NCBI GenBank assembly: GCA_002440965.1
Contig: DJWJ01000016.1
Span: 7,409 to 71,408 of the forward strand
Reading direction: 5' to 3'
DNA from: Candidatus Omnitrophica bacterium UBA6233
Lineage (GTDB): Bacteria > Omnitrophota > Gorgyraeia > Gygaellales > Profunditerraquicolaceae
DNA: 64,000 bases
Shown here: in pieces, positions 1 through 64,000 of the stretch
Layout of the letters: each line of letters starts with the position of its first letter
How positions within the stretch are numbered: the first letter of the stretch is position 1
Notes under the pieces: model-generated
Told to the model about the DNA's origin: nothing
Database searches by the model: none
The model's input: the letters and a program-made list of their open reading frames with translations, nothing else
Made by a program: the position numbers and the translations under genes

Positions 1-485
1 GCCGTCCGGAGTGGACAGAAAATTTCTTGGTCATAACCGGGTTTCTTTTTTTAATTTTAGGCCAGCTTATCCGGGTTTGCGCCCGTGGCTACAAAGCGGA
101 GCGTTCCCAAAACAGCCGCGCCCTGATTGAAGGAGGGCCGTATCGGATAGTGCGTAATCCTATGTACTTGGGAATTCTTTTTATCGGCCTGGGAGTTACG
201 TTTATAGTTTTCAATTGGTGGGCAACTTTTATTTTCCTTTTGGTTTTCGCTTTACGTTATTTTCCGTTAACGCTTAGCGAAGAGAAAAAATTGCGAGGAA
301 TGTTTCCGGGGACTTATGAAGCGTATTGCCTACGGGTTCCGCGCATACTTCCTCGGATATCCAGTTTAATAAAAACAAGCCCCAAAGAATATTTTCCGTT
401 AAAAGCAGTTTGGTTTAAAAAAGAATTAAATTCCATAATTCCATTGTTGATTTTGGTTATATCGGTTTTTCTCTGGAGAAGATGA
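1..485 (+). CDS. isoprenylcysteine carboxyl methyltransferase (ICMT/PEMT-like) family membrane methyltransferase, 5'-partial
   Basis: ORF is open to the window edge. Motif 'RNPMYLGILFIGLG' and the hydrophobic profile are typical of the ICMT/PEMT methyltransferase family. Confidence 0.5.
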   Translation, partial: RPEWTENFLVITGFLFLILGQLIRVCARGYKAERSQNSRALIEGGPYRIVRNPMYLGILFIGLGVTFIVFNWWATFIFLLVFALRYFPLTLSEEKKLRGMFPGTYEAYCLRVPRILPRISSLIKTSPKEYFPLKAVWFKKELNSIIPLLILVISVFLWRR

Positions 486-1282
486 AGACCTTTCAACTGA
501 AAGCGAAAATACTAGCGCAAACTAAAATAAAGGGCAATTGTTGGCATTGCGAATTAAATGCTCCGCAGGTTGCCAGAAGCTCTCTTCCCGGGCAGTTTAT
601 CAATATCCGGGTAGGCGATAATTTGGACCCGTTTTTAAGAAGACCGATTAGCATACACAGTGTGAGTGGAACGAAGGCAAGCATTCTTTATGAAGTTGTG
701 GGCAAGGCTACAGAAATCTTGACCCAAAAGAAAAAAGGCGATTTTTTAGATGTCATTGGTCCGTTGGGCAGCGGGTTTAATTACCCAAAACCCAAAACCC
801 AAAACCCAAAACCCATTTTAGTCGCAGGCGGCATGGGCGTAGCTCCGCTAATTTTTCTTGCCGGAAAATTAACGGAAGTCGAAAGCAAGAAATCGAAAGT
901 AAAAACTCTTGTGTTGATTGGAGCAAAGTCAAAAGAACATTTGCTCTGTGTTCAGGAATTTAAAAAATTGGGTTGCGCCGTAAAGATTGCTACTGACGAC
1001 GGTTCAGCCGGATTCAAGGGTAAAGTTAGTGATTTACTTAAGTATTTACTATCGACTATCGACTATCGACTATCGACTATATACGCCTGTGGGCCAAAGC
1101 CAATGCTTAAGGCGGTGGCGGATATTTCTAATGAGCGTCAAATATCAGCGCAGCTATCCCTAGAAGAACATATGAGCTGTGGAATCGGAGCATGCCTGGG
1201 TTGCGTCGTTAAAACAAAAGATGGATTAAAACGGGCTTGCAAAGAGGGTCCGGTATTTTTAGCTAAAGATTTAGTCTGGTAA
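482..1282 (+). CDS. pyrK: dihydroorotate dehydrogenase electron-transfer subunit (FAD/NAD-binding, 2Fe-2S)
   Basis: 'RRPISI', 'ILVAGGMGVAPL' and C-terminal 2Fe-2S cluster 'CGIGACLGCVVK'. Immediately upstream of pyrD with a 4-bp overlap. Confidence 0.85.
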   Translation: MKTFQLKAKILAQTKIKGNCWHCELNAPQVARSSLPGQFINIRVGDNLDPFLRRPISIHSVSGTKASILYEVVGKATEILTQKKKGDFLDVIGPLGSGFNYPKPKTQNPKPILVAGGMGVAPLIFLAGKLTEVESKKSKVKTLVLIGAKSKEHLLCVQEFKKLGCAVKIATDDGSAGFKGKVSDLLKYLLSTIDYRLSTIYACGPKPMLKAVADISNERQISAQLSLEEHMSCGIGACLGCVVKTKDGLKRACKEGPVFLAKDLVW

Positions 1283-1286
1283 AAAG

Positions 1287-2204
1287 ATGAAAACCAATCT
1301 TTCGGTAGAACTGGGAAAATTGAAATTAAATAATCCGGTGATGGTGGCCTCGGGGACTTTTGGCTATGCCGAGGAGTTTAGAGATTTTATGGATTTAAAA
1401 AAGCTCGGTGCCATTGTTACCAAGACGATAACTTTAAAACCGCGTAAGGGAAATCCCAGTCCGCGCACTTGCGAAACTACCGGTGGCATGCTTAACTCCA
1501 TTGGTTTAGAGAATCCGGGATTGGAAAATTTCATCAAAGATAAGCTCCCTTTTCTTAAAAAGCTAAGCATTCCTATAATTATAAGCGTTGCTTCAGAAGA
1601 AGAACCGGAAGAATTTCTGGAATTAGTGTCACGGTTAAACAAGATTGCAGAGGTTGCGGCTATCGAATTAAATATTTCTTGTCCTAACGTACAGGGAAAA
1701 GATGGCCTGATTGCTCAGGATCCCGAGTCTACTTATAGAATAGTTCAAGAAGTGCGCAAGATTACCGACAAAACATTGATTACCAAGCTTTCTCCTAATG
1801 TTACGTCAATTGGAAAAGTCGCTAAGTCAGCTGAAGAGGCAGGAAGTGACGCTGTTTCCTTGATCAATACTTTGAGCGGAATGAGCATAGATGTCCAGCG
1901 GAGAAAACCAAAAATTGCCTCGGGAGTTGCGGGCTTAAGCGGTCCGGCAATCCGGCCGGTGGCTGTAAGAATGGTTTGGGAGGTTTTTAAGAAGGTCAAG
2001 ATTCCGATTATCGGCATGGGCGGCATAATGGATGCGGATAGCGCCTTGGAATTTATTATTGTCGGAGCAAGCGCTGTAAGCGTCGGGACAGCTAACTTTA
2101 TCAATCCTAAAACAAGCTTGGAAATACTTTCTGGATTAAAAGAATATTTAATTCGAAACAAAATAACTGAAATCAAGGAGCTTATCGGGAGCCTAAAAGT
2201 ATGA
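1287..2204 (+). CDS. pyrD: dihydroorotate dehydrogenase catalytic subunit (class 1B)
   Basis: 'NPVMVASGTFGY', 'NTLSGM', 'SNCPN'-like motifs; 305 aa; operon with pyrK. Confidence 0.9.
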   Translation: MKTNLSVELGKLKLNNPVMVASGTFGYAEEFRDFMDLKKLGAIVTKTITLKPRKGNPSPRTCETTGGMLNSIGLENPGLENFIKDKLPFLKKLSIPIIISVASEEEPEEFLELVSRLNKIAEVAAIELNISCPNVQGKDGLIAQDPESTYRIVQEVRKITDKTLITKLSPNVTSIGKVAKSAEEAGSDAVSLINTLSGMSIDVQRRKPKIASGVAGLSGPAIRPVAVRMVWEVFKKVKIPIIGMGGIMDADSALEFIIVGASAVSVGTANFINPKTSLEILSGLKEYLIRNKITEIKELIGSLKV

Positions 2205-2866
2205 AATCCGAAATAATTTTAGCTTTAGATGTGGATAATTTTGCCTTGGTAAAATATTTTGTTCATAAACTCTATCCTCAGATAAAAACATTCAAAGTAG
2301 GTATGCAGCTTTATACTGCCATCGGACCAAGGGTAATCAAAATGATTCATCAAAAGGGCGGCGAGGTCTTTCTGGACTTAAAATTCCTCGATATTCCCAA
2401 TACTGTCGCTAAGGCGGTGCGTGAGGCGGTCCGTCATAATGTTAAGATGCTTACTCTGCATATATGCGGCGGCCAAGAAATGCTTAAGGCCGCGGTATCT
2501 GCTGCTAAAGATGAAGCCAAAAAATCAAAAGCCAAAAAGCCATTATTAATCGGCGTTACGGTTTTAACCAGTCAAAAAACCCTTTCCAGCCAAGTGTTCA
2601 AGCTGGCTAAAATCGGGATCGCTTCCGGATTAGACGGGGTAGTTTGCTCGGCTCAGGAAGCAAGAAGCCTAAGAAAAATAATTAAAAGAAAATTTGTGAT
2701 AGTTACCCCCGGGATAAGGCCGGAGGGGATAGACAGAAACGATCAAAAACGTATTGCTACTGTGTCCGAAGCGATTAAAGCCGGAAGCAATTTCTTGGTT
2801 ATTGGCCGGCCGATATTAGAATCCGATAATCCGCTTCAGACGGTAAAATCTTTAAAGGTAAGGTAA
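2201..2866 (+). CDS. pyrF: orotidine-5'-phosphate decarboxylase
   Basis: 'ILALDVD' and 'DLKFLDIPNTV' motifs; 221 aa; 4-bp overlap with pyrD. Confidence 0.85.
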   Translation: MKSEIILALDVDNFALVKYFVHKLYPQIKTFKVGMQLYTAIGPRVIKMIHQKGGEVFLDLKFLDIPNTVAKAVREAVRHNVKMLTLHICGGQEMLKAAVSAAKDEAKKSKAKKPLLIGVTVLTSQKTLSSQVFKLAKIGIASGLDGVVCSAQEARSLRKIIKRKFVIVTPGIRPEGIDRNDQKRIATVSEAIKAGSNFLVIGRPILESDNPLQTVKSLKVR

Positions 2867-2881
2867 AAGGGGAGATAATAT

Positions 2882-3283
2882 ATGCAAAAAAAATTGGCAG
2901 TTTTTATTTCTTCATTAATCTTATTGACGAATATTTGCGGTTGTGTTGCTTTAATAGCGGGAAGCGTTGCCGGCGGAGCAGGGACGGCAGTTTGGCTTTC
3001 GGGAAAATTAGTTCAGTCTGTAGATTTTCCGCTTGATCAGGTAGCCAAGGCTGCCAAAGAATATTTAGAATCGGGTAAATTTGCTTTAACAAGTAAGGAA
3101 ACTATTTCCTCCGGACATGCAGTGGTTCAGATCAGAAGCAGGTATATTAGCGGAGAAAGAGTGCGTATAGATATTCATAAAATTACCGAAACAAGATCGC
3201 GTATTGAAATACGGGTTGGCACATTGATGGGAAATAGAGAAGCCGCGGATAAAGTCTTAAAAGGAATTACCGAACGATTGTAA
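2882..3283 (+). CDS. hypothetical lipoprotein
   Basis: Signal peptide with lipobox 'LTNICGC'; RBS 'AAGGGGAG' upstream. Confidence 0.5.
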   Translation: MQKKLAVFISSLILLTNICGCVALIAGSVAGGAGTAVWLSGKLVQSVDFPLDQVAKAAKEYLESGKFALTSKETISSGHAVVQIRSRYISGERVRIDIHKITETRSRIEIRVGTLMGNREAADKVLKGITERL

Positions 3284-3316
3284 TTTGAAGCAGTTAACTT
3301 TTTGATATAAAATGAA

Positions 3317-4009
3317 TTGAGAACAGAGGAAAGAATAAGGGCAAGGAAGTTTCGGACGCAAGGTTTATCTCTTAGGGAGATTTGTGGGAGAATTAAGTGT
3401 TCTAAAAGTTCAGTAAGTGGATGGGTGCGCGATATCCCCTTAACTACCGAGCAAATTGCAAGGCTTAAGTTAAAGCAGGATAAGGGCCGCGCCAATGCTG
3501 CTAATCATCCTAATAGCCCTAAGCAGGTTTGGGTGAGAATACGTAGTGATATCATAACTTCTGCTGTCAAAGAAATTCCTGCTATCCCCTCAGGTTTGGC
3601 GTTAAAAATAGTTGGAACAGCATTATATTGGGGTGAAGGATATAAAGCGGTAGATAATATGGTTAGCTTTAGCAATTCTGATCCTCAAATGATTGCCTTG
3701 ATGATGAAATTTTTTAAAGAAATATGCAAAGTGCCAAAAGTAAAATTTCGTGGAGCAACACATATCCACCCGCACTTAGATAAAATAAAATCCGAAAAAT
3801 TTTGGGTAAAGGTTAGCGGAATACCGCTAACACAATTTCATAAGACTCAATTCGGGGTTAGTAGAGTCAGTAAACAAAAAAGAGATTCATTGCCTTTAGG
3901 CACTTTTAGTATAATAATATGTGATGCTCGCCTTCAGTCAAAGATTAAAGGTTGGATTAAAGGACTGGAGGCCTGGATTAATATTCGGGCGGTTAGTTCA
4001 GTTGGTTAG
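3317..4009 (+). CDS. hypothetical protein with N-terminal HTH-like region (TTG start); 3' end overlaps tRNA-Val
   Basis: 230-aa ORF with N-terminal 'GLSLREICGRIKCSKSSVSGWVRD' HTH-like stretch. No recognisable family. Last 23 nt overlap the tRNA. Confidence 0.3.
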   Translation: MRTEERIRARKFRTQGLSLREICGRIKCSKSSVSGWVRDIPLTTEQIARLKLKQDKGRANAANHPNSPKQVWVRIRSDIITSAVKEIPAIPSGLALKIVGTALYWGEGYKAVDNMVSFSNSDPQMIALMMKFFKEICKVPKVKFRGATHIHPHLDKIKSEKFWVKVSGIPLTQFHKTQFGVSRVSKQKRDSLPLGTFSIIICDARLQSKIKGWIKGLEAWINIRAVSSVG

Positions 4010-4063
4010 AACGCGTGATTTACATTCACGAAGTCAGGGGTTCAAGTCCTCTACCGCCCACCA
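3987..4063 (+). tRNA. tRNA-Val (anticodon TAC)
   Basis: Acceptor stem GGGCGGT/ACCGCCC, D-arm 'TAGTTCAGTTGGTTAGAAC', anticodon stem CGTGA/TCACG with loop 'TTTACAT', T-arm 'GGGGTTCAAGTCCTC', encoded CCA. Confidence 0.85.
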
Positions 4064-4131
4064 TTAATTTAACCGAAAAACCTGTTGCAAGGAAACTGTT
4101 TTTAAGCTACAATTTACATCCTTATACTCTT

Positions 4132-4207
4132 GGGGTCGTAGCTTAGCCTGGCTTAAAGCGCCTCCCTGTCACGGAGGAGATCGCGAGTCCGAATCTCGTC
4201 GGCCCCG
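4132..4207 (+). tRNA. tRNA-Asp (anticodon GTC)
   Basis: Acceptor GGGGTCG/CGGCCCC, anticodon stem CCTCC/GGAGG with loop 'CTGTCAC', T-arm 'CGAGTCCGAATCTCG'. No encoded CCA. Confidence 0.85.
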
Positions 4208-4220
4208 TTAATTCCCGCAA

Positions 4221-4248
4221 TCCCTATAAGCAGCTATAGGGATTTTTT
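4221..4248 (+). terminator. rho-independent terminator after the tRNA pair
   Basis: Hairpin TCCCTATA-agcagc-TATAGGGA followed by TTTTTTGG. Confidence 0.6.
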
Positions 4249-4279
4249 GGAAAAACTAGTTATAAAAAAGGAGGAATTG

Positions 4280-4684
4280 ATGCGGAAAATTTATTCCCTG
4301 TTTTTGTGCTTTTTGTTTTTATCGGGATGCTCGACCGCCGGTTCTCATTTGAAATCAGTGCAATCCGACGCAGGGGACAAGGTAACCGTGGGCAAGGTTC
4401 AGCGCGAGATACGCGTAGGCATGTCTTCGGCAAAAGTTATCGAGGTCTTGGGTTCTCCCAATGTTGTTTCTACCGACGAAAATAGGCTGGAAGTCTGGGT
4501 TTATGATAAAATCGCTACCGATGTAGCTTATTCCAGCAATGAGGGCGGTGTTTGGTTGATAATCGCGGGTATCGGAGGAAATTCCGGGGCGGCCTCAACT
4601 TCTCAGAGGACATTGACCATTGTAATTAAATTTGATGCCGATAAAAAGGTTCGCGACTTCGCGTATCATTCTTCCAGCTTCTAA
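4280..4684 (+). CDS. hypothetical lipoprotein
   Basis: Start chosen at the ATG after RBS 'AAGGAGG'. Signal peptide with lipobox 'LFLSGCST'. Confidence 0.5.
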   Translation: MRKIYSLFLCFLFLSGCSTAGSHLKSVQSDAGDKVTVGKVQREIRVGMSSAKVIEVLGSPNVVSTDENRLEVWVYDKIATDVAYSSNEGGVWLIIAGIGGNSGAASTSQRTLTIVIKFDADKKVRDFAYHSSSF

Positions 4685-4696
4685 AGGAGCAAAATC

Positions 4697-5257
4697 GTGA
4701 AGTTAGCTTTTAGGTTTTTGCGCCCGTTTTTTGTTATATTTTTTTGTTTTAACCTGGTTGGCTGTGTAAGCGTTCCCAGCGGATTCCTGAAACCGCCGGA
4801 AGGGTATCTGGAGAAAAGGCAGCTGCAAACGCGCCAGTATGAGACGGCTAACGAAGAGCAAATTGTGATGGCTGTAGCTGGAGTCCTGCAAGATCTAGGT
4901 TTTAATCTGGATAACAGCGAAACCCGGTTGGGTTTGGTTTCCGCTTCCAAGAAAGCCGATGCCAAAAGTAAGGGGCAGATTACCGGGGCGGTTATTCTGG
5001 ATGTGTTGGCTGCTTTTGGCGGGAGTTATTCAAACAGCACGGCACAGTGCGATAAGTCGCAGGTGGTAAGAGCTTCAGTTATTGTTAAGCCTGCTCTTGA
5101 AGGGCGCAAAATGGTCGTGCGGGTTACCTTTCAACGGATTGTCTGGAATATGAGTAATCAGATTAGCAGGGTAGAAACCATTAACGAGCCGTTAATGTAC
5201 CAGAAATTTTTTGATAGTTTATCCAAGGCAATATTTTTAGAGGCTCAGCAAGTATGA
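4697..5257 (+). CDS. lipoprotein, paralog 1 of a tandem pair
   Basis: Lipobox 'NLVGCVS'. The C-terminal half aligns with the next ORF ('YQKFFDSLSKAIFLEAQQV' vs 'YQDFFVALEKAIFLTAQQV'). Confidence 0.55.
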   Translation: MKLAFRFLRPFFVIFFCFNLVGCVSVPSGFLKPPEGYLEKRQLQTRQYETANEEQIVMAVAGVLQDLGFNLDNSETRLGLVSASKKADAKSKGQITGAVILDVLAAFGGSYSNSTAQCDKSQVVRASVIVKPALEGRKMVVRVTFQRIVWNMSNQISRVETINEPLMYQKFFDSLSKAIFLEAQQV

Positions 5258-5679
5258 GAAATTGTAGCTTTTTAGTTTTTCTTTTGTTCATAAGTATCGT
5301 TTTATCCGGTTGTGCTACTCCCGCCTCCAGCGTCCTTACCGCTGAATCCAGTCAGGTAAGATTAAGAAGTATCCAGACCAGGGCATTTGATACGGCGGAC
5401 AAAAAGAAGATGCTGCAAAACGTAATCAGCACTATGCAGGACCTGGATTTTGTCATTGATAAGGCTGATTTTACGCTTGGTTCGGTTACCGGGTCTAAAT
5501 TTTTGGGTTACGAAGTAGTTACAATGAGCGTAACTGTGCGGCCCAGAGGCGAAAAACAGCTGTTGGTTAGAGCCAACGCTCAGTACGGTATTAAGTCTGT
5601 AGAAGACCCCGCAACCTATCAGGATTTTTTTGTTGCTCTGGAAAAAGCTATATTTTTGACCGCGCAGCAGGTTGATTAA
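5254..5679 (+). CDS. lipoprotein, paralog 2 of a tandem pair
   Basis: Lipobox 'VLSGCAT'. Paralogous to 4697-5257; 4-bp overlap. Confidence 0.55.
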   Translation: MRNCSFLVFLLFISIVLSGCATPASSVLTAESSQVRLRSIQTRAFDTADKKKMLQNVISTMQDLDFVIDKADFTLGSVTGSKFLGYEVVTMSVTVRPRGEKQLLVRANAQYGIKSVEDPATYQDFFVALEKAIFLTAQQVD

Positions 5680-5703
5680 AGATTAAAGCAGGTATTTGAT
5701 TAC

Positions 5704-5735
5704 GGGCTGGATTTGACCATCCAGCCTTTTTATTT
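5704..5735 (+). terminator. rho-independent terminator
   Basis: GGGCTGGAT-ttgacc-ATCCAGCC hairpin followed by TTTTTATTT. Confidence 0.55.
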
Positions 5736-5742
5736 AACTTAC

Positions 5743-5773
5743 TTGGTTCGATTTATGGTATACTTATTATAAT
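5743..5773 (+). promoter_or_regulatory. candidate sigma70-type promoter (-35 TTGGTT, -10 TATAAT) upstream of the csaA-like gene
   Basis: TTGGTT at 5743-5748 and TATAAT at 5768-5773 (19-nt spacer). RBS TAGGAGG precedes the ATG at 5795. Confidence 0.35.
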
Positions 5774-5794
5774 TGTTAAACCTTAGGAGGCTAG

Positions 5795-6115
5795 ATGGCC
5801 ACGATTGATGATTTCAGAAAAATAGAACTAAAAGTCGCTCAAATTAAAGAGGTTAGCGAACATCCTAACGCGGATAAACTTTTGATTTTGACCTTGGATT
5901 TAGGAGATAAAACAAAACAGGTAGTCGCCGGGATAAGAAGCGCCTACACCAGGGAAACGCTCTTGGGCAAATATGTGGTAGTAGTGGATAACCTGGATCC
6001 GGCTGTTTTAAGGGGCGTGGAGAGCCAGGGAATGGTTTTGGCCGGCTCAGATGAATCAGGAGTAGTAATTATTAGTCCGGAAAGGCCGTTGAAGCTAGGG
6101 AGCATAGTTAAATGA
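5795..6115 (+). CDS. tRNA-binding domain protein (CsaA/YgjH/EMAP-like)
   Basis: 'KIELKVAQIKEVSEHPNADKLLILTLDLGD...VVAGI' is typical of the tRNA-binding OB-fold found in MetRS C-termini and CsaA. Confidence 0.7.
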   Translation: MATIDDFRKIELKVAQIKEVSEHPNADKLLILTLDLGDKTKQVVAGIRSAYTRETLLGKYVVVVDNLDPAVLRGVESQGMVLAGSDESGVVIISPERPLKLGSIVK

Positions 6116-6618
6116 TTAGGCAATTGGTCCCGGAAAGCGTCTGCCTTAAATGCCAGGGTTGCTGTCGTTTTAAAGAAATTGATTCGGTTTGGACTCCATG
6201 CTTATTGGAGGAAGAGGTTCAGGATTTAATCGATCAAGACATCCCTCCTGCGTATATTAATATGCAGAAGAAGATTAGCCCTGTTCCTAATCCTAAGGGC
6301 GAGGGGTTTGTCTGCGCTTTTTTTGCAAGCGAAAGCAACAAGTGTAAGATTTACACTATCCGGCCTTTTGAGTGCCAGCTTTATCCGTTTCTGATCAATT
6401 TGAGGGATAAAAAAGTGGTCCTGACAGTGGATTTGAATTGTCCATATATAAAAGAGAATATAAGTAAAAAAGAGTTTAAAGAACACGTTAGTTATCTATC
6501 GTCCTATCTGAATTCTCCGGAACAGTTAGAGATGTTAAAAGATAACCCCCAAATCATTCAAGCTTACGAAGATGTTTTGGATGTGATTGAGCTCAAGCTT
6601 CTTGATGGCGATAAATAA
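6112..6618 (+). CDS. YkgJ-family (UPF0153) CxxCxxCC zinc/iron-chelating domain protein
   Basis: 'CLKCQGCCRF' N-terminal motif plus downstream 'C...CKIY...PFECQLYPF'. Confidence 0.55.
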   Translation: MIRQLVPESVCLKCQGCCRFKEIDSVWTPCLLEEEVQDLIDQDIPPAYINMQKKISPVPNPKGEGFVCAFFASESNKCKIYTIRPFECQLYPFLINLRDKKVVLTVDLNCPYIKENISKKEFKEHVSYLSSYLNSPEQLEMLKDNPQIIQAYEDVLDVIELKLLDGDK

Positions 6619-7495
6619 ACTAAGGCTTGGCGACAAGAAAATATTCGATAAATATCTGGCTTTCGAAAAGCACGAATTATCCGTTTATTCCTTCGCGAAT
6701 ATTTACATCTGGAGAAAGTTTTTTGATATACGTTGGGCCTTGATCAATAATAGCCTGTGTGTTTTTTTTCAGGATAAAATCGGCACGTTTTTATATCTTT
6801 CTCCGTTAGGTAAAAATAGAAATCCGCAAACTACAAAAGAAGTTTTCACGATTCTGGAAGAATTGAATAAAAATCCGGAGTTCGCTCATATTGAAAACGT
6901 CGAAGAAAAGGATTTGGATTTTTACAGGGAATTAGGCTTTAGATGCGAATTAAAAGCCTATGATTATCTTTGTAAACGCGTTGATTTAGCCGGATTAAAA
7001 GGGAATAAATTTAAATCCAAGCGTTCAAGTTGCAATTATTTTATCAAACACAATGATTTTACTTGGGAGAGGCTTTTGCTAAAAGATAGAAGTGCCTGCG
7101 TCAAGCTATATAATCTTTGGCAAAAACAAAGACAGGCGGATAACCCCGATCGTATCTATCAGGGATTATTAAATGATGGTTCAGTTGCCTTAAAAGAAGC
7201 GCTGGACAATTATAAGGCATTAGGTTTACAAGGTGTCGTGGTTAAGCTAAGTAAAGAAGTAAAAGGTTTTACTTTTGGGTTTGAACTGAATCCGGATACG
7301 TTTTGCATATTATACGAAATAACAGATCTTTCGGTTAAGGGTTTGGCGCAATTTATTTTCCGTTCCTTTAGTCAAGAACTAAAAGATTACAAATTTATCA
7401 ATGTTATGGATGACTCCGGTCTAGAAAACCTTAAAAAAGTAAAATTGTCGTATCATCCGCAGGAATTAGTCCCGGCGTATATCGTGAGAAATTAA
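6587..7495 (+). CDS. hypothetical protein (possibly DUF2156/aminoacyl-lipid-synthase-C-like fold)
   Basis: 302-aa ORF with no strong motif. Weak resemblance of the N-terminal region to DUF2156. Confidence 0.3.
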   Translation: MSSSFLMAINKLRLGDKKIFDKYLAFEKHELSVYSFANIYIWRKFFDIRWALINNSLCVFFQDKIGTFLYLSPLGKNRNPQTTKEVFTILEELNKNPEFAHIENVEEKDLDFYRELGFRCELKAYDYLCKRVDLAGLKGNKFKSKRSSCNYFIKHNDFTWERLLLKDRSACVKLYNLWQKQRQADNPDRIYQGLLNDGSVALKEALDNYKALGLQGVVVKLSKEVKGFTFGFELNPDTFCILYEITDLSVKGLAQFIFRSFSQELKDYKFINVMDDSGLENLKKVKLSYHPQELVPAYIVRN

Positions 7496-7496
7496 T

Positions 7497-8348
7497 ATGG
7501 GTAAAAACATAGACGACATAGAATTCGTAATTTTTGATACTGAGACTACCGGATTGGATCCTTCTTTGGGAGACCGGATAGTCGAGATTGCCGCGCTAAG
7601 GTTTAAAGGCAGGGAAAGGCTAGCGGAGTTTCAGACGTTAGTGAATCCGGATAGGCCTGTATCTAGTGCAGCCTTCGCGGTCAATAAAATCAGCGCGGAT
7701 ATGCTTAAAGACGCTCCCAACCCAACTGAAGTAATCCCGAAGTTTCTGGATTTTATTCAAGGCAGCTGCCTTTGTTCCTATAACGCGGGATTTGACCTGG
7801 AATTCCTGAATAATGAGTTTAAAATATTAGGCATTCCCGCATTAAAAGATATTGTGGTAGTGGATGCGCTTAAGATGGCCAAGCGTCTTATGCCGGGGTT
7901 AGAGCGTTACGCGCTTTGGTTTGTGGCGGATGCCTTAGGAATAAAAATTCAGCAAAAACACCGCGCATTTTCCGATGTTGAACTTACCTTAGGTGCTTTC
8001 TATAAATTAAAAGATATGCTTGCGGCTAAAAGCATAATTGATTTTAATAAATTTGTCGGTTTATTTAGCATTGATCCGGTTCTGCTAGAGACTATCAATA
8101 ACCAAAAGATTGCTCAGATCCAGGAGGCGTTGAATTTAAAGGTCCAAGTAAAAATCGAATATATTTCTGCTTCCAGCGCTCAGGTTACTGAGCGCGAGGT
8201 TGTGCCGAAAGAAATTAAGCAGGAGAATGGCCGTAATTATCTGGTTGGATATTGTTGTTTAAAACGGCAAGAGCGGTCATTTCGGGTTGATAATATACTG
8301 CATATTGAGCTGGTGTATGAAAACAGTAAAGATCAAATTACCCGTTAA
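7497..8348 (+). CDS. DnaQ-like 3'-5' exonuclease (DEDDh) fused to a C-terminal WYL domain
   Basis: Exo I 'FVIFDTETTGLD', Exo III 'HRAFSDV'. The C-terminus 'REVVPKEIKQENGRNYLVGYCCLKRQERSFRVDNI' matches the WYL-domain pattern. Confidence 0.6.
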   Translation: MGKNIDDIEFVIFDTETTGLDPSLGDRIVEIAALRFKGRERLAEFQTLVNPDRPVSSAAFAVNKISADMLKDAPNPTEVIPKFLDFIQGSCLCSYNAGFDLEFLNNEFKILGIPALKDIVVVDALKMAKRLMPGLERYALWFVADALGIKIQQKHRAFSDVELTLGAFYKLKDMLAAKSIIDFNKFVGLFSIDPVLLETINNQKIAQIQEALNLKVQVKIEYISASSAQVTEREVVPKEIKQENGRNYLVGYCCLKRQERSFRVDNILHIELVYENSKDQITR

Positions 8349-9378
8349 ATTAAAAAAAACAGTTTTGGCCTTGGGCCCGCAAACCAAAAATACAATTTGT
8401 TTTGCCAAAGGCAGCAATGCGTATGTCAGCCCAGTGCATGCGGAGCTAAGTTCTCCTAAAGATTTGTTAGCTTTTGAAAAAGACGCAAAATGCTTTCTTA
8501 AGAAGCATCCTAAGATTATAACCTGTGATTTACATCCTGAATATCAGTCAACCAAATTTGCTCTTTCTCTCTACGGTAGCTACAAGCCTGTATTAATTCA
8601 GCATCACCATGCGCATATTGCCGCTTGCATGGCAGAGAATGGGTTGAAAGATCAAAAAGTAATCGGCGTTGCTTTTGACGGCACAGGCTTAGGATCTGAC
8701 AATAACATTTGGGGCGCAGAATTTTTAGTCTGTAACTATAAAACATTTGTTAGGCAGGCGCACTTAAAAGAGATCCCGCTTGTTGGCGGAGAGAGAGCGG
8801 TTTTAGAACCCTGGAGAGTATTAGCTGCCTGGTTTGATTTTAATAAGAGTCAGGCCTTAAGAAAAATATATCAAGCCGGAATCAATTCCCCCCTAGCTAG
8901 TAGTATGGGCAGGTTATTCGACGCAGTTGCCAGCCTTATTTTAAATAAGAAAAAGGCGAGTTTCGAGGCAGAGTTGCCAATTGCCTTAGAAAAGCTCGCT
9001 GAAAAAGGCAAACTTCTAAGCTCAGGTTATAGATTTAACCTGAAAAAATACAAAGATAACTATATTATTGATCCGTCCGGAATATTTAAGCAGATCCCTA
9101 AGGATTTAAAATCAGGAATCTTGCGTAAAGATGTTGCCCTGAATTTCCATCGTAGTGTAGCCAGCATGATCGCGCAAACCTGTTTAGTTCTAAGAAGAAG
9201 AAATAAAACCAAGAAAGTAGTTTTATCCGGAGGAGTTTTTCAAAACAGGCTTTTACTGAATTTTAGTTCGGATTTATTAAATGAAGAAGGTTTTGAAGTT
9301 TTTACGCATCAAAAATTATCCTGCAATGATTCGTGTGTTTCTTTGGGGGAGGCAATTATAGCAGGTTTAAGGAGTTAA
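8317..9378 (+). CDS. hypF: HypF-like carbamoyltransferase, C-terminal Kae1/YgjD-like domain only (truncated HypF)
   Basis: 'LIQHHHAHIAACMAENG' and 'GVAFDGTGLGSD' match the HypF C-terminal domain. No acylphosphatase, Zn-finger or YrdC domains are encoded upstream. Start placed at the Met after the previous stop. Confidence 0.55.
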   Translation: MKTVKIKLPVKLKKTVLALGPQTKNTICFAKGSNAYVSPVHAELSSPKDLLAFEKDAKCFLKKHPKIITCDLHPEYQSTKFALSLYGSYKPVLIQHHHAHIAACMAENGLKDQKVIGVAFDGTGLGSDNNIWGAEFLVCNYKTFVRQAHLKEIPLVGGERAVLEPWRVLAAWFDFNKSQALRKIYQAGINSPLASSMGRLFDAVASLILNKKKASFEAELPIALEKLAEKGKLLSSGYRFNLKKYKDNYIIDPSGIFKQIPKDLKSGILRKDVALNFHRSVASMIAQTCLVLRRRNKTKKVVLSGGVFQNRLLLNFSSDLLNEEGFEVFTHQKLSCNDSCVSLGEAIIAGLRS

Positions 9379-9381
9379 GCC

Positions 9382-9591
9382 ATGTGCTTGGGTATACCTA
9401 TGAAGATCAGGAAGATTAACGGAGATTTTGCCGAGGTGGAATCCGGAAGGCTTTTACGCAATGCCAGCATTCAGATGTTACCCGGTTTAAAAGTGGGTGA
9501 TTATGTGCTGGTGCACGCCGGTTTTGCTATCCAAAAGGTTAATCCGGAAAGGGCTAGGGAAACTTTAAAGATTGCCAATGAGATACGTTGA
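9382..9591 (+). CDS. hypC: hydrogenase maturation factor HypC
   Basis: N-terminal 'MCLGIP' with essential Cys2, and 'VGDYVLVHAGFAI'. Confidence 0.8.
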   Translation: MCLGIPMKIRKINGDFAEVESGRLLRNASIQMLPGLKVGDYVLVHAGFAIQKVNPERARETLKIANEIR

Positions 9592-10666
9592 TGAATTCCG
9601 AAATCCTAAGTTAGTCGAAAAAATCGCCGCAAGAATATCCAGCATCAACCCCGGGGATAAAATTGATATTATGGAGGTTTGCGGAACCCATACACAGAAT
9701 TTTTACCGTTTTGGGTTAAGAGAGCTTTTGCCTAAAAATGTCAGGTTAATTTCCGGACCCGGTTGTCCGGTGTGTGTAAGCCCGCAAAAGTATATTGATT
9801 CCGCTATTGAATTGGCCAAAGATAAGGATGTAATTATCGCTACCTTTGGCGATATGTTGCGCATGCCCGGAACCAATTCTTCGCTGGAAGAAGAAAAAAC
9901 CGAGTTTGGAAATGTCCGTATAGTCTATTCTCCTTTGGACACATTGTTTATAGCCAAAAAGAATCCCCACAAGAAAATAGTGTTTTTGGCGGTTGGTTTC
10001 GAGACCACCGCACCCACCATCGCCCTAACAATTTTATCCGCAAAAAAAGAGAAACTAAAGAATATTTTCTTTCTCTCGTCGCTTAGACTAATCCCGCCGG
10101 CTATGCGGTATTTGTTATCCGATAAGAGGCTCAAAATCGACGCATTTTTATGCCCGGGTCATGTTTCGGCAGTTATCGGAACGCAAGATTATGAATTTAT
10201 CCCGAAGAAATATGGAAAAGCCTGTTGTATCGCTGGTTTTGAGCCAGTGGATATTTTGGAAGGAATATGTAGAATTCTAGAGCAAATTATCCTAAATAAG
10301 CCATATGTGGCTAATCAATATACGCGCATAGTTACTAAAACCGGGAATACCCGGGCAAAAAGAGTCACTAACCGTGTGTTTGGAATAAGAGATTCTGAAT
10401 GGCGCGGCCTTGGTTTTATACCGGATAGCGGTCTAGAATTAAAAAGAGAATTTTCTGTTTTTGACGCAAAACGCGTTTTTTCTATTAGCGACAAGAAAAT
10501 CAAGGAAAAAATAACAAGTAGCTGCAGATGCGCTGATATTCTAAAAGGTGTTATTTCTCCGGAAGATTGTCCTTTATTTGTAAGAGCGTGCAATCCGGAT
10601 AATCCTATTGGCCCATGTATGGTTTCCAGCGAAGGAACGTGTAATGCATATTATAGGTATCGTTAG
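9572..10666 (+). CDS. hypD: hydrogenase maturation factor HypD
   Basis: 'CGTHTQNF', 'GPGCPVCV', 'FETTAP' and a C-terminal Cys-rich region; 364 aa. Confidence 0.85.
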   Translation: MPMRYVDEFRNPKLVEKIAARISSINPGDKIDIMEVCGTHTQNFYRFGLRELLPKNVRLISGPGCPVCVSPQKYIDSAIELAKDKDVIIATFGDMLRMPGTNSSLEEEKTEFGNVRIVYSPLDTLFIAKKNPHKKIVFLAVGFETTAPTIALTILSAKKEKLKNIFFLSSLRLIPPAMRYLLSDKRLKIDAFLCPGHVSAVIGTQDYEFIPKKYGKACCIAGFEPVDILEGICRILEQIILNKPYVANQYTRIVTKTGNTRAKRVTNRVFGIRDSEWRGLGFIPDSGLELKREFSVFDAKRVFSISDKKIKEKITSSCRCADILKGVISPEDCPLFVRACNPDNPIGPCMVSSEGTCNAYYRYR

Positions 10667-13124
10667 AAAGTTAAAAGTCAAAAGTCCCTGCCTGCCCGGC
10701 AGGCAGGAAAAGTCAAGACTACAGAGGAAAAATGAAAAATTCAAGTTTTGGGCTGTAGCTTTAGGTTTTTCTCTCTTGTTTTTGCCTTTGCTGATTGGCT
10801 GTGCGCAAAAGATTGAATCGAAGCCGCAAGACTATGCCAAGTTATCCGAGGATTACTACAGTAAGGCCATTAAAGAGTATGAAAGGTCAATCTTCGCCGA
10901 TAAGAATACGGATAAGCCGTATTTTGAATTGGGCAAACTCTACTACGGGCACGGAGATTTTGAGAATGCCGTGAGGGCGTTTCAAAAATCAGCCCTTCCC
11001 GCAGCCGGAAAATTTATTGGTATAGCATATTACCGCCTAGGAGATTACACAAGCGCTCTGGAGATGTTTAACCGCGGGAAATCAACCGATGGGGAGTACG
11101 GATATTATTACGGGTTGACTTGCGAAAAGCTGAATTTATTTGATCAGGCCTTAAATATTTATAAAGGAATTAATGACGGAGAATTCCAGGCTAAAGCAAA
11201 GGCCCGGATTGAGGCAATCGAAAGAAATATTAGTTCAGCGCATATTCGGGACCTAGACCCGGAAATAAGCAGGATTATAGTTTGTTCTCCACAGCAAAAT
11301 AGCTATCCTCAGGCAGCCGCGCTTATTCTCTGGGCCGACGAAGAAATAGAGGTGACCAAAGATAACACCGGGGTATCGCGCCTTCATTATTTGATTAAGA
11401 TTCTTAATGAACGAGGAAAGGAAAATCTTGCGGAAGCCCAAATAGAGTATGATTCCACATTTGAAAAAGTGGAGTTGGAGTACGCGCGCACCATTAAACC
11501 TGACGGCAAGCTGGTTAATGTGGGATCTCGCCACATCCGCGACGTATCGAAATATCTGAACTTCCCGCTTTATAGCAACAATCGGGTCTTTATAATTTCA
11601 TTTCCCGAAGTAGCTATAGGTTCTTGTCTAGAGTATAAACTTAAAATAAAGCGCAGCGAGCTTATCAACAAGAAAGACTTTGTTTTAAATTATCCCCTGC
11701 AGTCTGAAGAGCCGATTATTTCGGCGGATTTTTCGTTTATTCTACCAAAAGAGAAAAAACTTAAAATTAAGGTCATCAACGAGGAGTATAATGATTTCAA
11801 AGCGGTTCTTATTCCTTTTGTTGAAGAACGGGGGGATAGCCTGATTTATCGCTGGAAATTCAAAGATATCCCGCAGATAATCCCGGAGCCCAATATGCCG
11901 CCCGATGTCGAAATCAATCCCATGATTTTATTATCTACTTTCCAGAGTTGGGATGAGGTCTACGATTGGTGGTGGAATTTAGCTAAAAACAAAATCCAGG
12001 CAGATCCAGCCATTAAGCAAAAGGTGAAGGCGTTAATCAGAAAAAAGCATTCTGACGGAGAAAAGGCGCGTTCAATTTATAATTTTTGCGCTCAAAACAT
12101 TCGTTATGTCGCGGTAGAATACGGGCAGGCCGGTTATGAGCCGCATTCGGCAAGCGAAATATTTAAGAATAAATACGGCGATTGCAAGGATCAGGCAATA
12201 CTTTTAGTTACCATGTTTAAAGAAGCTGGCCTTGACGCTTATCCGGTGCTTATCAGCACTGATAAGTCCATTGATCTTAATCCCGACCTGCCGGCAACAT
12301 TGTTTAATCATTGTATAGTGGCTTTGGAAATAAATGGGAAGACTATATTTCTTGATCCTACCGCTCAAACCTGTTCCTTCGCAGACCTGCCTCAGCAAGA
12401 TCAGTTACGCAAGGTTTTGGTATTTAGCCCGGACGGATACAAAATATTGGATACACCGTTATTCCCTCCGGAGCATAACTTAGCCCGTCAGGATCTAAGC
12501 ATAACAGTGAACGAAAACGAAGGGGTAACCGCCGATAAAAAGAATCTTACCCGCGGTTTGTATGATCAAATTCAGCGTTACTGGCTCCTCTATACTCAGC
12601 CTGAGCTCATCCAGGATGTTTTAAATAATGCGGCACAGGAAGTTTCAATCGGGGCTAAAGTGGATAAATATAAAATTGATAATTTAAGCGATTTAAATAA
12701 GCCGGTTGTGTTGTCGTACAGTTTTTCCGGGAATGAGTTTTTCATTGTTTCGGGAGCCTTGAGGATTTTGCCGCAATTGGCCTCGGTTAACACATCTTTA
12801 GTTTCCAAGCTTAAGCGGAAATATCCGATTGACCTTGCCCTCTTGGATACTAAGGAAGAATTCTTCGAGATAAATCTTCCCGGCGGTTTTATCATTAAGA
12901 ATATGCCGGAGAATCTAAACGAGGATAGTCCATGGTTAAGGGTTGAAGTAGAATATGGCTATAAAGATAACAAGGTTTTCTCCCGGCAGCAAACCGAAAC
13001 CAAGAAAAGGATAATTTCACAGAACGAATATCCATCTTTCAAAGTTTTTTTAGAGAAAATAGCGAGAGAACTCAAGCAAAGGATAATTTTAGAAAAGGTA
13101 GATGGCGAATATGAGAAAAAATGA
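10644..13124 (+). CDS. TPR-repeat / DUF3857 / transglutaminase-like lipoprotein
   Basis: Lipobox 'LLIGCAQK'; TPR-like 'YFELGKLYYGHGDFENAVRAFQKS'; transglutaminase core 'KYGDCKDQAILLVTMFKEAGLDAYPVL'. Start assigned to the ATG at 10644. The N-terminal basic region is encoded by the repeat element. Confidence 0.55.
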   Translation: MHIIGIVRKLKVKSPCLPGRQEKSRLQRKNEKFKFWAVALGFSLLFLPLLIGCAQKIESKPQDYAKLSEDYYSKAIKEYERSIFADKNTDKPYFELGKLYYGHGDFENAVRAFQKSALPAAGKFIGIAYYRLGDYTSALEMFNRGKSTDGEYGYYYGLTCEKLNLFDQALNIYKGINDGEFQAKAKARIEAIERNISSAHIRDLDPEISRIIVCSPQQNSYPQAAALILWADEEIEVTKDNTGVSRLHYLIKILNERGKENLAEAQIEYDSTFEKVELEYARTIKPDGKLVNVGSRHIRDVSKYLNFPLYSNNRVFIISFPEVAIGSCLEYKLKIKRSELINKKDFVLNYPLQSEEPIISADFSFILPKEKKLKIKVINEEYNDFKAVLIPFVEERGDSLIYRWKFKDIPQIIPEPNMPPDVEINPMILLSTFQSWDEVYDWWWNLAKNKIQADPAIKQKVKALIRKKHSDGEKARSIYNFCAQNIRYVAVEYGQAGYEPHSASEIFKNKYGDCKDQAILLVTMFKEAGLDAYPVLISTDKSIDLNPDLPATLFNHCIVALEINGKTIFLDPTAQTCSFADLPQQDQLRKVLVFSPDGYKILDTPLFPPEHNLARQDLSITVNENEGVTADKKNLTRGLYDQIQRYWLLYTQPELIQDVLNNAAQEVSIGAKVDKYKIDNLSDLNKPVVLSYSFSGNEFFIVSGALRILPQLASVNTSLVSKLKRKYPIDLALLDTKEEFFEINLPGGFIIKNMPENLNEDSPWLRVEVEYGYKDNKVFSRQQTETKKRIISQNEYPSFKVFLEKIARELKQRIILEKVDGEYEKK
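10667..10719. repeat. short palindromic repeat element, copy 1: AAAAGTCAAAAGTC flanks around CCTGCCTGCC-CGGCAGGCAGG
   Basis: A near-identical element occurs at 28079-28138. Both copies lie in-frame inside ORFs. Confidence 0.7.
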
Positions 13125-15075
13125 GTATTTAGGAAAAGAGAAACGGCAATACGTGCGTTTAGACACGGTTTTTCCCGTGCAATTCCGCCTTGTAAGCGTC
13201 GACGGCAAAATTAACTTATCCGACTGGTTACAGGGGTTTACCAGCGATTTAAGCAAAGGCGGGATATGTTTATGCGTAAACAACTTCGAACCGGGCCTTC
13301 TGCAATTAATCAAAGAGCATAAGGTAAAACTCTCCTTGGCCATAGATATACCATTCTTAAGAAAGCCGGTAGATGTTTTAGCTGTTCCGGTTTGGACGAG
13401 AGAGAAGGCAGGTGCCGTCAACAAATGTTACATCGGGCTTTCTTATGAAAAAATAAATTCTGCCGCCAATAGTAGGTTAATGATTTATGCTCGGGGGAAG
13501 AAGTTATTCGTTCCGGCGGTTTTAGGGGCCATCATTCTTTTGGGGGCGCTTTTAGCATTAAACGGCCTTATAAACATGGAGCTTAAAAAGAATAACAGGG
13601 CCTTAGTTAAGGCTTTGACCGCGGTAATTCAGGAATCCCAAGCCGTCCGGCAGAAAATAAGCGATGTAAACAAGGAAAAAGCGCTTTTGGAATCAAATAT
13701 CCAGGCGCTAGAATCGCGTATAAAAGCAGCAGATTACGAAAGGCTAAAGCTGAAAAGTAAGACGCAAACCGAATTGTCCGAGCTCACGGAGCAGTCCGGG
13801 AGAAAAATAGATGACCTAAGCAATCTTATTAAACAGTTAACAATGGAAAAAGAGGAGCTTAGGGGTAAGTTGGCTGCTACTCGAATCAAAGAGAGCGTTA
13901 TCGTTAAGGAGGCGGCCCGAATAGAAGAGAAGAAGGCGGTTATAGAGAAGGCAAATTTTGATGCGATGTATCAATGGATTAAGGTGCATCAAAATCCCCG
14001 CACCGGCCTGGTGGTGAGCTTCGAGGGGGACAACGATATAAGCGGATGGGCTTTTACTTATGACCAGTCCTTGGTTATACAAGCTTTTACTAATTTTAAA
14101 GATTTTGAACGCGCAAGAAAAATGCTGGATTTTTTCAATAACCGGGCTGAAAAGAAGGACGGCTTATTCTTAAACGCCTATTATGCTAACGACGGTTTGC
14201 CCTCCGAAGTTATAGTCCATTGCGGGCCGAATATTTGGCTGGGGATTGCGGCAGTTCAATATACTTATAAGACCAATGATAAAAAATATCTTAGTATGGC
14301 CGAGAGTATTGCCGATGGTATAATTGATTTACAAAAACAAGATGCCGAAGGAGGATTGCGCGGAGGGCCCAGCGTGACGTGGTATGCCACAGAGCATAAT
14401 CTTGACGCATACGCATTCTTCAATATGTTATACGTACTTACGAGTAAACAGAAATATTTGGAGGCCAGAGATAAGGTATTGGATTGGCTGGTTAAGAATA
14501 CCTATAATAAGACAGATATTCCTATTAAGCGCGGCAAAGGAGATTCTACTATTGCCACCGATACTTACGCTTGGTCAATTGCCGCCATCGGCCCGGATAA
14601 ATTGGAAAGTTTAGGGATGGATCCAGATAGAATTATGGATTTCGCGGAGAAGACCTGCAGCGTAAACGTTTTTTATACAAAACCGGAAGGAGATAAGGTT
14701 AAAATCAAAGGTTTTGATTTTGCTCCCGAAAGACATGTTTCCCGCGGAGGAGTAGTTTCTTCGGAGTGGACTGCCCAGATGGTCATTTCTTTTAAGATTA
14801 TGGCGGATTATTATCTTAAGAAAAATATTCCCGGCAAGGAAAACAGTTATCGGTTGAAAGCGGATGAATATCTTCTTTCTTTAAGCAATATGATTATTTC
14901 CAGTCCATCTGCTTCGGGCCAGGGGGCAAACTGTCTGCCTTACGCCAGCCAAGATTTTGTAGATACGGGGCATGGTTGGTTTACGCCAAAAGGCAAAGAT
15001 ACCGGGTCAGTATCCGGGACTACCTATACAATCTTTGCTTATTATAATTACAATCCCTTGGAATTCAAAGATTAA
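13102..15075 (+). CDS. PilZ-domain protein with TM segment, coiled coil and a C-terminal (alpha/alpha)6-barrel-like domain
   Basis: N-terminal PilZ motifs 'RQYVRLDTVFPVQF' and 'DLSKGGICL'; hydrophobic segment 'VPAVLGAIILLGALLAL'; long heptad-like region; C-terminal glycosidase-like fold is inferred only. Confidence 0.5.
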   Translation: MANMRKNEYLGKEKRQYVRLDTVFPVQFRLVSVDGKINLSDWLQGFTSDLSKGGICLCVNNFEPGLLQLIKEHKVKLSLAIDIPFLRKPVDVLAVPVWTREKAGAVNKCYIGLSYEKINSAANSRLMIYARGKKLFVPAVLGAIILLGALLALNGLINMELKKNNRALVKALTAVIQESQAVRQKISDVNKEKALLESNIQALESRIKAADYERLKLKSKTQTELSELTEQSGRKIDDLSNLIKQLTMEKEELRGKLAATRIKESVIVKEAARIEEKKAVIEKANFDAMYQWIKVHQNPRTGLVVSFEGDNDISGWAFTYDQSLVIQAFTNFKDFERARKMLDFFNNRAEKKDGLFLNAYYANDGLPSEVIVHCGPNIWLGIAAVQYTYKTNDKKYLSMAESIADGIIDLQKQDAEGGLRGGPSVTWYATEHNLDAYAFFNMLYVLTSKQKYLEARDKVLDWLVKNTYNKTDIPIKRGKGDSTIATDTYAWSIAAIGPDKLESLGMDPDRIMDFAEKTCSVNVFYTKPEGDKVKIKGFDFAPERHVSRGGVVSSEWTAQMVISFKIMADYYLKKNIPGKENSYRLKADEYLLSLSNMIISSPSASGQGANCLPYASQDFVDTGHGWFTPKGKDTGSVSGTTYTIFAYYNYNPLEFKD

Positions 15076-15102
15076 AAGCCGGGTTTTGTCCGTAGAGCTT
15101 GA

Positions 15103-15762
15103 GTGGACGAATCTATCCAGAAGATGAAAAGGAAGCTAAATTCGATTTACCATAAGCTTTATTCTTGTTTCGGAGCGCAACATTGGTGGCCGGCTGATTC
15201 TATTTTTGAAATAATGGTGGGAGCGGTTCTTACTCAGAATACCAATTGGTCTAATGTAGAGAAAGCCATAGAGAATTTAAAAAAATATAAATTGCTAGAT
15301 CCGCAGAGGCTTTATAACGCGGCGAATAGCAAAATCGCCCGGCTTATCCGCCCGGCAGGTTACTATAATATAAAAACCCAGCGTCTCAAGGAGTTGCTCA
15401 GGTTTTATATAAATAATTACGGGGCAAATGCGAGAAAAATATCCGCAAGAGGCTTGACCGATTTACGCAGGGAGCTGCTTTCAGTAAAAGGCGTAGGCCC
15501 CGAGACAGCGGATTCGATTTTGCTCTATGCGTTCAACAAGCCAATTTTTGTTATCGACAGCTATACCAAAAGGGTGTTCTCGAGGCATAAGTTGTTAAAA
15601 GAAGATGCGGAGTATGATGAGGCGCAGAGGTTATTTATGGACAATTTGACTGTAGACGTCAAATTATTCAACGAATATCATGCGCTTATAGTGGCGGTGG
15701 CAAAAACTTATTGCAGTAAGTCGCATCCTAAATGTGCTGTTTGCCCCCTAGATTTTTGCTGA
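15103..15762 (+). CDS. endonuclease III-related HhH-GPD protein with 4Fe-4S loop (COG2231-like)
   Basis: 'HWWPADSIFEIMVGAVLTQNTNW' and a C-terminal 'C...HPKCAVCPL' cluster loop. Confidence 0.6.
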   Translation: MDESIQKMKRKLNSIYHKLYSCFGAQHWWPADSIFEIMVGAVLTQNTNWSNVEKAIENLKKYKLLDPQRLYNAANSKIARLIRPAGYYNIKTQRLKELLRFYINNYGANARKISARGLTDLRRELLSVKGVGPETADSILLYAFNKPIFVIDSYTKRVFSRHKLLKEDAEYDEAQRLFMDNLTVDVKLFNEYHALIVAVAKTYCSKSHPKCAVCPLDFC

Positions 15763-15792
15763 AATCTTGCTATAATATTCGGTATAATTAAA

Positions 15793-16917
15793 ATGGTTAA
15801 TAAAGTTCGTCTTATCAAGCTTACCCGTAAGCTTATCCAGATAAATTCCGAAAATCCTCCCGGTGATGAATCGGTCTTGGCTAATTTCGTGCAGGGGTAT
15901 CTTAAGGGATTAGGCTTAAGAGCAAAGATTTATGAATTTAAAAGAAATCGCTCAAATGTGCTGGCGTATTTGGAGAGGCCGGGAAACAGGCGTCAGTTGC
16001 TTATAACTCCGCATCTGGATACAGTTTGCGCCGGGGAAAATTGGCGGTTTAACCCTTTTGCGGCAAAAATAGCCGGAAACAGGATTTATGGTTTAGGCGC
16101 AACCGATTGCAAAGCGAATTTGGCAGTTGCCCTGGAAGCGATCAACAGCCTGGTGGAAGATAAGAAATGTTTAGATTATAATTTGGTCCTGGCGGCTACT
16201 GCGGATGAAGAATGCGGTTCAGGCCTAGGTTTGATTCCCCTTCTGGATAAAAAGATATTAAAACCGGATGCAGCCCTGGTTTTAGATGCGGATGACTTTG
16301 AGATTATTGTGGCGCAAAAAGGTTTGATGCATCTTAAGATAAGGATAGAAGGCAAGCGCGCGCACGGGGCTTATCCTTATCTGGGGGTCAATGCAATTGA
16401 TATAGCCCTGGATGTAATCAAGGATATAAAGAACCATAAATTTCATTATTCTAAGAATAAATACCTTAAGGCTCCTACCCTTAACGTGGGCACGATCCAC
16501 GGCGGAGATAAGGTTAATATTGTTGCGGATAGGTGTGAGTTTGAGTTAGATTTTAGATTTTTGCCCGGGACTAAGCCAGAAGAGATATTGGACGTACTTA
16601 AAAAGATTCTCCATAAGCGCGCCAAGAAATATAAAATAGAAGAGTCCAGCATTCAGCAGACTTATTCGATTTCGGAAAGACATCCTTTGGTTAGTGTTCT
16701 TAAAGAAGCGATGCGCGACTTCGGAGTTAGGCCGCATCTTACAGGCTCAGAGGGCGCAACAGTAATTACTTTTTTTCAGCATAAGAATATTCCGGCTATT
16801 GCCTCGGGATTTGGCTGCTTCGGATGCGCACATATTTCGGATGAATACGTAAAAATCGATAATCTTTATAAAGGAGCCAAAGTGTTGGATAGGTTTTTAG
16901 CAAATTATAAATTCTAA
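15793..16917 (+). CDS. M20-family metallopeptidase (ArgE/DapE-like deacylase)
   Basis: 'ITPHLDTV', 'GATDCKANLA', 'ADEECGS', 'HGAYPYLGVNAI'. Confidence 0.7.
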   Translation: MVNKVRLIKLTRKLIQINSENPPGDESVLANFVQGYLKGLGLRAKIYEFKRNRSNVLAYLERPGNRRQLLITPHLDTVCAGENWRFNPFAAKIAGNRIYGLGATDCKANLAVALEAINSLVEDKKCLDYNLVLAATADEECGSGLGLIPLLDKKILKPDAALVLDADDFEIIVAQKGLMHLKIRIEGKRAHGAYPYLGVNAIDIALDVIKDIKNHKFHYSKNKYLKAPTLNVGTIHGGDKVNIVADRCEFELDFRFLPGTKPEEILDVLKKILHKRAKKYKIEESSIQQTYSISERHPLVSVLKEAMRDFGVRPHLTGSEGATVITFFQHKNIPAIASGFGCFGCAHISDEYVKIDNLYKGAKVLDRFLANYKF

Positions 16918-16921
16918 TTTA

Positions 16922-17017
16922 AAAATGACCAATAACCAAACCCCAAATCCGAATAAAATCTCAATTATTCAATTTCCAAAATTGGAATTTGAGATTTGGA
17001 GCTTCATTTGTCATTGT
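16922..17017. repeat. intergenic long imperfect palindrome (AAATGACMA...TTTGTCATT), related to the 47369/49226/52549 family
   Basis: The two arms 'AAATGACCAATAACCAAACCCCAAATCC' and 'GGAGCTTCATTTGTCATTG' are inverted relative to each other. Starts right after a stop codon. Confidence 0.5.
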
Positions 17018-17067
17018 AACTTGGGATTTAATCCAAAAGGGAATGTTTAACAAGGAGAGTAAAACTT

Positions 17068-18036
17068 ATGGAAGGAATTAAAATTATAAAACGGCCTCGC
17101 CTAAAGAAGCCCTATTTGATCGTTGCTTGGCCGGGAATGGGGGAAGTTGCTTTTAGGGCCGCCACCTATCTGGTTGAAAAGTTGAATGCCGAAGAATTTG
17201 CTTCGTTGAATGCGGAAGACTTCTTTTATCTGGCCGGAAGCATGGTTAAGGATGGCTTGTTAAGTGCATCAGATTTACCAGAGAGTAAATTTTACTTCTG
17301 GAAGAATAGAAAAGGGAAAAACGATCTTATAATATTTTTGAGTAATGCCCAGCCGGATTTAGCCAGGGCCGAAGGATACTCCAAGATTATTATTCAGGTA
17401 GCTAAGAGTTTTAAGGTTGATAAGGTAGTTAGCTTTGCCTCTATGCCGCAGGGAATCGATCATACCCAAGATCCCAGGTTGTGGTTTGCCGCTACCTCGC
17501 AAGATTTAAGCAATACCCTAAAGAAATTCAACTTTAAAAGCTTGAGAGAAGGTTTGATTAGCGGAATGAACGGACTTTTTCTGGGTATAGCTAAAAGAGA
17601 AGGTATCGATGGGTTCTGTCTTTTGGGAGAAATCCCGCTTTATACCATTCAGATCGAAAACCCAAAAGCCTCCAGAGCTGTTTTAGAGGCTTTGTTTGCG
17701 ATTACCGGAATTCAGGTTGATTTATCCGGTTTATTTATACAGGCACAGGCCATGGAAGACGAAATCAATAAACTTTTGGATTACTTGAAGCTTGGGTCGG
17801 CAGCTAACGGGCCAATCGGAGAGGAAGATATAGAAAAAATAAAAAAGACTCTGAACCAGCTTACCAAGCTTCCCGTTTCAGTCAAAGAAAGGATTGAGCA
17901 GTTTTTTTCCCAGGCTAAAACCGATGTATCAAAGGCCCGTGAACTTAAAGTCGAACTCGATAAGTGGAATGTTTATAAAGAATACGAAGACAGATTTTTG
18001 GATCTATTCAAGAAGACCGGTGAAAAAAACAACTAG
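17068..18036 (+). CDS. PAC2-family (proteasome-assembly-chaperone-like) protein
   Basis: 'PYLIVAWPGMGEVAFRAATYLV' is characteristic of bacterial/archaeal PAC2-family proteins. Confidence 0.5.
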   Translation: MEGIKIIKRPRLKKPYLIVAWPGMGEVAFRAATYLVEKLNAEEFASLNAEDFFYLAGSMVKDGLLSASDLPESKFYFWKNRKGKNDLIIFLSNAQPDLARAEGYSKIIIQVAKSFKVDKVVSFASMPQGIDHTQDPRLWFAATSQDLSNTLKKFNFKSLREGLISGMNGLFLGIAKREGIDGFCLLGEIPLYTIQIENPKASRAVLEALFAITGIQVDLSGLFIQAQAMEDEINKLLDYLKLGSAANGPIGEEDIEKIKKTLNQLTKLPVSVKERIEQFFSQAKTDVSKARELKVELDKWNVYKEYEDRFLDLFKKTGEKNN

Positions 18037-19030
18037 AATATTATTGGGGCATGGCAGCGGCGGAAGGCTCACCCATAATTTCATTAAGCAAGTGCTGCTT
18101 GAAAAATTAAAGAATCCAATTCTAGGGGAATTGGCTGATAGCGCGGTCATAAATTACAAAGAACAAGTCGCTTTTACTACGGATTCTTTTGTGGTGAGCC
18201 CCTTATTTTTCCCCGGAGGAGACATTGGCAAGCTTTCGGTATCCGGCACAGTTAATGATCTGGTCATGCTAGGAGCTGTTCCGGAGTATCTTTCTTTGGC
18301 CTTGATTGTAGAGGAGGGGTTAGAGCAGAAAATTCTTGAGAGGATAATTTGTTCGGTAGCCATTCAGGCTAAAAACTCAAGGGTGCAGATTGTTACCGGA
18401 GATACAAAAGTCGTAGAAAGACTGGCCGCCGATAAATTATTTATTAACACTTCAGGCCTAGGTAGGTTAATTTCTTCGAGAAGGTTGTCCTTGAAGGGTA
18501 TCTCGCCCGGCGATAAAATTATCATTACCGGAAATATCGCCGAACACGGTTTGAGTATTCTTGCTAAAAGAAAAGAATTGGGCTTAAACTTTAATATTAA
18601 AAGCGATTGCGCAAGCCTCAACGGATTGATTATCCCGCTCTTAAGGATCACCAAGGCAATAAAATTTATGCGCGACCCGACGCGAGGAGGGATAGCGACA
18701 ACTTTAAATGAAATCTCCGAAGGCTCCGGGTTAGGAATTATTCTCGAGGAGAAAGACATTCCGATATCTCCGAAGGTAAGGGCGGCTTCGGAATTATTGG
18801 GCATAGATCCTCTTTATGTCGCTAATGAAGGAAAGGCTTTGTTGGTCGTAGAACCTAAAGAAGCGCAAAGAATCGTGGCTGTTCTTAGAAAAAATCCCTT
18901 AGGTCGTAACGCTAAAATTATCGGGACAGTTAAAAAGACGCCGCGAGGCAGGGTTGTGTTGCGCACCGCTTTTAATACCGAGCGTATTTTGGATATGTTA
19001 ACTTCTGATCCATTACCGAGGATATGTTAA
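18020..19030 (+). CDS. hypE: hydrogenase maturation factor HypE (PurM-like), GTG start
   Basis: 'ILLGHGSGG', PurM-like fold motifs and the invariant C-terminal 'PRIC'. GTG at 18020 chosen; 17-nt overlap with the upstream gene. Confidence 0.85.
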   Translation: MKKTTRILLGHGSGGRLTHNFIKQVLLEKLKNPILGELADSAVINYKEQVAFTTDSFVVSPLFFPGGDIGKLSVSGTVNDLVMLGAVPEYLSLALIVEEGLEQKILERIICSVAIQAKNSRVQIVTGDTKVVERLAADKLFINTSGLGRLISSRRLSLKGISPGDKIIITGNIAEHGLSILAKRKELGLNFNIKSDCASLNGLIIPLLRITKAIKFMRDPTRGGIATTLNEISEGSGLGIILEEKDIPISPKVRAASELLGIDPLYVANEGKALLVVEPKEAQRIVAVLRKNPLGRNAKIIGTVKKTPRGRVVLRTAFNTERILDMLTSDPLPRIC

Positions 19031-19768
19031 ATGAAATCATCAAGATATATGAAGCGTTTTTACCGTGATTGGGCTAGGGCTAAAGACCTTTATCCCTTGC
19101 GCATAGTCGCAAAAGAAACCGATCTGCAGATTTTTACCAATAAACCAGTAGACCCGAGATTCGTTGAAGAAAAGATCCGCAATTATCGTTGGGAAATAGA
19201 GAACTATATAAATAAGGATCATCGTTTCCTCACTGCTTTAAAACCGATTCCAGTTGAACTTGGCGCCGCTCTTATTGTAAAGGATATGGCAGAGCAATCC
19301 AAGAGGGCGAATACCGGACCGATGAGTACAGTTGCCGGAGCAATAGCCGGAGTTTTAGGTAAGGATTTGCTCAAGGCCGGTTACAAGGAAGTGATTGTTG
19401 AAAATGGCGGAGACATTTTTTTAAAATCCCGTAAAGTGCGTAAAGTCGGGGTATATGTGGGCCGCTCGAAAATGTGGAATAAATTGCAGTTGGAGATAAA
19501 ACCCAAAGATACGCCGTTAGGAATTTGCACTTCTTCAGGGACGCTGGGGCATTCTTTAAGTTTTGGCTGCGCGGATAGCGTAGTGATTATTTCAAAGAGC
19601 GTTAGTCTCGCGGACAGTGTAGCTACAGCTACAGCCAATCGTATTAATTCCAAAGAAGACTTGCAGCGGGCGCTTAATTTTGCCCGTTCCATCAAAGGTG
19701 TCCTAGGAGTAGTTATTATTTTAAAAAATAATTTAATTACTTGGGGTAAGGTAGAATTTGTTCGTTGA
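19031..19768 (+). CDS. UPF0280 / ApbE-superfamily-like protein
   Basis: 245-aa ORF with 'GICTSSGTLGHSLSFGCADSVVIISKS' resembling UPF0280. Low certainty. Confidence 0.35.
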   Translation: MKSSRYMKRFYRDWARAKDLYPLRIVAKETDLQIFTNKPVDPRFVEEKIRNYRWEIENYINKDHRFLTALKPIPVELGAALIVKDMAEQSKRANTGPMSTVAGAIAGVLGKDLLKAGYKEVIVENGGDIFLKSRKVRKVGVYVGRSKMWNKLQLEIKPKDTPLGICTSSGTLGHSLSFGCADSVVIISKSVSLADSVATATANRINSKEDLQRALNFARSIKGVLGVVIILKNNLITWGKVEFVR

Positions 19769-19774
19769 ATTTTC

Positions 19775-19803
19775 TTGACAATCACAGCGGATTGTGATAA
19801 AAA
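19775..19803 (+). promoter_or_regulatory. candidate promoter (-35 TTGACA, extended -10 TGaTAAAAA) with an embedded palindromic operator ATCACAGCGGATTGTGAT
   Basis: TTGACA at 19775-19780; the 17-nt spacer is itself an inverted repeat TCACA-N6-TGTGA; -10-like ATAAAA. Confidence 0.4.
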
Positions 19804-19880
19804 ATCACTATAGACACAATACTTAGCGTAATTTTTCAGGAGGCATTAAACTTAAATTGAAAAAATAGGCGTAACGAAAA

Positions 19881-19914
19881 GGGCTCTTTTGGCAGGATGA
19901 AGAGCCTTTTTTTG
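19881..19914 (+). terminator. rho-independent terminator / attenuator hairpin
   Basis: GGGCTCTT-ttggcaggatg-AAGAGCC followed by TTTTTTTG. Lies about 110 nt after the previous stop and about 60 nt before the next start. Confidence 0.55.
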
Positions 19915-19976
19915 TAGTAAAAGAAATCTCGTCACAAAATCAAGCTGGCGGGGACTAAAAAAGGATTTCTAAAACA

Positions 19977-20966
19977 ATGAGAACGGTCGGGTTAACCTAC
20001 GATTTAAAGACAGATTATCAATTTAAAGAAGGCGATCCTCTTGATGCTAACGCTGAATTCGATCATCCATCGACTATTGATATTATTGCTTGCGCAATTG
20101 AAGCAAACGGTTTTAAAGTAGAGAGGATAGGTAACGCCGGGAATCTTCTCGAAAAATTATCTTCTTTAAGGGTGGACATTGTTTTTAATATCTCCGAAGG
20201 ATTAACCGGGAGAAACCGTGAATCCCAAGTACCCATATTACTTGAGATGGCCGGAATTCCTTTTGTTGGCTCAGACGCTCTTACTCTTGGGCTTACTTTG
20301 GATAAGGTTATGGCCAAAAAGATTTTTATCGCTGAGAAAATACCCACTCCAAAATTTATTGAAACAAGCTCAGTGGAAGAATTAGCAAATACCAATCATT
20401 ACAAGTTTCCTTTAATCGTAAAGCCGCGCTTTGAGGGTTCTTCCAAAGGTTTAAGCGAAAGTTCCCGGGTTGAAAATAGAGATGACTTGCTTAAGCAGGT
20501 TGGATATATTGTTAATGCTTATAAACAACCAGTGCTGGTTGAAGAGTTTATATCCGGTCAGGAATTTACTGTGGCTCTTGTAGGAAACGATCCTGCGGAA
20601 GTTCAGCCAATCGTTCAAATTAAAATCGACGGAAAACTAAAATTAAACGACAGGTTTTACACCTTTGCCCGTATTACTTCCGATAGATTGGAATATATTT
20701 GTCCGGCAAAAATCCCTCAAGAATTAAAGAAGAAGATCGATGATCTGGCCTTAAGGACTTATAAAGCGGTAGATTGCCGTGATTTCGGACGGGTTGATTT
20801 TCGGGTTGACAATGAAGGCAAGCCCTATGTCTTAGAGATAAACCCTTTGCCTTCCCTGTCTACCGAAGACGTATTTATGCTTTTAGCCAAAAACACAGGT
20901 ATTACTTATGAGCAGATGATTGGCAAAATCTTAAATAGCGCAATTAAAAGGCATAATCTCGACTAA
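19977..20966 (+). CDS. D-Ala-D-Ala-ligase-like ATP-grasp enzyme, paralog 1
   Basis: Ddl-family architecture: N-domain 'VDIVFNISEGLTGRNRESQVPILLEMAGIPFVGSD', central 'PLIVKPRFEGSSKG', C-terminal 'FGRVDFRVD...YVLEINPLP'. Confidence 0.65.
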   Translation: MRTVGLTYDLKTDYQFKEGDPLDANAEFDHPSTIDIIACAIEANGFKVERIGNAGNLLEKLSSLRVDIVFNISEGLTGRNRESQVPILLEMAGIPFVGSDALTLGLTLDKVMAKKIFIAEKIPTPKFIETSSVEELANTNHYKFPLIVKPRFEGSSKGLSESSRVENRDDLLKQVGYIVNAYKQPVLVEEFISGQEFTVALVGNDPAEVQPIVQIKIDGKLKLNDRFYTFARITSDRLEYICPAKIPQELKKKIDDLALRTYKAVDCRDFGRVDFRVDNEGKPYVLEINPLPSLSTEDVFMLLAKNTGITYEQMIGKILNSAIKRHNLD

Positions 20967-21968
20967 ATGAAGATTGCCCTAACGTATAATTTAAAAAAGA
21001 AGGATACGACAAAACCCGCGGATTATTTTTCGGAGTGTGACTCCGAAGAAACCATTAACGCCATCACCGGGGCTATCCGCAGAAAAGGTCATAATGTCGA
21101 GGCAATCGACGTAGAATATCCCAAGTTATTCTCTTATTTTAGGAAAAATTCGGTAGATATGGTTTTTAATATTGCCGAAGGCAAGTCAGGTAAGTTTCGC
21201 GAGTCGGAAGTTCCGGCGATATTAGATTACCTAAAAATTCCTTACACAGGTTCAGATACATTCTCCTTAGCCTTAGCTTTGAATAAGGCCCTTACCAAGA
21301 AGATTTTAAAAGCCGAAAATATCCCGACTCCGAATTTCCAGGTTTTTATTAAAGGAACGGAAGAATTGAACCCGGATTTAAGATTTCCTTTGATCGTAAA
21401 GCCAAATTGCGAAGGTTCGGCTAAAGGGATTAGCAAGCTCAATGTGGTTAATAACACGGAGGATTTATTCAAGCGGGTTAAAGATATTCTTAGCGTATAT
21501 AAACAGGAAGCCCTGGTGGAAGAATTCATCGAAGGCAAAGAGCTTACCGTAGGGATTTTGGAAAACGGCAAGACCCGCGTCCTGCCGATCTTAGAAATTG
21601 ATTTCTCCGACTGTAAGAATAGCGGAGAATATTTTTATTCCTGGAAGATGAAGGAATACCAGGGAAATAAAGAGTTGGGGTTAGTGCCGACTTTTCACTG
21701 CCCGGCGCGCCTGGATTCGGAGACTGAAAAAGCGGTTAAGGATGTCGCACTCAGGACGCATCGCGCAGTCGGCTGCCTGGATATTTCACGTACCGATATA
21801 CGTTTGGACAAATTCAATGTGCCTTATGTTCTGGAGATTAATCCTCTCCCGGGTTTAGATCCTAAGGAATCAAATTTTCCAATTATGGCGTATGCCGCGG
21901 GAATGAAATACGAAGATCTTATTGAGGCAATAATTCTAAGCGCCTCTGAAAGGAAAGGCTTAAATTGA
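20967..21968 (+). CDS. D-Ala-D-Ala-ligase-like ATP-grasp enzyme, paralog 2
   Basis: Collinear with paralog 1: 'VDMVFNIAEGKSGKFRESEVPAILDYLKIPYTGSD', 'PLIVKPNCEGSAKG', 'YVLEINPLPG'. Its start codon directly abuts the previous stop. Confidence 0.65.
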   Translation: MKIALTYNLKKKDTTKPADYFSECDSEETINAITGAIRRKGHNVEAIDVEYPKLFSYFRKNSVDMVFNIAEGKSGKFRESEVPAILDYLKIPYTGSDTFSLALALNKALTKKILKAENIPTPNFQVFIKGTEELNPDLRFPLIVKPNCEGSAKGISKLNVVNNTEDLFKRVKDILSVYKQEALVEEFIEGKELTVGILENGKTRVLPILEIDFSDCKNSGEYFYSWKMKEYQGNKELGLVPTFHCPARLDSETEKAVKDVALRTHRAVGCLDISRTDIRLDKFNVPYVLEINPLPGLDPKESNFPIMAYAAGMKYEDLIEAIILSASERKGLN

Positions 21969-23152
21969 GCAGCGTTCAGGCAATTGAAAATCAAAAATTG
22001 CAGCAGGAAAACGCTAATGTTGTACGCACAAGCAGAAAGCCCCGGGACTACCAGCAGATAGGTATTTATAAGGACATTAACCCTTTGGACTGGGAAGATT
22101 GGCATTGGCAGATAAAGAACAGGATTTGCACCAAAGATGTTCTGGCGCAGATAATCAGTTTGACTCCCGACGAGGAAAAGGGGATTGATAAGGCTAGGGG
22201 CCGTTTATCCATGGCTATAACTCCTTATTGGGGTTCTCTTCTTGATCAGGAAGACGCCAATTGTCCGATCAGGCGTCAATCTGTTCCGGTAATCCAGGAA
22301 TCCATGGTTACTCCGCATGAAATGACTGATCCTTGCGCCGAAGACAGAGATTCTCCGGCTCCGCATTTGGTGCACCGCTATCCAGATAGGGTTCTACTAT
22401 TGGCGACTGACCATTGCGCTATGTATTGCCGGCATTGCACGCGCCGGCGTCTGGTTGGCGATCATGAGGTCAAAGATGCAAATTCTGCGGATAGGTTTGA
22501 TGCAGCTATCGAATACATAAAAGCCAACCGTAAAATAAGGGATGTGCTGATATCCGGAGGCGACCCGTTAATTCTGGAAGACGAAGAATTGGAAAAGCTG
22601 CTGCAAAAGATTCGTTCTATATCGCACGTGGAATTTTTAAGGATCGGCACGCGTATCCCGGTGACTCTTCCTCAGCGCATTACGGAAAACCTGGTGAATA
22701 TGCTTAAAAAATATTCGCCGATCTGGATGAGTATACATTTTAATCACCCCAAGGAGATTACCAAACGCTGCAAGATTGCCTGCGATATGCTTTCGGAGGC
22801 AGGCGTTCCCTTAGGGAGTCAAACGGTCTTGCTTAAGGGTGTTAATGATCGGCCCTTCATAATGAAAAAGCTGGTTCATGAATTGTTGCAGATAAGGGTA
22901 AGGCCGTATTATATTTATCAGTGCGATCCGGTGCGCGGCACGCAGCATTTCCGGACTCCCGTAGCTACCGGGATAAATATCATGGAGAAGTTGCGCGGAC
23001 ATACTTCCGGATACGCTGTCCCTACCTATGTTATTGATGGTCCTGGCGGAGGCGGAAAAATTCCCGTGGGGCCGAATTATATTCTTTCACAGGCTAAAGG
23101 AAAATACGTCCTGCGTAATTATAAGGGTAAGATTTACACCTACCTAGAATAA
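21965..23152 (+). CDS. kamA: lysine 2,3-aminomutase (KamA-family radical SAM/PLP enzyme)
   Basis: 'WEDWHWQIKNRI', 'PYWGSLL', 'CPIRRQSVP', radical SAM 'CAMYCRHCTRRR', and 'YYIYQCDPVRGTQHFRTP'. Confidence 0.8.
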   Translation: MSSVQAIENQKLQQENANVVRTSRKPRDYQQIGIYKDINPLDWEDWHWQIKNRICTKDVLAQIISLTPDEEKGIDKARGRLSMAITPYWGSLLDQEDANCPIRRQSVPVIQESMVTPHEMTDPCAEDRDSPAPHLVHRYPDRVLLLATDHCAMYCRHCTRRRLVGDHEVKDANSADRFDAAIEYIKANRKIRDVLISGGDPLILEDEELEKLLQKIRSISHVEFLRIGTRIPVTLPQRITENLVNMLKKYSPIWMSIHFNHPKEITKRCKIACDMLSEAGVPLGSQTVLLKGVNDRPFIMKKLVHELLQIRVRPYYIYQCDPVRGTQHFRTPVATGINIMEKLRGHTSGYAVPTYVIDGPGGGGKIPVGPNYILSQAKGKYVLRNYKGKIYTYLE

Positions 23153-23221
23153 TTCTTCAATTAACTCATATACGCCTCGTAGGTGTACATGGGATTAGTG
23201 CAGATAGGGTAAACACGGGAA

Positions 23222-25177
23222 ATGGACGTTAAGAATAAACGCAATTTTATTCTTTTAGGTCATGCCCAATCAGGCAAAACCAGCCTCGCCGAAAGTATAC
23301 TTTATTTCTCCAAAGCTACTACCCGCAAAGGAAAAATCGAAGATGGTTCGACTACTAGCGATTATAGCTTTGATGAAATCGAGAAAAAACATTCCATAAA
23401 TTTAAGTTTGCTCTTTTGTGATTATCAGGGCGCGCGTTTGCAGATAGTGGATACCCCTGGATACGCGGATTTTTCCGGAGAGGTTATTTGTGGAATCCGG
23501 GCTGTAGATAGCGCGGTCATCGTGGTGGATAGCGCAAACGGTGTGCAGGCAGGTACGCAGCGTGGCTGGGAAATGTGCGAAGAGGCCAATATCCCTTGTA
23601 TGATTTTTATCAACAAGGTGGATAAAGAAGGGGCGGATGTTAATAAAATTTTAGCGGATTTAAAATCCAGCCTCTCCAAAAACTGCGTTATAATTCAGTC
23701 TTTGGAAGATTCTCTTTTGGTGGAAGCGATTGCCGAAAGCGATGACAGTTTGCTGGAAAAATATCTGGCGACCTTGCGTCTATCACAGGAAGAGATTAAG
23801 AATGGCTTAGCTCAGGCCGTAAATAAGCGCAAAATTTTTCCGGTCTTGGCAGGTTCAGCGCTTACTGATAAAGGAATTAAAGATTTACTGGATGATATTC
23901 TGCAGTATCTGCCTGGTCCTTTGGAGAGAAATCCGGTTAAAGCGTTTAATCCTTTAAAACCCGAAGAAGCCAAAGAGGTGGTTTTAAAAGAGGATGCTCC
24001 GTTTTCCGCGCTTGTTTTTAAAAACATCTCGGATCCTTTTGTGGGCCAGCTTACTTTGCTACGGGTTTTCTCGGGAAAGCTTTTAAGCGATACCGGGTTT
24101 TATAACGTAAGCCGGAAATCAAAGGAAAGAATCGGTCCGATTTATATTTTACAGGGCAAAGAGCAGCGTCAAATTGAAGCTGCAATCAGCGGCGATATTG
24201 TAGCTATCGCCAAATTGAAAGATACGGGTGTAGGGGATTCGCTCTCAAGAGACAAAGAGCAATTTTTATTCGAACCGCTAGTTTTTCCGGAAGCGGCAAT
24301 TTCCGCTTCGGTTAAGCCTAAGAGCCGCGAGGATGAGGAAAAAATATCCGATGCTTTGCATAAGCTGGCGGCCGAGGATCATACCTTTGGAGTAAGGCAT
24401 GATCCGCAAACCAAAGAATTGATTATTTCGGGGATGGGCGATTTGCATTTGTCAGTAATGGTTGCCCGGATGAAAAAAAGATTTAATGTCGTTGTCGATT
24501 TAGGGACCCCGAAAGTTTCCTATAAAGAAACGATTACGAAGAGTATAAAAGTTCAGGGAAAATTTAAGCGCCAGTCCGGCGGCCGCGGCCAATACGGCGA
24601 TTGTTGGATTGAGGTTGAACCCCTGGGAAGAGGAAAAGGTTTTGAGTTCGTGGATAAGATATTCGGAGGTGCAATTCCGCGTAACTTCATTCCTTCCGTC
24701 GAAAAAGGCGTACGGCAAGCAGCCTTGGAAGGAGCGGTTGCCGGACATCCGATTGAAGATATCCGGGTAACTCTGGTTGACGGCTCTTATCATGAAGTCG
24801 ACTCGTCGGATATGGCTTTTCAAATTGCTGGAGCCATGGCTTTACGTAAGGCAGTAATGGATGCCGGTCCGGTATTGTTGGAGCCGATAATGGATGTGGA
24901 GATAAATATCCCGGAAGATTGCCTGGGGATTATTTCCGGAGATATTAATTCCAGGCGCGGCAGAGTTATGGGGATGGAAATTAAAGGTAAACAGCAGATT
25001 ATTAAGGTTCAGGCGCCGCTGGCGGAGATGTTTAAATACGCCAATGACCTGCGTTCAATAACCGGAGGCCGCGGGACCTACACCATGCGATTTTCGCACT
25101 ACGAAGAAGTACCGCATAAAATCGCTGGCTCGATTATTACTCAATATCAAGCCTCAAAAAAACAGGAAGAACAGTAA
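23222..25177 (+). CDS. elongation-factor-G-like translational GTPase (EF-G paralog)
   Basis: G1 'GHAQSGKTSL', G3 'DTPGYADF', G4 'NKVDK', and EF-G domain IV/V-like C-terminus; 651 aa. Confidence 0.7.
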   Translation: MDVKNKRNFILLGHAQSGKTSLAESILYFSKATTRKGKIEDGSTTSDYSFDEIEKKHSINLSLLFCDYQGARLQIVDTPGYADFSGEVICGIRAVDSAVIVVDSANGVQAGTQRGWEMCEEANIPCMIFINKVDKEGADVNKILADLKSSLSKNCVIIQSLEDSLLVEAIAESDDSLLEKYLATLRLSQEEIKNGLAQAVNKRKIFPVLAGSALTDKGIKDLLDDILQYLPGPLERNPVKAFNPLKPEEAKEVVLKEDAPFSALVFKNISDPFVGQLTLLRVFSGKLLSDTGFYNVSRKSKERIGPIYILQGKEQRQIEAAISGDIVAIAKLKDTGVGDSLSRDKEQFLFEPLVFPEAAISASVKPKSREDEEKISDALHKLAAEDHTFGVRHDPQTKELIISGMGDLHLSVMVARMKKRFNVVVDLGTPKVSYKETITKSIKVQGKFKRQSGGRGQYGDCWIEVEPLGRGKGFEFVDKIFGGAIPRNFIPSVEKGVRQAALEGAVAGHPIEDIRVTLVDGSYHEVDSSDMAFQIAGAMALRKAVMDAGPVLLEPIMDVEINIPEDCLGIISGDINSRRGRVMGMEIKGKQQIIKVQAPLAEMFKYANDLRSITGGRGTYTMRFSHYEEVPHKIAGSIITQYQASKKQEEQ

Positions 25178-25182
25178 AATTT

Positions 25183-25884
25183 ATGAAGATAAGCGTAATC
25201 GGTTTACCGGAGTTAAATCCCGGTAAGCATAATGTTAAAGATTCTCGTTTGGACGAAGTGGATAGTATAACCAAAGCTAAAAAGAAGACCTATGTCCAGG
25301 CTGAAGTTGTGGAAGAAGCAGCGGCAATTGACGCAGATGCAATTTTAGTCGTTAAAGATTCAGCGAGCGACCTTATCCTTAAGGATCTGGAATTTGTGGA
25401 AACTCGGCTTACGCGTTCGACGGAAGAAGCGGAAAAAGCTTTATTCAATAAACTAAAAGCGGCTTTAGAAAAAGAGCAGTTTATATTTAACGCGGGGCTT
25501 GCGGAAACTGAAAAAAAAGAATTGATCAAATACGGTTTGCTTACCGCGAAACCGGTGATTGTTGCCGAGGCCAAAGACCTGGAAGATAAAAATGCCCTTT
25601 TGCTTAGAGTATTAAAGGAAGGCGGATATATCAGTTTTTTTACTACCGGTGAAAAAGATACCCGGGCCTGGCTCATTCGAAACGGCGCAAACGCCTGGGA
25701 GGCCTCGGGGGCTATACACTCGGATATACAACAGGGGTTTATTCGGGCTGAAATCATTGCTTTTAAGGATTTTATGGAGTGCGGCGGAGAAAATAGAGCC
25801 AAACAAGCCGGCAAAATGCGTCTGGAGTCAAAAGAATATATAATGCAGGATTGTGATTTAGCCAATTTTAGGTTTAATAAATAG
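25183..25884 (+). CDS. YchF-like protein retaining the helical and TGS/C-terminal domains but lacking a functional P-loop G domain
   Basis: The C-terminus 'RAWLIRNGANAWEASGAIHSDIQQGFIRAEII...AGKMRLESKEYIMQDCDLANFRFNK' matches the YchF C-terminal domain. The N-terminus 'KISVIGLPELNPGKHN' is a degenerate Walker A; 233 aa versus about 360 aa for YchF. Confidence 0.5.
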   Translation: MKISVIGLPELNPGKHNVKDSRLDEVDSITKAKKKTYVQAEVVEEAAAIDADAILVVKDSASDLILKDLEFVETRLTRSTEEAEKALFNKLKAALEKEQFIFNAGLAETEKKELIKYGLLTAKPVIVAEAKDLEDKNALLLRVLKEGGYISFFTTGEKDTRAWLIRNGANAWEASGAIHSDIQQGFIRAEIIAFKDFMECGGENRAKQAGKMRLESKEYIMQDCDLANFRFNK

Positions 25885-25896
25885 AAAGAGGTTGTT

Positions 25897-27456
25897 ATGG
25901 TTAAGATTAGGCGGGCGTTAATCAGCGTATCGGATAAGACAGGGATACTGGATTTGGCTCGCGAACTGAATAAATTCGGAGTGGAAATTGTTTCTACCGG
26001 GGGCACGGCAAAACTCTTGCGTGAAAATAATATTCCGGCGGTGGAAGTTTCGGAATACACCGGTTTTCCGGAAATGCTCGACGGCCGCGTCAAGACCTTG
26101 CATCCTAAGATTCACGCCGGGCTCCTTGCTTTAAGAAACAACCAAGAGCATATGAAAACGCTGGAAAATCACGGCATTGGCTTAATAGATATGGTAGTGG
26201 TAAATCTTTATCCTTTCGAAAAGACAATACTTTCACCCGAGGTTTCCATTGAAGAGGTTATTGAAAATATCGATATCGGCGGGCCGTCGATGTTACGCTC
26301 TGCCGCTAAAAATCACCGCTCAGTCGCGGTTATCTGTAATCCTGAGCGTTATCCGCAAGTCGTTGAAGAATTAAAGAAGAATAAAGGCGCTTTGTCGGAG
26401 AGTTTGATGCGGGATTTAGGTATTGAGGTGTTTAACCGGACCTCTAAATACGACGCAGCGATATTTGAATACTTGAACAAATGGAATAATGGAGTTCATC
26501 AGGCGGTTACGGGGTTTCCCGATACGCTTAATTTATCTTTTGAGAAAATCCAGGAATTGCGTTATGGGGAGAACCCGCATCAAAAAGCAGCCTTTTATAG
26601 AGAAAAGGGGAAGACCAGCGGAATTATTAATCTTAAGCAATTGCAAGGAAAAGAACTTTCATTTAACAATATTCTGGATTTAAATTCTGCTTTTGAATTA
26701 GTCCGGGAATTTCTCGGGGCGGCAGCGGTAATTGTTAAACATAACAATCCTTGCGGTGTGGCTGAGGACAGGATTCTGGAAAAAGCTTTTTTATCCGCCT
26801 GGAAATGCGATAAGCTTTCAGCCTTTGGCGGAATAGTCGCCTTAAACCGGAAAATGGATTTAAAGACCGCGCTAGCTGTCGCCAAGAGCGGATTCCTGGA
26901 ATGCATTATTGCTCCGGGTTTTGAAGAAAAGGCTTTAGCCTTATTCAAAGAGAAAAAGAATTTGCGTATTTTGGAATTTTGCGGGCTGGAACCGATAAAT
27001 GAACCGGATTTTAAGCGGGTTAGCGGCGGATTATTGCTGCAGGATAAGAATTTAGCCACGTTGGATTTGAATAATCTTAAAGTGGTTACTAAAAGAAAGC
27101 CGACTAAACAGGAGATGGAAAGCCTGATTTTTGGCTGGAAAGTAGCTAAACATGTAAAGTCGAATGCCATTGTTTTGGTTAAAGGAACCCGGACAGTTGG
27201 TATTGGCGCAGGCCAAATGTCGCGGGTAGATTCTGTAATGATTGCTCAGAAAAAAAGTAATAAATTAAGTGTAAATTCTTGCTTGGCTTCGGATGCCTTC
27301 TTCCCTAAGCCCGATGCCATCCTCTGGGCGCATAAGGCAGGGGCCCGGGCGATAATCCAACCCGGAGGTTCGATTGCCGACGGAGAAATTATCCAGGCTT
27401 GCAATAAATATAAGATTGCCATGGTTACTACGGGCATCCGCCACTTTAGGCACTGA
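25897..27456 (+). CDS. purH: bifunctional AICAR transformylase / IMP cyclohydrolase
   Basis: 'RRALISVSDKTGI...STGGTAKLL' MGS-like domain and AICARFT domain; 519 aa. Confidence 0.9.
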   Translation: MVKIRRALISVSDKTGILDLARELNKFGVEIVSTGGTAKLLRENNIPAVEVSEYTGFPEMLDGRVKTLHPKIHAGLLALRNNQEHMKTLENHGIGLIDMVVVNLYPFEKTILSPEVSIEEVIENIDIGGPSMLRSAAKNHRSVAVICNPERYPQVVEELKKNKGALSESLMRDLGIEVFNRTSKYDAAIFEYLNKWNNGVHQAVTGFPDTLNLSFEKIQELRYGENPHQKAAFYREKGKTSGIINLKQLQGKELSFNNILDLNSAFELVREFLGAAAVIVKHNNPCGVAEDRILEKAFLSAWKCDKLSAFGGIVALNRKMDLKTALAVAKSGFLECIIAPGFEEKALALFKEKKNLRILEFCGLEPINEPDFKRVSGGLLLQDKNLATLDLNNLKVVTKRKPTKQEMESLIFGWKVAKHVKSNAIVLVKGTRTVGIGAGQMSRVDSVMIAQKKSNKLSVNSCLASDAFFPKPDAILWAHKAGARAIIQPGGSIADGEIIQACNKYKIAMVTTGIRHFRH

Positions 27457-27460
27457 TGAA

Positions 27461-28828
27461 ATGTCTTACCTTAAAGCACTTCAGTATCTGGAATCCCGCA
27501 TTAATTATGAAAAGCTTTCCAAATATCCCTATAAAAAAGCGCTGAGTTTAAAACGCGTCCAGTTTTTTCTGGATACAATCCATAATCCGGAAAGCTTCTT
27601 AAAATCCATCCATATAGCCGGAACCAAGGGTAAGGGTTCAACCTCAGCGTTTATTGCCTATATATTAAGAGAAGCGGGTTACCGGGTAGGGCTTTATACT
27701 TCTCCGCACTTAGTAGATTTTAGAGAGCGGATTAGAATTCTTGCGCCTGGTTCCGCAGAAAAAGAAGATTTTTCCGGGATGATCCCTAGGCGTAAATTCG
27801 CGGAATTAGTTTTCAGGTTAAGGCCTACAATCGAAAAGTATAATCGGGTTTCAAAATACGGTCCGCTTACATATTTCGAAATCTGCACCATAATCGCCCT
27901 GGTTTATTTTAAAGAAGAACACGTTGATTTTGCTGTTCTGGAAACCGGATTAGGGGGAAGGCTGGATGCTACGAATGCAGTTAATCCGTTGGCCAGCATA
28001 ATAACCCCCATAAGTTATGAACATATGGATAAGCTGGGGTATACTTTAACTAAAATAGCGTCGGAAAAAGCCGGAATTATAAAAAGTCAAAAATCCCCGC
28101 CTGTCCGGCAGACAGGAAAAGTCAAAAGTCAAAAATCAACGGTAATCAGTGCCCCACAAACGCAAGAAGCACTGACTGTTATTAGAAGTAAGTGTAAAAA
28201 AGAAAAAGCGAAATTACTGGTCGTGGGAAGAAATATAAAATATGCTGGCACTGAAAATAATTTTAAAGTTATTACTCCCTGCAGGGAATATAAGAATCTG
28301 AAAATAAAGTTAATTGGCGCGCATCAAATAATGAATGCCGCTGTGTCTTTGGGGGCAATTGAATCCTTGCGTTCATCCGGAGTTAAGGTCAGTATTGATT
28401 CTATAAGGGGCGGGCTTTATAATACTCTTTGGCCTGGCAGATGTGAGATTGCGGGCAAAAGGCCGTTTATTATCCTCGATGGCGCGCAAAATTCCGCCTC
28501 TGCCGGAGTTTTAAGCCAGGCAGTCAGGAATAGATTCCGTTATCAGCGCCTTATTCTTGTGCTAGGTATATCCAGTGATAAGGATATGCAAGGCATAGCC
28601 AAGCAACTTTATGCTTTGGCAGATGCGGTTATCTTGACTCAAGCCCGTACTCCGCGCGCAGCTGATGCGCCTGTTCTTAAAAATTATTTTAAGGGTAAAG
28701 AAACTTATGTTACCGAAAGCGTAAGAGAAGCTAAAAAATTGGCTTTAAAGATTTCCCGGAAAGAAGATTTAATTTTGATCACCGGTTCATTATTCGTAGT
28801 GGGCGAGTTTAGAAATGATAAATCATAA
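27461..28828 (+). CDS. folC: folylpolyglutamate synthase / dihydrofolate synthase
   Basis: 'IHIAGTKGKGSTSAF' P-loop, Mur-ligase middle and C-domains. Start at the ATG just after the purH stop. Carries an in-frame copy of the palindromic repeat element. Confidence 0.8.
   Translation: MSYLKALQYLESRINYEKLSKYPYKKALSLKRVQFFLDTIHNPESFLKSIHIAGTKGKGSTSAFIAYILREAGYRVGLYTSPHLVDFRERIRILAPGSAEKEDFSGMIPRRKFAELVFRLRPTIEKYNRVSKYGPLTYFEICTIIALVYFKEEHVDFAVLETGLGGRLDATNAVNPLASIITPISYEHMDKLGYTLTKIASEKAGIIKSQKSPPVRQTGKVKSQKSTVISAPQTQEALTVIRSKCKKEKAKLLVVGRNIKYAGTENNFKVITPCREYKNLKIKLIGAHQIMNAAVSLGAIESLRSSGVKVSIDSIRGGLYNTLWPGRCEIAGKRPFIILDGAQNSASAGVLSQAVRNRFRYQRLILVLGISSDKDMQGIAKQLYALADAVILTQARTPRAADAPVLKNYFKGKETYVTESVREAKKLALKISRKEDLILITGSLFVVGEFRNDKS
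28079..28138. repeat. short palindromic repeat element, copy 2: AAAAGTCAAAAATC..CCGCCTGTCCGGCAGACAGG..AAAAGTCAAAAGTCAAAAATC
   Basis: Related to 10667-10719. In-frame inside folC, encoding 'KSQKSPPVRQTGKVKSQKS'. Confidence 0.7.
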
Positions 28829-30197
28829 TCTTAGCGATACAATCGCGGCTATTTCAACTCCTATAGGCGAAGGCGGGATAGGAATAGTGCGTTTAAGCGG
28901 GGAAAAAGCGTTAAACATCTGCGATAAGATATTTGTTTCCGCGGCAGGGAGAAAACCCTCGGATTTTAAAACCTACACTATGCATTACGGAACTATTGTT
29001 AAAGATGGTAAAGTTATTGATGAGGTTATTCTGACTGTTATGCGCGCTCCGAAATCTTACACCAGAGAGGATGTCGTTGAGATCAACTGTCATGGCGGGA
29101 TCGTCGCTTTACGGGATACGCTTAATCTGGTTTTAGATCAGGGCGCTCGCCCGGCTGAGCCGGGAGAATTTACCAAACGCGCCTTTTTAAACGGCAGGAT
29201 TGATTTGACCCAGGCTGAAGCAGTTTTGGATATAATTCGCGCCAAAACAGATTCAGCTCTAAAAATGGGGATCGAACAGTTAAAAGGCGGATTATCCAGT
29301 CAAATAAATAAACACCGGCAGTCTTTGCTGAGTGTTCTTGCGGAACTGGAAGCTAGTATCGATTTTCCGGAAGAAGAAATTTCTATTTCTGGCCTAAAAT
29401 CGATTTCTAAGAAGATAGAAGAAATAGACAAAGGCTTGGCTAAGTTGATCGAAGGTTCAAAATTAGCCAGGATATTGCGTGAAGGAATTCATGTAGTGAT
29501 TTGTGGTAAACCTAATGTTGGCAAATCATCGCTTTTAAACGCTTTGCTCCAGGAAGAGCGTTCCATCGTAACTCCTATTGCCGGAACCACCCGTGATGCG
29601 ATAGAAGAGATAATTGATATTAAGGGTATTCCCGTCAGGATCGTCGATACAGCCGGCATTTTGGAACCGCGGGATTTGGTGGAGAAGGAAGCGGTAAAAC
29701 GTTCTCAGGAACATATTGCTGCGGCGGATTTAGTTTTGATCATATTTGACGGGAACAAGCGGTTAGCCAAGGAAGATTTGTTTTTAATCTCCAAGTTGAA
29801 GAAAAAGAAGGCGATTGTTTTGGTCAACAAAATCGATCTTAAACAAAAAATCGAGCGGGATAAATTGGCGAAGCTTTTCAAAAATATAATCGGCATATCG
29901 GCGAAAAAAATAAAGAATATAGACCTATTGGAGAATGTAATCGCAGATTTGATATACGGTGGCAATATCGCTACTCCAGAATCGTTGCTGGTGGCAAATT
30001 TAAGATATATCCGGGAGCTGCAAAAAGCAAAGATTGCTATTGCACAGGCGCAAAGTTCGTTAGATAATAACTTATCTGCCGAATTCATCGCTCAGGGGCT
30101 TAAGGAAGGGGTAGAGGTTTTAGATGAAATATTGGGCAAGAGATTTTCTGAAGATCTGTTGGATAAAATATTTTCAGAGTTTTGCATAGGCAAATAA
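28815..30197 (+). CDS. mnmE: tRNA uridine-5-carboxymethylaminomethyl modification GTPase
   Basis: '[14 protein letters not shown]' and 'DTAG', plus the C-terminal 'CIGK' motif. Confidence 0.9.
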
Positions 30198-30205
30198 GGA
30201 GAACT

Positions 30206-30763
30206 ATGGATAAGAAAAAGATTGAAAAGGCAATACGCGACATATTGGAAGCAATTGGGGAAGACCCGAAGAAGAAGGATCTTTTAGAAACTCCTAAACG
30301 TGTGGCCGAGATGTATGAAGAAATCTTTGCCGGAATCAAGCTTGATCCCGAAGAAGAACTGGAAGTTATTCTCGATCAGAAACATCATGAAATTATTTTG
30401 CTCAAGGGGATTCCCTTGTATTCGGTATGCGAACACCATCTTTTGCCTTTTATCGGCAAGGCCAGTATAGCATATATACCCAGAAACGGAAGAGTTACGG
30501 GATTAAGCAAGCTCGCCCGGGTGGTTGATATCTTAGCGCGTCGGCCGCAGGTGCAGGAACGCTTGACTACGCAGATTGCCGATATTATCATGTCTAAATT
30601 GAAACCTTTGGGGGTAATGGTGGTTCTTGAAGCAGAGCATCTTTGTATGTCCATGCGGGGGGTGAAAAAACCCGGGACATTAACAGTCACTTCGGCCGTG
30701 CGCGGGATATTCAAAGAAAGCGAGAAAACCCGCTCAGAAGCGTTGGCGTTGATTAAATCTTAA
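30206..30763 (+). CDS. folE: GTP cyclohydrolase I
   Basis: 'CEHHLLPF' active-site motif. RBS AAGGAGAA upstream of the ATG at 30206. Confidence 0.85.
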
Positions 30764-30780
30764 TAAGTAAGGGAGGGGGT

Positions 30781-31119
30781 ATGAGACATATAAGCCAGGG
30801 AAAATCCAGCCTCGGGATGGAAGCGAACATAGCCGCTGTCTTAAGCTACCTTTTCGGTTTTATTACCGGCCTTATTTTCTATGCTTTGGAAAAAGAAAAT
30901 AAATTCGTGCGGTTTCATGCCGCGCAGTCGACCATAGCCTTCGGGTTTTTGTTTATGGTAGGCGTTGTGGCAAGATTCCTGCCGTTAGTAGGATTTATAA
31001 TCATGACATTGGTGGGTATAATAGAAATAGTTCTTTGGATTATCCTCATGATTAAAGCCTATCGAGGGGAATATTTTGAACTGCCGATAATCGGCGAATT
31101 TGCCCGAAGAAAATCCTGA
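30781..31119 (+). CDS. DUF4870-family small membrane protein
   Basis: 'AAVLSYLFGFITGLIFY...FVRFHAAQS' and two TM segments. Confidence 0.5.
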   Translation: MRHISQGKSSLGMEANIAAVLSYLFGFITGLIFYALEKENKFVRFHAAQSTIAFGFLFMVGVVARFLPLVGFIIMTLVGIIEIVLWIILMIKAYRGEYFELPIIGEFARRKS

Positions 31120-31240
31120 AGAAAGCGCTTTCTAAAAAATCAAATATAGTCTTGAAACCGGTTCTAAACCTAGGCATACTAGTTATGCGTATTAGAAAGA
31201 TGATTATGTTTGGGGTGGCTGGGGAGGAGGGGGCGATTCG

Positions 31241-31582
31241 ATGTCGGAAAACTATCTTCAAGACAAACGAAAGTCAGTCCGTTTTCTTATTACCATCCCA
31301 ATAAAATATACCAAATTAGACGTAGAATGTTTTGACTCAAAGTATACCCACGATATAAGTTCTCAGGGGCTTGGTGTAATCAGCTCCGAGAAATTACCTT
31401 TGAATACGCCTATAATTCTATGCCTCAAGATTCCCGATAATGGCGAAGAAATAGTGCTTGAAGCCGAGGCCCTCTGGTCAAGACAAATGGCTGATTTGAC
31501 CTATAGGTCGGGCCTGAGAATTAAGAATCCTCCAATTAAACCAATACCTTTGGTGCTGAGGACGATTTATTCCCGATTATAA
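31241..31582 (+). CDS. stand-alone PilZ-domain protein
   Basis: 'RKSVRF' (RxxxR) and 'DISSQGLGV' (DxSxxG) motifs. Confidence 0.55.
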   Translation: MSENYLQDKRKSVRFLITIPIKYTKLDVECFDSKYTHDISSQGLGVISSEKLPLNTPIILCLKIPDNGEEIVLEAEALWSRQMADLTYRSGLRIKNPPIKPIPLVLRTIYSRL

Positions 31583-31588
31583 TGTTAA

Positions 31589-31617
31589 TTGACATGCTTT
31601 CTCCAAAGTAGTATCAT
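31589..31617 (+). promoter_or_regulatory. sigma70-type promoter (-35 TTGACA, 17-nt spacer, -10 TATCAT)
   Basis: TTGACA at 31589-31594 and TATCAT at 31612-31617, with an exact 17-nt spacer. Followed by an A-rich leader to the gene at 31750. Confidence 0.55.
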
Positions 31618-31749
31618 ATCTTAAATCAATTAAACAAATAATGTAAAGCAAGAAAACAAAAGTAAAAAAAGCAAAAACACAAGTTAGAAGTAGAAAATTT
31701 GACTTTTAATTGTGATTTTAAGTTTTGCGCCCCCTACTTCCTAATTAAA

Positions 31750-32763
31750 ATGAAGAAAACCTTATTTTTCATACCTTTAGCCATTCTATTTCTTTCCGGT
31801 TGTTCCACTTATAGCATAAAAAAAGGCGAAACACCCTATAGCAATGGTTTTGTAGTTACCAGATATGACAGGGTAATTCCGGAGTATACCATTGGAAAGA
31901 ATAATTCTGTGCCTGATGAGAAACTTGCCTGGGAGCGCTTTAAAAGACGGAGAGTGGAAGTCGAAAAATACTATAAGAAAATGGGCTATATCGAAAACCG
32001 GTTTAAACAAAATTTTGTTGATCCACCGGTTTTTATCGCTAGAGCTGTCCTCGGCATATTTTGGCTGCCTTCCATCGCGATAAATGACTATAAGTATAAT
32101 CATGATCCGAAATACAAGGACTATGTAGATAAAAAAGAAGATGTTGAATATAAGATTGAAAAGGCACGCACAAAGGCTTTAAAAGAACAGTTAAGTGGTT
32201 ATATCCAGGAAGATTTAGGAAAAGAACAGCCTGCTGTTTCAACAGGGCAGAAACTCGAGCCAGCCCCCGAAGTAAAGAAAAAAGTCGAGCCACCTCCTGA
32301 GGTTAAAGAACCGGTTAAGGAAGAGGTTTCGGTTGAGAAACCAAAACTGGAAAGTCAGGAAGTAGCAGATCCTGAAAAAGTTACCGCTGTTCCTGCGCCA
32401 CAAGCGGTTCCTGAAGCCAGTGTGCAAAAGCCTATAGAGAGAATATCCAAACCGGAACAGGCAATTGAAAAAGAGAGGCCGTCTAAGTCTCCCGTAGCGG
32501 TAATTATTGCCAAGCCGTCTAAGGGGTATTCTCCTTTATTTGTTCAATTCAATGGTTCAAAATCCCATTCTCCCAACGGCAGGATAGTTTCTTATATTTG
32601 GGATTTTGGCGACGGAGATACCTCTACTAAGAAGACTCCCGCCAATAGCTATTGGAGCACGACTTACGGAAAGCCCCGCCAATATACCGCAAAACTTACG
32701 GTAAAAGATGAAAAAGGCCTAACCGGCGAAAGCAGTGTTATCATTGAAGTTCTTACTCCATAG
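31750..32763 (+). CDS. lipoprotein with Pro/Glu/Lys-rich linker and C-terminal PKD domain
   Basis: Lipobox 'LFLSGCST'; low-complexity 'EPAPEVKKKVEPPPEVKEPVKEE'; PKD-like 'FVQFNGSKSHSPNGRIVSYIWDFGDGDTS...YTAKLTVKDEKG'. Confidence 0.6.
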   Translation: MKKTLFFIPLAILFLSGCSTYSIKKGETPYSNGFVVTRYDRVIPEYTIGKNNSVPDEKLAWERFKRRRVEVEKYYKKMGYIENRFKQNFVDPPVFIARAVLGIFWLPSIAINDYKYNHDPKYKDYVDKKEDVEYKIEKARTKALKEQLSGYIQEDLGKEQPAVSTGQKLEPAPEVKKKVEPPPEVKEPVKEEVSVEKPKLESQEVADPEKVTAVPAPQAVPEASVQKPIERISKPEQAIEKERPSKSPVAVIIAKPSKGYSPLFVQFNGSKSHSPNGRIVSYIWDFGDGDTSTKKTPANSYWSTTYGKPRQYTAKLTVKDEKGLTGESSVIIEVLTP

Positions 32764-32778
32764 GATTATTCCATAAGG

Positions 32779-33615
32779 ATGGCTATATCGGGAGAACCCC
32801 AGACAGAAAATCAGAGAAAGCCCGTTACTTTTATAAACAGCATTTTTCCACTTGTTATTTTCATTTTTGGTTTTTTCCCTGTCATCTCCCAGGCTGACAT
32901 AACAAAGTCTTCCTGGCAGACCAATAAATCCCAACATTTCATTATTTATCATCAGGGCGTTCAGCCGGCGCTAGTCGATGACTTGATTAGCAAGGCCGAA
33001 TTTTATTATAACAGTATAGTTGATGATCTTGGTTACCGCAGATTTGATTTCTGGAGTTGGGATAATCGCGCCAAGATTTATCTTTACAGGGATGCTGGTG
33101 AGTTCCAGAGAGAGACCCAGAATTCTTCTTGGGCAGGAGCGGTGGTTTCCGTAAACAGCCGGGTAATTAAAACATATGTGGGGCAAAGCGGATTTTTTGA
33201 TTCCATACTTCCTCATGAAATGACGCACATAATCTTTCGTGAATTCATAGGTAAGAATATTCAACTCCCTCTTTGGATCGATGAAGGGGTCGCCAGCTCT
33301 CAGGAACAAAGCAATCTTAATTTACGTTTACAAAAAGCCAAGGAGCTAATCAAACAAAACAAATATGTTGAGCTTAATGCGCTCTCCGGAGTTGTTAAAC
33401 CGGATGACAACATGGAGCCCGGAGTTTTTTATTCAGAAGCCGCGTCGGTGATTGTTTTTCTTCTTCGCGAGAAAGGAAAGGAAGATTTTCTTCGTTTTAG
33501 CCGGATGCTTCGCGATGGAACAGATTGGAAAAAAGCCCTGTTAAAGTCATTCAATTTTATTAACTTCCAGGATTTTGAAGCCGAATGGAAGAATTTTGTC
33601 CTGCAGCAGTATTAA
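32779..33615 (+). CDS. putative HExxH zinc metallopeptidase (Peptidase_MA-like), N-terminal signal/TM
   Basis: 'ILPHEMTHIIF' HExxH motif with a downstream 'IDEG'; N-terminal hydrophobic segment. Confidence 0.4.
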   Translation: MAISGEPQTENQRKPVTFINSIFPLVIFIFGFFPVISQADITKSSWQTNKSQHFIIYHQGVQPALVDDLISKAEFYYNSIVDDLGYRRFDFWSWDNRAKIYLYRDAGEFQRETQNSSWAGAVVSVNSRVIKTYVGQSGFFDSILPHEMTHIIFREFIGKNIQLPLWIDEGVASSQEQSNLNLRLQKAKELIKQNKYVELNALSGVVKPDDNMEPGVFYSEAASVIVFLLREKGKEDFLRFSRMLRDGTDWKKALLKSFNFINFQDFEAEWKNFVLQQY

Positions 33616-33872
33616 AAGTAAGTTATTTTCATCGTCCGCAAGCAGTTCATTTGCTTACGACCCCCAGCAAAATCTCCTTAGTTAGTTTATAAGTTTTTAA
33701 ACGCCTAGAATTTCTCTTGAGTGATAATCGCGAGGTTCGGGCAATAGTTATAATGAGCAAAGTCTATGCTTGGAACTATCTGAAAATAAGATAGTTGTAA
33801 CTATTCTCTTGTGTTATATTATATATGCATAAAGTGATAAAGCAGATTGAAATGTATTCTAAGGGAATATAA

Positions 33873-35534
33873 ATGCGGAAAATCTTGATTATTAGTAAAA
33901 GCGCTTTGCTGTTTAGTTTTATTTTATCAGCATCTTTTTTGTTAAGGATGACACCTTCTAAAGGGTGCGTTCTTGAGTTTGTTTCTGACAGCGCCTTCAA
34001 TTATCGCATGACCGCATCGGTTATTCAAAAGGGGTCCGTACCTATAATTGATCGCTTGAGTATTTATCCTGAAGGCAAAAACATAAGAAATTTTCTTCCC
34101 ATCGGGCTTTACCATGCAGGAGCAGTTTTTCACAGGTTTTTAAATATCTTTAGGCAAATCCCGCTTAATGAATCTTTGCTGATTTTTGCCGCTTTTTTTA
34201 GTTCCTTGATTTGCGTCCCTGTTTATTTCTTATCGTTAGAGATCTATAGAAATGAAAAAATAATAGCCTTCCTTTGTGCGTTTTTATCCGCGATTATCCC
34301 CGCTTATCTGCATAGGACGTTCTGTTATATGTATAGATATGAAGTGCTGGCTGCGCCGTTACTTTTTATGAGTTTGCTATTTTTTATCATGGCCTTTAGA
34401 GAGAATAACGGTAAGCTGCGGTTTACTTGTTATTTTGGGACGTCCCTTTTTTGGCTGATGTTAGCTTCTTGGGTTTGGAGGCTGTATGTTTTATTCTTAA
34501 TTGCCTATCTTATCAGTATCGCTTATCTTTGTCTGAAACGCCGAAATTTGCTCGGAAATGAATGGATAAAAATTATTATTTCCGGGGTATGCGTTCTGCT
34601 GTTATTTTTCGCATTGGGCTTGGCTCAAATCCCGAGATATTCCGGATTGCCGTATCTCCGGACTTTTTTTGAGGTTTTCATACAACGCCTGTATCCTCCG
34701 TATAATTTTAGTCAATTCTCCAAAGTTATTTATTACGTAAACGAATTGTCAGGAGTTAGTATCTTAGGACTATTGGGGACTAAGTTTCTGTCTTTTTCAG
34801 GAGTATTCGCTATTTTTTACTTATACGCCTGCTTTAGAAAACAGAAGTTTAATCCGCAAAAATTTATTTTGCAGTTTTTCATAATCCTTTTCCTCGTGCT
34901 CACCCTGCTTTTTTCGAGATTCAAGATAATCTTGGGGCCCTTGATCGCTTTGTCTTTGGGAGAAAGTCTGTTTTTTGTTTTTCATAATTACAGGGGAATA
35001 ATGAAGAAGATTTTATTGGGTCTTTTGGTCATAATTTTTGTTAAAACAGGGTGTGATGCCTGGAGATTGGCCAGTACGAGATTTAAATATGCCGGTATGG
35101 ATGCCGAATTAAAGCAAGTTATCTCGGCGGTGAATAGGTTGACCTCGAAAAACGCCGTGATACTTTGCGATTGGGGGCAGGGTTATTCCATTCAGACGTA
35201 TTGTAATCGTCCGACAATAACCGACGGCCTCTTGGAGAGCCCGGAGATAATCAAAAGAATTATAAGGGTGGCCAAGGTTTTCAACTCTTATGATGAACAG
35301 GCGCTACGGTTGTTTTGTAAGGAGTATGGTGTAACTCATATCTTGGTTGCCAAAAGGTTGGATTACGCATTTGCATATTCACAATATTCAGGCCGCGGTT
35401 TTACCATGGGCAAGGGCGCTAACGATAAGGACGTGCCCTTAATATATAAATTATTTTATCGTTCGCCCGATTTAAAAAGAATCGATTTCTTGTATGAAAA
35501 TAAAGGATTTATTTTATTCGCGCTGAAAGATTGA
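33873..35534 (+). CDS. polytopic membrane glycosyltransferase with STT3/PglB/AglB-like 'WWDYG' region (putative oligosaccharyltransferase)
   Basis: About 11 predicted TM helices. 'CDWGQGYSIQTYCNRPTITDG' aligns to PglB '[21 protein letters not shown]' (G-Y-x3-x-Y-x4-T-x2-DG pattern). Confidence 0.4.
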   Translation: MRKILIISKSALLFSFILSASFLLRMTPSKGCVLEFVSDSAFNYRMTASVIQKGSVPIIDRLSIYPEGKNIRNFLPIGLYHAGAVFHRFLNIFRQIPLNESLLIFAAFFSSLICVPVYFLSLEIYRNEKIIAFLCAFLSAIIPAYLHRTFCYMYRYEVLAAPLLFMSLLFFIMAFRENNGKLRFTCYFGTSLFWLMLASWVWRLYVLFLIAYLISIAYLCLKRRNLLGNEWIKIIISGVCVLLLFFALGLAQIPRYSGLPYLRTFFEVFIQRLYPPYNFSQFSKVIYYVNELSGVSILGLLGTKFLSFSGVFAIFYLYACFRKQKFNPQKFILQFFIILFLVLTLLFSRFKIILGPLIALSLGESLFFVFHNYRGIMKKILLGLLVIIFVKTGCDAWRLASTRFKYAGMDAELKQVISAVNRLTSKNAVILCDWGQGYSIQTYCNRPTITDGLLESPEIIKRIIRVAKVFNSYDEQALRLFCKEYGVTHILVAKRLDYAFAYSQYSGRGFTMGKGANDKDVPLIYKLFYRSPDLKRIDFLYENKGFILFALKD

Positions 35535-35974
35535 TTTTGTTGGGTCAGTTTGTGATATAACTTTTCCTGCCGCCAAAATACTTGATTTTCCCGCGGATTT
35601 GGTGTATAAACACAAGCGTATTGTTTGAATAAGCGCATATTTGAAAAATACAGAGTTTAATAAAGATTAATTCTGGCATATCCACTAAAAAATATTTATA
35701 TGCGCTTTTGAAGTTTTGTATTAAAGGAATAGAGATTATGCCGATAGCGATACCTGAGCCTAAAATATCCGGAACCTCTCTGTATAACTGTAATTTCAAT
35801 TTTCTTATCAGCCGAGAATTTTTTACCATCCTTCCATTGCAACTAAAAGTTCCTTCAAAGTTTTGCCTGGCCCTCGTGGATTTAAACTTTGGTTTCGTCG
35901 TCTAGTTTTCGCCGAATATGAGGTAGGCATATATTAGTGAAACAGCCGCCTCGGGATTTTCCAAGAGATAAAAA

Positions 35975-37648
35975 ATGGCAGAAAAAGCTAAAATACTCAT
36001 AATTGGGGCGGGAAAATGCGGAAGAGCGCTTGTAGAGTTATTTTCCAAAATCGAAAAAATAACTATTATAGGCGTGGTTGATTTCAATCAAGATGCCCCC
36101 GGAATTAAACTAGCCAAAGCCTTAAATATCCCGACAGCGGTTGATTATAGGGAGTTTATGAATAGGGCGGGGCTTAGTTGTATATTCAATTCTACGGGAA
36201 AAGCTCAGATTGAGGAAGAGCTTATGCTGAGCAAGCCCGCGGGTGTTGAGGTGTTAGGCGGCTGTAGCGTAAATCTAATACAGGAACTTATCGAAGAGCG
36301 CGAAAAAGTAGAGCAACAATTAAAGGGATTAGCCGAAAGGCGCGATAATGTTGTAGATAATATTGGTGTTGGCGCAATTCCTATAAACCCGAAGATGGAA
36401 ACCCCGGATTTTAACAAACAAATTAAGAAAGATGAAGATTTAGGGAAAAAGGATAAGATTATAGAGTCTATAATTCAGAATTCCGCGGTTGCCACCTTTG
36501 TCATTAATTCTCAACACAAAGTTCTTTATTGGAATGTGGCCTGTGAAGAGCTTACCGGCACGAAAGCGAAAGATTTGCTGGGCACCAGCGATCACTGGAA
36601 AGCTTTTTATAGCTACCAGCGTCCTTGCGTTGCCGATATAGTTATTGATAATAGCTTTGTTGATTTGGATAAGTTTTATAAAGTCTATCAGGGTTCTACG
36701 CTTATACCCAACGGTTTGCACGCAGAAGACTGGTATCCTAAATTAGGTGGTAGAGACAGGTATATAGTATTTGATGCTGCACCTATATATGACACCGAAG
36801 GAAAGTTAATAGCTGCTATCGAGACATTACAAGATATTACCGAGCGCAAAAAGGCGGAAGATGAGCTTAAAAAGGCGTATACCAGGTTAAAAGAGATGCA
36901 GAATCAGGTCATCCAAGCGGAAAAATTGAATACAATAGGCCAACTGGCTAGCGGGGTAGCGCATGAAGTAAGAAACCCTCTGGGAATAATATTGCAAGGA
37001 GTTAACTACCTGGAAAACAAAATACCGGTTAAAGAAGGAGATATTTCTGAAACCTTAACCATGCTTAAAGACAGTGTAAAAAGGGCAGATAAGATTATAA
37101 ATACCCTTTTAGATTTCTCCAGATTTACGAATCTGGATCTGAGGCCGGAAGATATAAATTCTATTCTAGAAAGTTCTTTAAGTTTGGTAAAAATCAAGTT
37201 TGAATCAAAGAATATTGATATCATACCGGAAATCAAAAAAGACGTGCCCAAGGTGCTGGCCGATAGAAACAAATTAGAACAAGTGTTCGTTAATATATTT
37301 TTGAATGCGATTCAAGCCATGCCTGAAGGCGGCAATATTACGATCCGTAGTTATGGTAAAAAGTTAGAGGGGATAGAAAACGGGACAAGCAGAAGAGAAG
37401 AAGGTTATTTTATGATTGGAGAGAAGGTTGTAGTAGTTGAAATCGAAGATACTGGCGTTGGCATTCCTGAAGAAAATCTGAAAAAAGTATTCGAACCATT
37501 TTTTACCACAAAAGGTTCAACCGGTGGCGTAGGTTTAGGACTGTCCGTAACCAAGAACATAATCCATATGCACAGAGGGATTATATATGCAGAAAGCAGA
37601 TTCGGCCAGGGGGCTAAAGTGACAGTTATCTTAAAAATAGCCGAGTGA
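35975..37648 (+). CDS. cytoplasmic sensor histidine kinase with N-terminal Rossmann-like (GAGKCG) domain, PAS domain, HisKA and HATPase_c
   Basis: 'ILIIGAGKCGRAL' dinucleotide-binding-like N-terminus; PAS region; H-box 'ASGVAHEVRNPLGII'; N/G boxes 'NIFLNAIQAM' and 'GLGLSV'. Confidence 0.75.
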   Translation: MAEKAKILIIGAGKCGRALVELFSKIEKITIIGVVDFNQDAPGIKLAKALNIPTAVDYREFMNRAGLSCIFNSTGKAQIEEELMLSKPAGVEVLGGCSVNLIQELIEEREKVEQQLKGLAERRDNVVDNIGVGAIPINPKMETPDFNKQIKKDEDLGKKDKIIESIIQNSAVATFVINSQHKVLYWNVACEELTGTKAKDLLGTSDHWKAFYSYQRPCVADIVIDNSFVDLDKFYKVYQGSTLIPNGLHAEDWYPKLGGRDRYIVFDAAPIYDTEGKLIAAIETLQDITERKKAEDELKKAYTRLKEMQNQVIQAEKLNTIGQLASGVAHEVRNPLGIILQGVNYLENKIPVKEGDISETLTMLKDSVKRADKIINTLLDFSRFTNLDLRPEDINSILESSLSLVKIKFESKNIDIIPEIKKDVPKVLADRNKLEQVFVNIFLNAIQAMPEGGNITIRSYGKKLEGIENGTSRREEGYFMIGEKVVVVEIEDTGVGIPEENLKKVFEPFFTTKGSTGGVGLGLSVTKNIIHMHRGIIYAESRFGQGAKVTVILKIAE

Positions 37649-37742
37649 TGCAGCGGATAGGCAAGATTATCGCTAGCAAAAATGGTTCTTATAAAATATA
37701 TTAATTTTTTCCTTAAGGATTATAGAAGGAGATAAACCAAAA

Positions 37743-38117
37743 ATGGACAGGAAAAGAATATTGGTTATTGATGACGAAGAAAATTTTACAAAATTGATAA
37801 AATGGAATCTCGAGAAAACCGGAAAATATGAAATTAGGGTGGAGAATAGCGGATTGCTCGGTTTTTCTGCCACAAAAGAATTCAAGCCGCATTTAATCTT
37901 GTTAGATATCTCAATGCCGGATATGGACGGTAGCGAGGTAGCGTTTCAGTTGAAGTGTGATGAAGATACCAAAGATATACCCATAGTGTTTTTAACTGCG
38001 GTGGCTAAGAAGGAGGAGGTAGAAGCAAACAGCGGCATTATTGGCGGGCATCCCTTTATAGCCAAGCCGGTGGAATTAGAGCAGCTTATTGATGTTATTG
38101 AGAGAAATGTTTATTGA
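37743..38117 (+). CDS. single-domain response regulator (CheY-like receiver)
   Basis: 'ILVIDDEE' and 'ILLDISMPDMDG', with a conserved Lys region; 124 aa. Confidence 0.8.
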   Translation: MDRKRILVIDDEENFTKLIKWNLEKTGKYEIRVENSGLLGFSATKEFKPHLILLDISMPDMDGSEVAFQLKCDEDTKDIPIVFLTAVAKKEEVEANSGIIGGHPFIAKPVELEQLIDVIERNVY

Positions 38118-38156
38118 GACCGGAGCAATCCCCCTTGGATTAAATAAACGTTTGTT

Positions 38157-39686
38157 CTAAGCGAAAAAATCTCTATCTAAAGATCGATATTGGATTGTTT
38201 CTGCAAGATGGTCTGTTTTTATCTGTTCTGATCCGGCGAGATCGCTAATGGTTCTTGATATTTTCAATATTTTATCATAGGCCCGGGCACTAAAGTTTAG
38301 TTCAGACATCGCCATTTTTAACAATTCGTTTTCCTCCTTGCCTAATATACAAAATTTTCTTACCTGTTTGCAACTCATTTGAGCATTGCATAGGATGCCC
38401 TCATTTCTAAATCTTTCAATTTGGATTGCGCGGGTTTTATTTACCCTCTCCTTGATTTGCGCGGAACTTTCCGCAGGCAGATTTCCGCTTAACTCCTGAT
38501 ATTTTGTCGCCGGAATTTCTATATGAATATCTATCCTATCCAATAATGGGCCGGATATTTTAGAGCGATAGGCATGGATCTGTGCTGTTGAACAGCGGCA
38601 GGAAGTTTTATTGTTGTGATAATTGCCGCATTTACAGGGGTTCATCGCGGCGACCAAAACAAAAGAGGCAGGAAATACCAAAGATTTGAATACCCGCGAT
38701 ATGCGAATTGAACGATCTTCTAGCGGTTGCCGCAAGGCTTCGAGGCAATCGCGTCTAAATTCCGGAAGTTCATCCAGAAAAAGCACGCCTTCATGCGCCA
38801 GGCTTATTTCTCCCGGTATGGGTATGGAGCCGCCGCCTACAAGAGCTGCGTTGGAGATGGTATGGTGAAGGGAGCGAAATGGGCGGGTAGTTATGACCCC
38901 GTCTTTATTCACCAGATAACCGGCAACCGAATGAATTTTACTTACTTCTAGCGCTTCTTCGGGAGTCATGTCCGGCATAATTGTGGGAATTCTTTTTGCG
39001 AGCATGGTTTTACCGCTTCCGGGTGGACCAATCATCAGAATGTTGTGGCCTCCGGCTATGGCTATTTCTATGGCTCTCTTTGCCATAAATTGGCCTTTAA
39101 CATCCGAGAAGTCTACGCTATAAAAGCCTTTTTGAGATAAATTCAACAATTCAGGTTCCAAAGGCCTAAAGCCGTCTGGATTATTTAAAAATTCTACACT
39201 TTCCCGTAAGGTTTTAAGCGCGAATGTGGATGCTCCAGATACAATCGCGGCTTCTTTGGCATTTTGGGCCGGGATAATTAGCTTATTGCAGGGAGATTTT
39301 GCTGCCGCTATAGCTATTGGAAGTATTCCTCGCAGCGGCCGAAGCGATCCGTCCAAGGATAGTTCTCCTAAAACAAAATAATTAGATAGTCTTGAGCTGT
39401 TTATCTGTTGTGTTGCCGCCAGTATGCTTAAAGCAATCCCCAGATCAAAATAAGCTCCTTCTTTTCTGATCCCGGATGGCCCCAGGCTTATGGTAATCCT
39501 TTCAGATGGCCAGCTAAAGCCGGAATTTTTAATCGCGCTTTTTACCCTTTCCCTGCTTTCTTTAACCGCGGAATCCGGTAATCCTACTACGTTTATTGCA
39601 GGTAGACCCCGGCAAATATCTACCTCAATTTCTACGGGGTAGGCTTCTATACCGTGTATCCCGAAACTTAATGCCCTGGCTAACAT
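38157..39686 (-). CDS. YifB/ComM-family Mg-chelatase-like AAA+ ATPase
   Basis: N-terminal Lon-protease-like domain 'HGIEAYPVEIEVD'; Walker A 'GPPGSGKTMLA'; C-terminal ChlI region. The only - strand gene in the window. Confidence 0.85.
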   Translation of the reverse strand: MLARALSFGIHGIEAYPVEIEVDICRGLPAINVVGLPDSAVKESRERVKSAIKNSGFSWPSERITISLGPSGIRKEGAYFDLGIALSILAATQQINSSRLSNYFVLGELSLDGSLRPLRGILPIAIAAAKSPCNKLIIPAQNAKEAAIVSGASTFALKTLRESVEFLNNPDGFRPLEPELLNLSQKGFYSVDFSDVKGQFMAKRAIEIAIAGGHNILMIGPPGSGKTMLAKRIPTIMPDMTPEEALEVSKIHSVAGYLVNKDGVITTRPFRSLHHTISNAALVGGGSIPIPGEISLAHEGVLFLDELPEFRRDCLEALRQPLEDRSIRISRVFKSLVFPASFVLVAAMNPCKCGNYHNNKTSCRCSTAQIHAYRSKISGPLLDRIDIHIEIPATKYQELSGNLPAESSAQIKERVNKTRAIQIERFRNEGILCNAQMSCKQVRKFCILGKEENELLKMAMSELNFSARAYDKILKISRTISDLAGSEQIKTDHLAETIQYRSLDRDFFA

Positions 39687-39796
39687 GTTTTTCCTCCTTC
39701 TAATATAATAGACGTGATGATAGCTGAAATCTAACTAAAAAACACCTATTTTTAACTTCATTTTTCACCCGAAATCGGGAGAAGTCGAGAAAAGGC

Positions 39797-39824
39797 TTGC
39801 AATTTGAGGTGCTGATTATATAAT
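39797..39824 (+). promoter_or_regulatory. candidate promoter (-35 TTGCAA, 16-nt spacer, -10 TATAAT)
   Basis: TTGCAA at 39797-39802 and TATAAT at 39819-39824. About 165 nt upstream of the 39989 gene. Confidence 0.4.
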
Positions 39825-39988
39825 ATTGCGATATAACCAGGCGGGAATGTTACCATCCTTGTTTTCTCCGCACAAGCGCCTGATTCAGGATATTTTTCCT
39901 TTCTTTCGCAGTTTTAAGCAAGCCAGAAAAGGCAGAAGGAGAGGCGGGTAAGTTTAATGCACGACATTTCATATTTAAACCGAAAATA

Positions 39989-40435
39989 ATGATAGAGATT
40001 CTAGCTCAATTATCCCGGAATAAGATTTTTCTTACTACTCTCTCGGCATGGTTAATTGCCCAGACTTTAAAAGTTTTTATCGGCGTTGTGCAGAAGAGGA
40101 AGTTTGACTTCCGCCTATTTGTTGGCACCGGAGGTATGCCTTCGAGCCACGTAGCCGGCGCAGCATGCTTAGCTACCGCGTTAGGTTTAGATTATGGTTT
40201 TGACAGCGCTTATTTTGCTTTAGCTGCGTCATTTGCGATTGTAGTTATGTTCGATGCCCAAGGCGTGCGCCGGGCAACCGGAAGACAGGCGCGCATTTTA
40301 AATAAAATAACCGACGATATTTACTGGAAGGGTAAGATCCACGACGGACGTTTACGCGAACTCATCGGCCATACGCCGCTGGAGGTAATCGGCGGGTTTC
40401 TGGTTGGTGTTCTCATAGCGGTACTGGCGCATTAG
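39989..40435 (+). CDS. DUF212 / divergent PAP2-family membrane protein
   Basis: 'GGMPSSHVAGAACLATALGL' PAP2-like motif; 148 aa. Confidence 0.6.
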   Translation: MIEILAQLSRNKIFLTTLSAWLIAQTLKVFIGVVQKRKFDFRLFVGTGGMPSSHVAGAACLATALGLDYGFDSAYFALAASFAIVVMFDAQGVRRATGRQARILNKITDDIYWKGKIHDGRLRELIGHTPLEVIGGFLVGVLIAVLAH

Positions 40436-40520
40436 AATATTTAATTTAATATCACTATCCGTTAGAAAATGAGCAATGCTGAAGTAAGGCATAATTAATT
40501 TATAGGAAAGGAAGTGCGCA

Positions 40521-41333
40521 GTGAATAAGAAGATTTTTATACTATCTGGCGTAATATTGTTACTTTTGATTTTAACCGCTTCCCTTATTTTTAGAAGCGG
40601 CAAGAACTTTCTTGCCGGACAAAAGGATTCATCGAAAGCGCAATCTTTGTTAAATGAAGCAAAAAGTCTGCAGGCAAAAGGGGATTTGCTGGGGGCTAGA
40701 TCCGTTTATCAGAAGCTCGTCAATGATTTCTCTAATTCAAATGATGTCATGAGCTGGCAGAGAACGATTGATGATGTTAACATAAAACTTTTATTTTCCC
40801 CCGTCATGACTCCCAAAAGCGTGCTTTATGAAATAAAATCCGGGGATACTTTGAATAAAATTGCCCGGGAATTTAAGACCACGACGGATCTGATCAAGAA
40901 GAGTAATAACCTGAGCAGCGATATAATTAATCCGGGGAAAAAGATTAAAATTTGGAATGCGCCTTTTAGTATTCTGGTGGATAAGTCGCAGAATATCCTG
41001 ATTTTAAAAAGCGATGAAGAAATAATCAAGACTTATATAGTATCGACGGGAAAGAATAATTCCACCCCTGTTGGAACTTTCAAAATTACTTCTAAACTGA
41101 TGAATCCTACTTGGTTTAAAACCGGAGCAGTCATTCCGGCAGGCAGCCCCGAAAATGTTTTGGGCACGCGCTGGTTGGGTTTGGATAAACCTTCTTACGG
41201 GATACATGGCACGATTGAACCCCAGGATTTAGGAAAACAAGTTACCCAGGGTTGCGTGCGTATGGCTAATCCCGAAGTAGAGGAACTTTATACAATTGTT
41301 CCCGTTGGAACAGAAGTAGTTATAGTTGATTAA
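40521..41333 (+). CDS. L,D-transpeptidase (YkuD) with LysM domain
   Basis: LysM 'YEIKSGDTLNKIAREF'; catalytic 'YGIHGT' and 'GCVRMAN'. Confidence 0.75.
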   Translation: MNKKIFILSGVILLLLILTASLIFRSGKNFLAGQKDSSKAQSLLNEAKSLQAKGDLLGARSVYQKLVNDFSNSNDVMSWQRTIDDVNIKLLFSPVMTPKSVLYEIKSGDTLNKIAREFKTTTDLIKKSNNLSSDIINPGKKIKIWNAPFSILVDKSQNILILKSDEEIIKTYIVSTGKNNSTPVGTFKITSKLMNPTWFKTGAVIPAGSPENVLGTRWLGLDKPSYGIHGTIEPQDLGKQVTQGCVRMANPEVEELYTIVPVGTEVVIVD

Positions 41334-41345
41334 CCGCTCATTAAT

Positions 41346-42293
41346 ATGGCCGGATTAGATTTCGAAAAACCAATCGCTGAATTAGAGAAAAAGATACAGG
41401 ATCTAAGGCATTTTATCTCGGATAAGAAGATAGACCTTTCTTCCGAGGTTAAACGTCTCGAGGATAAACTCGAACATCTTAAAAAAGATACCTACACTAA
41501 TCTTTCCGCTTGGCAAAGAGTGCAGCTGGCCCGCCATCCCCAAAGACCATATACCCTTGATTATATAAACCTAATTATGTCGGATTTTATCGAGTTGCAC
41601 GGAGACAGGCTTTTTAGCGACGACAAAGCTATGGTTTGCGGGTTGGCTAAATTGGATAAACAGAAAATAGCGATTATCGGCCATCAAAAAGGCCGGGATA
41701 CCAAGGAAAACCTTAAGCGTAATTTTGGCTGCGCCCATCCAGAGGGCTATCGCAAGGCGCTTAGGGTTATGCAATTAGCCGAAGAATTTGGTTTGCCGGT
41801 AATAGTTTTTATTGATACGCCCGGAGCATATCCGGGAATAGGAGCGGAAGAACGCGGACAATCTCAAGCTATCGCGCTTAATTTAAGAGAAATGATTTCT
41901 ATTGCTACGCCAATAATTTCAGTTGTTATAGGGGAGGGCGGGTCAGGAGGAGCTTTAGGCGTGGGAGTGACTGATCGCATTTTTGTATTAGAAAATTCCT
42001 ATTATTCCGTTATTTCCCCCGAAGGTTGCGCTGCCATTTTGTGGAAAGACGGTTCAAAGGCGCCTCAGGCAGCTGAGGTTCTTAAACTGACAGGAGATGA
42101 TTTGACCGAACTTAAGATTATTGACGAAGTTATCCCTGAACCTTTAGGGGGAGCTCACCGGGATCCGCAAAAGACAGCCCAAAAATTAAAGGAAGCCCTT
42201 ATTAAGACTCTTAACGAATTAAAAGCTTACAATAAGGATGAGCTTTTGAAATTAAGGTACAAAAAGTTCCGCGACATAGGCATTGTGGCATGA
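41346..42293 (+). CDS. accA: acetyl-CoA carboxylase carboxyltransferase alpha subunit
   Basis: '[18 protein letters not shown]', '[13 protein letters not shown]' and 'GEGGSGGAL'. Confidence 0.85.
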
Positions 42294-42808
42294 TCGAGCA
42301 GGAATTATTATTATTGGGCTTACTTAAAGAAGGCCCCAAGCACGGCTACGATATTAAAACCAAGATAAAACAAATCCTTTCTTTATTCGCCGGAGTAGAA
42401 TTAAAATCCATATATTATCCTTTACGCATACTTGAAAAAAGAGGGTTGGTTGCTAAACGGACACTTAAACCCGGGAAAAGGCCTGAGCGGATGGTTTATG
42501 CTTTAACTTCCAAGGGAGAGGCTCGTTTTAATGAGCTTTTGAATAAAAGTCTGCTTAGTCTCAAGAGGCCTCAATTTAGCCTGGATTTGAGTCTGTATTT
42601 TCTGCACTATATGAATCCCGGAGTGGCAATCCGTCGCTTGCGCGCCAGATTACATATGTTGAATAAGATATCCCACGGCTTGGAACATATGGTTAAAACT
42701 TCATCTAAAGGTAAAACCGTTCCATTAAACCGTATTTTGGAACACAACTTTAGGCTCCTTAAAGCAGAATCCCAGTTTATCTCGCAATTAATTAATACAG
42801 TACAGTAA
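42290..42808 (+). CDS. PadR-family transcriptional regulator
   Basis: '[12 protein letters not shown]...[13 protein letters not shown]' winged-helix motif. Confidence 0.7.
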
Positions 42809-42884
42809 TTTTACTTGACACCATAGCGGCAATTTTATAAAATATAGGTGAGTTTAAATAGTAAAATTTTACTATATAAGAAGG

Positions 42885-43166
42885 GTGTTTCTTATGGATT
42901 GGGATAAGGCTACGCAGGAAAAGTTCAAGGTTATGGTTGCTAAAATACCTGTTTTCCATCGGCATATTACCGAGGGGGTAGTAACTAAGGGAGCACAGGG
43001 GTATGCTCAGGCAAGAGGCGCTGTAAAGATTGAAGAAGTGGATGTGATAAATGCATTTTTCTCGGATGTCCCTGCCGCCTTTTATAGTATGATGGTTAGG
43101 CTGCTGGAGCAGAACGGTTTTGATTATAAGAAATACGGTTTCCCCAAAAATAGACCCCTTATATGA
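42885..43166 (+). CDS. small protein with PCP_red-like (protochlorophyllide reductase 57-kDa subunit C-terminal-like) domain
   Basis: 'WDKATQEKFKVMVAKIPVFHRHITEGVVTKGAQGYAQARG' resembles the stand-alone PCP_red domain. Low certainty. Confidence 0.3.
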   Translation: MFLMDWDKATQEKFKVMVAKIPVFHRHITEGVVTKGAQGYAQARGAVKIEEVDVINAFFSDVPAAFYSMMVRLLEQNGFDYKKYGFPKNRPLI

Positions 43167-44170
43167 GAATCGCGGTTATTGGCGCAGGAGCCATAGGAAA
43201 TCTAGTCGCCGGTTATCTGAAATTGCAGGGCGAAGATGTTTATTTGGTCGGGCGGCAAGAGGCGGTTAGGGCTATCTCAGGGAGCGGGCTCAAGATCAGC
43301 GGTGTGCGGGGAGATTTTCAGGTTAATATCAGTATATACGATATGCTGGTTTCCAAACCCGAGCTCTTAATCTTAACTACAAAAACGCAAGATATAGAGC
43401 CGGCGCTAAAAGATAATTTCAGTTTGATCAAAGATACTATTATTCTGACGACGCAAAACGGTCTTGCTGCCGAAAGAATAGTAGCCAAGTTTGTCCCGGA
43501 AAATAATATTCTTTCGAGCATTGTTATGTTCGGCGCTACTTACCTGGAACCAGGCAAGGTTGTTCATAATTTTGAAGGAAGTTGGGTGTTGGGAAATTTA
43601 TTCTCTGAGTCTATGGATGGGCGCCTGCTTTCTTTAAGCTTGATTTTGGATAAAGCATTTCCGGCGGTAGTTAGCGAAGACATTTTGGGGATGAAATATC
43701 TCAAGGTGTTTGTCAATGCCAATAACTGTATAGCGGCAATATTAGGCGTAAGTATGCAGGAAGCTTTCTTAGACCCCCAGGTGAGCAGAGTAAGCGTTGC
43801 GATTTGGAGGGAAGGTTTTAAGGTAATTTCAAAGTCCGGGCTCAAGCTTGTTTCTTTGCCGGGATTCCCGATTGAAAATGTGACTCGGCTTATTTCTCTT
43901 CCTCCGGAAGAAGCAGCTAAAATTTTCTCGGCAACCATGAGTAAGTTGAGCCGCGACCCGCTCTACGGTTCAATATTACAGAGTATTAAAAGGGGAAGGC
44001 TTTCGGAGGTCGATTATATTAACGGAGAATTTGTAACTTTAGCCGGGAAGTGTAATTTAAAGGCAAGTTTAAATAAAAAATTGGTTGAAATGGTGCATGA
44101 AGTAGAAAAGAATAAACGGTTTTTTAGTAAATCCGAATTTTTAACCGCTACAGAAAGATTATTAAATTAA
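43163..44170 (+). CDS. 2-dehydropantoate 2-reductase family (PanE/ApbA-like) oxidoreductase
   Basis: N-terminal 'MRIAVIGAGAIGNLVAGYL' Rossmann fold; ApbA_C-like C-terminus. Confidence 0.7.
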   Translation: MRIAVIGAGAIGNLVAGYLKLQGEDVYLVGRQEAVRAISGSGLKISGVRGDFQVNISIYDMLVSKPELLILTTKTQDIEPALKDNFSLIKDTIILTTQNGLAAERIVAKFVPENNILSSIVMFGATYLEPGKVVHNFEGSWVLGNLFSESMDGRLLSLSLILDKAFPAVVSEDILGMKYLKVFVNANNCIAAILGVSMQEAFLDPQVSRVSVAIWREGFKVISKSGLKLVSLPGFPIENVTRLISLPPEEAAKIFSATMSKLSRDPLYGSILQSIKRGRLSEVDYINGEFVTLAGKCNLKASLNKKLVEMVHEVEKNKRFFSKSEFLTATERLLN

Positions 44171-44171
44171 A

Positions 44172-44768
44172 ATGCCCGAAGTCAATTCGCCTTTCCCAAA
44201 ATTAAAGCTTACAGTTACAGGAGTTTTTGGAAACTGTTACCATGGGTATGAAGCTGGAGATGAAATCATTCTGGAAGATTTTACCCATCCTCCTAAGCAT
44301 TTTTGTTTAGGGTTGGCGCATGCGCTCTTTCCGGTAATTTATGCTTTGAGTTTCGGCGCAAGGTTCGGCTTTCGCGATAATCAGCGGTCACTTTTGGTAA
44401 CTTGTCCTGACGGCGGCAAATTGGAATTTAAAGCCGAGATTCTGGATAAGGAAGGCAAAGTGGAAGTTTTCCCTAAAGACCCCAATCATAAATTTAGTCC
44501 TAAGAAAATGGTTATTGAAGTAGCCAAAACCAAAGGGAAATGCACTTTTGGTTATAAAGTGGGAGATAAATGGGAGACTCAAGGATTGAAATGTATTCCG
44601 GGTTTTTGCGGAGCAGCGTTTCATACAGCGTTTCCGGCGCTCTTCGCTTTAAATTTCGGGGCAAAGTTTTTCTTTATGCAGGATCCGGATTCGATCGATA
44701 CCGTAACCTGCCCTGACGGCGGAAATATTGTGTTTAAGGTTACCAGAGTAGAAGAAAATAAGAAGTAA
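44172..44768 (+). CDS. duplicated Cys-rich domain protein (TIGR04076-like), two tandem ~95-aa modules
   Basis: Internal repeat: 'GNCYHGYEAGDEI...CLGLAHALFPVIYALSFGARFGF...VTCPDGGKLEFKAEI' vs 'GKCTFGYKVGDKW...CGAAFHTAFPALFALNFGAKFFF...VTCPDGGNIVFKVTRV'. Confidence 0.4.
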   Translation: MPEVNSPFPKLKLTVTGVFGNCYHGYEAGDEIILEDFTHPPKHFCLGLAHALFPVIYALSFGARFGFRDNQRSLLVTCPDGGKLEFKAEILDKEGKVEVFPKDPNHKFSPKKMVIEVAKTKGKCTFGYKVGDKWETQGLKCIPGFCGAAFHTAFPALFALNFGAKFFFMQDPDSIDTVTCPDGGNIVFKVTRVEENKK

Positions 44769-44879
44769 GAAATCAATGGCCGATTACCAATATCACAATG
44801 TCGAACGAAATCCCAATGATCCAATGTTTCAATTGTGAATTGGGATTTGTAAATTGGATATTTAGCTTAGGGATTAAAT

Positions 44880-46142
44880 ATGAAAAAAAGAAGAGTAGTG
44901 ATTACGGGGATTGGCGTAATTTCGCCTAATGGCATAGGTAAAGATAAAGTTTATCAGGCGATGACCAACGGCGTTTCCGGAATAAAACGGGTAGATGGTT
45001 TTGATGTTTCGGTATTTAATACCAAGATCGCCGCGGAAGTCCGTGACTTTGATCCGTTTAAGCTCGGGCTTACTCATGACGAAGCTGTACGTATGGATAG
45101 ATACGTACAATTTGGAGTGGTTGCCGGAAATATGGCGATTAAGGATAGCACCCTGGATCTTTCGAAAGTTAATCCTGAGAGGATCGGAGTTTGTCTTGCC
45201 AATGCCATTTGCGGGACAAAATATATGGAAGAAGAATTCGCTCTTGTAACTGACGATGGCAAGAAAGCAATTGATCCGTCAAAGGTCCGTCCTGACCTTT
45301 ATGATGCCGCGATGTTTAATACACCTTCCATTGAATTATCTTCGAAATATCATTTAAAAGGAATATGCAATACGCTCTCAACCGGCTGCACAGCCGGGAC
45401 TGATTCTTTAGGGTTTGGTTTAGAGACGATCCAGGATGGAGAGCAGGATATTATGATTTGCGGAGCGGCAGAGGCTCCGATCACGCCGATTACTTTTGGC
45501 GCTTTTGATGTGGTAAATGTTTTATCAGCCCGTAATGATGATCCTGAAGCTTCGTCACGGCCGTTTGATAACAAACGCGATGGATTTGTCTTAAGTGAAG
45601 GCGCCGGGATTTTAATTTTAGAAGAATTGAATCACGCTTTAAAACGTAACGCCCATATTTATTGCGAGGTTTTGGGTTTTGGCACCAGCTGTAACGCTTT
45701 TCATATGACTGACCTTCCGGGAGACGGAGGAGCAATGACTAATTGTATAACCCTGGCGTTAAAAGATGCCGGGATCAAACCGCAAGAGATAGATTATATC
45801 AGCGCCCACGGATCAAGCACGAAAATGAATGATATCTTCGAAACCAATGCTTACAAAACGGTTTTCGGAGATTACGCGTATAAACTTCCCATAAGTTCGC
45901 TTAAGTCAATGATCGGCCATCCCCTGGCTGCTTCTAACGCCGTGGAGATGACTGTTTGTTCGATGATTTTTGAAAAAAATATCCTTCCTCCGACTATCAA
46001 TCAGGAAGAGAAGGATCCCTTGTGCGACTTGAATTATATTCCCAATAAAGCAATCACCAAAAAAGTAAATACTATTATTAAGACTAGCTCTGGATTTTCC
46101 GGAATTCATTCTTCGTTGGTTGTGAGGAGATATAATGGATAA
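44880..46142 (+). CDS. beta-ketoacyl-ACP synthase (KAS I/II-like; KS-alpha)
   Basis: Active-site Cys 'LSTGCTAGTDSLG'; His 'SAHGSSTKMND'; His 'IGHPLAASNA'; 420 aa. Confidence 0.85.
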   Translation: MKKRRVVITGIGVISPNGIGKDKVYQAMTNGVSGIKRVDGFDVSVFNTKIAAEVRDFDPFKLGLTHDEAVRMDRYVQFGVVAGNMAIKDSTLDLSKVNPERIGVCLANAICGTKYMEEEFALVTDDGKKAIDPSKVRPDLYDAAMFNTPSIELSSKYHLKGICNTLSTGCTAGTDSLGFGLETIQDGEQDIMICGAAEAPITPITFGAFDVVNVLSARNDDPEASSRPFDNKRDGFVLSEGAGILILEELNHALKRNAHIYCEVLGFGTSCNAFHMTDLPGDGGAMTNCITLALKDAGIKPQEIDYISAHGSSTKMNDIFETNAYKTVFGDYAYKLPISSLKSMIGHPLAASNAVEMTVCSMIFEKNILPPTINQEEKDPLCDLNYIPNKAITKKVNTIIKTSSGFSGIHSSLVVRRYNG

Positions 46143-47361
46143 GATAGCGATTACTGGCATAGGTATTGTCAGTCCTTCAGGAATAAATAAACGCCAGTTT
46201 TGGGCGAATATAAAATCCGGCAGGTCTTTTGTAAAAGAAATTACTCGTTTTGATGCTTCTAAATATCCGTCGCATATAGCCGGGCAAATCGATGAGCTGA
46301 ACAAGTATAGCAATATCTCCGAGCGCCTGCTGAAAAAGATCGATGCGTTCTCGCATATGGCTTTAATTGCTTCTGAGCTTGCTTTGCAGGATGCCGGGAT
46401 AGATATAAAGAATGAAGACCCGAATTTAGTCGGCATATTTTTAGGTAACGCTATCGGCGGATGGCTTTACGCTGAAACAGAATTGCGTGATTTATATATC
46501 GAAGGCCGGGAAGGTGTTTCTCCTTACATGGCTTCAGCGTGGTTTCCGGCTGCCCCGCAAGGACAAGTTTCTATTTATTATGGTATTAAAGGATTTTCCA
46601 AAACAGTTGTCGCCGATAGAGCCGGTTCCTTGATGGCCTTAGGTTACGGAGCCAAGGTTTTAAATAAGAATAAATTAAATATGATTTTAGCCGGAGGCAT
46701 GGAAGCGCCGGTGTCGCCTTACGCGCTTTTATGCTGCAATACTTACGGAGCTTTATCCAAAAATAATTCCCAGCCTCAAGAAGCTTACAAGCCATTTGAT
46801 AAAAAGCGCGATGGCTTTGTAATCGGTGAAGGCGCGGGGATTGTGGTTATGGAGAGTGTGCAGAGGGCAAGTAAAAGAGGAGTTAAACCTTTGGCTTATA
46901 TTTCCGGATACTCGACCAGCTGCGACGGAATTGACCGGATCAATTGCGCAAGCGACGGGGTAGAATTAGCCAGAGCAATAAAACTAGCGCTTGCCGATGC
47001 TAAAACCAATATTGATGAAATTGATTATATAAGTCTAGATGGCGCGGCTATAAATTTGTGGGATGATTCTGAACTGCAGGCGATTAAAAGCATTTTTGGC
47101 GCCAGGACCAAAGATATTCCAATGAGTTGCCCTAAATCTATGTTCGGAAATTTACTGGGGGCAAGTGGAGCGGTGGATATGATTACTACTATCTTAGCGA
47201 TGGAACATAGTTTGGTTCCGGTTACTTTAAATTTAGACGAACCAAGTATGAAAGGTTTTAATTATATTACAAAAGAAGCCAAGGAATACAAAATCGATAA
47301 AGCCCTGGTGATTTCGCGCGGCAGGGGCGGAATCAATTCAGTTCTGGTGGTTGAAAAGTAA
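46135..47361 (+). CDS. ketosynthase-like partner lacking the catalytic triad (chain-length-factor / KS-beta-like)
   Basis: KS fold, but the active-site Cys is replaced ('VVADRAGSLMAL') and both His positions are altered ('LDGAAINL', 'GNLLGASGA'). 8-bp overlap with the KS-alpha gene. Confidence 0.7.
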   Translation: MDKIAITGIGIVSPSGINKRQFWANIKSGRSFVKEITRFDASKYPSHIAGQIDELNKYSNISERLLKKIDAFSHMALIASELALQDAGIDIKNEDPNLVGIFLGNAIGGWLYAETELRDLYIEGREGVSPYMASAWFPAAPQGQVSIYYGIKGFSKTVVADRAGSLMALGYGAKVLNKNKLNMILAGGMEAPVSPYALLCCNTYGALSKNNSQPQEAYKPFDKKRDGFVIGEGAGIVVMESVQRASKRGVKPLAYISGYSTSCDGIDRINCASDGVELARAIKLALADAKTNIDEIDYISLDGAAINLWDDSELQAIKSIFGARTKDIPMSCPKSMFGNLLGASGAVDMITTILAMEHSLVPVTLNLDEPSMKGFNYITKEAKEYKIDKALVISRGRGGINSVLVVEK

Positions 47362-47368
47362 ATAGTTT

Positions 47369-47500
47369 AATGACAAATGACAAAATCCAAAGCACAAAAT
47401 AAATCTAAAGTTCAAATGTCAAATACTAAAACTAATGTTTTGTTATTTAATTTTTGGAATTTGAATTTATTTTGGATCTTGTGCTTTGTCATTTGACATT
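47369..47500. repeat. intergenic long palindromic repeat, family 'AATGACAAATGACAAAATYCAAAGCACAAAATAAAT', copy A
   Basis: The 5' arm 'AATGACAAATGACAAAATCCAAAGCACAA' is mirrored by 'TTGTGCTTTGTCATTTGACATT'. Lies between the KS-beta stop and the rSAM RBS. Confidence 0.7.
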
Positions 47501-47515
47501 AAAAGAGGAGGAGTT

Positions 47516-48976
47516 ATGAAGATATTATTTGTAATGCCTAAAGTCGGTGCCTGGGCAACCCATGGGATTCACCGTTCGCCGAATCAGTTATACGCGCATT
47601 GGGCTGCTTATGTGCGTGAAAAAGGATATAAGGATGTGGCGGTTATTGACGGTAAAGCTGAGCAGATTCCGATGGATCAGCTTATCGAACAGGTAAAACT
47701 TAAGAACCCCGATGTGGTGGTAATGGGTGAGCAGCTGCATGGTTATGGCGGATACGGAGTTTTACGCCATTTTAAAGACGCGGCCATTGGAATTAAAAAA
47801 GCCCTGCCTAAAACCAAGATAATTCTCGGCGGATTATGGTATTCGGCAATGCCTGTTCCGACTTTAGAAGAAATTCCGGAAGTTGATTTCGTGGTTATGG
47901 GAGAAGAGGAGTCATTTGGAGATTTAATCGAGGCAATTGATAAGAATAAGCCGCTTAAGGATGTTGGCGGAGTAACTTCGCGCATCGATGGTAAGATAGT
48001 CATGGGCCCGCATAAACCATTGATGACGGATTTGGATAAATTACCTTTACCGGCTTATGATTTGTTTCCGATGGATAAGTACTCGGGCCACACTTATTGG
48101 AAACCGTTTGTGGATATGGTTACTTCCCGCGGCTGCCCTTCAGCCTGCACATTTTGTTATGAGTGGGATCAGTTTGATCCGCGCTCGCCTTCGGATTTCT
48201 TAAAATGGCGCGCCAAGAGCCCAGAAAGAGTAATTGAAGAATTGAAACTCCTGCGCGATAAATACGGAGTCAAAGTAGTAGTAATTCAGGATGATAATTT
48301 TATCGTGGATCCTGCGCGCGTCAAGAAATTCTGCGAGTTAAAAAAGAAAGCTAACATTGATACCAAATGGGTTGCTTTGGGCAGGGCTACTGATTGGATC
48401 AATTGCGAATCGATCTTACCTCTGATGAAAGAAACAGGTCTATTCATGGGAGTCTTTGGAATTGAAGTAACTACCCAGTCGGAACTTAAGAAGATCGCTA
48501 AAGGTATAACCATTGACCAGATCCAAAAGACAATCGATATCCTGCGCAAACAGAATATCGCGATTGTCGCTGACATTATGATGGGTTTTGATTATGATAC
48601 CGAAGAAATAATTAAGCAGCGTTTTGAGTTTACCGACGCGGTGGATCCGGATATTTTATGGGTTGGTTACGTGACTCCTGCGCCGAATTCGCCGATGTGG
48701 AAGGTTGCCTTAAAGAAAAACTGGATCGATCCCAAGAAAGTGGATTTCTCGACCTGGGATTTTCTGCACCCGGTAATTCCTACGGATCACTTAACTACTG
48801 AAGACTTAGGCAGGCTTGGTTCATGGTGTATGCGCGAATTTTTCTCCAAACCCGGACGGGTCAACCGGATCATGGAGAGCGATTTTGATCCGCTGGCCAA
48901 GCTTTGTTTCCAGGATGTTATGAATGGCATCAACAAGTGGGAAGCAGCCGCGACCAAGGGCGAAGTTCAGATATAA
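47516..48976 (+). CDS. B12-binding-domain radical SAM enzyme (class B rSAM)
   Basis: N-terminal cobalamin-binding-like domain; 'SRGCPSACTFC' CxxxCxxC motif. RBS AGAGGAGG before the ATG at 47516. Confidence 0.8.
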   Translation: MKILFVMPKVGAWATHGIHRSPNQLYAHWAAYVREKGYKDVAVIDGKAEQIPMDQLIEQVKLKNPDVVVMGEQLHGYGGYGVLRHFKDAAIGIKKALPKTKIILGGLWYSAMPVPTLEEIPEVDFVVMGEEESFGDLIEAIDKNKPLKDVGGVTSRIDGKIVMGPHKPLMTDLDKLPLPAYDLFPMDKYSGHTYWKPFVDMVTSRGCPSACTFCYEWDQFDPRSPSDFLKWRAKSPERVIEELKLLRDKYGVKVVVIQDDNFIVDPARVKKFCELKKKANIDTKWVALGRATDWINCESILPLMKETGLFMGVFGIEVTTQSELKKIAKGITIDQIQKTIDILRKQNIAIVADIMMGFDYDTEEIIKQRFEFTDAVDPDILWVGYVTPAPNSPMWKVALKKNWIDPKKVDFSTWDFLHPVIPTDHLTTEDLGRLGSWCMREFFSKPGRVNRIMESDFDPLAKLCFQDVMNGINKWEAAATKGEVQI

Positions 48977-48990
48977 GCTAAAGGAAGGAT

Positions 48991-49227
48991 ATGGAGATGA
49001 AAGCGAAAGTTAAAGAAGTTTTGGTTAATTTGCTCAAAGTCAAACCTGAAGAATTAAAGGATGGTGTTTCTTTGGAAGAGAGTATAGGCGTGGATTCAAC
49101 TGAAATGGTTGAGTCAGTCATTGCTCTGGAAAAGGCTTTTGGAGTGAAGTTAAGCCCTAAAGAAATTAGCAAGTCTTCCAGCATTGACGATATCGCGAAA
49201 ATTATAAGTAGCAAGATAAGCGTTTAA
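48991..49227 (+). CDS. acyl carrier protein
   Basis: 78 aa; phosphopantetheine-attachment context 'GVDSTEMVESVIALEKAFGV'. Confidence 0.7.
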   Translation: MEMKAKVKEVLVNLLKVKPEELKDGVSLEESIGVDSTEMVESVIALEKAFGVKLSPKEISKSSSIDDIAKIISSKISV

Positions 49228-49328
49228 TGACAAATGTCAAAATTCAAATGTCAAAATTCAAATGTAAAAACCAAGGTATTTAGTTTTGTAATTTGCGCTT
49301 TGACATTTGAATTTTGACATTTGACATT
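49226..49328. repeat. intergenic long palindromic repeat, same family, copy B
   Basis: 'AATGACAAATGTCAAAATTCAAATGTCAAAATTCAAATG' is mirrored by 'CTTTGACATTTGAATTTTGACATTTGACATT'. Lies between ACP and the cyclase gene. Confidence 0.7.
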
Positions 49329-49340
49329 AGCTATTTATTC

Positions 49341-50138
49341 ATGAAGATTATTGATTTAAGTCTTCCAATAGATGACAAGGCGTTTGAGGTGCACAAGGTA
49401 GCCATTGAGCGGGTAACTCATAAGGCGGGGATTAAGAAGTTTAACCGCGTGATTATGGGTAAGACGCTGGCGGGAAGAGTTAAATACCTTTTGGGAAAAC
49501 GCATCCTCAAGAAAGAAGATTTACCTGACGAAGAATTTTTATCACTGGAAGTCGTGCATTCTCCGGTTCACGTCGGCACCCACCTGGATTATTCATTCCA
49601 TTACGGATCAAAATCCGAAAACCGCACCTCTAAAACAGCCGAAGAGATCCCGCTGGAATATTGTTATCAAGACGGAGTAAGGCTCAATCTTACCCATAAA
49701 AAACCCAATGAAAAAATTCTTTCCGCGGATATCGAAGCAGCGCTTAAAAAAATAAATTATAAATTAAAACCTCTGGATATTGTTTTTTTGCATACCGGAG
49801 CGGATAAGTTTTTTGGTTCGCCAAAATATTTCTCGGATTATCCGGGAGTGGATACTTCGGCGATAGATTATCTTTTGGACCAGGGAGTCAAGATTTTTGG
49901 GGTGGATACAATGGGTATTGACCGTCCATACAGGTTTATGCTTAAAGAATTCCTGGAGAGTAAAAATCTTAAGGCTTTATACCCGGCGCATTTTTATGGA
50001 AGAAAAAGAGAATTCATCCATATCGAGAGGCTGGCTAATTTAGAGAAGCTTCCGGCAACTGGGTTTAAGGTTATTTGTTTTCCGGTGAAGATTAAAAATA
50101 CAGGCGCGGCTTGGTCGCGAGTAGTTGCAATATTATGA
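49341..50138 (+). CDS. cyclase-family protein (PF04199-like; kynurenine-formamidase/putative-cyclase fold)
   Basis: 'MKIIDLSLPI' start and 'HSPVHVGTHLDYSFHY' (HxGTHxD) metal-binding motif. Start moved to 49341 because the tabulated ORF start runs into the repeat. Confidence 0.65.
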   Translation: MKIIDLSLPIDDKAFEVHKVAIERVTHKAGIKKFNRVIMGKTLAGRVKYLLGKRILKKEDLPDEEFLSLEVVHSPVHVGTHLDYSFHYGSKSENRTSKTAEEIPLEYCYQDGVRLNLTHKKPNEKILSADIEAALKKINYKLKPLDIVFLHTGADKFFGSPKYFSDYPGVDTSAIDYLLDQGVKIFGVDTMGIDRPYRFMLKEFLESKNLKALYPAHFYGRKREFIHIERLANLEKLPATGFKVICFPVKIKNTGAAWSRVVAIL

Positions 50139-50191
50139 CACCCGGCCTTAAAGGGTAGGCCGGTGTGCGCTTTCTGCGCAAGGAGGATTAA

Positions 50192-50629
50192 ATGGGACAC
50201 ACTTGTAATTCGATAATAATCAAGGCGCCATATGATTTAGTATTTGATATTTCCAATGATATCCCGCGCTGGACCGAATTATTTGGCAGCGAATACAAAA
50301 AAGCTGAGATTACAAAAAAAGAAGAGAACAAGATTACTTTTTGCCTGACTGATGATGAAGATAAGTCTTGGATTTCTTGGAGACTGCTTTATAAAGACAA
50401 ATTCTTTACTTATTCTGAAAGGCAGGAGCCGAAATTTCCGTTTAAATATATGAAAATCGTCTGGCTCTATACCCAAAAGCCGGAAGGAGTGGAATTAACC
50501 TGGATTCAACATTTTGAAATGGATGATAAAGCCAAGTTCAATGATGAGCAGGTCGAGGGCTTCATTAATAAGCATTCCAAAGACAATCTGTTAATTTTTA
50601 AGAATGTAATTGAAAAAGCAGCAGCTTAA
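50192..50629 (+). CDS. SRPBCC (Bet v1/START-like) polyketide cyclase/dehydrase-like protein
   Basis: 'SIIIKAPYDLVFDISNDIPRWTELF' is typical of the Polyketide_cyc2/SRPBCC N-terminus; 145 aa. Confidence 0.55.
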   Translation: MGHTCNSIIIKAPYDLVFDISNDIPRWTELFGSEYKKAEITKKEENKITFCLTDDEDKSWISWRLLYKDKFFTYSERQEPKFPFKYMKIVWLYTQKPEGVELTWIQHFEMDDKAKFNDEQVEGFINKHSKDNLLIFKNVIEKAAA

Positions 50630-50657
50630 AACAATGCTCCGCGCATAGCGCGGAGTT

Positions 50658-50692
50658 AAATAAGCGCCAAGCGCCAGTGGCGGCGCTTATTT
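50658..50692 (+). terminator. stem-loop (AATAAGCGCC...GGCGCTTATTT), preceded by a second hairpin CTCCGCGC-atag-GCGCGGAG
   Basis: 10-bp perfect stem with a T-rich tail. Immediately upstream of RBS AAGGAGG of the SDR gene. May act as an intra-operon attenuator or RNA-stability element. Confidence 0.45.
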
Positions 50693-50705
50693 AAGGAGGT
50701 AGAAA

Positions 50706-51482
50706 ATGAATCAGGACTTAAAAGGTAAGGTAGCGATTGTAACCGGAGCAAGCCGAGGGATTGGCAAGGCTCTTGCCTGCACTGCGGCAAGCTTAGGAGT
50801 AAATTTAACTATTGCTGCCCGCGGAGAAGGCCAATTAAAAGAAGCAGCTGAAGAAATCGCCAAAAAATATAAGGTAGATGTTTTAGCTGTTCCTTGCGAT
50901 GTCACTAAATTAGAGGACCTCGAGAATTTGGTGAATAAAACCAAGGAGAAATTCGGTAAGATCGATATTTTGATCAATAACGCCGGAGTTTCTTCGCAGT
51001 ATCCATTTCAAGATCAGCCGATTGAGGATTTTGAGCGCCTGGCCCATACAAATTATTTGGGTTATGTGCGCCTGATCCGTTTGGTTATCAACGATATGAT
51101 CAAAAATAAAAGCGGCGCGATCATCAATATGGTTTCCGGCTCTACTCTTTGCGATCCGCTACCCAGGAATTTTATCGTTTATAGCTCATTAAAAGTCGGT
51201 TTGCGCGCGTTCTCTAAAGGGTTATTTTGGGAATTGCGCGACCACGGTATCAAAGTTACTTCGATATTGCCCGGGGTTACGGACACGGATCTGACCGGAA
51301 AATTAAGCGAGATTACCGCTGATACTAAAAGATTGATGAGCACTGAGGCAATCGAAGACGCGGTCAGGTTTGCTTTGACTGTGCCGCAGAATGTTTGTCC
51401 CCTAGAGATCGCGGTAATCAATCAGCAAACCCCGTGGACAGCTCCGGTAATACCATTTGCACAGAAGCATCCGGGAAAATAG
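50706..51482 (+). CDS. short-chain dehydrogenase/reductase (FabG/ketoreductase-like)
   Basis: 'GKVAIVTGASRGIGKALA', 'NNAG' and 'YSSLKVGLRAF' (YxxxK). Confidence 0.8.
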   Translation: MNQDLKGKVAIVTGASRGIGKALACTAASLGVNLTIAARGEGQLKEAAEEIAKKYKVDVLAVPCDVTKLEDLENLVNKTKEKFGKIDILINNAGVSSQYPFQDQPIEDFERLAHTNYLGYVRLIRLVINDMIKNKSGAIINMVSGSTLCDPLPRNFIVYSSLKVGLRAFSKGLFWELRDHGIKVTSILPGVTDTDLTGKLSEITADTKRLMSTEAIEDAVRFALTVPQNVCPLEIAVINQQTPWTAPVIPFAQKHPGK

Positions 51483-51546
51483 CTTAACGGCACCCGACGC
51501 TGATCGGAATTGCGTCGGTGTTGTCATGGTAGGCAAGGAGGATTAA

Positions 51547-52155
51547 GTGAAAAAAATATTTTTAGCGGCGGCATTGTTATTAGGGATAACAGGAATTAGT
51601 TTTACGGCAGATGGAAATTTGCTGGTTGATGATTTTGAGATCGCGGTTTCAGCTGGGCCAGACGGCACAGTTGATTTTGGCGCGGGAAACGGCTCAATTA
51701 TAAAAGTTACCGCGGCCGCGGATGTTAAAAATACCGGAAAACAAGGTCTAAAGGTTGATTTTGACGCGGTTACCGGCGGGTATATGTATGTTGCCCGCGG
51801 CGAAGGGCTTGACGCGCATAATACCGGCTGGCTCGTAAATCCGGATAGCATCAAATGGCAGGATTATAAGGCATTTTCTTTTTATATGTATGGCTCAGAT
51901 TCCAAAGGTAAAATAGCTTTTGATCTTAAAGACAGTGGAAATGAAATCTGGCGTTTTATAGTTGAAGATAATTTCAAGGGGTGGAAGCAGATCATCTGTA
52001 ATTTTGATCAATTTACCGTAAGGGGCGATTGGCAGCCGCAAACAGCTGATAATAACGCGGCGCTTAATTTTCCGATCCGTTCATTTCAATTTGAGCCGCT
52101 TCCTCCATTAAAGGGCACGATTTATTTTGATACAATGGAGTTGATCAAGAAATAA
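51547..52155 (+). CDS. secreted hypothetical protein (beta-sandwich / carbohydrate-binding-module-like)
   Basis: Signal peptide 'MKKIFLAAALLLGITGISFTA'. No catalytic motif recognised. Confidence 0.4.
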   Translation: MKKIFLAAALLLGITGISFTADGNLLVDDFEIAVSAGPDGTVDFGAGNGSIIKVTAAADVKNTGKQGLKVDFDAVTGGYMYVARGEGLDAHNTGWLVNPDSIKWQDYKAFSFYMYGSDSKGKIAFDLKDSGNEIWRFIVEDNFKGWKQIICNFDQFTVRGDWQPQTADNNAALNFPIRSFQFEPLPPLKGTIYFDTMELIKK

Positions 52156-52547
52156 TGAATAAGCGGGATTTAAAGAACTTAAAAAAGCGTTACCTCATCT
52201 GGTTTTATAAGACTTCCAAAGAGGCGCTTGATAAAGTCGAGCGGAAATTCAGCCAGGTTGATATCGACCGTTTTATTCTTAAGGAATTGCAAGCTTCGGA
52301 TAAGGATAAAGCGGTTGAACTTTTGATCGCTCAGTTTGAAGCGTATATTCAAAAGAAGGAAGCAGATGGCCTTGACTTAAAGTTCGAGAATAAGAAGTTA
52401 AAGCCGGATTATTTATTCCTTTCCTGGAAATTAGAAGCAATTGAAAAAGCGATTGTCAAAGAGCTGGGTAAAAAGGGGCTCGAAGAGATAAAGCTTCTCT
52501 ATGAAGTTGAGATGATTGAGCGAATATTGAGAAGTACAGAACATTAA
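52155..52547 (+). CDS. hypothetical protein
   Basis: 130-aa charged, helical ORF; no recognisable motif. Confidence 0.3.
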   Translation: MNKRDLKNLKKRYLIWFYKTSKEALDKVERKFSQVDIDRFILKELQASDKDKAVELLIAQFEAYIQKKEADGLDLKFENKKLKPDYLFLSWKLEAIEKAIVKELGKKGLEEIKLLYEVEMIERILRSTEH

Positions 52548-52548
52548 G

Positions 52549-52690
52549 TAATGACAAATGACAAAATTCAAAGCACAAAATAAATTCAAAATCAAAATTA
52601 CCAATGACAAAACCTTGGTTTTGACATTGGGTATTTGTCATTTAAATTTATTTTGAATTTTGAGCTTTGGTATTTGTCATTTTGAATAAT
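52549..52690. repeat. intergenic long palindromic repeat, same family, copy C
   Basis: 'AATGACAAATGACAAAATTCAAAGCACAAAATAAATTC' is mirrored by 'GAGCTTTGGTATTTGTCATTTTGAAT'. Shares its first ~36 nt with copy A at 47369. Confidence 0.7.
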
Positions 52691-52760
52691 CGTTCAGCAA
52701 CCCCCGGGCTTTAGCCTGAGGAGTATTCATTTTTTTGGCTTTGGGATTTGACATTAAATT

Positions 52761-53669
52761 ATGATTATAGACAGTCATAGTCACTGGTTACCTGAAGGAA
52801 TAATCAATAGCGCCCATTTCTATCATAAAGGTTGGGGAGATATTGAGGCTCAGCTTAAGATGATGGATGCGGCGGGGATTGCTAAGGCGGTTTTAACATA
52901 CCCAACTTCTGACGCGCATTTAAAAATGGGGAGTATCTCTGAAGTCGTGCGTATATTTAATGACCACGTCGCTAAAATCATCAAAAAATATCCGGATAGA
53001 TTTATCGGAGCGGCAATTCTTCCCATAGACCACCAGCCGGATATGCTTAAAGAAATAAAGCGGACTACAGAAGAATTGGGATTTAAAGCTATTTCTTTAG
53101 CAACTAGTTATGGCGGAGTTTATTTGGATGATGCTAGATTTATGGATGTATATAAGTTAGCCCAAAGCAAAAATTTACCGATCTTTGTGCATTCGCAGAT
53201 TGTTAAGCCGATAGGAACTGAGCGCGTAGAGGATCCGCTACTTACTCCGGTAATTGAGTATGTGTTTGATACGACGATGTGTATTGGCAAGCTTTTGATG
53301 TCGGATATTCTGCGCGATTACCAGACTAAATTTATTTTTGGTTATTTTGGCGGAGTTACGCCGTTTTTGGCAAATAGATTTGACGCGACTTATCAAATGC
53401 TGCGAGGGATGAACTTTGTTAAGGATTTGCAAGCTAAGCCTACAGAATTATTAAAGAATATTTATGTGGATACTAGCGGAGATACGACTAAAGCTAATTT
53501 TCAGGCAGCCTTAGAGTTGTTCGGGCCGCAGCATATTTTATGGGGGAGCGACTGGCCAGCCAAGCGCGACATCGCTCCAGGCATCAATGCAATCAAAGAA
53601 TTGAATATATCCGACGCGGATAAGAATAGTATATTAGGCGGTAATTTAGCTCAGCTTTTTGCTCTTTAG
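52761..53669 (+). CDS. amidohydrolase-2 family (PF04909, TIM-barrel metal-dependent hydrolase/decarboxylase)
   Basis: 'MIIDSHSHW' and 'ILWGSDWP' are hallmarks of the ACMSD/amidohydrolase_2 family. Confidence 0.7.
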   Translation: MIIDSHSHWLPEGIINSAHFYHKGWGDIEAQLKMMDAAGIAKAVLTYPTSDAHLKMGSISEVVRIFNDHVAKIIKKYPDRFIGAAILPIDHQPDMLKEIKRTTEELGFKAISLATSYGGVYLDDARFMDVYKLAQSKNLPIFVHSQIVKPIGTERVEDPLLTPVIEYVFDTTMCIGKLLMSDILRDYQTKFIFGYFGGVTPFLANRFDATYQMLRGMNFVKDLQAKPTELLKNIYVDTSGDTTKANFQAALELFGPQHILWGSDWPAKRDIAPGINAIKELNISDADKNSILGGNLAQLFAL

Positions 53670-53679
53670 CAATTTGTGT

Positions 53680-53825
53680 CTGGCTTGTCTTGTTTAGCCT
53701 CGGGGTCCTGCCGCGGAAGTTTCCCCATTCCTGCGGTCAGGTTTGTCCTCGGAACGGGGAAGCCCCTCTTCCGCGTCACCCCTCCGGCATTACTCTAGAC
53801 ATAAGTGTAAACAAGCCAACCCAGC
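53680..53825 (+). ncRNA. candidate signal recognition particle RNA (ffs-like extended hairpin)
   Basis: GC-rich ~145-nt imperfect hairpin: 5' GGCTTGTCTTGTTTAGCC...3' GTAAACAAGCC, with CCGCGGAAG pairing CTTCCGCG. The apical region contains 'GGTCAGGT...GGAA...GGGGAAGC', resembling the SRP RNA helix-8 consensus 'GGUCAGGUCCGGAAGGAAGCAGC'. Confidence 0.35.
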
Positions 53826-53869
53826 CACAAATGTGGACTCACAGCACCTTTTGGCAAAATAGCTCTTAA

Positions 53870-54190
53870 ATGGTTTAAATGAATCTGGCAAGTTTATCCG
53901 CGAATTGAGATTTTAGCCAAAGCACGCTTGAGGATTTTCGGGAATTCCGAGGCCAAGCTGAAAGCTTGGCAATCTCGGAACGGCTGTCCGATGTTTGTAG
54001 TATAGAGACAGGCTGAGAGCGCCGAGTGAAAGCACGAGGCGCGAGTTCGGCAGCCGCCGAAAATACGAAAGACCTTTGGCGGCACGCTCCTAATTCTGTT
54101 AGCGGGCAAAATCGATTGAGCGGGAAACTTGGCAGATTCATTAAAACTTACTCGACAGGACCCGCGTAAGGTCTAGAGTTAACAAAGTGG
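53870..54190 (+). ncRNA. GC-rich structured non-coding region upstream of crcB (unassigned; possible riboswitch/leader or small RNA)
   Basis: No ORF with coding character. Several local hairpins (GGCCAAGC-tgaa-AGCTTGGC; GCCGCC...GGCGGC; CGCC-gagtgaaagcacga-GGCG). GC content is clearly above the surrounding genes. Confidence 0.25.
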
Positions 54191-54206
54191 TAGATTTATC
54201 AATATT

Positions 54207-54581
54207 ATGATAAAATTCTTAAATCTGGTTATCGGCGGGGCAGCGGGGACGATTGCCCGTTATTTGCTGGCAGGGTTTGTGTATAGGGTGGCAGGGACAA
54301 GTTTTCCTTACGGAACGCTTATCGTAAATGCCTCCGGATGTTTTATCTTAGGGATCTTGGCTTCTTTAGCGGATAAGAAATTTGTGCTTGGGCCGGATGC
54401 CAGAATATTATTGATGATCGGTTTTTGCGGCGCGTTTACTACCTTTTCAACTCTGATATTTGAATCCGATAATCTGGTTAGAAATGGGCAGGCAATAAAA
54501 GCATTCAGTAATATATTGATTAGTGTAATTTTAGGCTTTATTTTATATAGAGTCGGTTCTTTATTAGGCGAGATTATTTAA
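54207..54581 (+). CDS. crcB: fluoride ion channel CrcB/Fluc
   Basis: 124 aa, four TM helices; 'GGAAGTIARY' and 'GFCGAFTTFSTL' motifs. Confidence 0.85.
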   Translation: MIKFLNLVIGGAAGTIARYLLAGFVYRVAGTSFPYGTLIVNASGCFILGILASLADKKFVLGPDARILLMIGFCGAFTTFSTLIFESDNLVRNGQAIKAFSNILISVILGFILYRVGSLLGEII

Positions 54582-54594
54582 ACCGGGAGATAAA

Positions 54595-54927
54595 ATGAAA
54601 ATTCCTGCGGACGGTAAGCTCTTAAGAATTTTTATCGGCGAAGCGGACAAATGGAATGGCAAACCGCTTTATGAAGAGATCGTGCTTCTGGCCAAAAAAA
54701 CAGGGATGGCTGGAGCAACTGCCATAAAAGGATTTATGGGTTTTGGATGCAAGAGCCATATGCATACTGCAAATCTGCTCAGATTATCCGAAGACTTGCC
54801 GATTGTCATTGAAATCGTCGATAGCGAGGATAAGATCAACACGTTTATCCCTCAACTTGATAGTATGGTTAAGGAAGGTTTAATTACTCTGGAAAAAGCT
54901 AACGTAATCATGTACCGCGCGCAATAA
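54595..54927 (+). CDS. DUF190-family protein (PII-like; commonly paired with crcB)
   Basis: 'LLRIFIGEADKWNGKPLYEEIV...GATAIKGFMGFG'. Confidence 0.7.
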   Translation: MKIPADGKLLRIFIGEADKWNGKPLYEEIVLLAKKTGMAGATAIKGFMGFGCKSHMHTANLLRLSEDLPIVIEIVDSEDKINTFIPQLDSMVKEGLITLEKANVIMYRAQ

Positions 54928-54943
54928 AAAGGAGAAGACTAAC

Positions 54944-55693
54944 ATGCAAATGGTAAAAGATGTGCATCTGACGGGAAAAGATCTGACACAAATGGTTCAA
55001 TTACGCCAGCAGGATGTGGGCAAATACGCGATTGTTCCGGGCCCCAAGGATAGGCTGGAAGTTTTAATGAAGAAAATCGAGAATCCGGTCAAGAATTTTA
55101 CTTTTATGGAATATTCCATGTTCACCGGGACTTATCAAGGGATCAAGATTACCATGATGAACGGCGGAAGATTTTCTACGGATACCTCGATTACCTCGGA
55201 AGTAATGTGCAATGCCAGAATTGATAATATTATCCGCGCGGGCTCTGCCGGTTCTTTGGATGAAAATATAAAAGTAGGAGATTTATTCGTGGTTGATGAA
55301 GTTATCCGCGGAGACGGGGTTACGCCTTATTATGTGGATAAGGACTTTAAAACAGTTGCCGATAAAAAAATTGCCGATACGCTTTATGAGGCGGGTAAGG
55401 CTATGGGTATAAATATCCATCGTGGAAAGGCCTGGAGCACGGATGCGCTTTTACGCGAAACCAGAGAAATCGTCGAAGCTAAGCGTAAAGAGGGGGCAAG
55501 AGCCGTAGATATGGTCTCTTCAACGCTTTTGACCATTGCCCAGACTTATGGCGTTAAAGCAGGTTCGATCCTGGCCGTAAGCGATAATGTGATTACCGGC
55601 GAAATGGGTTTTATGAATCCATTGTATTATATGGCTGAGGCGAATATTTTAAAAATTGCCCTTGAGGCAGTGGTAAAATTAGAGGGAAAATGA
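54944..55693 (+). CDS. PNP/UDP-family nucleoside phosphorylase (MTA/5'-deoxyadenosine/purine nucleoside phosphorylase-like)
   Basis: 'IDNIIRAGSAGSL' and 'VDMVSSTL' are typical of the PNP_UDP_1 fold. Confidence 0.65.
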   Translation: MQMVKDVHLTGKDLTQMVQLRQQDVGKYAIVPGPKDRLEVLMKKIENPVKNFTFMEYSMFTGTYQGIKITMMNGGRFSTDTSITSEVMCNARIDNIIRAGSAGSLDENIKVGDLFVVDEVIRGDGVTPYYVDKDFKTVADKKIADTLYEAGKAMGINIHRGKAWSTDALLRETREIVEAKRKEGARAVDMVSSTLLTIAQTYGVKAGSILAVSDNVITGEMGFMNPLYYMAEANILKIALEAVVKLEGK

Positions 55694-56658
55694 AATTTTC
55701 TCCGCTTTTCTGGCCGATCCAGTTTAAAAACGGGATAATTTATATCCTTGATGAAACTCTCCTGCCGCATAAGCTTACCTATATAAAGGCAAAGAACTAC
55801 CAGGAGGCCTGTCGCGCGATAAAAGAAATGAAAACCCGGGCTGTGGGCCAGGTCATTCTGGTAATGTATATTTTTCTGCAATTACTCGAGCAAGGGAAAA
55901 AGAAAGACCTGGTTAAAGTTGCTCAAGCTATCAACTCTACCCGTCCGACTTTATCATTTAAGTTTTTAACCGATATGGTTTTGGGTTGGGCTAAATCCGG
56001 CGCTCCTTTAGATAAATGCATTACGGGATTTTTAGAAGGTTTAAAATACAGCCGGATCAAACAAGCTGAAGAAGCCAGCAAATTAATTAAAAGCGGTGAT
56101 TGCATATTAACTCATTGCAATATCAGTGGTCTCCTGCCTTTAATCGGAGAAATTTGTCAAAAGCAGGGTAAAAAGATAAGTTTTTTCGCGACTGAAACCC
56201 GTCCATATATGCAAGGCTCGCGTTTAACTGCCTGGGAGTTAAAACAAGCCGGATTTGACGTAACCATAATCACCGATAATATGGTTGCCGCGGTTATGTC
56301 TTTGGGTAAGGTAAATAAAGTTATTGTCGGCGCGGATCATTTGGCGCAAAACGGAGATATCGCCAATAAAATCGGAACTTATGGAATCGCGGTCTTAGCT
56401 AGACATTTCAATCTGCCTTTTTATGTTTTATGCCCGCCGGCTTCCGGATTAAAGAGCGGCAAAGATATCAAAATCGAGATCAGACCGGATATCGAGATGC
56501 TTGAGTATCAGGGTTTGCGCTTGGCGCCTATTGGCGCGAAAGGTTATTATCCGGCATTCGATGTTACTCCCAATAAATTAATTACCAAACACATCCATTT
56601 AAATGTAGGGACGGTTCTCAATTCAAGGCAGAAGTGTCCCCGGAGGGGACAGTTTTAG
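55690..56658 (+). CDS. eIF-2B alpha/beta/delta family isomerase (MtnA-like 5-(methylthio/deoxy)ribose-1-phosphate isomerase)
   Basis: 'GADHLAQNGDIANKIGTYGIAVLARHFNLPFYVLCP'. Confidence 0.75.
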   Translation: MKFSPLFWPIQFKNGIIYILDETLLPHKLTYIKAKNYQEACRAIKEMKTRAVGQVILVMYIFLQLLEQGKKKDLVKVAQAINSTRPTLSFKFLTDMVLGWAKSGAPLDKCITGFLEGLKYSRIKQAEEASKLIKSGDCILTHCNISGLLPLIGEICQKQGKKISFFATETRPYMQGSRLTAWELKQAGFDVTIITDNMVAAVMSLGKVNKVIVGADHLAQNGDIANKIGTYGIAVLARHFNLPFYVLCPPASGLKSGKDIKIEIRPDIEMLEYQGLRLAPIGAKGYYPAFDVTPNKLITKHIHLNVGTVLNSRQKCPRRGQF

Positions 56659-56693
56659 GTTGGTTTGAGAACCGTCCCTAATAGAGGAGAGAG

Positions 56694-57695
56694 ATGATTT
56701 TTAGCAGAGAGAGGGCGTTAAAAAAAGAAATAATTCAAGTTGGCAAACATCTTTATCGGAATAGGCTGGCTGTGGCTAAATCCGGGAATTTAAGTGCGCG
56801 CCTGGATGCTGAAAACATACTGATTACTGCAACCGGAACATCGCTAGGGGATTTAAAATATAAGGATATTGTAAAAGTAAATTTAAGCTCTGAGAAAGTT
56901 TGCGGTGAGGCCAAGCCCAGTTCAGAGTTACCTTTACACGCTCTTGTTTATAAGAATTTCGATTCTAAAGTTGTGATTCATGCCCACCCTCCTTTAATCA
57001 ACGGTTATTTTGCGGTTACCTCAGATTTAAAGGCCTTAACCTTCGAGACTAAATTTTATCTGGGGAATATTCCGGTTATTGAGCAAGATACTCCTACTGT
57101 AACTAAACCCGGAGCAGTCATAAGCGCGTTGAAATCCAATAGTTTAGTTATACTGAAGAATCACGGGATAGTGGCGATAGCTGATAAATTCGGCGACGCG
57201 CTTAATTTAACTGAAGCCCTGGAAGAGGCAGTGCGTAGCGCTGCTTTGGCCAGAATATTCCAGAAAGATATTCTTGATGATTTGGACAAGGTTTTAAAAG
57301 AAGATTTGGCCAAGGATGTCGCATATACAATGTTTTCTCCAGAGCATATCCAGGCGATTGTAGATTTAGTGAATAAAGACGAATTCATTGCTCAAAAAGG
57401 GAAAGAACAGGATTTAACGGTAAAGCTGGCTATAAAATTGGACGGAAGCGATAAAGCCTACAAATTTAATTTCGAAAAAGGAAAAATCGTAAAATTGGAT
57501 TTTGATAGCGAGGCGCCATTTGTAATTTCTGCCCCGGCCAATGTCTGGGAGCAGGTGTTTTTGGGTAAGCTCGATTCGTTTGTGGCGGTTACCCAGGGGA
57601 AAATGAAATTGCAGGGACAATTGGGCCAGCTTTCCAAGTGGTATGTGCCCTTTACTCGGCTTTTTGGGATATTTAAGGAAGTAAAGATAAAATGA
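56694..57695 (+). CDS. class II aldolase/adducin-family protein (MtnB/Ald2/FucA-like) with C-terminal extension
   Basis: 'SGNLSARLD', 'VVIHAHPPLINGYFAV' and 'LKNHGIVAI' metal-binding motifs; extra ~120-aa C-terminal region. Confidence 0.7.
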   Translation: MIFSRERALKKEIIQVGKHLYRNRLAVAKSGNLSARLDAENILITATGTSLGDLKYKDIVKVNLSSEKVCGEAKPSSELPLHALVYKNFDSKVVIHAHPPLINGYFAVTSDLKALTFETKFYLGNIPVIEQDTPTVTKPGAVISALKSNSLVILKNHGIVAIADKFGDALNLTEALEEAVRSAALARIFQKDILDDLDKVLKEDLAKDVAYTMFSPEHIQAIVDLVNKDEFIAQKGKEQDLTVKLAIKLDGSDKAYKFNFEKGKIVKLDFDSEAPFVISAPANVWEQVFLGKLDSFVAVTQGKMKLQGQLGQLSKWYVPFTRLFGIFKEVKIK

Positions 57696-59179
57696 TTAAA
57701 AATTATCCGCTCTATATAGGCGGAAAATTCATCGAGACCAAAGACAGGCTGGGAGTGCTTAATCCTTCGACGGGAAAAGTAATTGCCGAGGCTTCGCTTG
57801 CTTCGTTAAAAGAAGTGGAATTGGCTTTAGTAAGCGCAAGAGCAAGTTTTGACCAGGGAGACTGGCCACATTTAACCCTAGCCCAGCGTAAGAATTTTAT
57901 CGTTAAAATTGCGCAAGGAATCCTAGATAATGCCGCGGAACTGGCAGAGTTAGAAAGCGCAAATACCGGGAAACCCACTAAGGAATCCACTTTTATGGAT
58001 ATTCCTTCGGCGGCAAGAACTTTTTCCTATGCCGCCAATAATTTCGAAAAATTCCTGAAAGCAGAAGATTTAAGAATCGGAGAAGAAGCGGAAGCAGTTT
58101 TAAGGCGCGAGCCAGTGGGAGTTGCGGTATTAATCGTTCCCTGGAATTATCCGCTTTTAATCGCCTGCTGGAAATTAGCCTCAGCTTTGTCTGCCGGAAA
58201 CACGCTGATATTGAAGCCATCCAGCCTTACTCCTTTAACCGCTCTAAAGCTGGCCCGGATTATACATGATGCCGGATTACCAGCAGGAGTCGTAAATGTT
58301 ATCAATGGCAGCGGCAGCAAGATTGGAGAGGCGCTTTGTTCGGATAAACGGGTGGATATGATTTCTTTTACTGGGAGCAATGAAGTGGGTAAGTCGATTT
58401 TGGAGTATTCATCTAAAAACGCAAAGAAATCGATTATGGAATTAGGTGGAAAATCCGCCAGCTTGATTTTTGGGGATGTGGATTTGGATACGGCGGTGAA
58501 TAGTTCGCTTTGCTCCATATTTTTGAATCAAGGGCAGATGTGCACAGCTATGTCGCGGATATTTGTGCAGGATAATTTATATGATAAATTCGCGGATAGT
58601 TTTGTGGAAAAGGCCAAAAGGCTTAAGCTTGGGACTCCGGACGACCCCGAAGTGCAAGTCGGGCCGTTAATCAGCGAAAACCAGCGCAAAAAAGTTATCG
58701 TCTATATTGAGAAAGCTAAAAGAGAGGGTGCTAAGGTATTATGTGGCGGGAAGATCCCGTCTAGTCCGGAATTAAAAAACGGTTTTTTCTTTGAGCCTAC
58801 GGTTTTAGCCGGGGTTAACCGAAACGCGCATATATTTAAGGAAGAAGTATTCGGCCCGGTAGTCATCATCGGAAAATTTTCCAGCGCAGAGGAAGCTTTA
58901 GATTTGGCTAATGCCAGCGATTTTGGTTTGGCAGCTTGTATTTGGACCAAGGATCTGGAGTTAGCTAAAGAATTTTCCCGGAAACTTAACGCCGGGACTG
59001 TTTGGATTAATACTTACGGCATGTTTTATAATGAACTTCCCTATGGCGGATTTAAGAGGAGCGGTTTTGGCAAGGAATTAGGCAAGGAGGGAATTCTCGA
59101 GTATACCCGGCTTAAGAATATAATCATTGATCAGTCGCCTGATTCGAAACCTTTGGTCAACTACTGGTACGGGTTCTAA
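57692..59179 (+). CDS. NAD(P)-dependent aldehyde dehydrogenase
   Basis: 'VPWNYPLL', 'ELGGKSA' and the catalytic Cys context 'NQGQMCTAMSRIFV'; 495 aa. Confidence 0.85.
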   Translation: MIKNYPLYIGGKFIETKDRLGVLNPSTGKVIAEASLASLKEVELALVSARASFDQGDWPHLTLAQRKNFIVKIAQGILDNAAELAELESANTGKPTKESTFMDIPSAARTFSYAANNFEKFLKAEDLRIGEEAEAVLRREPVGVAVLIVPWNYPLLIACWKLASALSAGNTLILKPSSLTPLTALKLARIIHDAGLPAGVVNVINGSGSKIGEALCSDKRVDMISFTGSNEVGKSILEYSSKNAKKSIMELGGKSASLIFGDVDLDTAVNSSLCSIFLNQGQMCTAMSRIFVQDNLYDKFADSFVEKAKRLKLGTPDDPEVQVGPLISENQRKKVIVYIEKAKREGAKVLCGGKIPSSPELKNGFFFEPTVLAGVNRNAHIFKEEVFGPVVIIGKFSSAEEALDLANASDFGLAACIWTKDLELAKEFSRKLNAGTVWINTYGMFYNELPYGGFKRSGFGKELGKEGILEYTRLKNIIIDQSPDSKPLVNYWYGF

Positions 59180-59182
59180 ATT

Positions 59183-59899
59183 ATGCTGAAATACATCTTA
59201 TCTATATGGTATTGGATTGCCAGCACAATTATTACAATGGTTTTATTTTTTGTAGTGCTTTTTATCGTCGTCTTTACTTTTCCTTTTGATAAGAAGAATA
59301 AACTTGCGCATGCGCAATGTTTCTGGTGGTCGGATTGGGTGATCCGAATGAATCCTTACTGGAAATTGCGGGTCGAGGGCTTGGAAAATATTGATTACTC
59401 CAAGACCTATGTAATTATCGCTAACCATCAGAGTCTGGCCGATATAGCTGTGCTTTACCAAACCCGCATGCAATTTAAATGGGTCGCCAAGCAAAGCCTT
59501 TTTAAGATTCCTTTTATCGGATGGTGTCTTTCTTTAATCAAGCATATAAAGCTGGAAAGGGGGGATTTCTCCAGCATTAAAAAACTATATCGTGAGGCAG
59601 CGGAATGGCTCAGGAAAGATATGTCGGTATTATTTTTTCCCGAAGGTACCCGCAGCGATACCGACACGATGAATGCTTTTCAAAACGGCGCCTTTAAATT
59701 AGCCCTCAAAGAAAAGAAGCCGATTCTTCCTGTTCGCATCAGAGGCACGCGTGATGCTATCCCTAAAGGGAGTTGGGTGTTTGAGGCTAAGGTTGATGCG
59801 GTAGTTACAGTGTTGCCGGTAATAGAAACAAGCGAATTAGCCCCAGGCGATTTTGCTTTACTTAGGGATGAAGTTTTTGCCAAGATTTCCGGAAATTAA
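59183..59899 (+). CDS. plsC: 1-acyl-sn-glycerol-3-phosphate acyltransferase
   Basis: 'ANHQSLADI' (HX4D-type) and 'FPEGTRS' motifs; N-terminal TM. Confidence 0.75.
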   Translation: MLKYILSIWYWIASTIITMVLFFVVLFIVVFTFPFDKKNKLAHAQCFWWSDWVIRMNPYWKLRVEGLENIDYSKTYVIIANHQSLADIAVLYQTRMQFKWVAKQSLFKIPFIGWCLSLIKHIKLERGDFSSIKKLYREAAEWLRKDMSVLFFPEGTRSDTDTMNAFQNGAFKLALKEKKPILPVRIRGTRDAIPKGSWVFEAKVDAVVTVLPVIETSELAPGDFALLRDEVFAKISGN

Positions 59900-59945
59900 A
59901 AAATCAAGTTGTGGTATAATAGCTATAGGTATGTAAAGAAAGGAG

Positions 59946-60497
59946 ATGGCTATGAAAAATAAAACCTTGCTTATTATCTTGGCTGCCTTATGCGCATTAT
60001 TGATATTTGAAACAGGATATTTGGTCGGAATCGGCGAGCAAAGAAGAATGTTCCGGAATTTAAGGAGCCGCTACATTTATCCGCCGCAACCATTTAATCC
60101 GAATTGGGACTTTCCGCGAATACAAAGAGAAAAATTTCCTGTTCAAGCGGGAAAAGAGAGTTTTTTTGTTACAACAATGACTTCAAAAGACACAGACCAA
60201 GCGAAAATAATTACGGTTAAACTGCCGGGTGTGGATAAAAAGGATATCAGCGTTGAAGTTAACGGAATATATCTGGCTGTTCAGGCAAAGCAAAAGAGAG
60301 AGGCCGGTATAAACCGAGACGACTTTTCTGCTCAAACACTAAATTCATCCGGTTTTGTCCAGGCAATCGCTCTTGGCGATAACGCGGATACGCAGCATAT
60401 CCAGGCGGAATTTAACAAGGAGACTCTTACGATTACTATTCCTAAAGATAAGCGCTCAAAGCCTTCGGGAAAAACTTTTACTGTTCCGATAAAATGA
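59946..60497 (+). CDS. Hsp20/alpha-crystallin-domain-like protein with N-terminal membrane anchor
   Basis: N-terminal TM 'LLIILAALCALLIF'. C-terminal 'VKLPGVDKKDISVEVNGIYLAV...LTITIPK' resembles the ACD fold. Confidence 0.45.
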   Translation: MAMKNKTLLIILAALCALLIFETGYLVGIGEQRRMFRNLRSRYIYPPQPFNPNWDFPRIQREKFPVQAGKESFFVTTMTSKDTDQAKIITVKLPGVDKKDISVEVNGIYLAVQAKQKREAGINRDDFSAQTLNSSGFVQAIALGDNADTQHIQAEFNKETLTITIPKDKRSKPSGKTFTVPIK

Positions 60498-61333
60498 ACA
60501 CCTATATTCTTTTATTACAATGCAAAGACCAAAAAGGTATCGTAGCCAAGCTTTCGGACTTTATTTTTAAGCGCGGAGGCAATATTATTACCGCCGATCA
60601 ATATTCCACTGATTTCAAGGCGGGGCATTTTTTTATCCGGTTGGAATTTGTCCTAGACGGTTTAGCCCAAAGGGATAAGCTGGAAGAAAGCCTGAATCTC
60701 TTTGTTTCTCCATTACGTGCCAAGTTCTCGCTTTACAATAAACATAAGGCATTGCGCATGGGAGTATTGGTTTCTAAACCCAGCCATTGCCTGGCAGAGA
60801 TACTTTATTTGTGGAAAGAACAGGAATTAGACGTTGAGATTCCTTTTGTCATCAGTAATTTTGCAGGCCACAGAGAGTTGGTAGAACAATACAGGATTCC
60901 ATTTCATTTTGTTCCTGCGGTTAAGAGTAACCGGAAGGAGAATGAGCTGTTGAAGATAATCGGCGCCAAGACCGATTTTCTGGCGCTTAGCCGTTATATG
61001 CTTCTGCTTTCCAAGAAGTTTCTTAATGCTTATGACAAGGATATCATAAATATCCACCACGGGCTTCTACCCTCATTTAAAGGAAGCAATCCTTACCGGC
61101 AGGCGCTTTCTGGCGGAGTAAAAGTGATTGGAGCAACCAGCCATTTTGTTACCGAAAAGTTGGATGAAGGGCCGATTATCGCTCAGGAAGTAGTGAGTGT
61201 TTCGCATAGGGATGGTTTGATGGATTTAATACGTAAGGGTAAGAATCTGGAAAAGAAAGCTTTAATTGACGCAATCCGCTCCTATATCGATTATCGCGTA
61301 ATTAAACATAACAATAAAACTATAGTTTTTTAG
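60494..61333 (+). CDS. purU: formyltetrahydrofolate deformylase
   Basis: N-terminal ACT 'ILLLQCKDQKGIVAKLSDFI'; formyl-transferase 'INIHHGLLPSFKG' and 'GATSHFVTEKLDEGPII'. Confidence 0.8.
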   Translation: MNTYILLLQCKDQKGIVAKLSDFIFKRGGNIITADQYSTDFKAGHFFIRLEFVLDGLAQRDKLEESLNLFVSPLRAKFSLYNKHKALRMGVLVSKPSHCLAEILYLWKEQELDVEIPFVISNFAGHRELVEQYRIPFHFVPAVKSNRKENELLKIIGAKTDFLALSRYMLLLSKKFLNAYDKDIINIHHGLLPSFKGSNPYRQALSGGVKVIGATSHFVTEKLDEGPIIAQEVVSVSHRDGLMDLIRKGKNLEKKALIDAIRSYIDYRVIKHNNKTIVF

Positions 61334-61342
61334 TTCATTGCG

Positions 61343-62425
61343 ATGAAGAGAATCTATAAGGTCTTACTATGGCTAATCGCCATCTTTTTCATAGTTTTTG
61401 TCCTTGTCAATATAGCTCTCTCCTTATTTGCCAAGCAAATAGTTGTTAAGCAAATCGAGCAAAATATAAAACTACATACTACTCTTGATAAAATAAGCGT
61501 TGATCTGCCTCTTTCAATAAAATTAACTAAGTTGAGCATAGGAGACTTGTTTAGGGCGGATGAAATTTCGGTTTCACCGAATATTTTAGGATTTTTTGCC
61601 GGCAAAATCGCGCTTAACAGAGTAATATTAGTCAATCCGGTAGTAAATCTTGAGCGCTCAGGAGACGGAAACTTAAATCTACCTAAATTAGAACAAAAAG
61701 GAACGCAGAAGGCTCCGCCGGTCTATCTTACCGGCCTAAGCATTAGAAACGGGAAAATAGTTTTTACCGATAAAAAGGTTGAAGCTTCAGGTTATAAGGT
61801 TATCTTGGACAGGTTGAGCGCGCATGTATCTAAAGTTATGCTTCCGCCAACTTCTTTAAAGGCGAATTTTAAGCTTTCAACGGATATATTGGACTCGGAT
61901 AGCCAAAAGCTGGGAAGTATCGGGTTAAGCGGCTGGGTTGACTTTGGGCCCAAGGATATGGATGCCGTCTTGAATATAAAAGATTTGGATTTGATCTATT
62001 TTTCTCCTTATTACGGAAATTTTATTTCCCAGAAAAAACTTCTTTCAGCTAAACTTAACGTAAATGCTACGTTTAAAGCCAAAGATAACAATTTAAATAT
62101 CTTAACTGATTTTAAACTTTCAAATTTAACCTATGCCCAAGAAGAGCCTGTTGAGGGAGGGCTTCCGGAATTAGATTTAACCAGAAATGCTTTGGATTTT
62201 TTTACTGATTCCAAGGGTAACTTGGGACTTGAGTTTGAGGTCAATACTCAGTTGAATCATCCCGCTCTCAGCCCCGAGCAGCTTAAGAAAATTATGTTAA
62301 AGGCAGCGGCCAAGAATCTTTCTAATCAATCGCCGGATGAATTGATTCAAAAGGTTAGCGATAATATCGAACAGTTTAAAGCGATTGGTAAAACTCTTAA
62401 AAACATATTTGGAGGGAAAGATTGA
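61343..62425 (+). CDS. hypothetical membrane-anchored protein (AsmA/DUF748-like)
   Basis: N-terminal TM 'LLWLIAIFFIVFVLVNIAL'; long beta-rich region. Weak family assignment. Confidence 0.3.
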   Translation: MKRIYKVLLWLIAIFFIVFVLVNIALSLFAKQIVVKQIEQNIKLHTTLDKISVDLPLSIKLTKLSIGDLFRADEISVSPNILGFFAGKIALNRVILVNPVVNLERSGDGNLNLPKLEQKGTQKAPPVYLTGLSIRNGKIVFTDKKVEASGYKVILDRLSAHVSKVMLPPTSLKANFKLSTDILDSDSQKLGSIGLSGWVDFGPKDMDAVLNIKDLDLIYFSPYYGNFISQKKLLSAKLNVNATFKAKDNNLNILTDFKLSNLTYAQEEPVEGGLPELDLTRNALDFFTDSKGNLGLEFEVNTQLNHPALSPEQLKKIMLKAAAKNLSNQSPDELIQKVSDNIEQFKAIGKTLKNIFGGKD

Positions 62426-63078
62426 TGATGGCGGATAAACCCAGGAGTATACAGAATATCGAGGATAAGATGGTTTCTCTGGATGTCAGTTCTTTGCGTT
62501 ATCATGTTCTCGAGAGCGCCAAGAATTTTAAGACTTCCTGGATTGAATTGGGTCGTTCGCTTTATTCGGTATGGAAAGATAAAATGTATAAAGAGTGGGG
62601 TTTTGGCACGTTTGATGCTTATACCGCCAGAGAGATAGGCATCAAGAAGCCCACCGCAATGAAATTGTTGCGTTCATACTATTTCTTGGAAAAGGAAGAG
62701 CCGGCTTATCTGAAGAGCGATTACGCTAAAGAAGCGGATACTGCCAAATTGCCCAGTTACGAAGCGGTTGATTTATTGCGCAAAGCCAAAGATAAGAAAA
62801 CTTTAAATCAGGAGGACTATTCGAAATTAAAGAAAGATATTTTTGACGGCGGTAAAGACGTTCAGGCGCTAAAGCGGGATTTGACTTCTTTAATCAGGCA
62901 GAGGCAAGAGCTTGATCCTGATGAGGCTTACCAAAACCGGCGGGTATCTACTTTAAAGAGATTTATCGGCAGCCTTAAAGCGCTAAAGCAGGAAGCTGAG
63001 ATCTCCAAGCTTCTTCCGGCCCAGCTTATTAAGGAGGTCCAGGAATTGATAAGAAAGATAGAAGGAGAGATCCAATAA
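62422..63078 (+). CDS. hypothetical protein
   Basis: 218-aa charged, helical ORF; no motif recognised. Confidence 0.3.
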   Translation: MMMADKPRSIQNIEDKMVSLDVSSLRYHVLESAKNFKTSWIELGRSLYSVWKDKMYKEWGFGTFDAYTAREIGIKKPTAMKLLRSYYFLEKEEPAYLKSDYAKEADTAKLPSYEAVDLLRKAKDKKTLNQEDYSKLKKDIFDGGKDVQALKRDLTSLIRQRQELDPDEAYQNRRVSTLKRFIGSLKALKQEAEISKLLPAQLIKEVQELIRKIEGEIQ

Positions 63079-63079
63079 A

Positions 63080-64000
63080 ATGAACATAATCCAAATACTC
63101 GACGATAGGGCAAAAAATAACCCGGATAAACCAGCGGTTATATTCAGGGAGCAAGTAATTTCATTTTCTAAATTAGCGGATTTTTCTTTGCGTTTTGCCA
63201 ACACTCTTAAAAAACTAGGTGTGAATAAGGGCGATAAGGTGGCAGTATACTTGCCGAGTTGGCCGGAATATATTTTTAGTTATTTGGCTATTTGGCGCAT
63301 AGGCGCAACAGCCGTGCCTTTGGATTTCATGCTTACTGAAGATGAGTTGGCCTCATGCATAGCGCATTCCGAGGCCAAGATTTTGATTGCTAAGCCTAAA
63401 GCCAATTTTTCTCTCGTGTCGCTTAAGAATAGATGTTCTGATTTAAAACAGATAATCACTTGTCAGGATAAAACAGAAGGGTTTTTATTCTTTAACGATT
63501 GTGTAGAGAAATCCGTTTCAACCGCGATAAAAGTGGATATACAGGATAAAGACCATGCCATTATCTTCTATACCTCCGGAACAACCGGTAAGCCCAAAGG
63601 AGTATTAATAAATTACTTGCAATTAAGCGCTCCTCCTAAGTCCATGGAGTTTTTCGTAAATTCAGACCTAGGCGATCGCGACACGACTTTATGCGCTTTG
63701 CCTTTTTCGCATTTGGGAGGCCTGATTTATATTCAAAACACTATTGTTTTTGGTTTAAAGCTGGTTCTGATGGAAAGATTTATCCCGTTAGAGTTTTTGA
63801 AGGACATTCAGAATTTTAAAGTAAATTTCTTCTGGCTGGTTCCTTCTATGTATTACGCTCTTTTACAGTTGAAAGAATTTGAAACCTTCGACTTGTCGAG
63901 TTTACGTTGGATTGTAACTTTCGGCGCTTCCAGCTCACCGGATGCTTTGCGTAGATTCCATCAGTTTTGCCCCAAGGCGCACCTATTAAATGGCTGGGGC
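63080..64000 (+). CDS. AMP-dependent synthetase/ligase (acyl-CoA synthetase family), 3'-partial
   Basis: AMP-binding motif 'IFYTSGTTGKPKGV' and 'GWG'. ORF runs to the window edge. Confidence 0.7.
   Translation, partial: MNIIQILDDRAKNNPDKPAVIFREQVISFSKLADFSLRFANTLKKLGVNKGDKVAVYLPSWPEYIFSYLAIWRIGATAVPLDFMLTEDELASCIAHSEAKILIAKPKANFSLVSLKNRCSDLKQIITCQDKTEGFLFFNDCVEKSVSTAIKVDIQDKDHAIIFYTSGTTGKPKGVLINYLQLSAPPKSMEFFVNSDLGDRDTTLCALPFSHLGGLIYIQNTIVFGLKLVLMERFIPLEFLKDIQNFKVNFFWLVPSMYYALLQLKEFETFDLSSLRWIVTFGASSSPDALRRFHQFCPKAHLLNGWG

Follow-up and report, generated by a model that had tools for sequence, protein, structure and literature searches.

A 20-nt palindrome set in heptamer repeats and translated in frame within unrelated Omnitrophota genes: a probable family of ultra-small dispersed insertion repeats

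How can one short palindromic repeat lie inside two unrelated protein-coding genes, be read in a different frame in each, and bring a stop codon into neither? This question was raised by a preliminary description of the window (the whole 64,000-nt stretch of Omnitrophota DNA analyzed here), which suggested that the repeat could be a protein-coding-tolerant MITE, a DNA uptake or recombination site, or an RNA structural element. Both copies are present, with cores at 10687-10707 and 28096-28116 and direct AAAAGTC heptamers on either side, arranged as follows.

10666 to 10686, plus strand: left heptamer run of copy 1, GAAAGTT AAAAGTC AAAAGTC (TRF, period 7 at 10667-10686).
10687 to 10707, plus strand: palindromic core of copy 1, 21 nt, CCTGCCTGCCCGGCAGGCAGG, built as CCTGCCTGCC-C-GGCAGGCAGG; predicted 9-bp hairpin, RNA MFE -17.9 kcal/mol, z -4.4.
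10708 to 10721, plus strand: right heptamers of copy 1, AAAAGTC (10708-10714) and a degenerate AAGACTA, with decayed units onward to ~10744.
28082 to 28095, plus strand: left heptamers of copy 2, AAAAGTC AAAAATC; these 14 nt recur as a perfect direct repeat at 28124-28137.
28096 to 28116, plus strand: palindromic core of copy 2, 21 nt, CCCGCCTGTCCGGCAGACAGG; predicted 6-bp hairpin, MFE -8.7 kcal/mol; encodes PPVRQTG.
28117 to 28137, plus strand: right heptamers of copy 2, AAAAGTC AAAAGTC AAAAATC (TRF 28117-28139, period 7).

The shared palindromic core and AAAAGTC direct repeats described earlier are thus confirmed, and a repeat finder aligned 10673-10716 with 28082-28125 at 91% identity over 44 nt. 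The Y/R variation noticed in the core proved to be a true compensatory pair, a single C-G to T-A replacement that turns the CCTGCC/GGCAGG of copy 1 into the CCTGTC/GACAGG of copy 2. Searching the window with the core pattern returned 6 strand and register matches, every one at copies 1 and 2, whereas 0.15 were expected from dinucleotide shuffles and none of 100 shuffles attained 6. The right half plus flank (CCGGCAGGCAGGAAAAG) gave 3 matches versus 0.17 expected, namely both copies at 0-1 mismatch and one site at 3 mismatches; isolated half-sites outside the two copies number 3, which is near the chance rate. In either copy the 21-nt core is a canonical 20-mer (see below) plus one base. Translation gives ..KVKSPCLPGRQEKS.. 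in copy 1 and ..KSQKSPPVRQTGKVKSQKS.. in copy 2, and, as had been claimed, the frames differ and neither contains a stop. The peptide stretch expected from read-through of the element is IIKSQKSPPVRQTGK. The host genes (the second and third below) are indeed unrelated.

9572 to 10666, plus strand: hypD (ORF list; HypD Pfam matches on syntenic orthologs).
10644 to 13124, plus strand: DUF3857/transglutaminase-like TPR lipoprotein gene, starting at ATG 10644; host of copy 1.
27461 to 28828, plus strand: folC (folylpolyglutamate/dihydrofolate synthase), host of copy 2 (ORF list; FolC orthologs).

Copy 1 had been placed between hypD and the lipoprotein gene, and also said to form the n-region of the signal peptide if translation starts at ATG 10644. 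The second statement holds, with the start at 10644 conserved; the first does not, in that the copy is not simply intergenic. The hypD stop codon, TAG, occupies 10664-10666, and its final base opens the first degenerate heptamer of copy 1. The lipoprotein gene shares 23 nt with hypD and is preceded by an SD sequence, AAGGA (10632-10636). An identical 826-aa lipoprotein in public annotation (P0121) starts at ATG 10644, and many orthologs begin M[RH]I[IT]N at the equivalent hypD-overlapping ATG. There is no in-frame start 3' of the element: ATG 10732 is out of frame and meets a stop after 8 codons. An intergenic copy 1 is ruled out by this out-of-frame ATG together with the conserved start at 10644. 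The signal peptide, part of whose n-region is encoded by copy 1, closes with the lipobox LLIGC, and the element would contribute basic residues to the n-region. The same site is empty in one ortholog (L121), over which the window has a 78-nt extra segment (counted by hand from the two sequences); in L122, L123, L124, and L042 it holds the core amid different heptamers.

In FolC, the core of copy 2 amounts to seven extra codons, PPVRQTG. At this site the nearest folC ortholog, from a syntenic contig that is 88-92% identical in nt (L002), has the sequence ATA-AAAAGCCAGGAATC-AACGG, and there the window gene is longer by 42 nt, consisting of the 21-nt core and 21 nt of heptamers. The in-frame insertion claimed for folC is thereby upheld, as the segment is absent from the nearest ortholog, and the insertion is composite. 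Once the 21-nt core is removed, the window segment (KSQKSKVKSQKSTVIS) equals in length, and nearly equals in peptide, the five-unit arrays of L082 and L083, so the core lies within an older five-unit heptamer array. We do not take the AAAAGTC flanks for a simple target-site duplication at folC, since five-unit arrays already exist in relatives and the empty site mismatches both flanking copies at 3/14 positions. This is the single clean filled/empty pair overall, and its polarity is ambiguous, as the L002 lineage would look identical had it lost 42 nt by slippage between the two 14-nt repeats; insertion, rather than loss, is the direction we infer. FolC residues 210-227, which correspond to the insertion, are coil in an AlphaFold model, with pLDDT <50 at 213-224. 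The copy would have no host function here and would be translated as a hydrophilic K/S/Q-rich filler in a disordered surface loop.

Chimeric reads or linkers can generate short palindromes, so an assembly or library artefact has to be weighed. To our knowledge, no sequencing adapter or linker matches the element. The same FolC insertion is found in an independent JGI assembly (P0001, 99% identical), and an identical lipoprotein N-terminus is found on 5 contigs (NCBI, JGI, ENA, and Logan). Moreover, the copies diverge by substitution and indel yet keep their frames, and they occupy orthologous sites in different species. We therefore reject an artefact, the chance of which is negligible.

A metagenome scan anchored on AAAAGTC-type flanks, which left the core free to vary, gave 10 loci. 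Of these, 9 are distinct, L054 being a duplicate of L079, and every one has the palindrome seen in the window; as the pattern demanded those flanks, their constancy is partly ascertainment. Seven of the 9 distinct members lie in long ORFs, co-oriented with the gene and in frame, with three reading frames used. Their hosts are NTP_transferase/ManC, PGK, TGT, Aminotran_5 (NifS-like), and Radical_SAM genes, plus two ORFs without a Pfam match (927 aa in L013 and 127 aa in L066). L066 and L079 have the variant core CCATGCCTACC in common, as L041 and L023 have GCCTCGCC, the host genes of each pair being different, and such sharing points to copying from master lineages. Across copies, the right arm GGCAGGCAGG appears better conserved than the left. 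All 13 of the 13 aligned copies in reading frames carry +1 at one of six positions (positions read by eye), a change that would restore the frame.

These in-frame copies also bear on recoding, in which ribosomes would hop the hairpin between matching codons of the flanking repeats, as in T4 gene 60 and mitochondrial byps. Lang et al. 2014 reportedly described GC-rich mobile inserts in yeast mitochondria that are bypassed by ribosomes, and a stable hairpin between identical direct repeats within coding sequence is what such a mechanism would use. However, none of the coding copies contains a stop and all stay in frame, also by way of +1 changes that arose independently, which bypass would make needless, and no stop codon stands at the take-off site. 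Recoding thus has very little chance of being correct, and we reject it.

The canonical core is a perfect 20-nt palindrome, CCTGCCTGCCGGCAGGCAGG, composed of two abutting 10-nt inverted halves. Exact matches occur at 35 viral-collection loci (GC 0.38-0.68), versus 0 for a composition-matched control palindrome, and the 21-mer with an extra central base occurs at one locus; the breadth across taxa is judged from contig GC and one Acido-Lenti-1 RNA match rather than from phylogeny. In one case the core is cleanly inserted in the variable loop of a tRNA-Met gene (ARAGORN; Rfam 50 bits), with no flanking duplication, and in a phage contig intergenic cores lie on both sides of the tail-tube gene. 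The core is associated with 7-nt direct repeats: the 7 nt to its left and right share ≥5/7 identity in 9 of 39 distinct copies (control 0.02, P=5e-8), lag-7 autocorrelation of the flanks is 0.37 versus 0.27, and period 7 is the best periodicity in 16 of 42 copies. Flanking repeats of 7 (or 14) nt accompany about a quarter of copies, though pre-existing arrays give the same signature. Insertion may create the 7-nt duplication, or the core may land in arrays that already exist. Outside the cores, Rfam matched only tRNA, a group I intron, and Acido-Lenti-1.

Of the three natures suggested at the outset, a protein-coding-tolerant MITE-like one is favored by the in-frame members, the shared variant cores, and the 35 viral-collection loci. 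We infer that the element is mobile. The ORFs between clustered cores (L086, L092, L106, and L113-L115) had no transposase domain, one being the phage tail-tube protein, and the loci examined yielded no mobilizing enzyme, autonomous parent element, or transposase. Three 21-kb relatives searched for the core had none, and a genome-collection scan with the core-plus-flank pattern CCTGYCCGGCAGRCAGGAAAAGTC, which is too specific, returned only a chance match in a high-GC Burkholderiales gene. A peptide search with a 60-aa concatenation of the element's three frames gave 4053 word-sharing candidates, none at E<=10. In the literature search, neither the 20-mer nor its sub-strings appeared in any relevant context, and nothing tied Omnitrophota to heptamer or palindromic repeats.

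The AAAAGTC repeats are themselves part of a wider heptanucleotide-array phenomenon in these genomes. Two further examples lie in frame in the pyrK gene of the window.

783 to 815, plus strand: perfect array ACCCAAA x4.7, 33 nt, in frame in pyrK; peptide YPKPKTQNPKPI.
1048 to 1080, plus strand: perfect array ACTATCG x4.7, 33 nt, in frame in pyrK; peptide LSTIDYRLSTI; orthologs have a segment of equal length here.

Several arrays are 4.7 units long. In 175 kb of these genomes, perfect arrays of at least 3 units number nine at period 7 and three at period 4, with none at periods 5, 6, or 8-12. The units are site-specific, and the FolC and PyrK sites hold different arrays in different lineages. 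We also considered the pyrK arrays as net +21-nt insertions, which the length of the second (1048 to 1080) rules out for that array. Period-7 arrays are over-represented in bacteria, with about four units preferred (PMC4692102; PMC4679880), and this excess has been ascribed to polymerase slippage (PMC4692102).

Might there be no mobility at all? Arrays and palindromes could be scars of local error-prone break repair or slippage (loop-out, snap-back synthesis) at fragile permissive sites, the shared palindrome then reflecting a sequence preference of the process. The dominance of period 7, the site-specific units, the lineage-specific arrays at FolC and PyrK (one PyrK array equals its ortholog in length), and the slippage proposed for heptamer excess (PMC4692102) would all suit this account. 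However, local templating cannot yield one 20-nt sequence across 38-68% GC, a tRNA loop, and phage intergenic DNA. With 0 matches to the composition-matched palindrome, and with variant cores common to different genes pointing to copying, we regard repair scars as improbable.

Hairpins were judged by folding each copy singly; +1 indels at varied positions break the column register needed for covariation. Predicted stems span 6-9 bp, and they are decayed in about half of copies (L066, L042, L079, L023, and window copy 2, at -6.7 to -8.9 kcal/mol). Pairing shows one compensatory pair, in window copy 2, and uncompensated left-arm changes in several other copies. A hairpin maintained by the cell as a cis-element of the transcript or the DNA, whether to stabilize or process mRNA, to pause ribosomes, or to act like a terminator, would account for the stable fold of copy 1 and for the pairing kept in copy 2. 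It would also fit the recurrence of the core at the hypD stop/lipoprotein start junction in five divergent orthologs, the intergenic cores around the phage tail-tube gene, and a T-rich tract 3' of the hairpin on the minus strand. Against this stand the degraded stems of about half of copies and the unrelated hosts, with positions that match permissive loops and not regulatory positions. In addition, the nearest FolC ortholog lacks the core, the sense strand has no T-tract, and no Rfam family was found at either window copy or at the cores of eleven other loci. A cis-element is therefore unlikely, and the earlier suggestion of a conserved RNA structural element is, given the decayed stems and the Rfam result, doubtful at best. 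The copies are probably selectively neutral, and the conservation of the right arm and the recurrence at the hypD/lipoprotein junction hint at a constraint beyond pure neutrality.

The palindrome and its oriented heptamers could also be read as a DNA recognition site, serving uptake or recombination or being of the parS or KOPS type. A perfect dyad suits a dimeric binding protein, the right arm and flank are well conserved, and 7 of 7 distinct intragenic members are co-oriented with their gene. Yet this orientation bias is accounted for by the TGA found in every (GACTTTT)n frame, and the density, 2 copies in 64 kb and 0 in the three 21-kb relatives, is far under that of uptake or KOPS sites. 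The closest relative can also dispense with the site, and phage-like contigs that differ widely in GC carry an identical core. A recognition site is thus highly improbable. The uptake site proposed in the preliminary description is rejected, as two copies in 64 kb do not compare with the roughly one per kb of a 9-12-nt uptake motif.

This leads us back to a repeat that spreads. The element probably belongs to a family of ultra-small dispersed insertion repeats that move by copy-and-paste and persist only as stop-free, frame-preserving copies in permissive loops. In this scheme, the core would typically stand in phase among a few tandem 7-nt units, whose sequence is AAAAGTC here and differs in other lineages, and would be copied in trans to new sites, either meeting 7-nt direct repeats already present there or generating them. 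Copying in trans would make the element non-autonomous, like a MITE, a REP, or a cyanobacterial small dispersed repeat (SDR). In compact AT-rich Omnitrophota genomes, survival of a copy would require three conditions jointly. First, the spot would have to be structurally permissive, as would hold for a disordered loop on the FolC surface and for the signal-peptide n-region of the lipoprotein. Second, the copy would have to be stop-free; because (GACTTTT)n has TGA in every frame, the AAAAGTC strand must be the sense strand. Third, the frame would have to be kept, with heptamers changing three units at a time (21 nt). As a 20-nt core shifts the frame, coding survivors carry an extra base, either in a 21-nt core or in an 8-nt AAAAAGTC unit. 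Multi-frame tolerance, the puzzle from which we started, is best explained by selection, since only stop-free, frame-keeping copies survive.

How does this family compare with known repeats? Elhai et al. 2008 (Genome Res 18:1484) reportedly described SDR1-8 as 21-27-nt hairpin-forming dispersed elements, often within tandem heptamers, in diverse contexts and with no encoded mobility function. The core described here, at 20-21 nt with a predicted 6-9-bp stem, agrees in size and in forming a hairpin, and it lies in phase in heptamer arrays in both window copies and all flank-anchored members. In contrast to SDRs, it occurs in Omnitrophota and unrelated phage-like contigs, most recovered copies are in frame inside ORFs, and one 20-mer spans genomes of 38-68% GC. 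Its sequence probably also differs from SDR1-8, and common ancestry is unlikely. SDRs are mentioned in PMC5861425 and PMC3116915, the former reporting them as restricted to Nostocaceae.

Rickettsia palindromic elements (RPEs) are translated in-frame inserts in unrelated metabolic genes at fold-compatible positions (PMC10969869), which resembles the in-frame insertion seen here in FolC, lipoprotein, ManC, PGK, TGT, NifS-like, and radical-SAM genes. RPEs differ in being ~100-150 bp long, with a conserved peptide in one frame, whereas the 20-21-nt core is translated in each of the three frames; RPEs are also genus-restricted and have no association with heptamer arrays. REPs and REPINs are likewise short GC-rich palindromes with many dispersed, non-autonomous copies, and the duplication-free tRNA copy would fit single-strand hairpin transposition. 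However, REPs (whose RAYT is IS200/IS605-like) are extragenic by definition, bear a conserved tetranucleotide at the 5' end, and lie to either side of a RAYT gene, while both window copies and 7 of 9 metagenome members are within ORFs, no flank is conserved across taxa, and no Y1 transposase lies beside clustered cores.

The cyanobacterial STRR, the Xanthomonas/Nostoc GGGNATC, and the Beggiatoaceae TAACTGA arrays share the period-7 excess and the preference for about four units, but each has one genome-wide unit, found mainly between genes and less often than expected in coding DNA. In the arrays described here the unit is particular to its site, housekeeping genes carry the repeats in frame, and a palindromic core is lodged among them. 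The GC clusters and byps of yeast mitochondria are small GC-rich palindromic mobile inserts in coding genes of an AT-rich genome; byps, however, break the frame and are bypassed by ribosomes, whereas ordinary translation is enough for the stop-free, in-frame copies. Compared with a classical MITE, terminal inverted repeats are present trivially, as two abutting 10-nt halves, and flank repeats of 7 or 14 nt accompany about a quarter of copies and are missing at the tRNA.

The frame arithmetic is visible in the surviving copies, as 20 nt plus one base and as heptamers in threes. For annotation, peptides such as LPAGRQ, PACRQAG, and KSQKSKV in proteins from metagenome-assembled genomes would, if our reading holds, have to be taken as marks of repeat insertion and not as conserved motifs. 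Hairpin-in-heptamer architecture is so far described only in heterocystous cyanobacteria; if our reading is true, it extends to Omnitrophota and to phage-like contigs of very different base composition, and the lower size limit for genome-spreading elements would be 20 nt. It would also give Rickettsia a counterpart, as the second clear example of essential enzymes whose frames have taken up palindromic repeats. The link with 7-nt direct repeats would provide a testable handle on the bacterial period-7 excess. A bolder proposal is that this is cross-phylum ultra-small mobile DNA, the smallest known to invade protein genes, tRNA genes, and phages, whose 7-bp-duplicating insertion and excision would seed and amplify heptamer arrays. 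We consider this a long shot. If it proves true, such array-seeding DNA would give a mechanistic origin to the long-unexplained period-7 (STRR-like) excess in bacteria.

The palindromic element that a preliminary description had found in two unrelated genes, a GC-rich core of 20-21 nt amid 7-nt repeats (heptamers), is indeed present in the window as two copies:

10666-10721: copy 1, hypD/lipoprotein; GAAAGTT AAAAGTC AAAAGTC, core CCTGCCTGCCCGGCAGGCAGG, AAAAGTC AAGACTA
28082-28137: copy 2, folC; AAAAGTC AAAAATC, core CCCGCCTGTCCGGCAGACAGG, AAAAGTC AAAAGTC AAAAATC

A repeat finder paired them over 44 nt at 91% identity. Within the window, the core pattern matches these two loci only (shuffle expectation, 0.15), and sequences with no more than one mismatch to the right arm and its flank are likewise confined to them. 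The sole difference between the two stems is compensatory (C-G to T-A). The RNA folding energy is -17.9 kcal/mol (z -4.4) for copy 1 and -8.7 kcal/mol (z -2.5) for copy 2; an Rfam search at both copies gave no match.

The source names attached to homologs of FolC and of the lipoprotein led us to assign the window to an Omnitrophota bacterium. In a 17-sequence FolC alignment, EKAGIIKSQKSPPVRQTGKVKSQKSTVISAPQ occurs in the window protein and in a 99%-identical protein of an independent JGI assembly, and the next relative (protein P0002, 87-89% identical) has EKAGIIKSQESTVISAPQ at the insertion site. The probability that the element is an artefact is, in our estimate, negligible. A single clean pair of filled and empty sites was obtained at DNA level: at the folC site, syntenic contig L002 (88-92% identical) reads ATA-AAAAGCCAGGAATC-AACGG, and window folC has 42 additional nt delimited by a perfect direct repeat of 14 nt, AAAAGTCAAAAATC. 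Other Omnitrophota folC genes have palindrome-free, five-unit heptamer arrays at exactly the same site, with a unit that varies by lineage (AAAAGYC in L082, AAAATGC in L083, GCGCTAT in L084). The FolC feature is composite, a 21-nt palindrome between units 2 and 3 of what would be an older 35-nt array, because the window peptide less its seven core codons (KSQKSKVKSQKSTVIS) equals the L082 array peptide (KSQKSKGKSQKLIVIS) in length and nearly in sequence. The L002 site may represent a state that was contracted or never expanded. In an AlphaFold model of FolC (mean pLDDT 76.6), helix 197-207 and strand 228-231 are joined by a coil at residues 210-227, and pLDDT falls below 50 at residues 213-224. 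As modeled, the insertion site is a permissive surface loop. A second FolC insertion hot spot is seen in other Omnitrophota (columns 100-124 of the FolC alignment A2), with arrays in L083 (10287-10319, ACCAATC x4.7) and L085 (10288-10316, GCATCCG x4.1) and longer GC-rich inserts in P0009 and P0015.

At copy 1, the hypD stop codon lies at 10664-10666, and the downstream gene encodes a DUF3857/transglutaminase TPR lipoprotein (Pfam). This gene has no in-frame start downstream of the element; the ATG at 10732 is out of frame and its reading frame ends after eight codons. ATG 10644, with AAGGA seven nt upstream, is the only plausible start. In public annotation, an identical 826-aa protein (P0121) begins at ATG 10644 on five contigs from four sources, and many orthologs share this hypD-overlapping start and have M[RH]I[IT]N as their first residues. 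This start, together with the orthologs that share it, bears out the earlier proposal that copy 1 encodes the basic n-region of a signal peptide (..RKLKVKSPCLPGRQEKSRLQRKNEKFK..); the lipobox LLIGC lies downstream of it. Some orthologs have a short n-region, including L121/P0123 (MRIINSVKFWLGVF), the empty state, and others have n-regions with heptamer-derived peptides. The same palindrome occupies the same place amid different heptamers in at least four orthologs:

L122: AAAGTT / AAAAGCC
L123: GTTATCG; the repeats also encode the hydrophobic core VIGYGLLVIG
L124: GATTTYG
L042: AAAAGTC

Perfect tandem arrays of at least three units number 12 in 175 kb of these genomes; 9 have period 7 and 3 have period 4, with none at 5, 6 or 8-12, and 443 kb of unrelated loci contain one period-7 array. 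A bacterial excess of period-7 repeats, with a preference for about four units, is known and unexplained (PMC4692102; PMC4679880). Arrays occur in frame at several genes:

783-815: window pyrK, ACCCAAA x4.7, perfect, 33 nt
1048-1080: window pyrK, ACTATCG x4.7, perfect, 33 nt
folC of L083 and L085
purH of L084
hypD of L042, 1511-1543: ACTCAGG, 33 nt

The second PyrK array was considered as a net insertion and rejected, as its length equals that of the orthologous segment, including in relatives and Lactococcus PyrK; it is instead a re-homogenized stretch, so arrays can re-homogenize without net gain. PyrK relatives have three insertion hot spots, two of which read ..PACRQ.., the same core, in an Fe-S domain loop. 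In alignment A3 of these relatives, P0242, P0245, P0250 and P0253 have long GC-rich insertions at three loops, and the palindrome is read as PACRQ in P0242 (LTTPACRQGTTQD) and P0245 (YSIPACRQARRNTQY). Other PyrK inserts (..LRSGQAG.., ..SPLGARLSA..) resemble palindromic repeats of different families. Heptamers within genes may change in three-unit steps, which would account for the 33-nt length (12+21) of the perfect arrays, for units that differ by lineage at homologous sites and for the two units seen in L002.

Further repeats in the window are the following:

47366-47503, 49225-49329 and 52549-52682: three AT-rich imperfect palindromes of one family, ~105-135 nt, arms 75-84% complementary
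56606-56680: inverted repeat, 36-nt arms, 81% complementary, 3-nt spacer
13368-13388 and 50873-50893: perfect 21-nt direct repeat GGTAGATGTTTTAGCTGTTCC, 37 kb apart

Each AT-rich palindrome starts with the TAA that terminates the preceding gene (TAATGACAAATGAC...), the first two stop just short of the following gene's start, and the arms contain heptamer-like units (AAATGAC/AAATGTC/AAAATTC); they probably constitute a separate intergenic family. The inverted repeat lies between co-oriented ORFs (55690-56658 and 56694-57695), and a third copy of the direct repeat, at 44990, is 81% identical.

A metagenome scan anchored on the flanks only (AAAARTCCC-N13-21-GGAAAAGTCAA), with the core left free, returned 78 loci, mostly chance matches. 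The palindrome is present in 10 of them, 9 distinct (L054 duplicates L079), and seven of these nine are in-frame, sense-strand parts of long ORFs:

L073: NTP_transferase/ManC
L031: PGK
L041: TGT
L023: Aminotran_5/NifS-like
L079: Radical SAM
L013: 927-aa ORF
L066: 127-aa ORF

The element is read in three frames (KSLPAGRQEKSKV; KVPA.PAGRKSQ; SPPVRQTGKVKS), and its uniform orientation needs no mechanism because (GACTTTT)n has TGA in every frame. Different genes have variant cores in common (CCATGCCTACC in L066 and L079, GCCTCGCC in L041 and L023), and CCCGCC is common to window copy 2 and L023. Such sharing would be expected if diverging master copies are copied; that the copies are scars of repair or slippage, with no mobility, we regard as distinctly improbable. 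A functional RNA or DNA hairpin is also unlikely: hairpins vary in strength from -17.9 to -6.7 kcal/mol, and the stems of about half the copies have decayed, as would not be expected under strong structural selection. L023 (909-931, CCTGCCTTGCCGGCAGGCGGG) and L031 (229-250, 18-nt CCTGCCTGCGCAGGCAGG) each contain a further core variant that lacks heptamers, and L013 has a second, palindrome-free AAAAGTC array (2517-2544) in the same ORF, ~300 nt from the element.

In a viral-contig collection, the perfect 20-mer CCTGCCTGCCGGCAGGCAGG occurs at 35 loci, on contigs with GC of 0.38-0.68 and in up to six copies per contig (on one of 29.5 kb); a control palindrome with the same base composition (CCGTCCGTCCGGACGGACGG) is absent there. 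That the element is a protein-binding or uptake site we consider very unlikely. Many copies are flanked by direct heptamers unrelated in sequence (GTGAGAG, TCTCGTC/TCTCGCT, GTGAAAG, TTGCGGA, TTCGTAT). With the core removed, flank autocorrelation peaks at lag 7 (0.371 versus 0.272 at random sites), 7 is the best lag in 16/42 copies, and the 7 nt on either side of the core match at 5/7 or more in 9/39 copies (control 2%, P=5e-8). A tRNA-Met gene (L110 2239-2330), still recognized by ARAGORN and Rfam, has one copy in its variable loop, without flanking duplication. A related contig has the same insertion (L087 8616-8635), with part of the T-arm missing. In L117 (515-534 and 1182-1416), a tRNA-like sequence has the core in its D-loop and contains a group I intron as well. 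Among the core-bearing contigs, one is a genuine phage sequence, in which a tail-tube gene separates two cores. The six-copy contig (L106/L113/L114) carries an Acido-Lenti-1 RNA (L106 10903-10948), which suggests a host outside Omnitrophota; the taxonomic breadth of the core is only indicated. Some cores of this contig are part of a longer repeat (..CCGTAG-core-GGGCGGCACAA..). Clustered cores had no transposase beside them, and a literature search found no paper with the 20-mer sequence.

A canonical 20-nt core would shift the reading frame. The copies seen in reading frames all have one extra base, at six different positions in our reading of the printed copies:

C in the loop: window copies 1 and 2
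C in the left arm: L041, L023
A in the left arm: L066, L079
A after CCGG: L122, L123
A in the right arm: L124
8-nt unit AAAAAGTC beside a 20-nt core: L073, L031, L013

L042 has a 21-nt core with a left arm too degraded for placing the extra base. Among the viral contigs, only one locus has a 21-mer with an additional central base of any kind, versus 35 with the 20-mer. The coding copies may be survivors of imprecise insertions or of insertions whose frame was secondarily restored; translational bypass of the element is extremely improbable.

In architecture, the element resembles the small dispersed repeats (SDRs) of cyanobacteria, which are 21-27-nt hairpins in heptamer arrays and are reported only from Nostocaceae (PMC5861425). 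Its habit recalls that of the Rickettsia palindromic elements (RPEs), which enter metabolic genes in frame, but it differs from them in size and in being read in more than one frame. It differs from the extragenic, RAYT-associated REPs in that both window copies and seven of the nine distinct metagenome members lie within ORFs, and in the lack of a transposase beside the clustered cores searched. Because of these differences, we file it as a variant of such repeats, yet a member of none of the SDR, RPE and REP families. The best reading, which we hold with moderate confidence, is of a non-autonomous, ultra-small palindromic insertion element, its core copied in trans by a putative activity, that sits in or generates 7-nt direct repeats. 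The likeness of the copies, their in-frame translation, their presence in some genomes and absence from others, their dispersal and their association with heptamers are observed, and mobility, the polarity of events, restoration of the frame and neutrality are inferred. In these compact genomes, the only copies to persist would be those that lack stops, keep the frame, run in the sense direction and lie in permissive loops.

What the first reader, a model, noticed from the sequence alone, without database searches (positions are those of the whole stretch)
19977..23152. Lysine 2,3-aminomutase preceded by two tandem Ddl-like ATP-grasp ligases: candidate beta-lysine (beta-amino acid) peptide/conjugate pathway
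Two paralogous D-Ala-D-Ala-ligase-family ATP-grasp genes abut each other (stop/start adjacent). They overlap a full-length KamA-family radical SAM aminomutase. KamA makes beta-lysine. ATP-grasp ligases form amide bonds using acyl-phosphate chemistry. Together they could build a beta-lysine-containing dipeptide/oligomer (an osmolyte or cell-wall component) or attach beta-lysine to an acceptor. The upstream region carries a promoter with a palindromic operator and a terminator-like hairpin, suggesting regulated expression.
Basis: partly seen in the sequence, partly recalled or inferred. Interest (0 to 1): 0.7.

Follow-up and report, generated by a model that had tools for sequence, protein, structure and literature searches.

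The report
Beta-lysine peptide-making operon, uncharacterised
Three tightly coupled genes in a Candidatus Omnitrophota genome, one enzyme that should turn lysine into beta-lysine and two ATP-driven ligases that are not ordinary cell-wall D-Ala-D-Ala ligases, form a module that recurs, often as single fused proteins, in several bacterial and archaeal phyla and probably makes a beta-lysine-containing peptide that I could not find described.

Summary
Three ORFs sit at 19977-20966 (AG1), 20967-21968 (AG2) and 21965-23152 (KamA), joined by TAA-ATG abutment and a TTGA overlap. AG1 and AG2 have the Ddl fold and keep the ATP, Mg and catalytic residues. They score below every curated Ddl cut-off and their substrate-pocket residues differ from Ddl. 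KamA keeps the Fe-S, PLP and lysine-binding residues of lysine 2,3-aminomutase but lacks the C-terminal zinc and tetramerisation domain.

The functional link is strongly supported:
- More than 100 protein clusters elsewhere are KamA-ligase fusions, in both domain orders.
- 28 of 152 representative relatives carry two ligase domains in one chain.
- The trio is contiguous in all 70 related species genomes that extend far enough.

Relatives carry one to three ligase domains per KamA. Some add an N-acetyltransferase, a deacetylase or an S51 peptidase.

A housekeeping Ddl role, a cell-wall role and an EF-P role are all unlikely. The product is unknown. A small cytoplasmic beta-lysine peptide is the best guess.

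The upstream promoter and terminator are conserved as a roughly 110-nt leader with a mini-ORF. The palindromic "operator" is not conserved.

No literature on this module was found. I rate it a new variant of known enzyme kinds, of moderately high interest.

The parts
19775..19803 (+). Promoter: -35 TTGACA (19775-80), a 17-nt spacer, then an extended -10, TGaTAAAAA (19795-19803).
   Evidence: Read directly from the sequence. CTTGACA is present in 77 of 79 related loci at a fixed distance from the downstream motifs, and the block is conserved in the alignment. The simple consensus scan missed it because the -10 hexamer lacks the final T.
19781..19798 (.). Palindrome ATCACA-gcggat-TGTGAT inside the promoter spacer.
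   Evidence: Found only in the window (with its near-identical copies L001-L004) and in the two nearest species-level relatives, L005 and L006. The left arm is not conserved. The right arm coincides with the extended -10. It is probably not a conserved operator.
19807..19916 (+). Conserved leader RNA of about 110 nt. It contains AGGAGG (19838-43), the UUG mini-ORF TTG AAA AAA TAG (19857-68), and an intrinsic terminator hairpin with T-run (19877-19913).
   Evidence: Alignment of 68 species. Only the terminator helix is structurally conserved. Covariance model R1 finds exactly one copy per Omnitrophota locus, always upstream of AG1, at 61-88 bits. It finds none elsewhere in the 64-kb window and no significant match in non-Omnitrophota loci (one marginal hit, L094, 22.7 bits, E 0.22). 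A mini-ORF was found by pattern in 58 of 68 species; where a GGAGG-like motif was scored, it starts 11-17 nt (mostly 12-14) downstream of it. There is no Rfam family above threshold. The fold z-score is -3.6.
19977..20966 (+). AG1: a Ddl-fold ATP-grasp ligase of the 'AG1-type' partner subfamily.
20967..21968 (+). AG2: a Ddl-fold ATP-grasp ligase of the 'core' subfamily. This subfamily also holds ligase halves of tandem fusion proteins, and the archaeal KamA-fused ligases resemble AG2 more than AG1.
   Evidence: It clusters with 104 domains, including halves of tandem fusions; the KamA-fused ligase domains of L085 and L087 are 43% identical to AG2 against 38-39% to AG1. Median identity is 83% across 72 species.
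21965..23152 (+). KamA-family radical SAM, PLP-dependent lysine 2,3-aminomutase, in a short form without the C-terminal zinc and tetramerisation domain.
   Evidence: TIGR03820 scores 526.2 against a 525.4 cut-off. It is 57% identical to the solved C. subterminale enzyme 2A5H. C125, C129, C132, R134, D293, D330 and K337 are kept, C268 is replaced by Arg, and the protein ends at the equivalent of residue 367. Median identity is 83% across 70 species.

Best explanation
The three genes form one self-contained pathway that converts L-lysine into a beta-lysine-containing peptide. The proposed steps follow, each marked as shown or inferred.

1. Transcription. It starts at a near-consensus promoter and must read through a conserved leader terminator. 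The sequence features are shown; the regulation is inferred.
2. Translation. AG1, AG2 and KamA are translationally coupled by TAA-ATG abutment and a TTGA overlap. The junctions are shown; coupling is inferred.
3. Aminomutase step. KamA uses a [4Fe-4S] cluster, S-adenosylmethionine and PLP to move the alpha-amino group of lysine to C3, giving beta-lysine (3,6-diaminohexanoate). The residues are shown; the activity is inferred.
4. Docking. This KamA lacks the C-terminal domain that tetramerises the clostridial enzyme. In most of the fusion proteins (102 of 108) a ligase domain follows the KamA core, where that C-terminal domain sits in the clostridial enzyme. KamA therefore probably docks on the ligases and hands beta-lysine over directly. 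This is inferred.
5. Ligation. AG1 and AG2 are both catalytically intact Ddl-fold ligases. Each should activate a carboxylate as an acyl phosphate with ATP and join it to an amine. Their substrate pockets differ from Ddl and from each other, so they probably catalyse two different successive ligations, most likely as a Ddl-like heterodimer. This is inferred.
6. Product. The most likely product is a small cytoplasmic beta-lysine di- or tripeptide, or a short oligomer. Its role may be as a compatible solute or an organic polycation. This is inferred with low confidence.
For: Gene fusions:
- P0231 and more than 100 further clusters (at 90% identity) are KamA-ligase fusions. They are named from Thermoplasmatota, Methanocellales, Woesearchaeota, Nanoarchaeota, Spirochaetales and Deltaproteobacteria.
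- 102 have KamA at the N-terminus and 6 have it at the C-terminus, so both orders exist.
- 28 of 152 representative relatives carry two ligase domains in one chain, and the two halves fall in different subfamilies.

Conserved adjacency:
- AG1-AG2-KamA are contiguous in all 70 Omnitrophota species loci that extend far enough.
- A Thermoplasmatota-like contig has KamA-ligase plus ligase-GNAT.
- Woesearchaeota has KamA-ligase plus ligase.
- Deltaproteobacteria has KamA-ligase plus two ligases.
- Methanocellales has KamA-ligase plus ligase plus GNAT.
- L096 has KamA-ligase plus ligase plus a deacetylase-GNAT fusion.
- L098 and L099 have a single AG1-type ligase followed by a KamA of the same short form, 62% and 53% identical to the window's.

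Substrate:
- R134, D293, D330 and K337 are kept in the window KamA and in 118 of 120 related KamA domains.

Ligase competence:
- K97, K144, E180, R255, D257, E270 and N272 of E. coli DdlB are kept in every ligase domain examined.

Not Ddl:
- The scores are 190 and 198 bits against a 243-bit cut-off.
- Identity to DdlB is 26-27%.
- Pocket residues differ.

A peptide-like product with free amines:
- Neighbours in relatives include an S51 peptidase and N-acetyltransferases or a deacetylase; a ligase-ligase fusion without KamA sits next to an S58 peptidase.

Strong constraint:
- AG2 and KamA (83% median identity) are more conserved than the neighbouring EF-G paralogue (77%), PurH (74%) and FolC (54%) in the same genomes.

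Precedents:
- Ngg acetylates glutamine and forms a peptide bond to make the osmolyte NAGGN (PMC8070244).
Against: - No biochemical data exist, and nothing identifies the second substrate or the product.
- All the sequences analysed come from metagenome-assembled genomes or metagenome contigs.
- Within Omnitrophota the whole region is syntenic, so adjacency there is weak evidence on its own.
- The heterodimer is inferred only from tandem fusions. AlphaFold2 on one natural fusion gave confident domains but an unconfident mutual arrangement (pTM 0.54).
- The osmolyte role fits poorly with the freshwater and groundwater origin suggested by some of the isolate names.
- No transporter, carrier protein or regulator is consistently linked.
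- Some relatives of the ligase pair occur without KamA (L091), so the ligase family is not restricted to beta-lysine.
Confidence: 0.6

Rival explanations
1. Polymer synthesis. The ligases build a cyanophycin-like or poly-beta-lysine polymer, used as a nitrogen store or polycation, rather than a defined small peptide. One active site would extend the chain and the other would decorate it.
For: - There are two distinct active ligase sites per module.
- In L097 an S51 peptidase with a weak cyanophycinase match (45 bits against a 126.6 cut-off) lies directly after a ligase-KamA fusion.
- In L091 an S58 peptidase lies next to a ligase-ligase fusion. From my own knowledge, S58 is the DmpA/BapA beta-aminopeptidase family.
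- The number of ligase domains per KamA varies from one to three.
Against: - There is no Mur-ligase-type second domain and no primer-binding N-domain as in cyanophycin synthetase.
- The peptidase neighbours are single cases in distant lineages, and the Omnitrophota operon has none.
- All characterised Ddl-fold enzymes among the structural matches make dipeptide-size products.
Confidence: 0.15
2. Macromolecule modification. Beta-lysine is attached to a protein, such as a translation factor or ribosomal protein, with the ATP-grasp ligases standing in for EpmA. This would resemble EF-P beta-lysylation or RimK-type tailing.
For: - The KamA lacks the C-terminal multimerisation domain, as YjeK/EpmB does (PMC2821294).
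- In this lineage the operon is followed by an EF-G paralogue and a YchF-like gene.
- All three proteins are very highly conserved.
Against: - The KamA is far closer to true lysine 2,3-aminomutase (526 bits; 57% identity to 2A5H) than to EpmB (246.8 bits against a 369.3 cut-off).
- EF-G is missing between KamA and the YchF-like gene in about a third of related loci: 40 loci have EF-G and 61 have the YchF-like gene.
- No efp or epmA was found among the window ORFs that were scanned.
- The module occurs in archaea, which from my own knowledge use hypusine on aIF5A.
Confidence: 0.1
3. Cell-wall building block. The ligases make a beta-lysine-containing dipeptide for the peptidoglycan stem or cross-bridge, or are simply divergent housekeeping D-Ala-D-Ala ligases whose adjacency to KamA is incidental.
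For: - Ddl is the closest family by sequence and by fold.
- The organism appears to make peptidoglycan: an L,D-transpeptidase with a LysM domain lies at 40521-41333.
- No other ddl lies in the 64-kb window. The rest of the genome could not be checked.
Against: - Both proteins are below every curated Ddl cut-off.
- Omega-loop and D-Ala2-site residues are changed.
- There is no mur, fts or fem gene context.
- The same module, fused to KamA, occurs in Thermoplasmatota, Methanocellales and DPANN archaea. From my own knowledge these lack murein.
- Fusion in both domain orders rules out incidental adjacency.
Confidence: 0.05
4. Specialised bioactive metabolite. The module makes a streptothricin-like or other beta-amino-acid antibiotic or toxin, and the acetyltransferases seen in relatives act as self-resistance.
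For: - One relative, L093, places a ligase-KamA-like fusion beside a capreomycidine-synthase/GntC-like PLP enzyme. That context looks like natural-product biosynthesis, and the D293 equivalent there is Gln.
- GNAT neighbours occur in three lineages. From my own knowledge, streptothricin resistance works by acetylating beta-lysine.
Against: - The trio is present in every sampled related Omnitrophota species whose contig extends far enough (70 loci) and is more conserved than housekeeping neighbours.
- No exporter, resistance gene or tailoring genes lie in the operon.
- It is also present in small DPANN genomes.
Confidence: 0.05

Closest known systems
Pyrrolysine biosynthesis, PylB plus PylC
   Different: - PylB is not a KamA-family aminomutase, and it makes 3-methyl-D-ornithine rather than beta-lysine (my own knowledge).
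- Pyl has one ligase plus the dehydrogenase PylD. Here there are two ligases and no dehydrogenase.
AblA/AblB pathway for the compatible solute N-epsilon-acetyl-beta-lysine
   Same: A lysine 2,3-aminomutase of the LAM type, not the EpmB type, makes beta-lysine, which is then derivatised on an amine to give a cytoplasmic solute. ablA clusters with ablB (PMC2821294). Some relatives of this module also carry a GNAT.
   Different: - The window operon has no acetyltransferase.
- The partners here are ATP-grasp ligases, which form peptide bonds at the cost of ATP.
- The GNATs in relatives do not match an AblB model. Their best matches are weak ones to PseH and SpeG-like models.
- This KamA lacks the C-terminal domain.
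D-alanine-D-alanine ligase (Ddl, VanA family)
   Different: - The scores are below all curated cut-offs.
- An insertion of about 12 residues replaces the GGxS loop at the N-terminus.
- RNRES replaces GGEDG.
- Omega-loop and carboxylate-site residues are changed.
- The proteins occur as two different paralogues or as tandem fusions.
- They are linked to KamA rather than to mur or fts genes.
EpmB (YjeK) with EpmA, beta-lysylation of EF-P
   Same: A KamA-family enzyme without the C-terminal multimerisation domain supplies beta-lysine to an ATP-dependent ligating enzyme (PMC2821294).
   Different: - The EpmB model scores 246.8 against a 369.3 cut-off.
- The ligating partner is an ATP-grasp enzyme, not a lysyl-tRNA-synthetase paralogue.
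- There is no efp or epmA nearby.
- The module also occurs in archaea.
Ngg/AsnO pathway for the dipeptide osmolyte NAGGN, and carnosine synthase
   Same: Ngg both N-acetylates an amino acid and forms a peptide bond to make a cytoplasmic dipeptide solute (PMC8070244). The ligase-GNAT fusion in L085 has a comparable logic. From my own knowledge, carnosine synthase is an ATP-grasp ligase that uses a beta-amino acid.
   Different: The enzyme subfamilies and substrates are different. Neither system includes an aminomutase. The window operon has no GNAT.
Cyanophycin synthetase with cyanophycinase
   Same: An ATP-grasp-based, non-ribosomal synthesis of a basic amino-acid-rich product, paired with an S51 peptidase. 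An S51 gene follows the ligase-KamA fusion in L097.
   Different: There is no Mur-ligase-type domain and no N-domain. The S51 match is far below its cut-off. Nothing shows that a polymer is made.

Membership tests
D-alanine-D-alanine ligase (Ddl, EC 6.3.2.4) | Three-domain ATP-grasp fold of the Ddl type | tested here: met
D-alanine-D-alanine ligase (Ddl, EC 6.3.2.4) | ATP, Mg2+ and catalytic residues (E. coli DdlB K97, K144, E180, R255, D257, E270, N272) | tested here: met
   All are kept in AG1, AG2 and every related ligase domain examined. The DdlB sequence used was verified against 2DLN/1IOV.
D-alanine-D-alanine ligase (Ddl, EC 6.3.2.4) | Score at or above the curated NCBIfam Ddl family cut-offs | tested here: not met
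   Against NF002378, AG1 scores 189.6 and AG2 198.5, with a cut-off of 243. Against TIGR01205 they score 168 and 164, with a cut-off of 245.65.
D-alanine-D-alanine ligase (Ddl, EC 6.3.2.4) | D-Ala pocket residues: omega-loop K215-Y216, S281-L282 and the GGxSxE N-terminal loop | tested here: not met
   AG1 has R-I and D-V. AG2 has K-(E)-Y and S-N. The GGxS loop is replaced by YDLK plus an insertion of about 12 residues, although a Glu aligned with E15 is kept. The roles of these residues are taken from my own knowledge of the DdlB structures.
D-alanine-D-alanine ligase (Ddl, EC 6.3.2.4) | Genomic association with murein synthesis (mur, fts) and restriction to murein-containing organisms | tested here: not met
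   No mur or fts genes lie next to the operon. The same ligase family, fused to KamA, is found in Thermoplasmatota, Methanocellales and Woesearchaeota.
D-alanine-D-alanine ligase (Ddl, EC 6.3.2.4) | Synthesis of D-Ala-D-Ala | not testable with these tools
   This needs an enzyme assay or complementation of a ddl mutant.
Lysine 2,3-aminomutase (KamA/AblA, EC 5.4.3.2) | CxxxCxxC radical SAM cluster motif and the PLP-binding lysine (K337) | tested here: met
   C125, C129, C132 and K337 align to identical residues in the window protein.
Lysine 2,3-aminomutase (KamA/AblA, EC 5.4.3.2) | Lysine-specific binding residues R134, D293 and D330 | tested here: met
   All three are conserved (window D321 and D358 correspond to D293 and D330). 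Their roles come from my own knowledge of the 2A5H structure and of glutamate 2,3-aminomutase, where the two Asp are replaced.
Lysine 2,3-aminomutase (KamA/AblA, EC 5.4.3.2) | Curated equivalog score (TIGR03820) | tested here: met
   526.2 bits against a cut-off of 525.4, so only marginally met. The glutamate and arginine aminomutase models are well below their cut-offs.
Lysine 2,3-aminomutase (KamA/AblA, EC 5.4.3.2) | C-terminal zinc and tetramerisation domain (C268 with C375, C377, C380) | tested here: not met
   The protein ends at the equivalent of residue 367, and C268 is Arg. C268 is not conserved in the module-linked KamAs. There is no room for a missing exon or frameshift, because the next gene starts 70 nt downstream.
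Lysine 2,3-aminomutase (KamA/AblA, EC 5.4.3.2) | Conversion of L-lysine to beta-lysine | not testable with these tools
   This needs an anaerobic enzyme assay.
EpmB (EF-P beta-lysylation aminomutase) | Equivalog score, and clustering with efp and epmA | tested here: not met
   TIGR03821 scores 246.8 against a 369.3 cut-off. No efp or epmA domain was found among the annotated ORFs of the window. The clustering criterion is from PMC2821294.
AblA/AblB N-epsilon-acetyl-beta-lysine system | An adjacent beta-lysine N-acetyltransferase (AblB, GNAT) | tested here: not met
   There is no GNAT in or beside the window operon. GNATs linked to the module in archaeal relatives give only weak generic matches.
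Cyanophycin synthetase | An ATP-grasp domain combined with a Mur-ligase-type domain in one enzyme | tested here: not met
   AG1 and AG2 carry only Ddl-type ATP-grasp domains. The Mur-ligase-family gene downstream is FolC-like.
Known RNA families (Rfam 15), for the leader | A match at the gathering score | tested here: not met
   Only two tRNAs in the window reach gathering score. The best leader match is L10_leader at 24.4 bits against 44.

The most novel reading that the evidence does not exclude
KamA plus Ddl-like ligases may be an unrecognised pathway for a new beta-lysine-derived metabolite. The module often appears as one fused polypeptide and carries one to three ligase domains. It is named from Omnitrophota, Thermoplasmatota, Methanocellales, DPANN archaea, Deltaproteobacteria (Desulfobacterota) and Spirochaetes, and related ligase-ligase fusions come from Planctomycetes and Gammaproteobacteria. 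Candidate products include an N-epsilon-(beta-lysyl)-lysine-type isopeptide, an oligo-beta-lysine polycation or a cyanophycin-like polymer. In Omnitrophota the operon is additionally controlled by a lineage-specific leader in which a 3-5 codon UUG mini-ORF ends just before an intrinsic terminator.
Probability: 0.5. Interest if true: 0.75.

Novelty: new variant of a known kind. Interest (0 to 1): 0.62.

Why it matters
Beta-lysine is known in a few settings: a methanogen osmolyte, the EF-P modification, antibiotic building blocks and a lysine-fermentation intermediate.

If the inference holds, there is a further, widespread use. Beta-lysine would be fed directly into dedicated ATP-grasp ligases to make a peptide nobody has described. 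The organisms that carry the module (Omnitrophota, DPANN, Thermoplasmatota) are largely uncultured, and their physiology is mostly guessed from annotation.

- Annotation. The ligases are currently labelled 'D-alanine-D-alanine ligase' or 'ATP-grasp domain-containing protein'. That labelling wrongly suggests murein synthesis in archaea and hides the pathway.
- Testability. The module is small at two or three genes, self-contained, and open to direct test by anaerobic heterologous expression and mass spectrometry.
- Enzymology. The ligases would add beta-amino-acid ligases to the biocatalysis toolbox.
- Regulation. The conserved leader is a separate lead for an unstudied regulatory mechanism in a candidate phylum.

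Tried and rejected
1. Distant loci by alignment. Diverse alignments A1 and A2 had no stretch conserved enough for the scan. The narrower A3 worked, but the best 80 of 470 hits are all close relatives: most are named Omnitrophota, and the rest carry generic or other MAG labels. The single genome-collection scan therefore gave no other phyla.
2. Literature. Eight searches pairing aminomutase, KamA or beta-lysine with ATP-grasp, D-Ala-D-Ala ligase, Omnitrophota, DPANN or dipeptide solutes found nothing on this module ([rejected], 16, 17, 37, 38, 46, 47, 68).
3. EF-G and YchF-like adjacency as a clue to a translation role. Rejected, because EF-G is absent from that position in about a third of related loci.
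4. Palindromic operator. Rejected as a conserved element.
5. Leader as a riboswitch. No Rfam match, and no conserved structure beyond the terminator.
6. Anti-phage defence. No PADLOC hits.
7. A third Ddl-like gene in the window. None found.
8. GNATs of archaeal relatives as AblB. No specific match.
9. AlphaFold2 on a natural tandem ligase fusion, to test a Ddl-like pseudo-dimer. Inconclusive: pTM 0.54 from a 10-sequence alignment.
10. Folate link. PurH, FolC, MnmE and FolE lie downstream, and PabB and PabC occur in L099. The synteny appears only in the Omnitrophota loci and the L098/L099 contigs that share their PurH-FolC synteny, not in the archaeal, deltaproteobacterial or spirochaete contigs carrying the module.
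11. The M20 deacylase upstream as a dedicated peptidase. It looks like a generic ArgE/DapE enzyme and is separated from the operon by unrelated genes.

Full report
**Source and observation**

The window comes from a Candidatus Omnitrophota metagenome-assembled genome. The AG1 protein is identical to NCBI entries of that name, and the same contig was recovered from several samples.

The three ORFs in the finding are where it says they are:
- AG1 at 19977-20966 (329 aa)
- AG2 at 20967-21968 (333 aa)
- KamA at 21965-23152 (395 aa, TTG start)

The AG1 stop abuts the AG2 start as TAA-ATG. The AG2 stop overlaps the KamA start as TTGA, behind a purine-rich ribosome-binding stretch. The three genes are therefore packed for coupled translation.

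**What the ligases are**

Both hit Pfam Dala_Dala_lig_C and are 41% identical to each other.

Against NCBI's curated Ddl models they score 190 and 198 bits, where the cut-off is 243. They are far below every equivalog cut-off.

I aligned the ligases to E. coli DdlB.
- Residues kept: every ligase domain I examined keeps the ATP, Mg and catalytic residues K97, K144, E180, R255, D257, E270 and N272.
- Residues changed:
  - The omega-loop K215-Y216 is R-I in AG1 and K-(E)-Y in AG2.
  - S281-L282 is D-V in AG1 and S-N in AG2.
  - GGEDG becomes RNRES.
  - The N-terminal GGxS loop is replaced by YDLK plus an insertion of about 12 residues, although a Glu aligned with E15 remains.

The assignment of these DdlB residues to the D-Ala sites is from my own knowledge of the DdlB structures. 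The conclusion is that both are active amide-forming ligases of the Ddl fold, but they are not D-Ala-D-Ala ligases by the family's own criteria.

**What the aminomutase is**

It reaches the lysine 2,3-aminomutase equivalog cut-off only marginally (526.2 against 525.4). It is well below the glutamate, arginine and EpmB cut-offs.

It is 57% identical to the solved C. subterminale enzyme. It keeps C125, C129 and C132, the carboxylate-binding R134, the epsilon-ammonium-binding D293 and D330, and the PLP lysine K337.

It ends at the equivalent of residue 367 of 416, and the zinc ligand C268 is Arg. The C-terminal zinc and multimerisation domain is therefore missing. Such truncation is a hallmark of YjeK/EpmB (PMC2821294), but in sequence this protein belongs with the true aminomutases.

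**Evidence that the three proteins work together**

A search of 1.8 billion cluster representatives with AG1 found 1149 clusters at E<1e-30.
- Many of the best 150 are 600-790 aa proteins with two ligase domains. In my domain parse, 28 of 152 proteins have two domains.
- Two representatives were ligase-KamA fusions, one in each order.

Searching with the KamA-ligase fusion P0231 returned more than 100 further 90%-identity clusters with that architecture. They are named from Thermoplasmatota, Methanocellales, Woesearchaeota, Nanoarchaeota, Spirochaetales and Deltaproteobacteria.
- 102 have KamA first and 6 have the ligase first.
- 118 of 120 KamA domains keep D293, all 120 keep D330 and K337, and 116 keep R134.

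Contexts retrieved for individual members:

| Locus | Lineage | Arrangement |
|---|---|---|
| L085 | Thermoplasmatota-like | KamA-ligase + ligase-GNAT fusion |
| L087/L088 | Woesearchaeota | KamA-ligase + ligase, beside MscL and ion exchangers |
| L089 | Deltaproteobacteria | KamA-ligase + two ligases |
| L094 | Methanocellales | KamA-ligase + ligase + GNAT |
| L095 | Spirochaetales | KamA-ligase alone |
| L096 | unnamed | KamA-ligase + ligase + deacetylase-GNAT fusion |
| L097 | unnamed | ligase-KamA + S51 peptidase |
| L098, L099 | probably other Omnitrophota | one AG1-type ligase directly followed by a short KamA, 62% and 53% identical to the window's |

In 80 Omnitrophota species genomes the trio is contiguous wherever the contig extends far enough: 72 have AG2 and 70 have KamA.

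In those same genomes AG2 and KamA (median 83% identity) are better conserved than the adjacent EF-G paralogue (77%), PurH (74%), the YchF-like gene (61%) and FolC (54%). AG1's own figure is biased upward, because the loci were ranked on AG1.

**Ligase subfamilies**

Clustering of 183 ligase domains gives several groups:
- A large 'core' group of 104 domains. It contains AG2 and one half of most tandem fusions. The archaeal KamA-fused ligase domains are closer to AG2 (43% identity) than to AG1 (38-39%).
- An AG1 group of 33 domains.
- Several other 'partner' groups: the other halves of tandem fusions, and the archaeal partner that is sometimes fused to GNAT.

The recurring design is therefore a core ligase plus a variable partner, which fits a Ddl-like heterodimer with two different active sites. 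This is inference. AlphaFold2 on one natural tandem fusion gave well-folded halves but no confident mutual arrangement (pTM 0.54).

**Mechanism I consider most likely**

KamA makes beta-lysine. Lacking its own multimerisation domain, it docks on the ligases, to which it is covalently fused in many lineages.

AG1 and AG2 each activate a carboxylate with ATP and form an amide. Together they produce a beta-lysine di- or tripeptide or a short oligomer that stays in the cytoplasm, since no exporter or carrier is linked.

Three features of the relatives fit a peptide with free amino groups that is made and turned over:
- the variable number of ligase domains (one to three)
- the occasional N-acetyltransferase or deacetylase
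- the S51 peptidase in L097; an S58 peptidase also sits next to a ligase-ligase fusion that has no KamA nearby (L091)

Known precedents for the logic:
- PylB and PylC, a radical SAM lysine mutase plus an ATP-dependent ligase (PMC8225853)
- AblA and AblB (PMC2821294)
- Ngg, which both acetylates and forms a peptide bond to make an osmolyte (PMC8070244)
- carnosine synthase, from my own knowledge

The physiological role, whether solute, polycation or nitrogen store, is a guess. Strong conservation and a near-consensus promoter suggest an abundant product. The freshwater and groundwater origin suggested by some isolate names does not particularly favour an osmolyte.

**Rivals**

- Housekeeping Ddl or a cell-wall role is unlikely. 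The ligases fail the family criteria, there is no mur context, the genes are fused to KamA, and the module occurs in archaea. I could not check whether the genome has another ddl. The window has none, although it does encode an L,D-transpeptidase.
- EF-P-like protein modification is unlikely. The EpmB score is too low, no efp or epmA was found, and the EF-G adjacency is not conserved.
- A polymer cannot be excluded. The evidence is the S51 and S58 neighbours and the two active sites.
- A specialised antibiotic fits one divergent relative, L093, but not a gene set present and highly conserved in every sampled related Omnitrophota species.

**Upstream region**

It is conserved in 77 of 79 loci.

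The palindrome recurs only in the two nearest species-level relatives. Its conserved half is the extended -10.

Downstream lies a conserved leader of about 110 nt:
- AGGAGG at 19838-43.
- A UUG mini-ORF, found in 58 of 68 species and starting mostly 12-14 nt after the GGAGG motif. It reads MKK* here (19857-68), MEKIG* in 24 species and MEK* in 9.
- A stop codon usually 4-13 nt before an intrinsic terminator (19877-19913).

In most of the closer relatives aligned, the AG1 start codon follows the T-run by only about 8-10 nt; across all loci the gap ranges up to about 140 nt. The window has an extra 60 nt or so there.

Only the terminator helix is structurally conserved. A covariance model finds exactly one copy per Omnitrophota locus, always in front of AG1. 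It finds none elsewhere in the window, no significant match in other phyla, and none in the single-ligase lineages. Rfam has no match.

The architecture suggests that operon expression needs terminator read-through, possibly set by a ribosome on the mini-ORF. That is a hypothesis, and the spacing between the Shine-Dalgarno sequence and the start codon is long.

**Novelty and verdict**

I found no paper on a KamA plus Ddl-like ligase module in the searchable library. Public annotations call these proteins 'D-alanine-D-alanine ligase', 'ATP-grasp domain-containing protein', 'KamA family radical SAM protein' or 'hypothetical protein'.

The enzyme kinds and the general logic are known. This combination, its breadth and its product are not. 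I rate it a new variant of a known kind, with interest about 0.6.

Noticed in passing
window 19775-19916: A lineage-specific conserved leader lies in front of AG1. It has a near-consensus extended -10 promoter, AGGAGG, a 3-5 codon UUG mini-ORF (MKK* here, MEKIG* or MEK* in most species) and an intrinsic terminator that in many relatives ends only about 8-10 nt before the AG1 ATG. There is one copy per Omnitrophota locus and no Rfam family. It is a candidate translation-coupled attenuator.
   Followed up: partly
window 23222-25177: A short EF-G paralogue of 651 aa lies directly after KamA. It passes the NF009381 subfamily cut-off but matches in two stretches. It is present at this position in only about two thirds of related species (40 of 61 loci that have the next gene), so it is an accessory insertion rather than part of the operon.
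   Followed up: partly
window 25183-25884: A YchF-like protein of 233 aa in which only the C-terminal domain matches (PF06071). The N-terminal GTPase P-loop looks degenerate. It is conserved downstream of KamA in 61 related loci.
   Followed up: no
window 6587-7495: A stand-alone protein with the C-terminal domain of phosphatidylglycerol lysyltransferase (MprF-type, PF09924) and no membrane flippase part. This is another lysine-transferring enzyme type in the same window. No link to the operon was established.
   Followed up: no
window 44880-51482: A run of two beta-ketoacyl synthases, a B12-binding radical SAM enzyme, a putative cyclase and a short-chain dehydrogenase. It looks like an unusual lipid or polyketide-type cluster.
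   Followed up: no
window about 30780-31100 (L001 20805 onward): A small MamF/MmsF-family (magnetosome membrane protein family) gene lies just downstream of GTP cyclohydrolase I.
   Followed up: no
window 33873-35534 and 40521-41333: An STT3-type oligosaccharyltransferase homologue and an L,D-transpeptidase with a LysM domain. The latter indicates that the organism makes peptidoglycan.
   Followed up: no
whole window: Extreme strand bias. 52 of the 56 ORFs of 150 aa or more are on the + strand. Of the four minus-strand ORFs, three lie inside or largely overlap annotated + strand genes and are probably spurious; the fourth is the Mg-chelatase-like gene at 38157-39686. GC skew is positive in every 2-kb bin.
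   Followed up: no
L091 8200-9432; L097 4495-5196; L096 8587-10872: In distant relatives the ligase genes are followed by other enzymes: an S58 (DmpA/BapA-type) peptidase, an S51 (cyanophycinase/PepE-type) peptidase, or a 761-aa histone-deacetylase-family plus GNAT fusion. These hint at a peptide with acetylatable amines.
   Followed up: partly
L093 3852-8088: A divergent ligase-KamA-like fusion, in which the D293 equivalent is Gln, sits beside a GntC/capreomycidine-synthase-like PLP enzyme and a RaSEA-like radical SAM protein. It is probably a different, arginine-derived natural-product pathway built on the same aminomutase-plus-ligase principle.
   Followed up: no
window 8287-10666 and 17894-19030: Hydrogenase maturation genes are scattered upstream: a HypF C-terminal part only, HypD and HypE. 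The longest HypE ORF overlaps the preceding PAC2-family gene, and gene callers start it at about 18020.
   Followed up: no

Follow-up and report, generated by a model that had tools for sequence, protein, structure and literature searches.

Gene arrangement of the locus

Two adjacent genes for translation-factor-like proteins lie in the window, the whole 64-kb stretch of DNA that was analyzed. The first encodes a relative of elongation factor G (EF-G), here designated EF-G2, and the second a short homolog of YchF/Ola1, here designated mini-YchF ("sYchF"). Both ORFs exist where the first-pass annotation had placed them, as listed here with their surroundings.

21965..23152, + strand: lysine 2,3-aminomutase (KamA/AblA-like), 395 aa, context only (TIGR03820; comparison with LAM)
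23222..25177, + strand: putative EF-G2-type (EFG II-like) elongation factor G paralog, 651 aa (Pfam and NCBIfam matches)
25164..25169, + strand: Shine-Dalgarno (SD)-like AGGAAG for mini-YchF, inside the last EF-G2 codons (..KKQEEQ, followed by the stop; read from the sequence)
25183..25884, + strand: mini-YchF, a YchF/Ola1 homolog without any nucleotide-binding loop, 233 aa (PF06071, alignments, AF2, Foldseek)
25897..30763, + strand: purH, folC, mnmE, and folE, the downstream part of a conserved block, context only (gene calls, Pfam, synteny)

In the sequence, the EF-G2 stop and the mini-YchF start are just 5 nt apart, and the two reading frames differ. The annotation of the window confirmed that kamA and ATP-grasp genes are located directly upstream: kamA and two Ddl-like ATP-grasp genes directly precede EF-G2. 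The genes indeed share one transcriptional direction, as had been pointed out, but this is uninformative with 52 of the window's 53 real genes on the + strand. A promoter/terminator scan revealed no + strand terminator-like site between kamA, EF-G2, and mini-YchF, which indicates only that there is no obvious break; promoter-like sites were rarer than expected by chance. The conserved block comprises 12 genes and, besides kamA, EF-G2, and mini-YchF, also carries hypE, purH, folC, mnmE, and folE. Neither the annotated ORFs of the window nor the fetched flanks of relatives contained a canonical fusA or ychF.

The EF-G-like protein

The 651-aa protein contains five EF-G Pfam domains above their cutoffs (GTP_EFTU, EF-G_D2, EFG_III, EFG_IV, and EFG_C) and passed NF009381, the "elongation factor G" subfamily model (835 bits versus a cutoff of 583). 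The initial assignment of the gene as an EF-G paralog is thus upheld. NF009891 was also passed, while the canonical EF-G model TIGR00484 was narrowly missed (651.6 versus a cutoff of 659.4, 8 bits short). The scores for the NCBIfam EF-G2 equivalogs remained below the cutoffs (NF009377, 572.8 versus 890; NF058620, 492.5 versus 1000). Compared over its whole length, the protein scored 577 bits with canonical EF-G, 430 with 9K0Z, and 420 with 1WDT. Its domains II to V matched S. aureus EF-G with 492 bits, and conservation extends to the SYHEVDSS motif and to the loop SGGRGQ of domain IV. The best PDB match of the G domain was T. thermophilus EF-G-2 (1WDT), with which it has GHAxSGKT.L and PGY in common.

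Several properties of a canonical EFG I are missing: in addition to the score below the TIGR00484 cutoff, the protein has DTPGY instead of DTPGH, and its gene is outside the str operon, with no adjoining rpsL, rpsG, or tuf and with kamA and mini-YchF as neighbors. According to Margus et al. (2011), the EFG II-specific G-domain positions are Gly16 and Leu25 (1WDT numbering), which are Ala and Thr in EFG I. Residues G13 and L22 of LLGHAQSGKTSL align to G16 and L25 of 1WDT. By sequence comparison, the 651-aa protein is therefore assigned to the EF-G paralogs of the EF-G2 (EFG II) type. The relevant sites in its G domain are as follows.

23258..23281, + strand: G1/P-loop GHAQSGKT, followed by S-L (aa 13 to 22), with the EFG II-specific Gly and Leu positions
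23450..23464, + strand: G3 motif DTPGY (aa 77 to 81), with Tyr for the catalytic His of DTPGH (alignment A2, relatives)
23699..23716, + strand: site of a deletion of approximately 48 residues in the G' subdomain (around aa 160 to 165; S. aureus EF-G alignment)

G1 (GHAQSGKT), G3 (DTPG), and G4 (NKVD) are intact, as described in the first-pass annotation, which however overlooked both the exchange of the catalytic His for Tyr and the absence of approximately 48 G' residues. G5 is also intact, and the Thr of G2 is replaced by Ser. The Tyr at the catalytic His position was invariant in alignment A2, and the species-genome relatives with a readable G3 motif had Y, F, D, or S at this position, but never H. 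T. thermophilus EF-G-2 likewise has PGY and, despite the Tyr, GTPase and poly(Phe) synthesis activity were reported for it; the His-to-Tyr exchange is thus no proof of a dead GTPase. At the G' deletion, residues 160 and 165 align to residues 164 and 213 of S. aureus EF-G. A more distant orthologue (locus L008; 681 aa as called) keeps approximately 30 more residues at this site.

With the EFG II proteins (1WDT; M. smegmatis EF-G2, 9K0Z/9K10; Bacteroides EF-G2), the Omnitrophota protein shares the five domains, the location outside str, the Gly16/Leu25-type P-loop signature, and indels in G'. Like T. thermophilus EF-G-2, it has Tyr for the catalytic His. Unlike EFG II, it scores higher against canonical EF-G and falls below the EF-G2 equivalog cutoffs. 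Furthermore, it is paired with mini-YchF, an arrangement not described for any characterized EF-G2.

Would this protein be the only EF-G of the organism and, in spite of its Tyr, account for the whole of translocation and recycling? The canonical domains II to V with their conserved motifs, the TIGR00484 score only 8 bits short, the NF009891 match, and the small genomes are compatible with such a housekeeping role, and in Bacteroides, EF-G2 is able to support translation even when GTP is not hydrolyzed. Nevertheless, we consider the housekeeping role improbable. Margus et al. (2011) found no EFG II without a second EF-G, and wherever there was just one EF-G, it was EFG I. Moreover, complete published Omnitrophota chromosomes carry S12-S7-EF-G-EF-Tu operons, which argues that the 651-aa gene, located in no such operon, is a second EF-G copy. 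Finally, the identity of EF-G2 falls to 52 to 57% already within Omnitrophota, about the overall conservation of the EFG I subfamily (52%; Margus et al. 2011).

With G1, G3, G4, and G5 intact, EF-G2 should still bind GTP. The Tyr takes the place of the histidine whose position for hydrolysis is set by the sarcin-ricin loop; half of the G' subdomain is lost, and domains II to V are close to those of canonical EF-G. EF-G2 is most likely an auxiliary or stress-type factor that would act at the ribosomal factor site with an altered or weak GTPase, beside a canonical EF-G encoded in a str operon. This most likely role is suggested by analogy with the characterized EF-G2s from Thermus, Mycobacterium, and Bacteroides.

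The short YchF homolog

The only Pfam match of the 233-aa protein was PF06071 (YchF C-terminal/TGS; aa 150 to 232, E value of 3.9e-33, profile positions 2 to 84 of 84), and its score for the YchF equivalog TIGR00092 was far below the cutoff (132.5 versus 279.2). The AF2 model had a pLDDT of 95.7 and a pTM of 0.86. Foldseek hits 1 to 15 were all YchF/Ola1 and spanned all three domains, the best matches being YchF structures (including 1JAL) with TMq of 0.82 to 0.84 and an E value of 6e-21. The domains were delimited as follows.

25183..25353, + strand: first part of the remnant G-domain core (aa 1 to 57), consisting of beta1, beta2, helix, beta3, helix, and beta4 (AF2, alignment A1)
25354..25533, + strand: helical hairpin (aa 58 to 96) and following helix (aa 108 to 117), equivalent to the YchF coiled-coil domain (AF2, alignment A1)
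25627..25881, + strand: TGS/YchF C-terminal domain (aa 149 to 233; H. influenzae YchF match, dN/dS)

Thus, the helical and TGS-like domains of YchF are retained, as previously noted, according to the AF2 helices, the whole-chain Foldseek alignments, and PF06071. The hairpin helices of the model comprise aa 58 to 78 and 82 to 96. The TGS region matched residues 280 to 362 of H. influenzae YchF (1JAL) with 92 bits, and most of the invariant residues of the mini-YchF family fall in this domain.

Alignments with full-length YchFs (A1 and A4) revealed how the G domain differs. In aa 1 to 57 there is no P-loop, no DxxG, and no switch II (A1). The peptide GLPELNPGKHN corresponds to strand beta1 joined straight to the strand of the G2 region, with the P-loop and helix 1 (approximately 27 aa) cleanly gone; (V)EEA stands in place of DxxG, and switch II is missing, while AEAKD stands in place of NxxE, and the next approximately 60 aa are deleted (A1, A4). 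In all, four or five deletions were recognized: the P-loop with alpha1, G3 with switch II and alpha2, the segment after beta4, the hairpin tip (approximately 16 residues shorter than in YchF; A1), and the segment from G4 to G5. The proposal that the G domain was reduced to GLPELNPGKHN is therefore not tenable, since approximately 90 residues of its core survive and the deletions are scattered. In contrast, the proposed pseudo-GTPase (or pseudo-ATPase) character is in line with the absence of every nucleotide-binding motif in A1 and A4. Lacking the P-loop with helix 1, DxxG with switch II, NxxE, and G5, and with a score below the family cutoff, mini-YchF is not expected to be a canonical ATPase. 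A frameshift or upstream exon restoring the G domain is ruled out, because the EF-G2 stop lies 5 nt upstream and in another frame.

Like YchF/Ola1 (TIGR00092; 1JAL, 2DBY, and 8KIE), mini-YchF has three lobes, an alpha/beta core, an inserted hairpin, and TGS, and it also shares the YchF-specific segment "G.....D.RL..L" after beta2; its length is 233 aa, compared to about 363 aa. Judged by sequence and predicted structure, it is a miniaturized YchF and not a TGS fragment. Divergent YchFs of 335 to 349 aa from other uncultured lineages (e.g., Muiribacteriota, P0164) have a partly eroded G domain with a degenerate G3/switch II, and one of them is labeled "DUF933 domain-containing protein" in its source. 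They keep the P-loop (GxxGK[ST]) and an NxxE-like G4, whereas mini-YchF has neither. In sequence terms, the Omnitrophota mini-YchF appears to be the extreme end of a spectrum of G-domain erosion, with all motifs gone. The two nearest relatives with a P-loop are P0156 and P0159, whose gene contexts gave no indication that they are Omnitrophota intermediates at this locus.

Within Omnitrophota, the short form makes up a conserved family under purifying selection. Clustering at 90% identity gave more than 100 clusters that were 66 to 90% identical to the 233-aa protein and almost uniformly of its length; approximately 25 clusters at 50% identity (225 to 235 aa) aligned end to end, down to 31% identity. 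All named members belong to Omnitrophota, and the identical protein was encoded on 15 independent contigs. For aa 2 to 148, dN/dS was 0.11 compared to L010 and 0.05 compared to L011, and for the TGS domain it was 0.016 to 0.020; these values are based on two usable pairs, because synonymous sites saturate at greater distances. Consequently, the probability that the 233-aa ORF is a decaying ychF pseudogene remnant is negligible. The loss of approximately 130 residues with every G motif and the failed YchF equivalog model could be read in this way, but the length stays at 229 to 235 aa from 31% to 90% identity, dN/dS is 0.02 to 0.11, the AF2 model is very confident, and the precise deletions are common to the whole family. 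This conservation, together with dN/dS and the AF2 model, refutes the pseudogene reading. The literature searched yielded no specific account of a YchF without P-loop, nor of Omnitrophota YchF or EF-G.

From a YchF/Ola1 ancestor, exactly the nucleotide-binding elements seem to have been excised, with the three-lobed architecture kept. Mini-YchF is most likely a nucleotide-independent scaffold that would bind the ribosome or RNA via its TGS domain and helical hairpin. In E. coli YchF, the helical domain is essential; on the 50S subunit it attaches to uL14, bL19, and H62, and its Lys-rich tip contacts H62. Since this tip is shortened in mini-YchF, the mode of binding may differ.

Mini-YchF may be the sole YchF-family protein of these small-genome bacteria, keeping the essential part of the YchF function in nucleotide-free form, and not an extra paralog with a new role. 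We regard such a reductive replacement as somewhat better than an even chance. YchF/Ola1 is among the most widely conserved bacterial proteins and is part of the bac120 marker set. Since 99.4% of non-CPR genomes and 97% of CPR genomes have ychF, a missing ychF call is unusual. In Omnitrophota Genome 58 (Seymour et al. 2023), PF06071 is present and K06942 (ychF) is absent, while obgE, lepA, bipA, era, der, fusA, and tuf were all called. The named nearest full-length relatives of mini-YchF belong to other phyla, and approximately 1.3 Mb of fetched Omnitrophota flanks contained no full-length YchF. Moreover, a near-complete contig and a complete genome carrying mini-YchF have 1.19 to 1.28 Mb, which fits streamlining. 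On the other hand, other Omnitrophota do have full-length YchF (PF06071 at positions 284 to 366 and 299 to 382; TIGR00092 in Genomes 104 and 194), and the complete KO list considered is that of a single genome, which may lie outside the mini-YchF clade.

Gene linkage, the kamA neighborhood, and possible function

Wherever downstream sequence was available in the related species genomes (38 of 38 loci), mini-YchF directly followed EF-G2, and the gap had a median of 12 nt. The pair is also present in the deeper lineages L008 (mini-YchF 31% identical), L091, and L092. The co-occurrence in relatives is thus well documented but not without exception: four mini-YchF loci had no EF-G2 nearby (L006, L007, L009, and L090), and mini-YchF was missing from six EF-G2 loci of more distant Omnitrophota that continue for 2 kb or more downstream. 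Of 39 distinct orthologous upstream regions, 29 had a purine-rich SD-like motif, which in many cases lay within the C-terminal codons of EF-G2. Both genes are conserved and probably coexpressed. Since all adjacencies of the 12-gene block are about equally conserved in the main clade, linkage alone does not single out EF-G2 and mini-YchF.

The first-pass annotation had also suggested, by analogy with EpmA/EpmB, a link between beta-lysine chemistry and a translation-factor-like target. The likeness is that the gene of a translation factor lies close to one for a radical SAM aminomutase of the KamA family. However, the known system comprises EpmB, the LysRS-like EpmA, and EF-P, whereas an AblA/LAM-like KamA and Ddl-like ATP-grasp ligases are present here. 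KamA scored 478 bits against C. subterminale LAM (2A5H), and both lysine-binding Asp residues (equivalents of Asp293 and Asp330) are kept. Its best model was AblA (TIGR03820; 526.2 versus a cutoff of 525.4), and its score was below the EpmB cutoff (TIGR03821; 246.8 versus 369.3). Based on these data, glutamate 2,3-aminomutase and EpmB were rejected as candidates, and KamA is assigned by sequence as an ordinary lysine 2,3-aminomutase. No gene for an EpmA-like (class II tRNA-synthetase/LysRS-like) protein or for EF-P was found among the annotated ORFs of the window.

In the form considered here, the beta-lysine link would mean that the KamA product is attached by an ATP-grasp ligase to EF-G2 or mini-YchF, either EF-P-like or by C-terminal ligation of the RimK or LysX type. 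ATP-grasp enzymes such as RimK and LysX modify protein C termini, and EF-G2 ends with an acidic KKQEE(Q) tail. Moreover, kamA lies 5' of EF-G2 in 32 of the 35 related loci with enough upstream sequence, and the 69-nt gap between them in the window is free of terminator-like sites. Nevertheless, this link is very improbable. The conserved acidic tail is encoded just where the SD sequence for mini-YchF lies, and the KamA score below the EpmB cutoff and the absence of EpmA and EF-P genes in the window also speak against it. The spacer between kamA and EF-G2 varies from 20 to 1526 nt, exceeding 400 nt in 8 of 32 loci, and one relative has an inserted gene of 284 aa. Upstream of EF-G2, kamA is absent in L028, L029, and L034, and mini-YchF is kept there where downstream sequence exists; in L008, the EF-G2/mini-YchF pair is kept, and the 480 nt of available upstream sequence contain no kamA. 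Because the same block also holds the unrelated genes hypE, purH, folC, mnmE, and folE, the adjacency of kamA reflects inherited gene order. In view of these genes, the variable spacer, and the relatives without kamA, the link is unsupported. The kamA and ATP-grasp genes would make a beta-lysine compound and would be neighbors of EF-G2 by descent only.

We therefore favor, with moderate confidence, an auxiliary EF-G2 acting at the ribosomal factor site and a nucleotide-independent, ribosome- or RNA-binding mini-YchF scaffold as a tightly linked pair, with kamA as a neighbor by descent only. The two would be ribosome-associated proteins of one large Omnitrophota lineage, and their synthesis is probably translationally coupled. 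The reductive replacement considered above overlaps with this explanation and refines it. More tentatively, mini-YchF may replace the ATPase YchF as the cotranslated partner of the His-less EF-G2, in a nucleotide-sparing module for ribosome splitting or parking in energy-limited, ultra-small cells; we consider this rather unlikely.

If YchF is indeed replaced by a nucleotide-free scaffold, its conserved core function would need no ATP hydrolysis. Mini-YchF can be viewed as a natural separation-of-function mutant, strongly selected and phylum-wide, in which the nucleotide pocket was precisely shed, and it suggests that the part retained by selection consists of the helical and TGS lobes. The tight pairing with EF-G2 provides a concrete candidate partner for each of the two factors. 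Finally, mini-YchF genes do not reach the TIGR00092 cutoff, and K06942 was left uncalled in one published genome. Such uncalled genes may lower the apparent completeness and the counts of ribosome biogenesis factors for Omnitrophota, which were reported to be unusually low.

Linkage of the EF-G-like and YchF-like genes

The first-pass annotation had predicted two ORFs, one for an EF-G-like protein (EF-G2) and one, next downstream, for a YchF-like protein (mini-YchF). Both were found where it had placed them, and a ribosome-binding motif lies at their junction:

23222..25177, + strand, EF-G2 gene, 651 aa
25164-25169, + strand, Shine-Dalgarno (SD)-like AGGAAG within the final EF-G2 codons
25183..25884, + strand, mini-YchF gene, 233 aa

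A gap of 5 nt separates the TAA stop of EF-G2 (25175-25177) from the mini-YchF ATG, which is in a different frame. Because of this short gap and the frame change, no frameshift or upstream exon could restore a YchF G domain. That both genes share one transcriptional direction is true but uninformative, because 52 of the 53 real genes of the window are on the + strand. The GC skew is above zero in all 2-kb bins of the window (1-64000) and the strand bias is extreme; apparently, the entire window sits on the leading strand of one replichore.

The organism belongs to Candidatus Omnitrophota. MAGs of this phylum are the source of close homologues of both proteins, and L010, the nearest among the species genomes of the GTDB-based collection, encodes a 96% identical EF-G2. 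In a scan of species genomes, mini-YchF directly followed EF-G2 in 38/38 loci that had an EF-G2 of at least 60% identity and downstream sequence (four others end within 181 nt of EF-G2). The gap between the two genes was -80 to 221 nt, with a median of 12. Of 39 distinct orthologous junctions, 29 have a motif comparable to AGGAAG. This suggests that the two genes are translationally coupled. In the window (25164-25177) and at the junctions in the related loci L001-L058, the purine-rich stretch encodes the terminal KKQEE and doubles as the SD-like motif. The motif may be part of the reason why the acidic KKQEE tail of EF-G2 is conserved; what is conserved here may be the RNA and not the protein.

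When sampling started from mini-YchF, the pair was also found in three further loci (L008, L091, and L092). In L008, mini-YchF is 31% and EF-G2 57% identical to the window proteins, and the stop and start codons overlap. EF-G2 was not found near mini-YchF in L006, L007 (the complete 1.275-Mb genome CP070684.1), L009, and L090, and no mini-YchF was detected near distant Omnitrophota EF-G2 genes (47-56% identity) or near those of other phyla. The pairing is old and tight across a large lineage, yet these unpaired loci show that it is not obligatory.

EF-G2 as a paralog of the canonical factor

EF-G2 contains all five EF-G Pfam domains and passed the NCBIfam subfamily model NF009381 ("elongation factor G"; 835 bits, cutoff 583). 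It fell 8 bits short of the canonical equivalog TIGR00484 (651.6 versus a cutoff of 659.4), and scored far under the cutoffs of the two NCBIfam EF-G2 equivalog models. Residues 165-641 matched Staphylococcus aureus EF-G with 492 bits, and SGGRGQYG and SYHEVDSS were kept; the G domain (residues 4-160) matched with 82 bits only. Nothing in EF-G2 corresponds to S. aureus 165-212, about 48 residues of the G' subdomain. Among solved structures, Thermus thermophilus EF-G-2 (1WDT) was the top match for the isolated G domain, with which it has GHAxSGKT.L and PGY in common. Furthermore, EF-G2 has the equivalents of both Gly16 and Leu25, which partly define EFG II, the EF-G2-type subfamily; the canonical subfamily, EFG I, has Ala and Thr instead (Margus et al. 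2011).

The motifs G1 (GHAQSGKT), G3 (DTPG), G4 (NKVD), and G5 (GSALTDKG) are unbroken, and Ser replaces Thr in G2. The earlier description of G1, G3, and G4 was thus right but incomplete, as it had missed the replacement of the catalytic His by Tyr: all canonical translational GTPases have His after DTPG. This Tyr is invariant in the alignment of orthologues. In 80 relatives taken from one-genome-per-species contigs (the scan counted at least 522), the position was Y, F, D, or S wherever it was readable, and never H. These 80 were 47-96% identical to EF-G2 within Omnitrophota and 44-47% in other phyla. Paralogs of EF-G that lack the His in this way (DxPG, then Y, F, D, or S; 670-717 aa) are widespread, occurring in Omnitrophota (L047-L054, L060, and L066) and in other phyla (L059-L089), among them Deltaproteobacteria, Aminicenantes, Nitrospinota, and Methylomirabilota.

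Could the 651-aa protein nevertheless be the sole housekeeping EF-G of the organism? We consider this very unlikely. According to Margus et al. 2011, no EFG II gene occurs without a second EF-G, and where there is only one EF-G, it is in every case EFG I. Complete Omnitrophota chromosomes carry canonical S12-S7-EF-G-EF-Tu-S10-L3 operons (2026 preprint), whereas the EF-G2 gene sits between kamA and mini-YchF. Moreover, the divergence of EF-G2 inside Omnitrophota reaches 52-57% identity, about the 52% overall conservation of the EFG I subfamily (Margus et al. 2011). Annotation of the window ORFs by gene and profile revealed no rpsL, rpsG, tuf, canonical fusA, or full-length ychF in the 64 kb. 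Judged by its sequence, the protein is an EF-G2-type paralog and not a mildly diverged fusA product; it is a new member of the EF-G2 kind, which is already known.

EF-G2 would bind GTP and the ribosomal factor site, with altered catalysis. Because G' contacts L7/L12 in canonical EF-G, the loss of half of this subdomain may further alter factor turnover. For the GTPase, "attenuated or altered" would be safer wording than "dead", since GTPase and poly(Phe) activity were reported for T. thermophilus EF-G-2, which has the identical Tyr.

mini-YchF, a YchF without the nucleotide pocket

The only Pfam match of mini-YchF is the YchF C-terminal (TGS) domain (aa 150-232), and its TIGR00092 score is 132.5 (cutoff 279.2). 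Alignments with full-length YchFs (A1 and A4) revealed that it is collinear with the entire YchF except for discrete deletions. The first (~27 aa) comprises the P-loop, helix 1, and the start of switch I, and therefore beta1 (KISVIGLP) joins directly the G2-region strand LNPGKHNVKDSRLDEV, corresponding to PNTGVVPMPDPRLDQL in Escherichia coli. The others remove DxxG, switch II, and helix 2 (~26 aa); ~22 aa past beta4; ~16 aa from the tip of the helical hairpin; and NxxE (G4) with the next ~60 aa, including G5. Since beta1 runs into the G2-region strand, the string previously read as a degenerate P-loop is a deletion junction.

AlphaFold2, supplied with a 38-sequence alignment, yielded a model (pLDDT 95.7, pTM 0.86) in which a small alpha/beta core of five strands is joined by a helical hairpin (58-78 and 82-96) and the TGS domain. 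In a Foldseek search of the PDB, hits 1-15 were exclusively YchF/Ola1 structures; the best was 1JAL (E 6e-21, TMq 0.82-0.84), with alignments covering the entire target. The first-pass observation is real, with one anatomical detail, that of the G domain, corrected. In A4, the P-loop and an NxxE-like motif persist in four relatives of 335-340 aa (P0156, P0158, P0159, and P0164; one named Muiribacteriota), in which G3 is degenerate and switch II is missing. Because of these relatives, YchF erosion appears to be a graded series over uncultured lineages.

A large protein search retrieved >100 clusters (90% identity), nearly all of 233 aa and 66-90% identical to mini-YchF, under the name "DUF933 domain-containing protein [Candidatus Omnitrophota]". 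An exhaustive search of 50%-identity representatives added ~25 clusters of 225-235 aa that align over their whole length and are as little as 31% identical; all named members are Omnitrophota or Omnitrophica. The exact protein of the window is encoded on 15 independent contigs. In the two orthologue pairs with unsaturated synonymous sites, the remnant core and hairpin (aa 2-148) had dN/dS values of 0.11 and 0.05, and the TGS domain had values of 0.016 and 0.020. We conclude that mini-YchF is a real, selected gene. Family conservation and these values (0.016-0.11) refute a pseudogene. No description of a P-loop-less YchF was found in the literature searched; apparently, mini-YchF is an undescribed new variant of a very well-known family.

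Does mini-YchF replace YchF or add to it? Almost all genomes have a ychF call (99.4% of non-CPR, 97% of CPR). In Genome 58, the one Omnitrophota genome with a fully stored KO list in Seymour et al. 2023, PF06071 is present and K06942 absent, while obgE, lepA, bipA, era, der, fusA, and tuf are all present. Both forms exist in the phylum, because full-length YchF occurs in other Omnitrophota (PF06071 at 284-366 and 299-382; TIGR00092 in Genomes 104 and 194; Seymour et al. 2023 source data). We lean slightly towards mini-YchF being the sole YchF-family protein wherever it is present. Recognised ribosome-biogenesis factors are unusually few in Omnitrophota (2025 survey), which would fit marker models overlooking divergent genes such as mini-YchF.

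The site that E. coli YchF occupies on the 50S subunit comprises uL14, bL19, and H62; it binds there chiefly via its helical domain, which is essential, and it promotes subunit splitting. mini-YchF retains the hairpin and the extremely constrained TGS domain, and its nucleotide pocket is gone; on the best reading, it would be a constitutive, nucleotide-independent form of the YchF scaffold. Because its Lys-rich hairpin tip is shorter than that of E. coli YchF, it may no longer contact H62, or may do so differently. Beyond the identities, anatomy, fold, selection, and linkage of the pair established here, a joint role of EF-G2 and mini-YchF on the ribosome is an attractive hypothesis: they might, for instance, split or park ribosomes in ultra-small cells that are poor in energy.

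kamA and the surrounding genes

Two tandem Ddl-like ATP-grasp ligase genes and a lysine 2,3-aminomutase gene (kamA) precede EF-G2 (19977-23152). KamA matched the Clostridium subterminale enzyme with 478 bits, its C terminus being ~20 aa shorter. The equivalents of Asp293 and Asp330, the ligands of the lysine epsilon-amino group, are conserved. On the profile models, KamA is at the AblA cutoff and far under the EpmB cutoff. By these features, KamA is a genuine beta-lysine-forming enzyme, and with the two upstream ligases it probably makes some beta-lysine conjugate. The trio is kept across the clade, at times with a single ATP-grasp gene, and no AblB-type acetyltransferase was seen with it in the window; its conservation suggests that the conjugate is an undescribed one.

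The first-pass annotation had considered it conceivable that beta-lysine chemistry is tied to a translation-factor-like target, a link that we regard as extremely improbable. In the clade, kamA is embedded in the order PAC2, hypE, AbpE-like, ATP-grasp (1-2 copies), kamA, EF-G2, mini-YchF, purH, folC, mnmE, and folE, which reflects descent, because these are functionally unrelated housekeeping genes. The kamA-EF-G2 spacer varies from 20 to 1526 nt (median ~168; >400 nt in 8/32), and in L001 a 284-aa gene is inserted in it. No kamA was present in at least 4.7 kb upstream of EF-G2 in L028, L029, and L034, nor within the available upstream sequence of L008, which retains EF-G2, mini-YchF, folC, mnmE, and folE. 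Finally, an EpmA-like ligase and an EF-P gene are both absent from the window annotation, and KamA does not approach the EpmB cutoff. The proposed link is thus unsupported.

The 284-aa gene is Pfam-negative and separates kamA and EF-G2 in one relative (L001 7075-7929; L002 389-1243). There, the KamA homologue was called at 339 aa without LAM_C and a separate 65-aa ORF matches the KamA C terminus, which may represent a frameshift or a split gene.

Hydrogenase maturation genes are dispersed in the window (8287-9378, 9572-10666, and 18020-19030), hypD and hypE being full-length. Since the match of the HypF-like ORF is restricted to the C-terminal half of HypF (profile positions 381-740; 236.7 bits versus a cutoff of 466), it is without the acylphosphatase and zinc-finger part. 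The stretch 10608-15075 holds the gene of an 838-aa protein (TPR, DUF3857, and transglutaminase-core domains) and, after it, a 657-aa ORF that matches nothing in Pfam or NCBIfam. In the region of 30781-31119 and 33873-35534, a small MamF/MmsF-family membrane protein gene adjoins a PilZ gene, according to the L093 gene calls. Genes for a PKD-domain protein and for a homologue of STT3-like oligosaccharyltransferases are close by.
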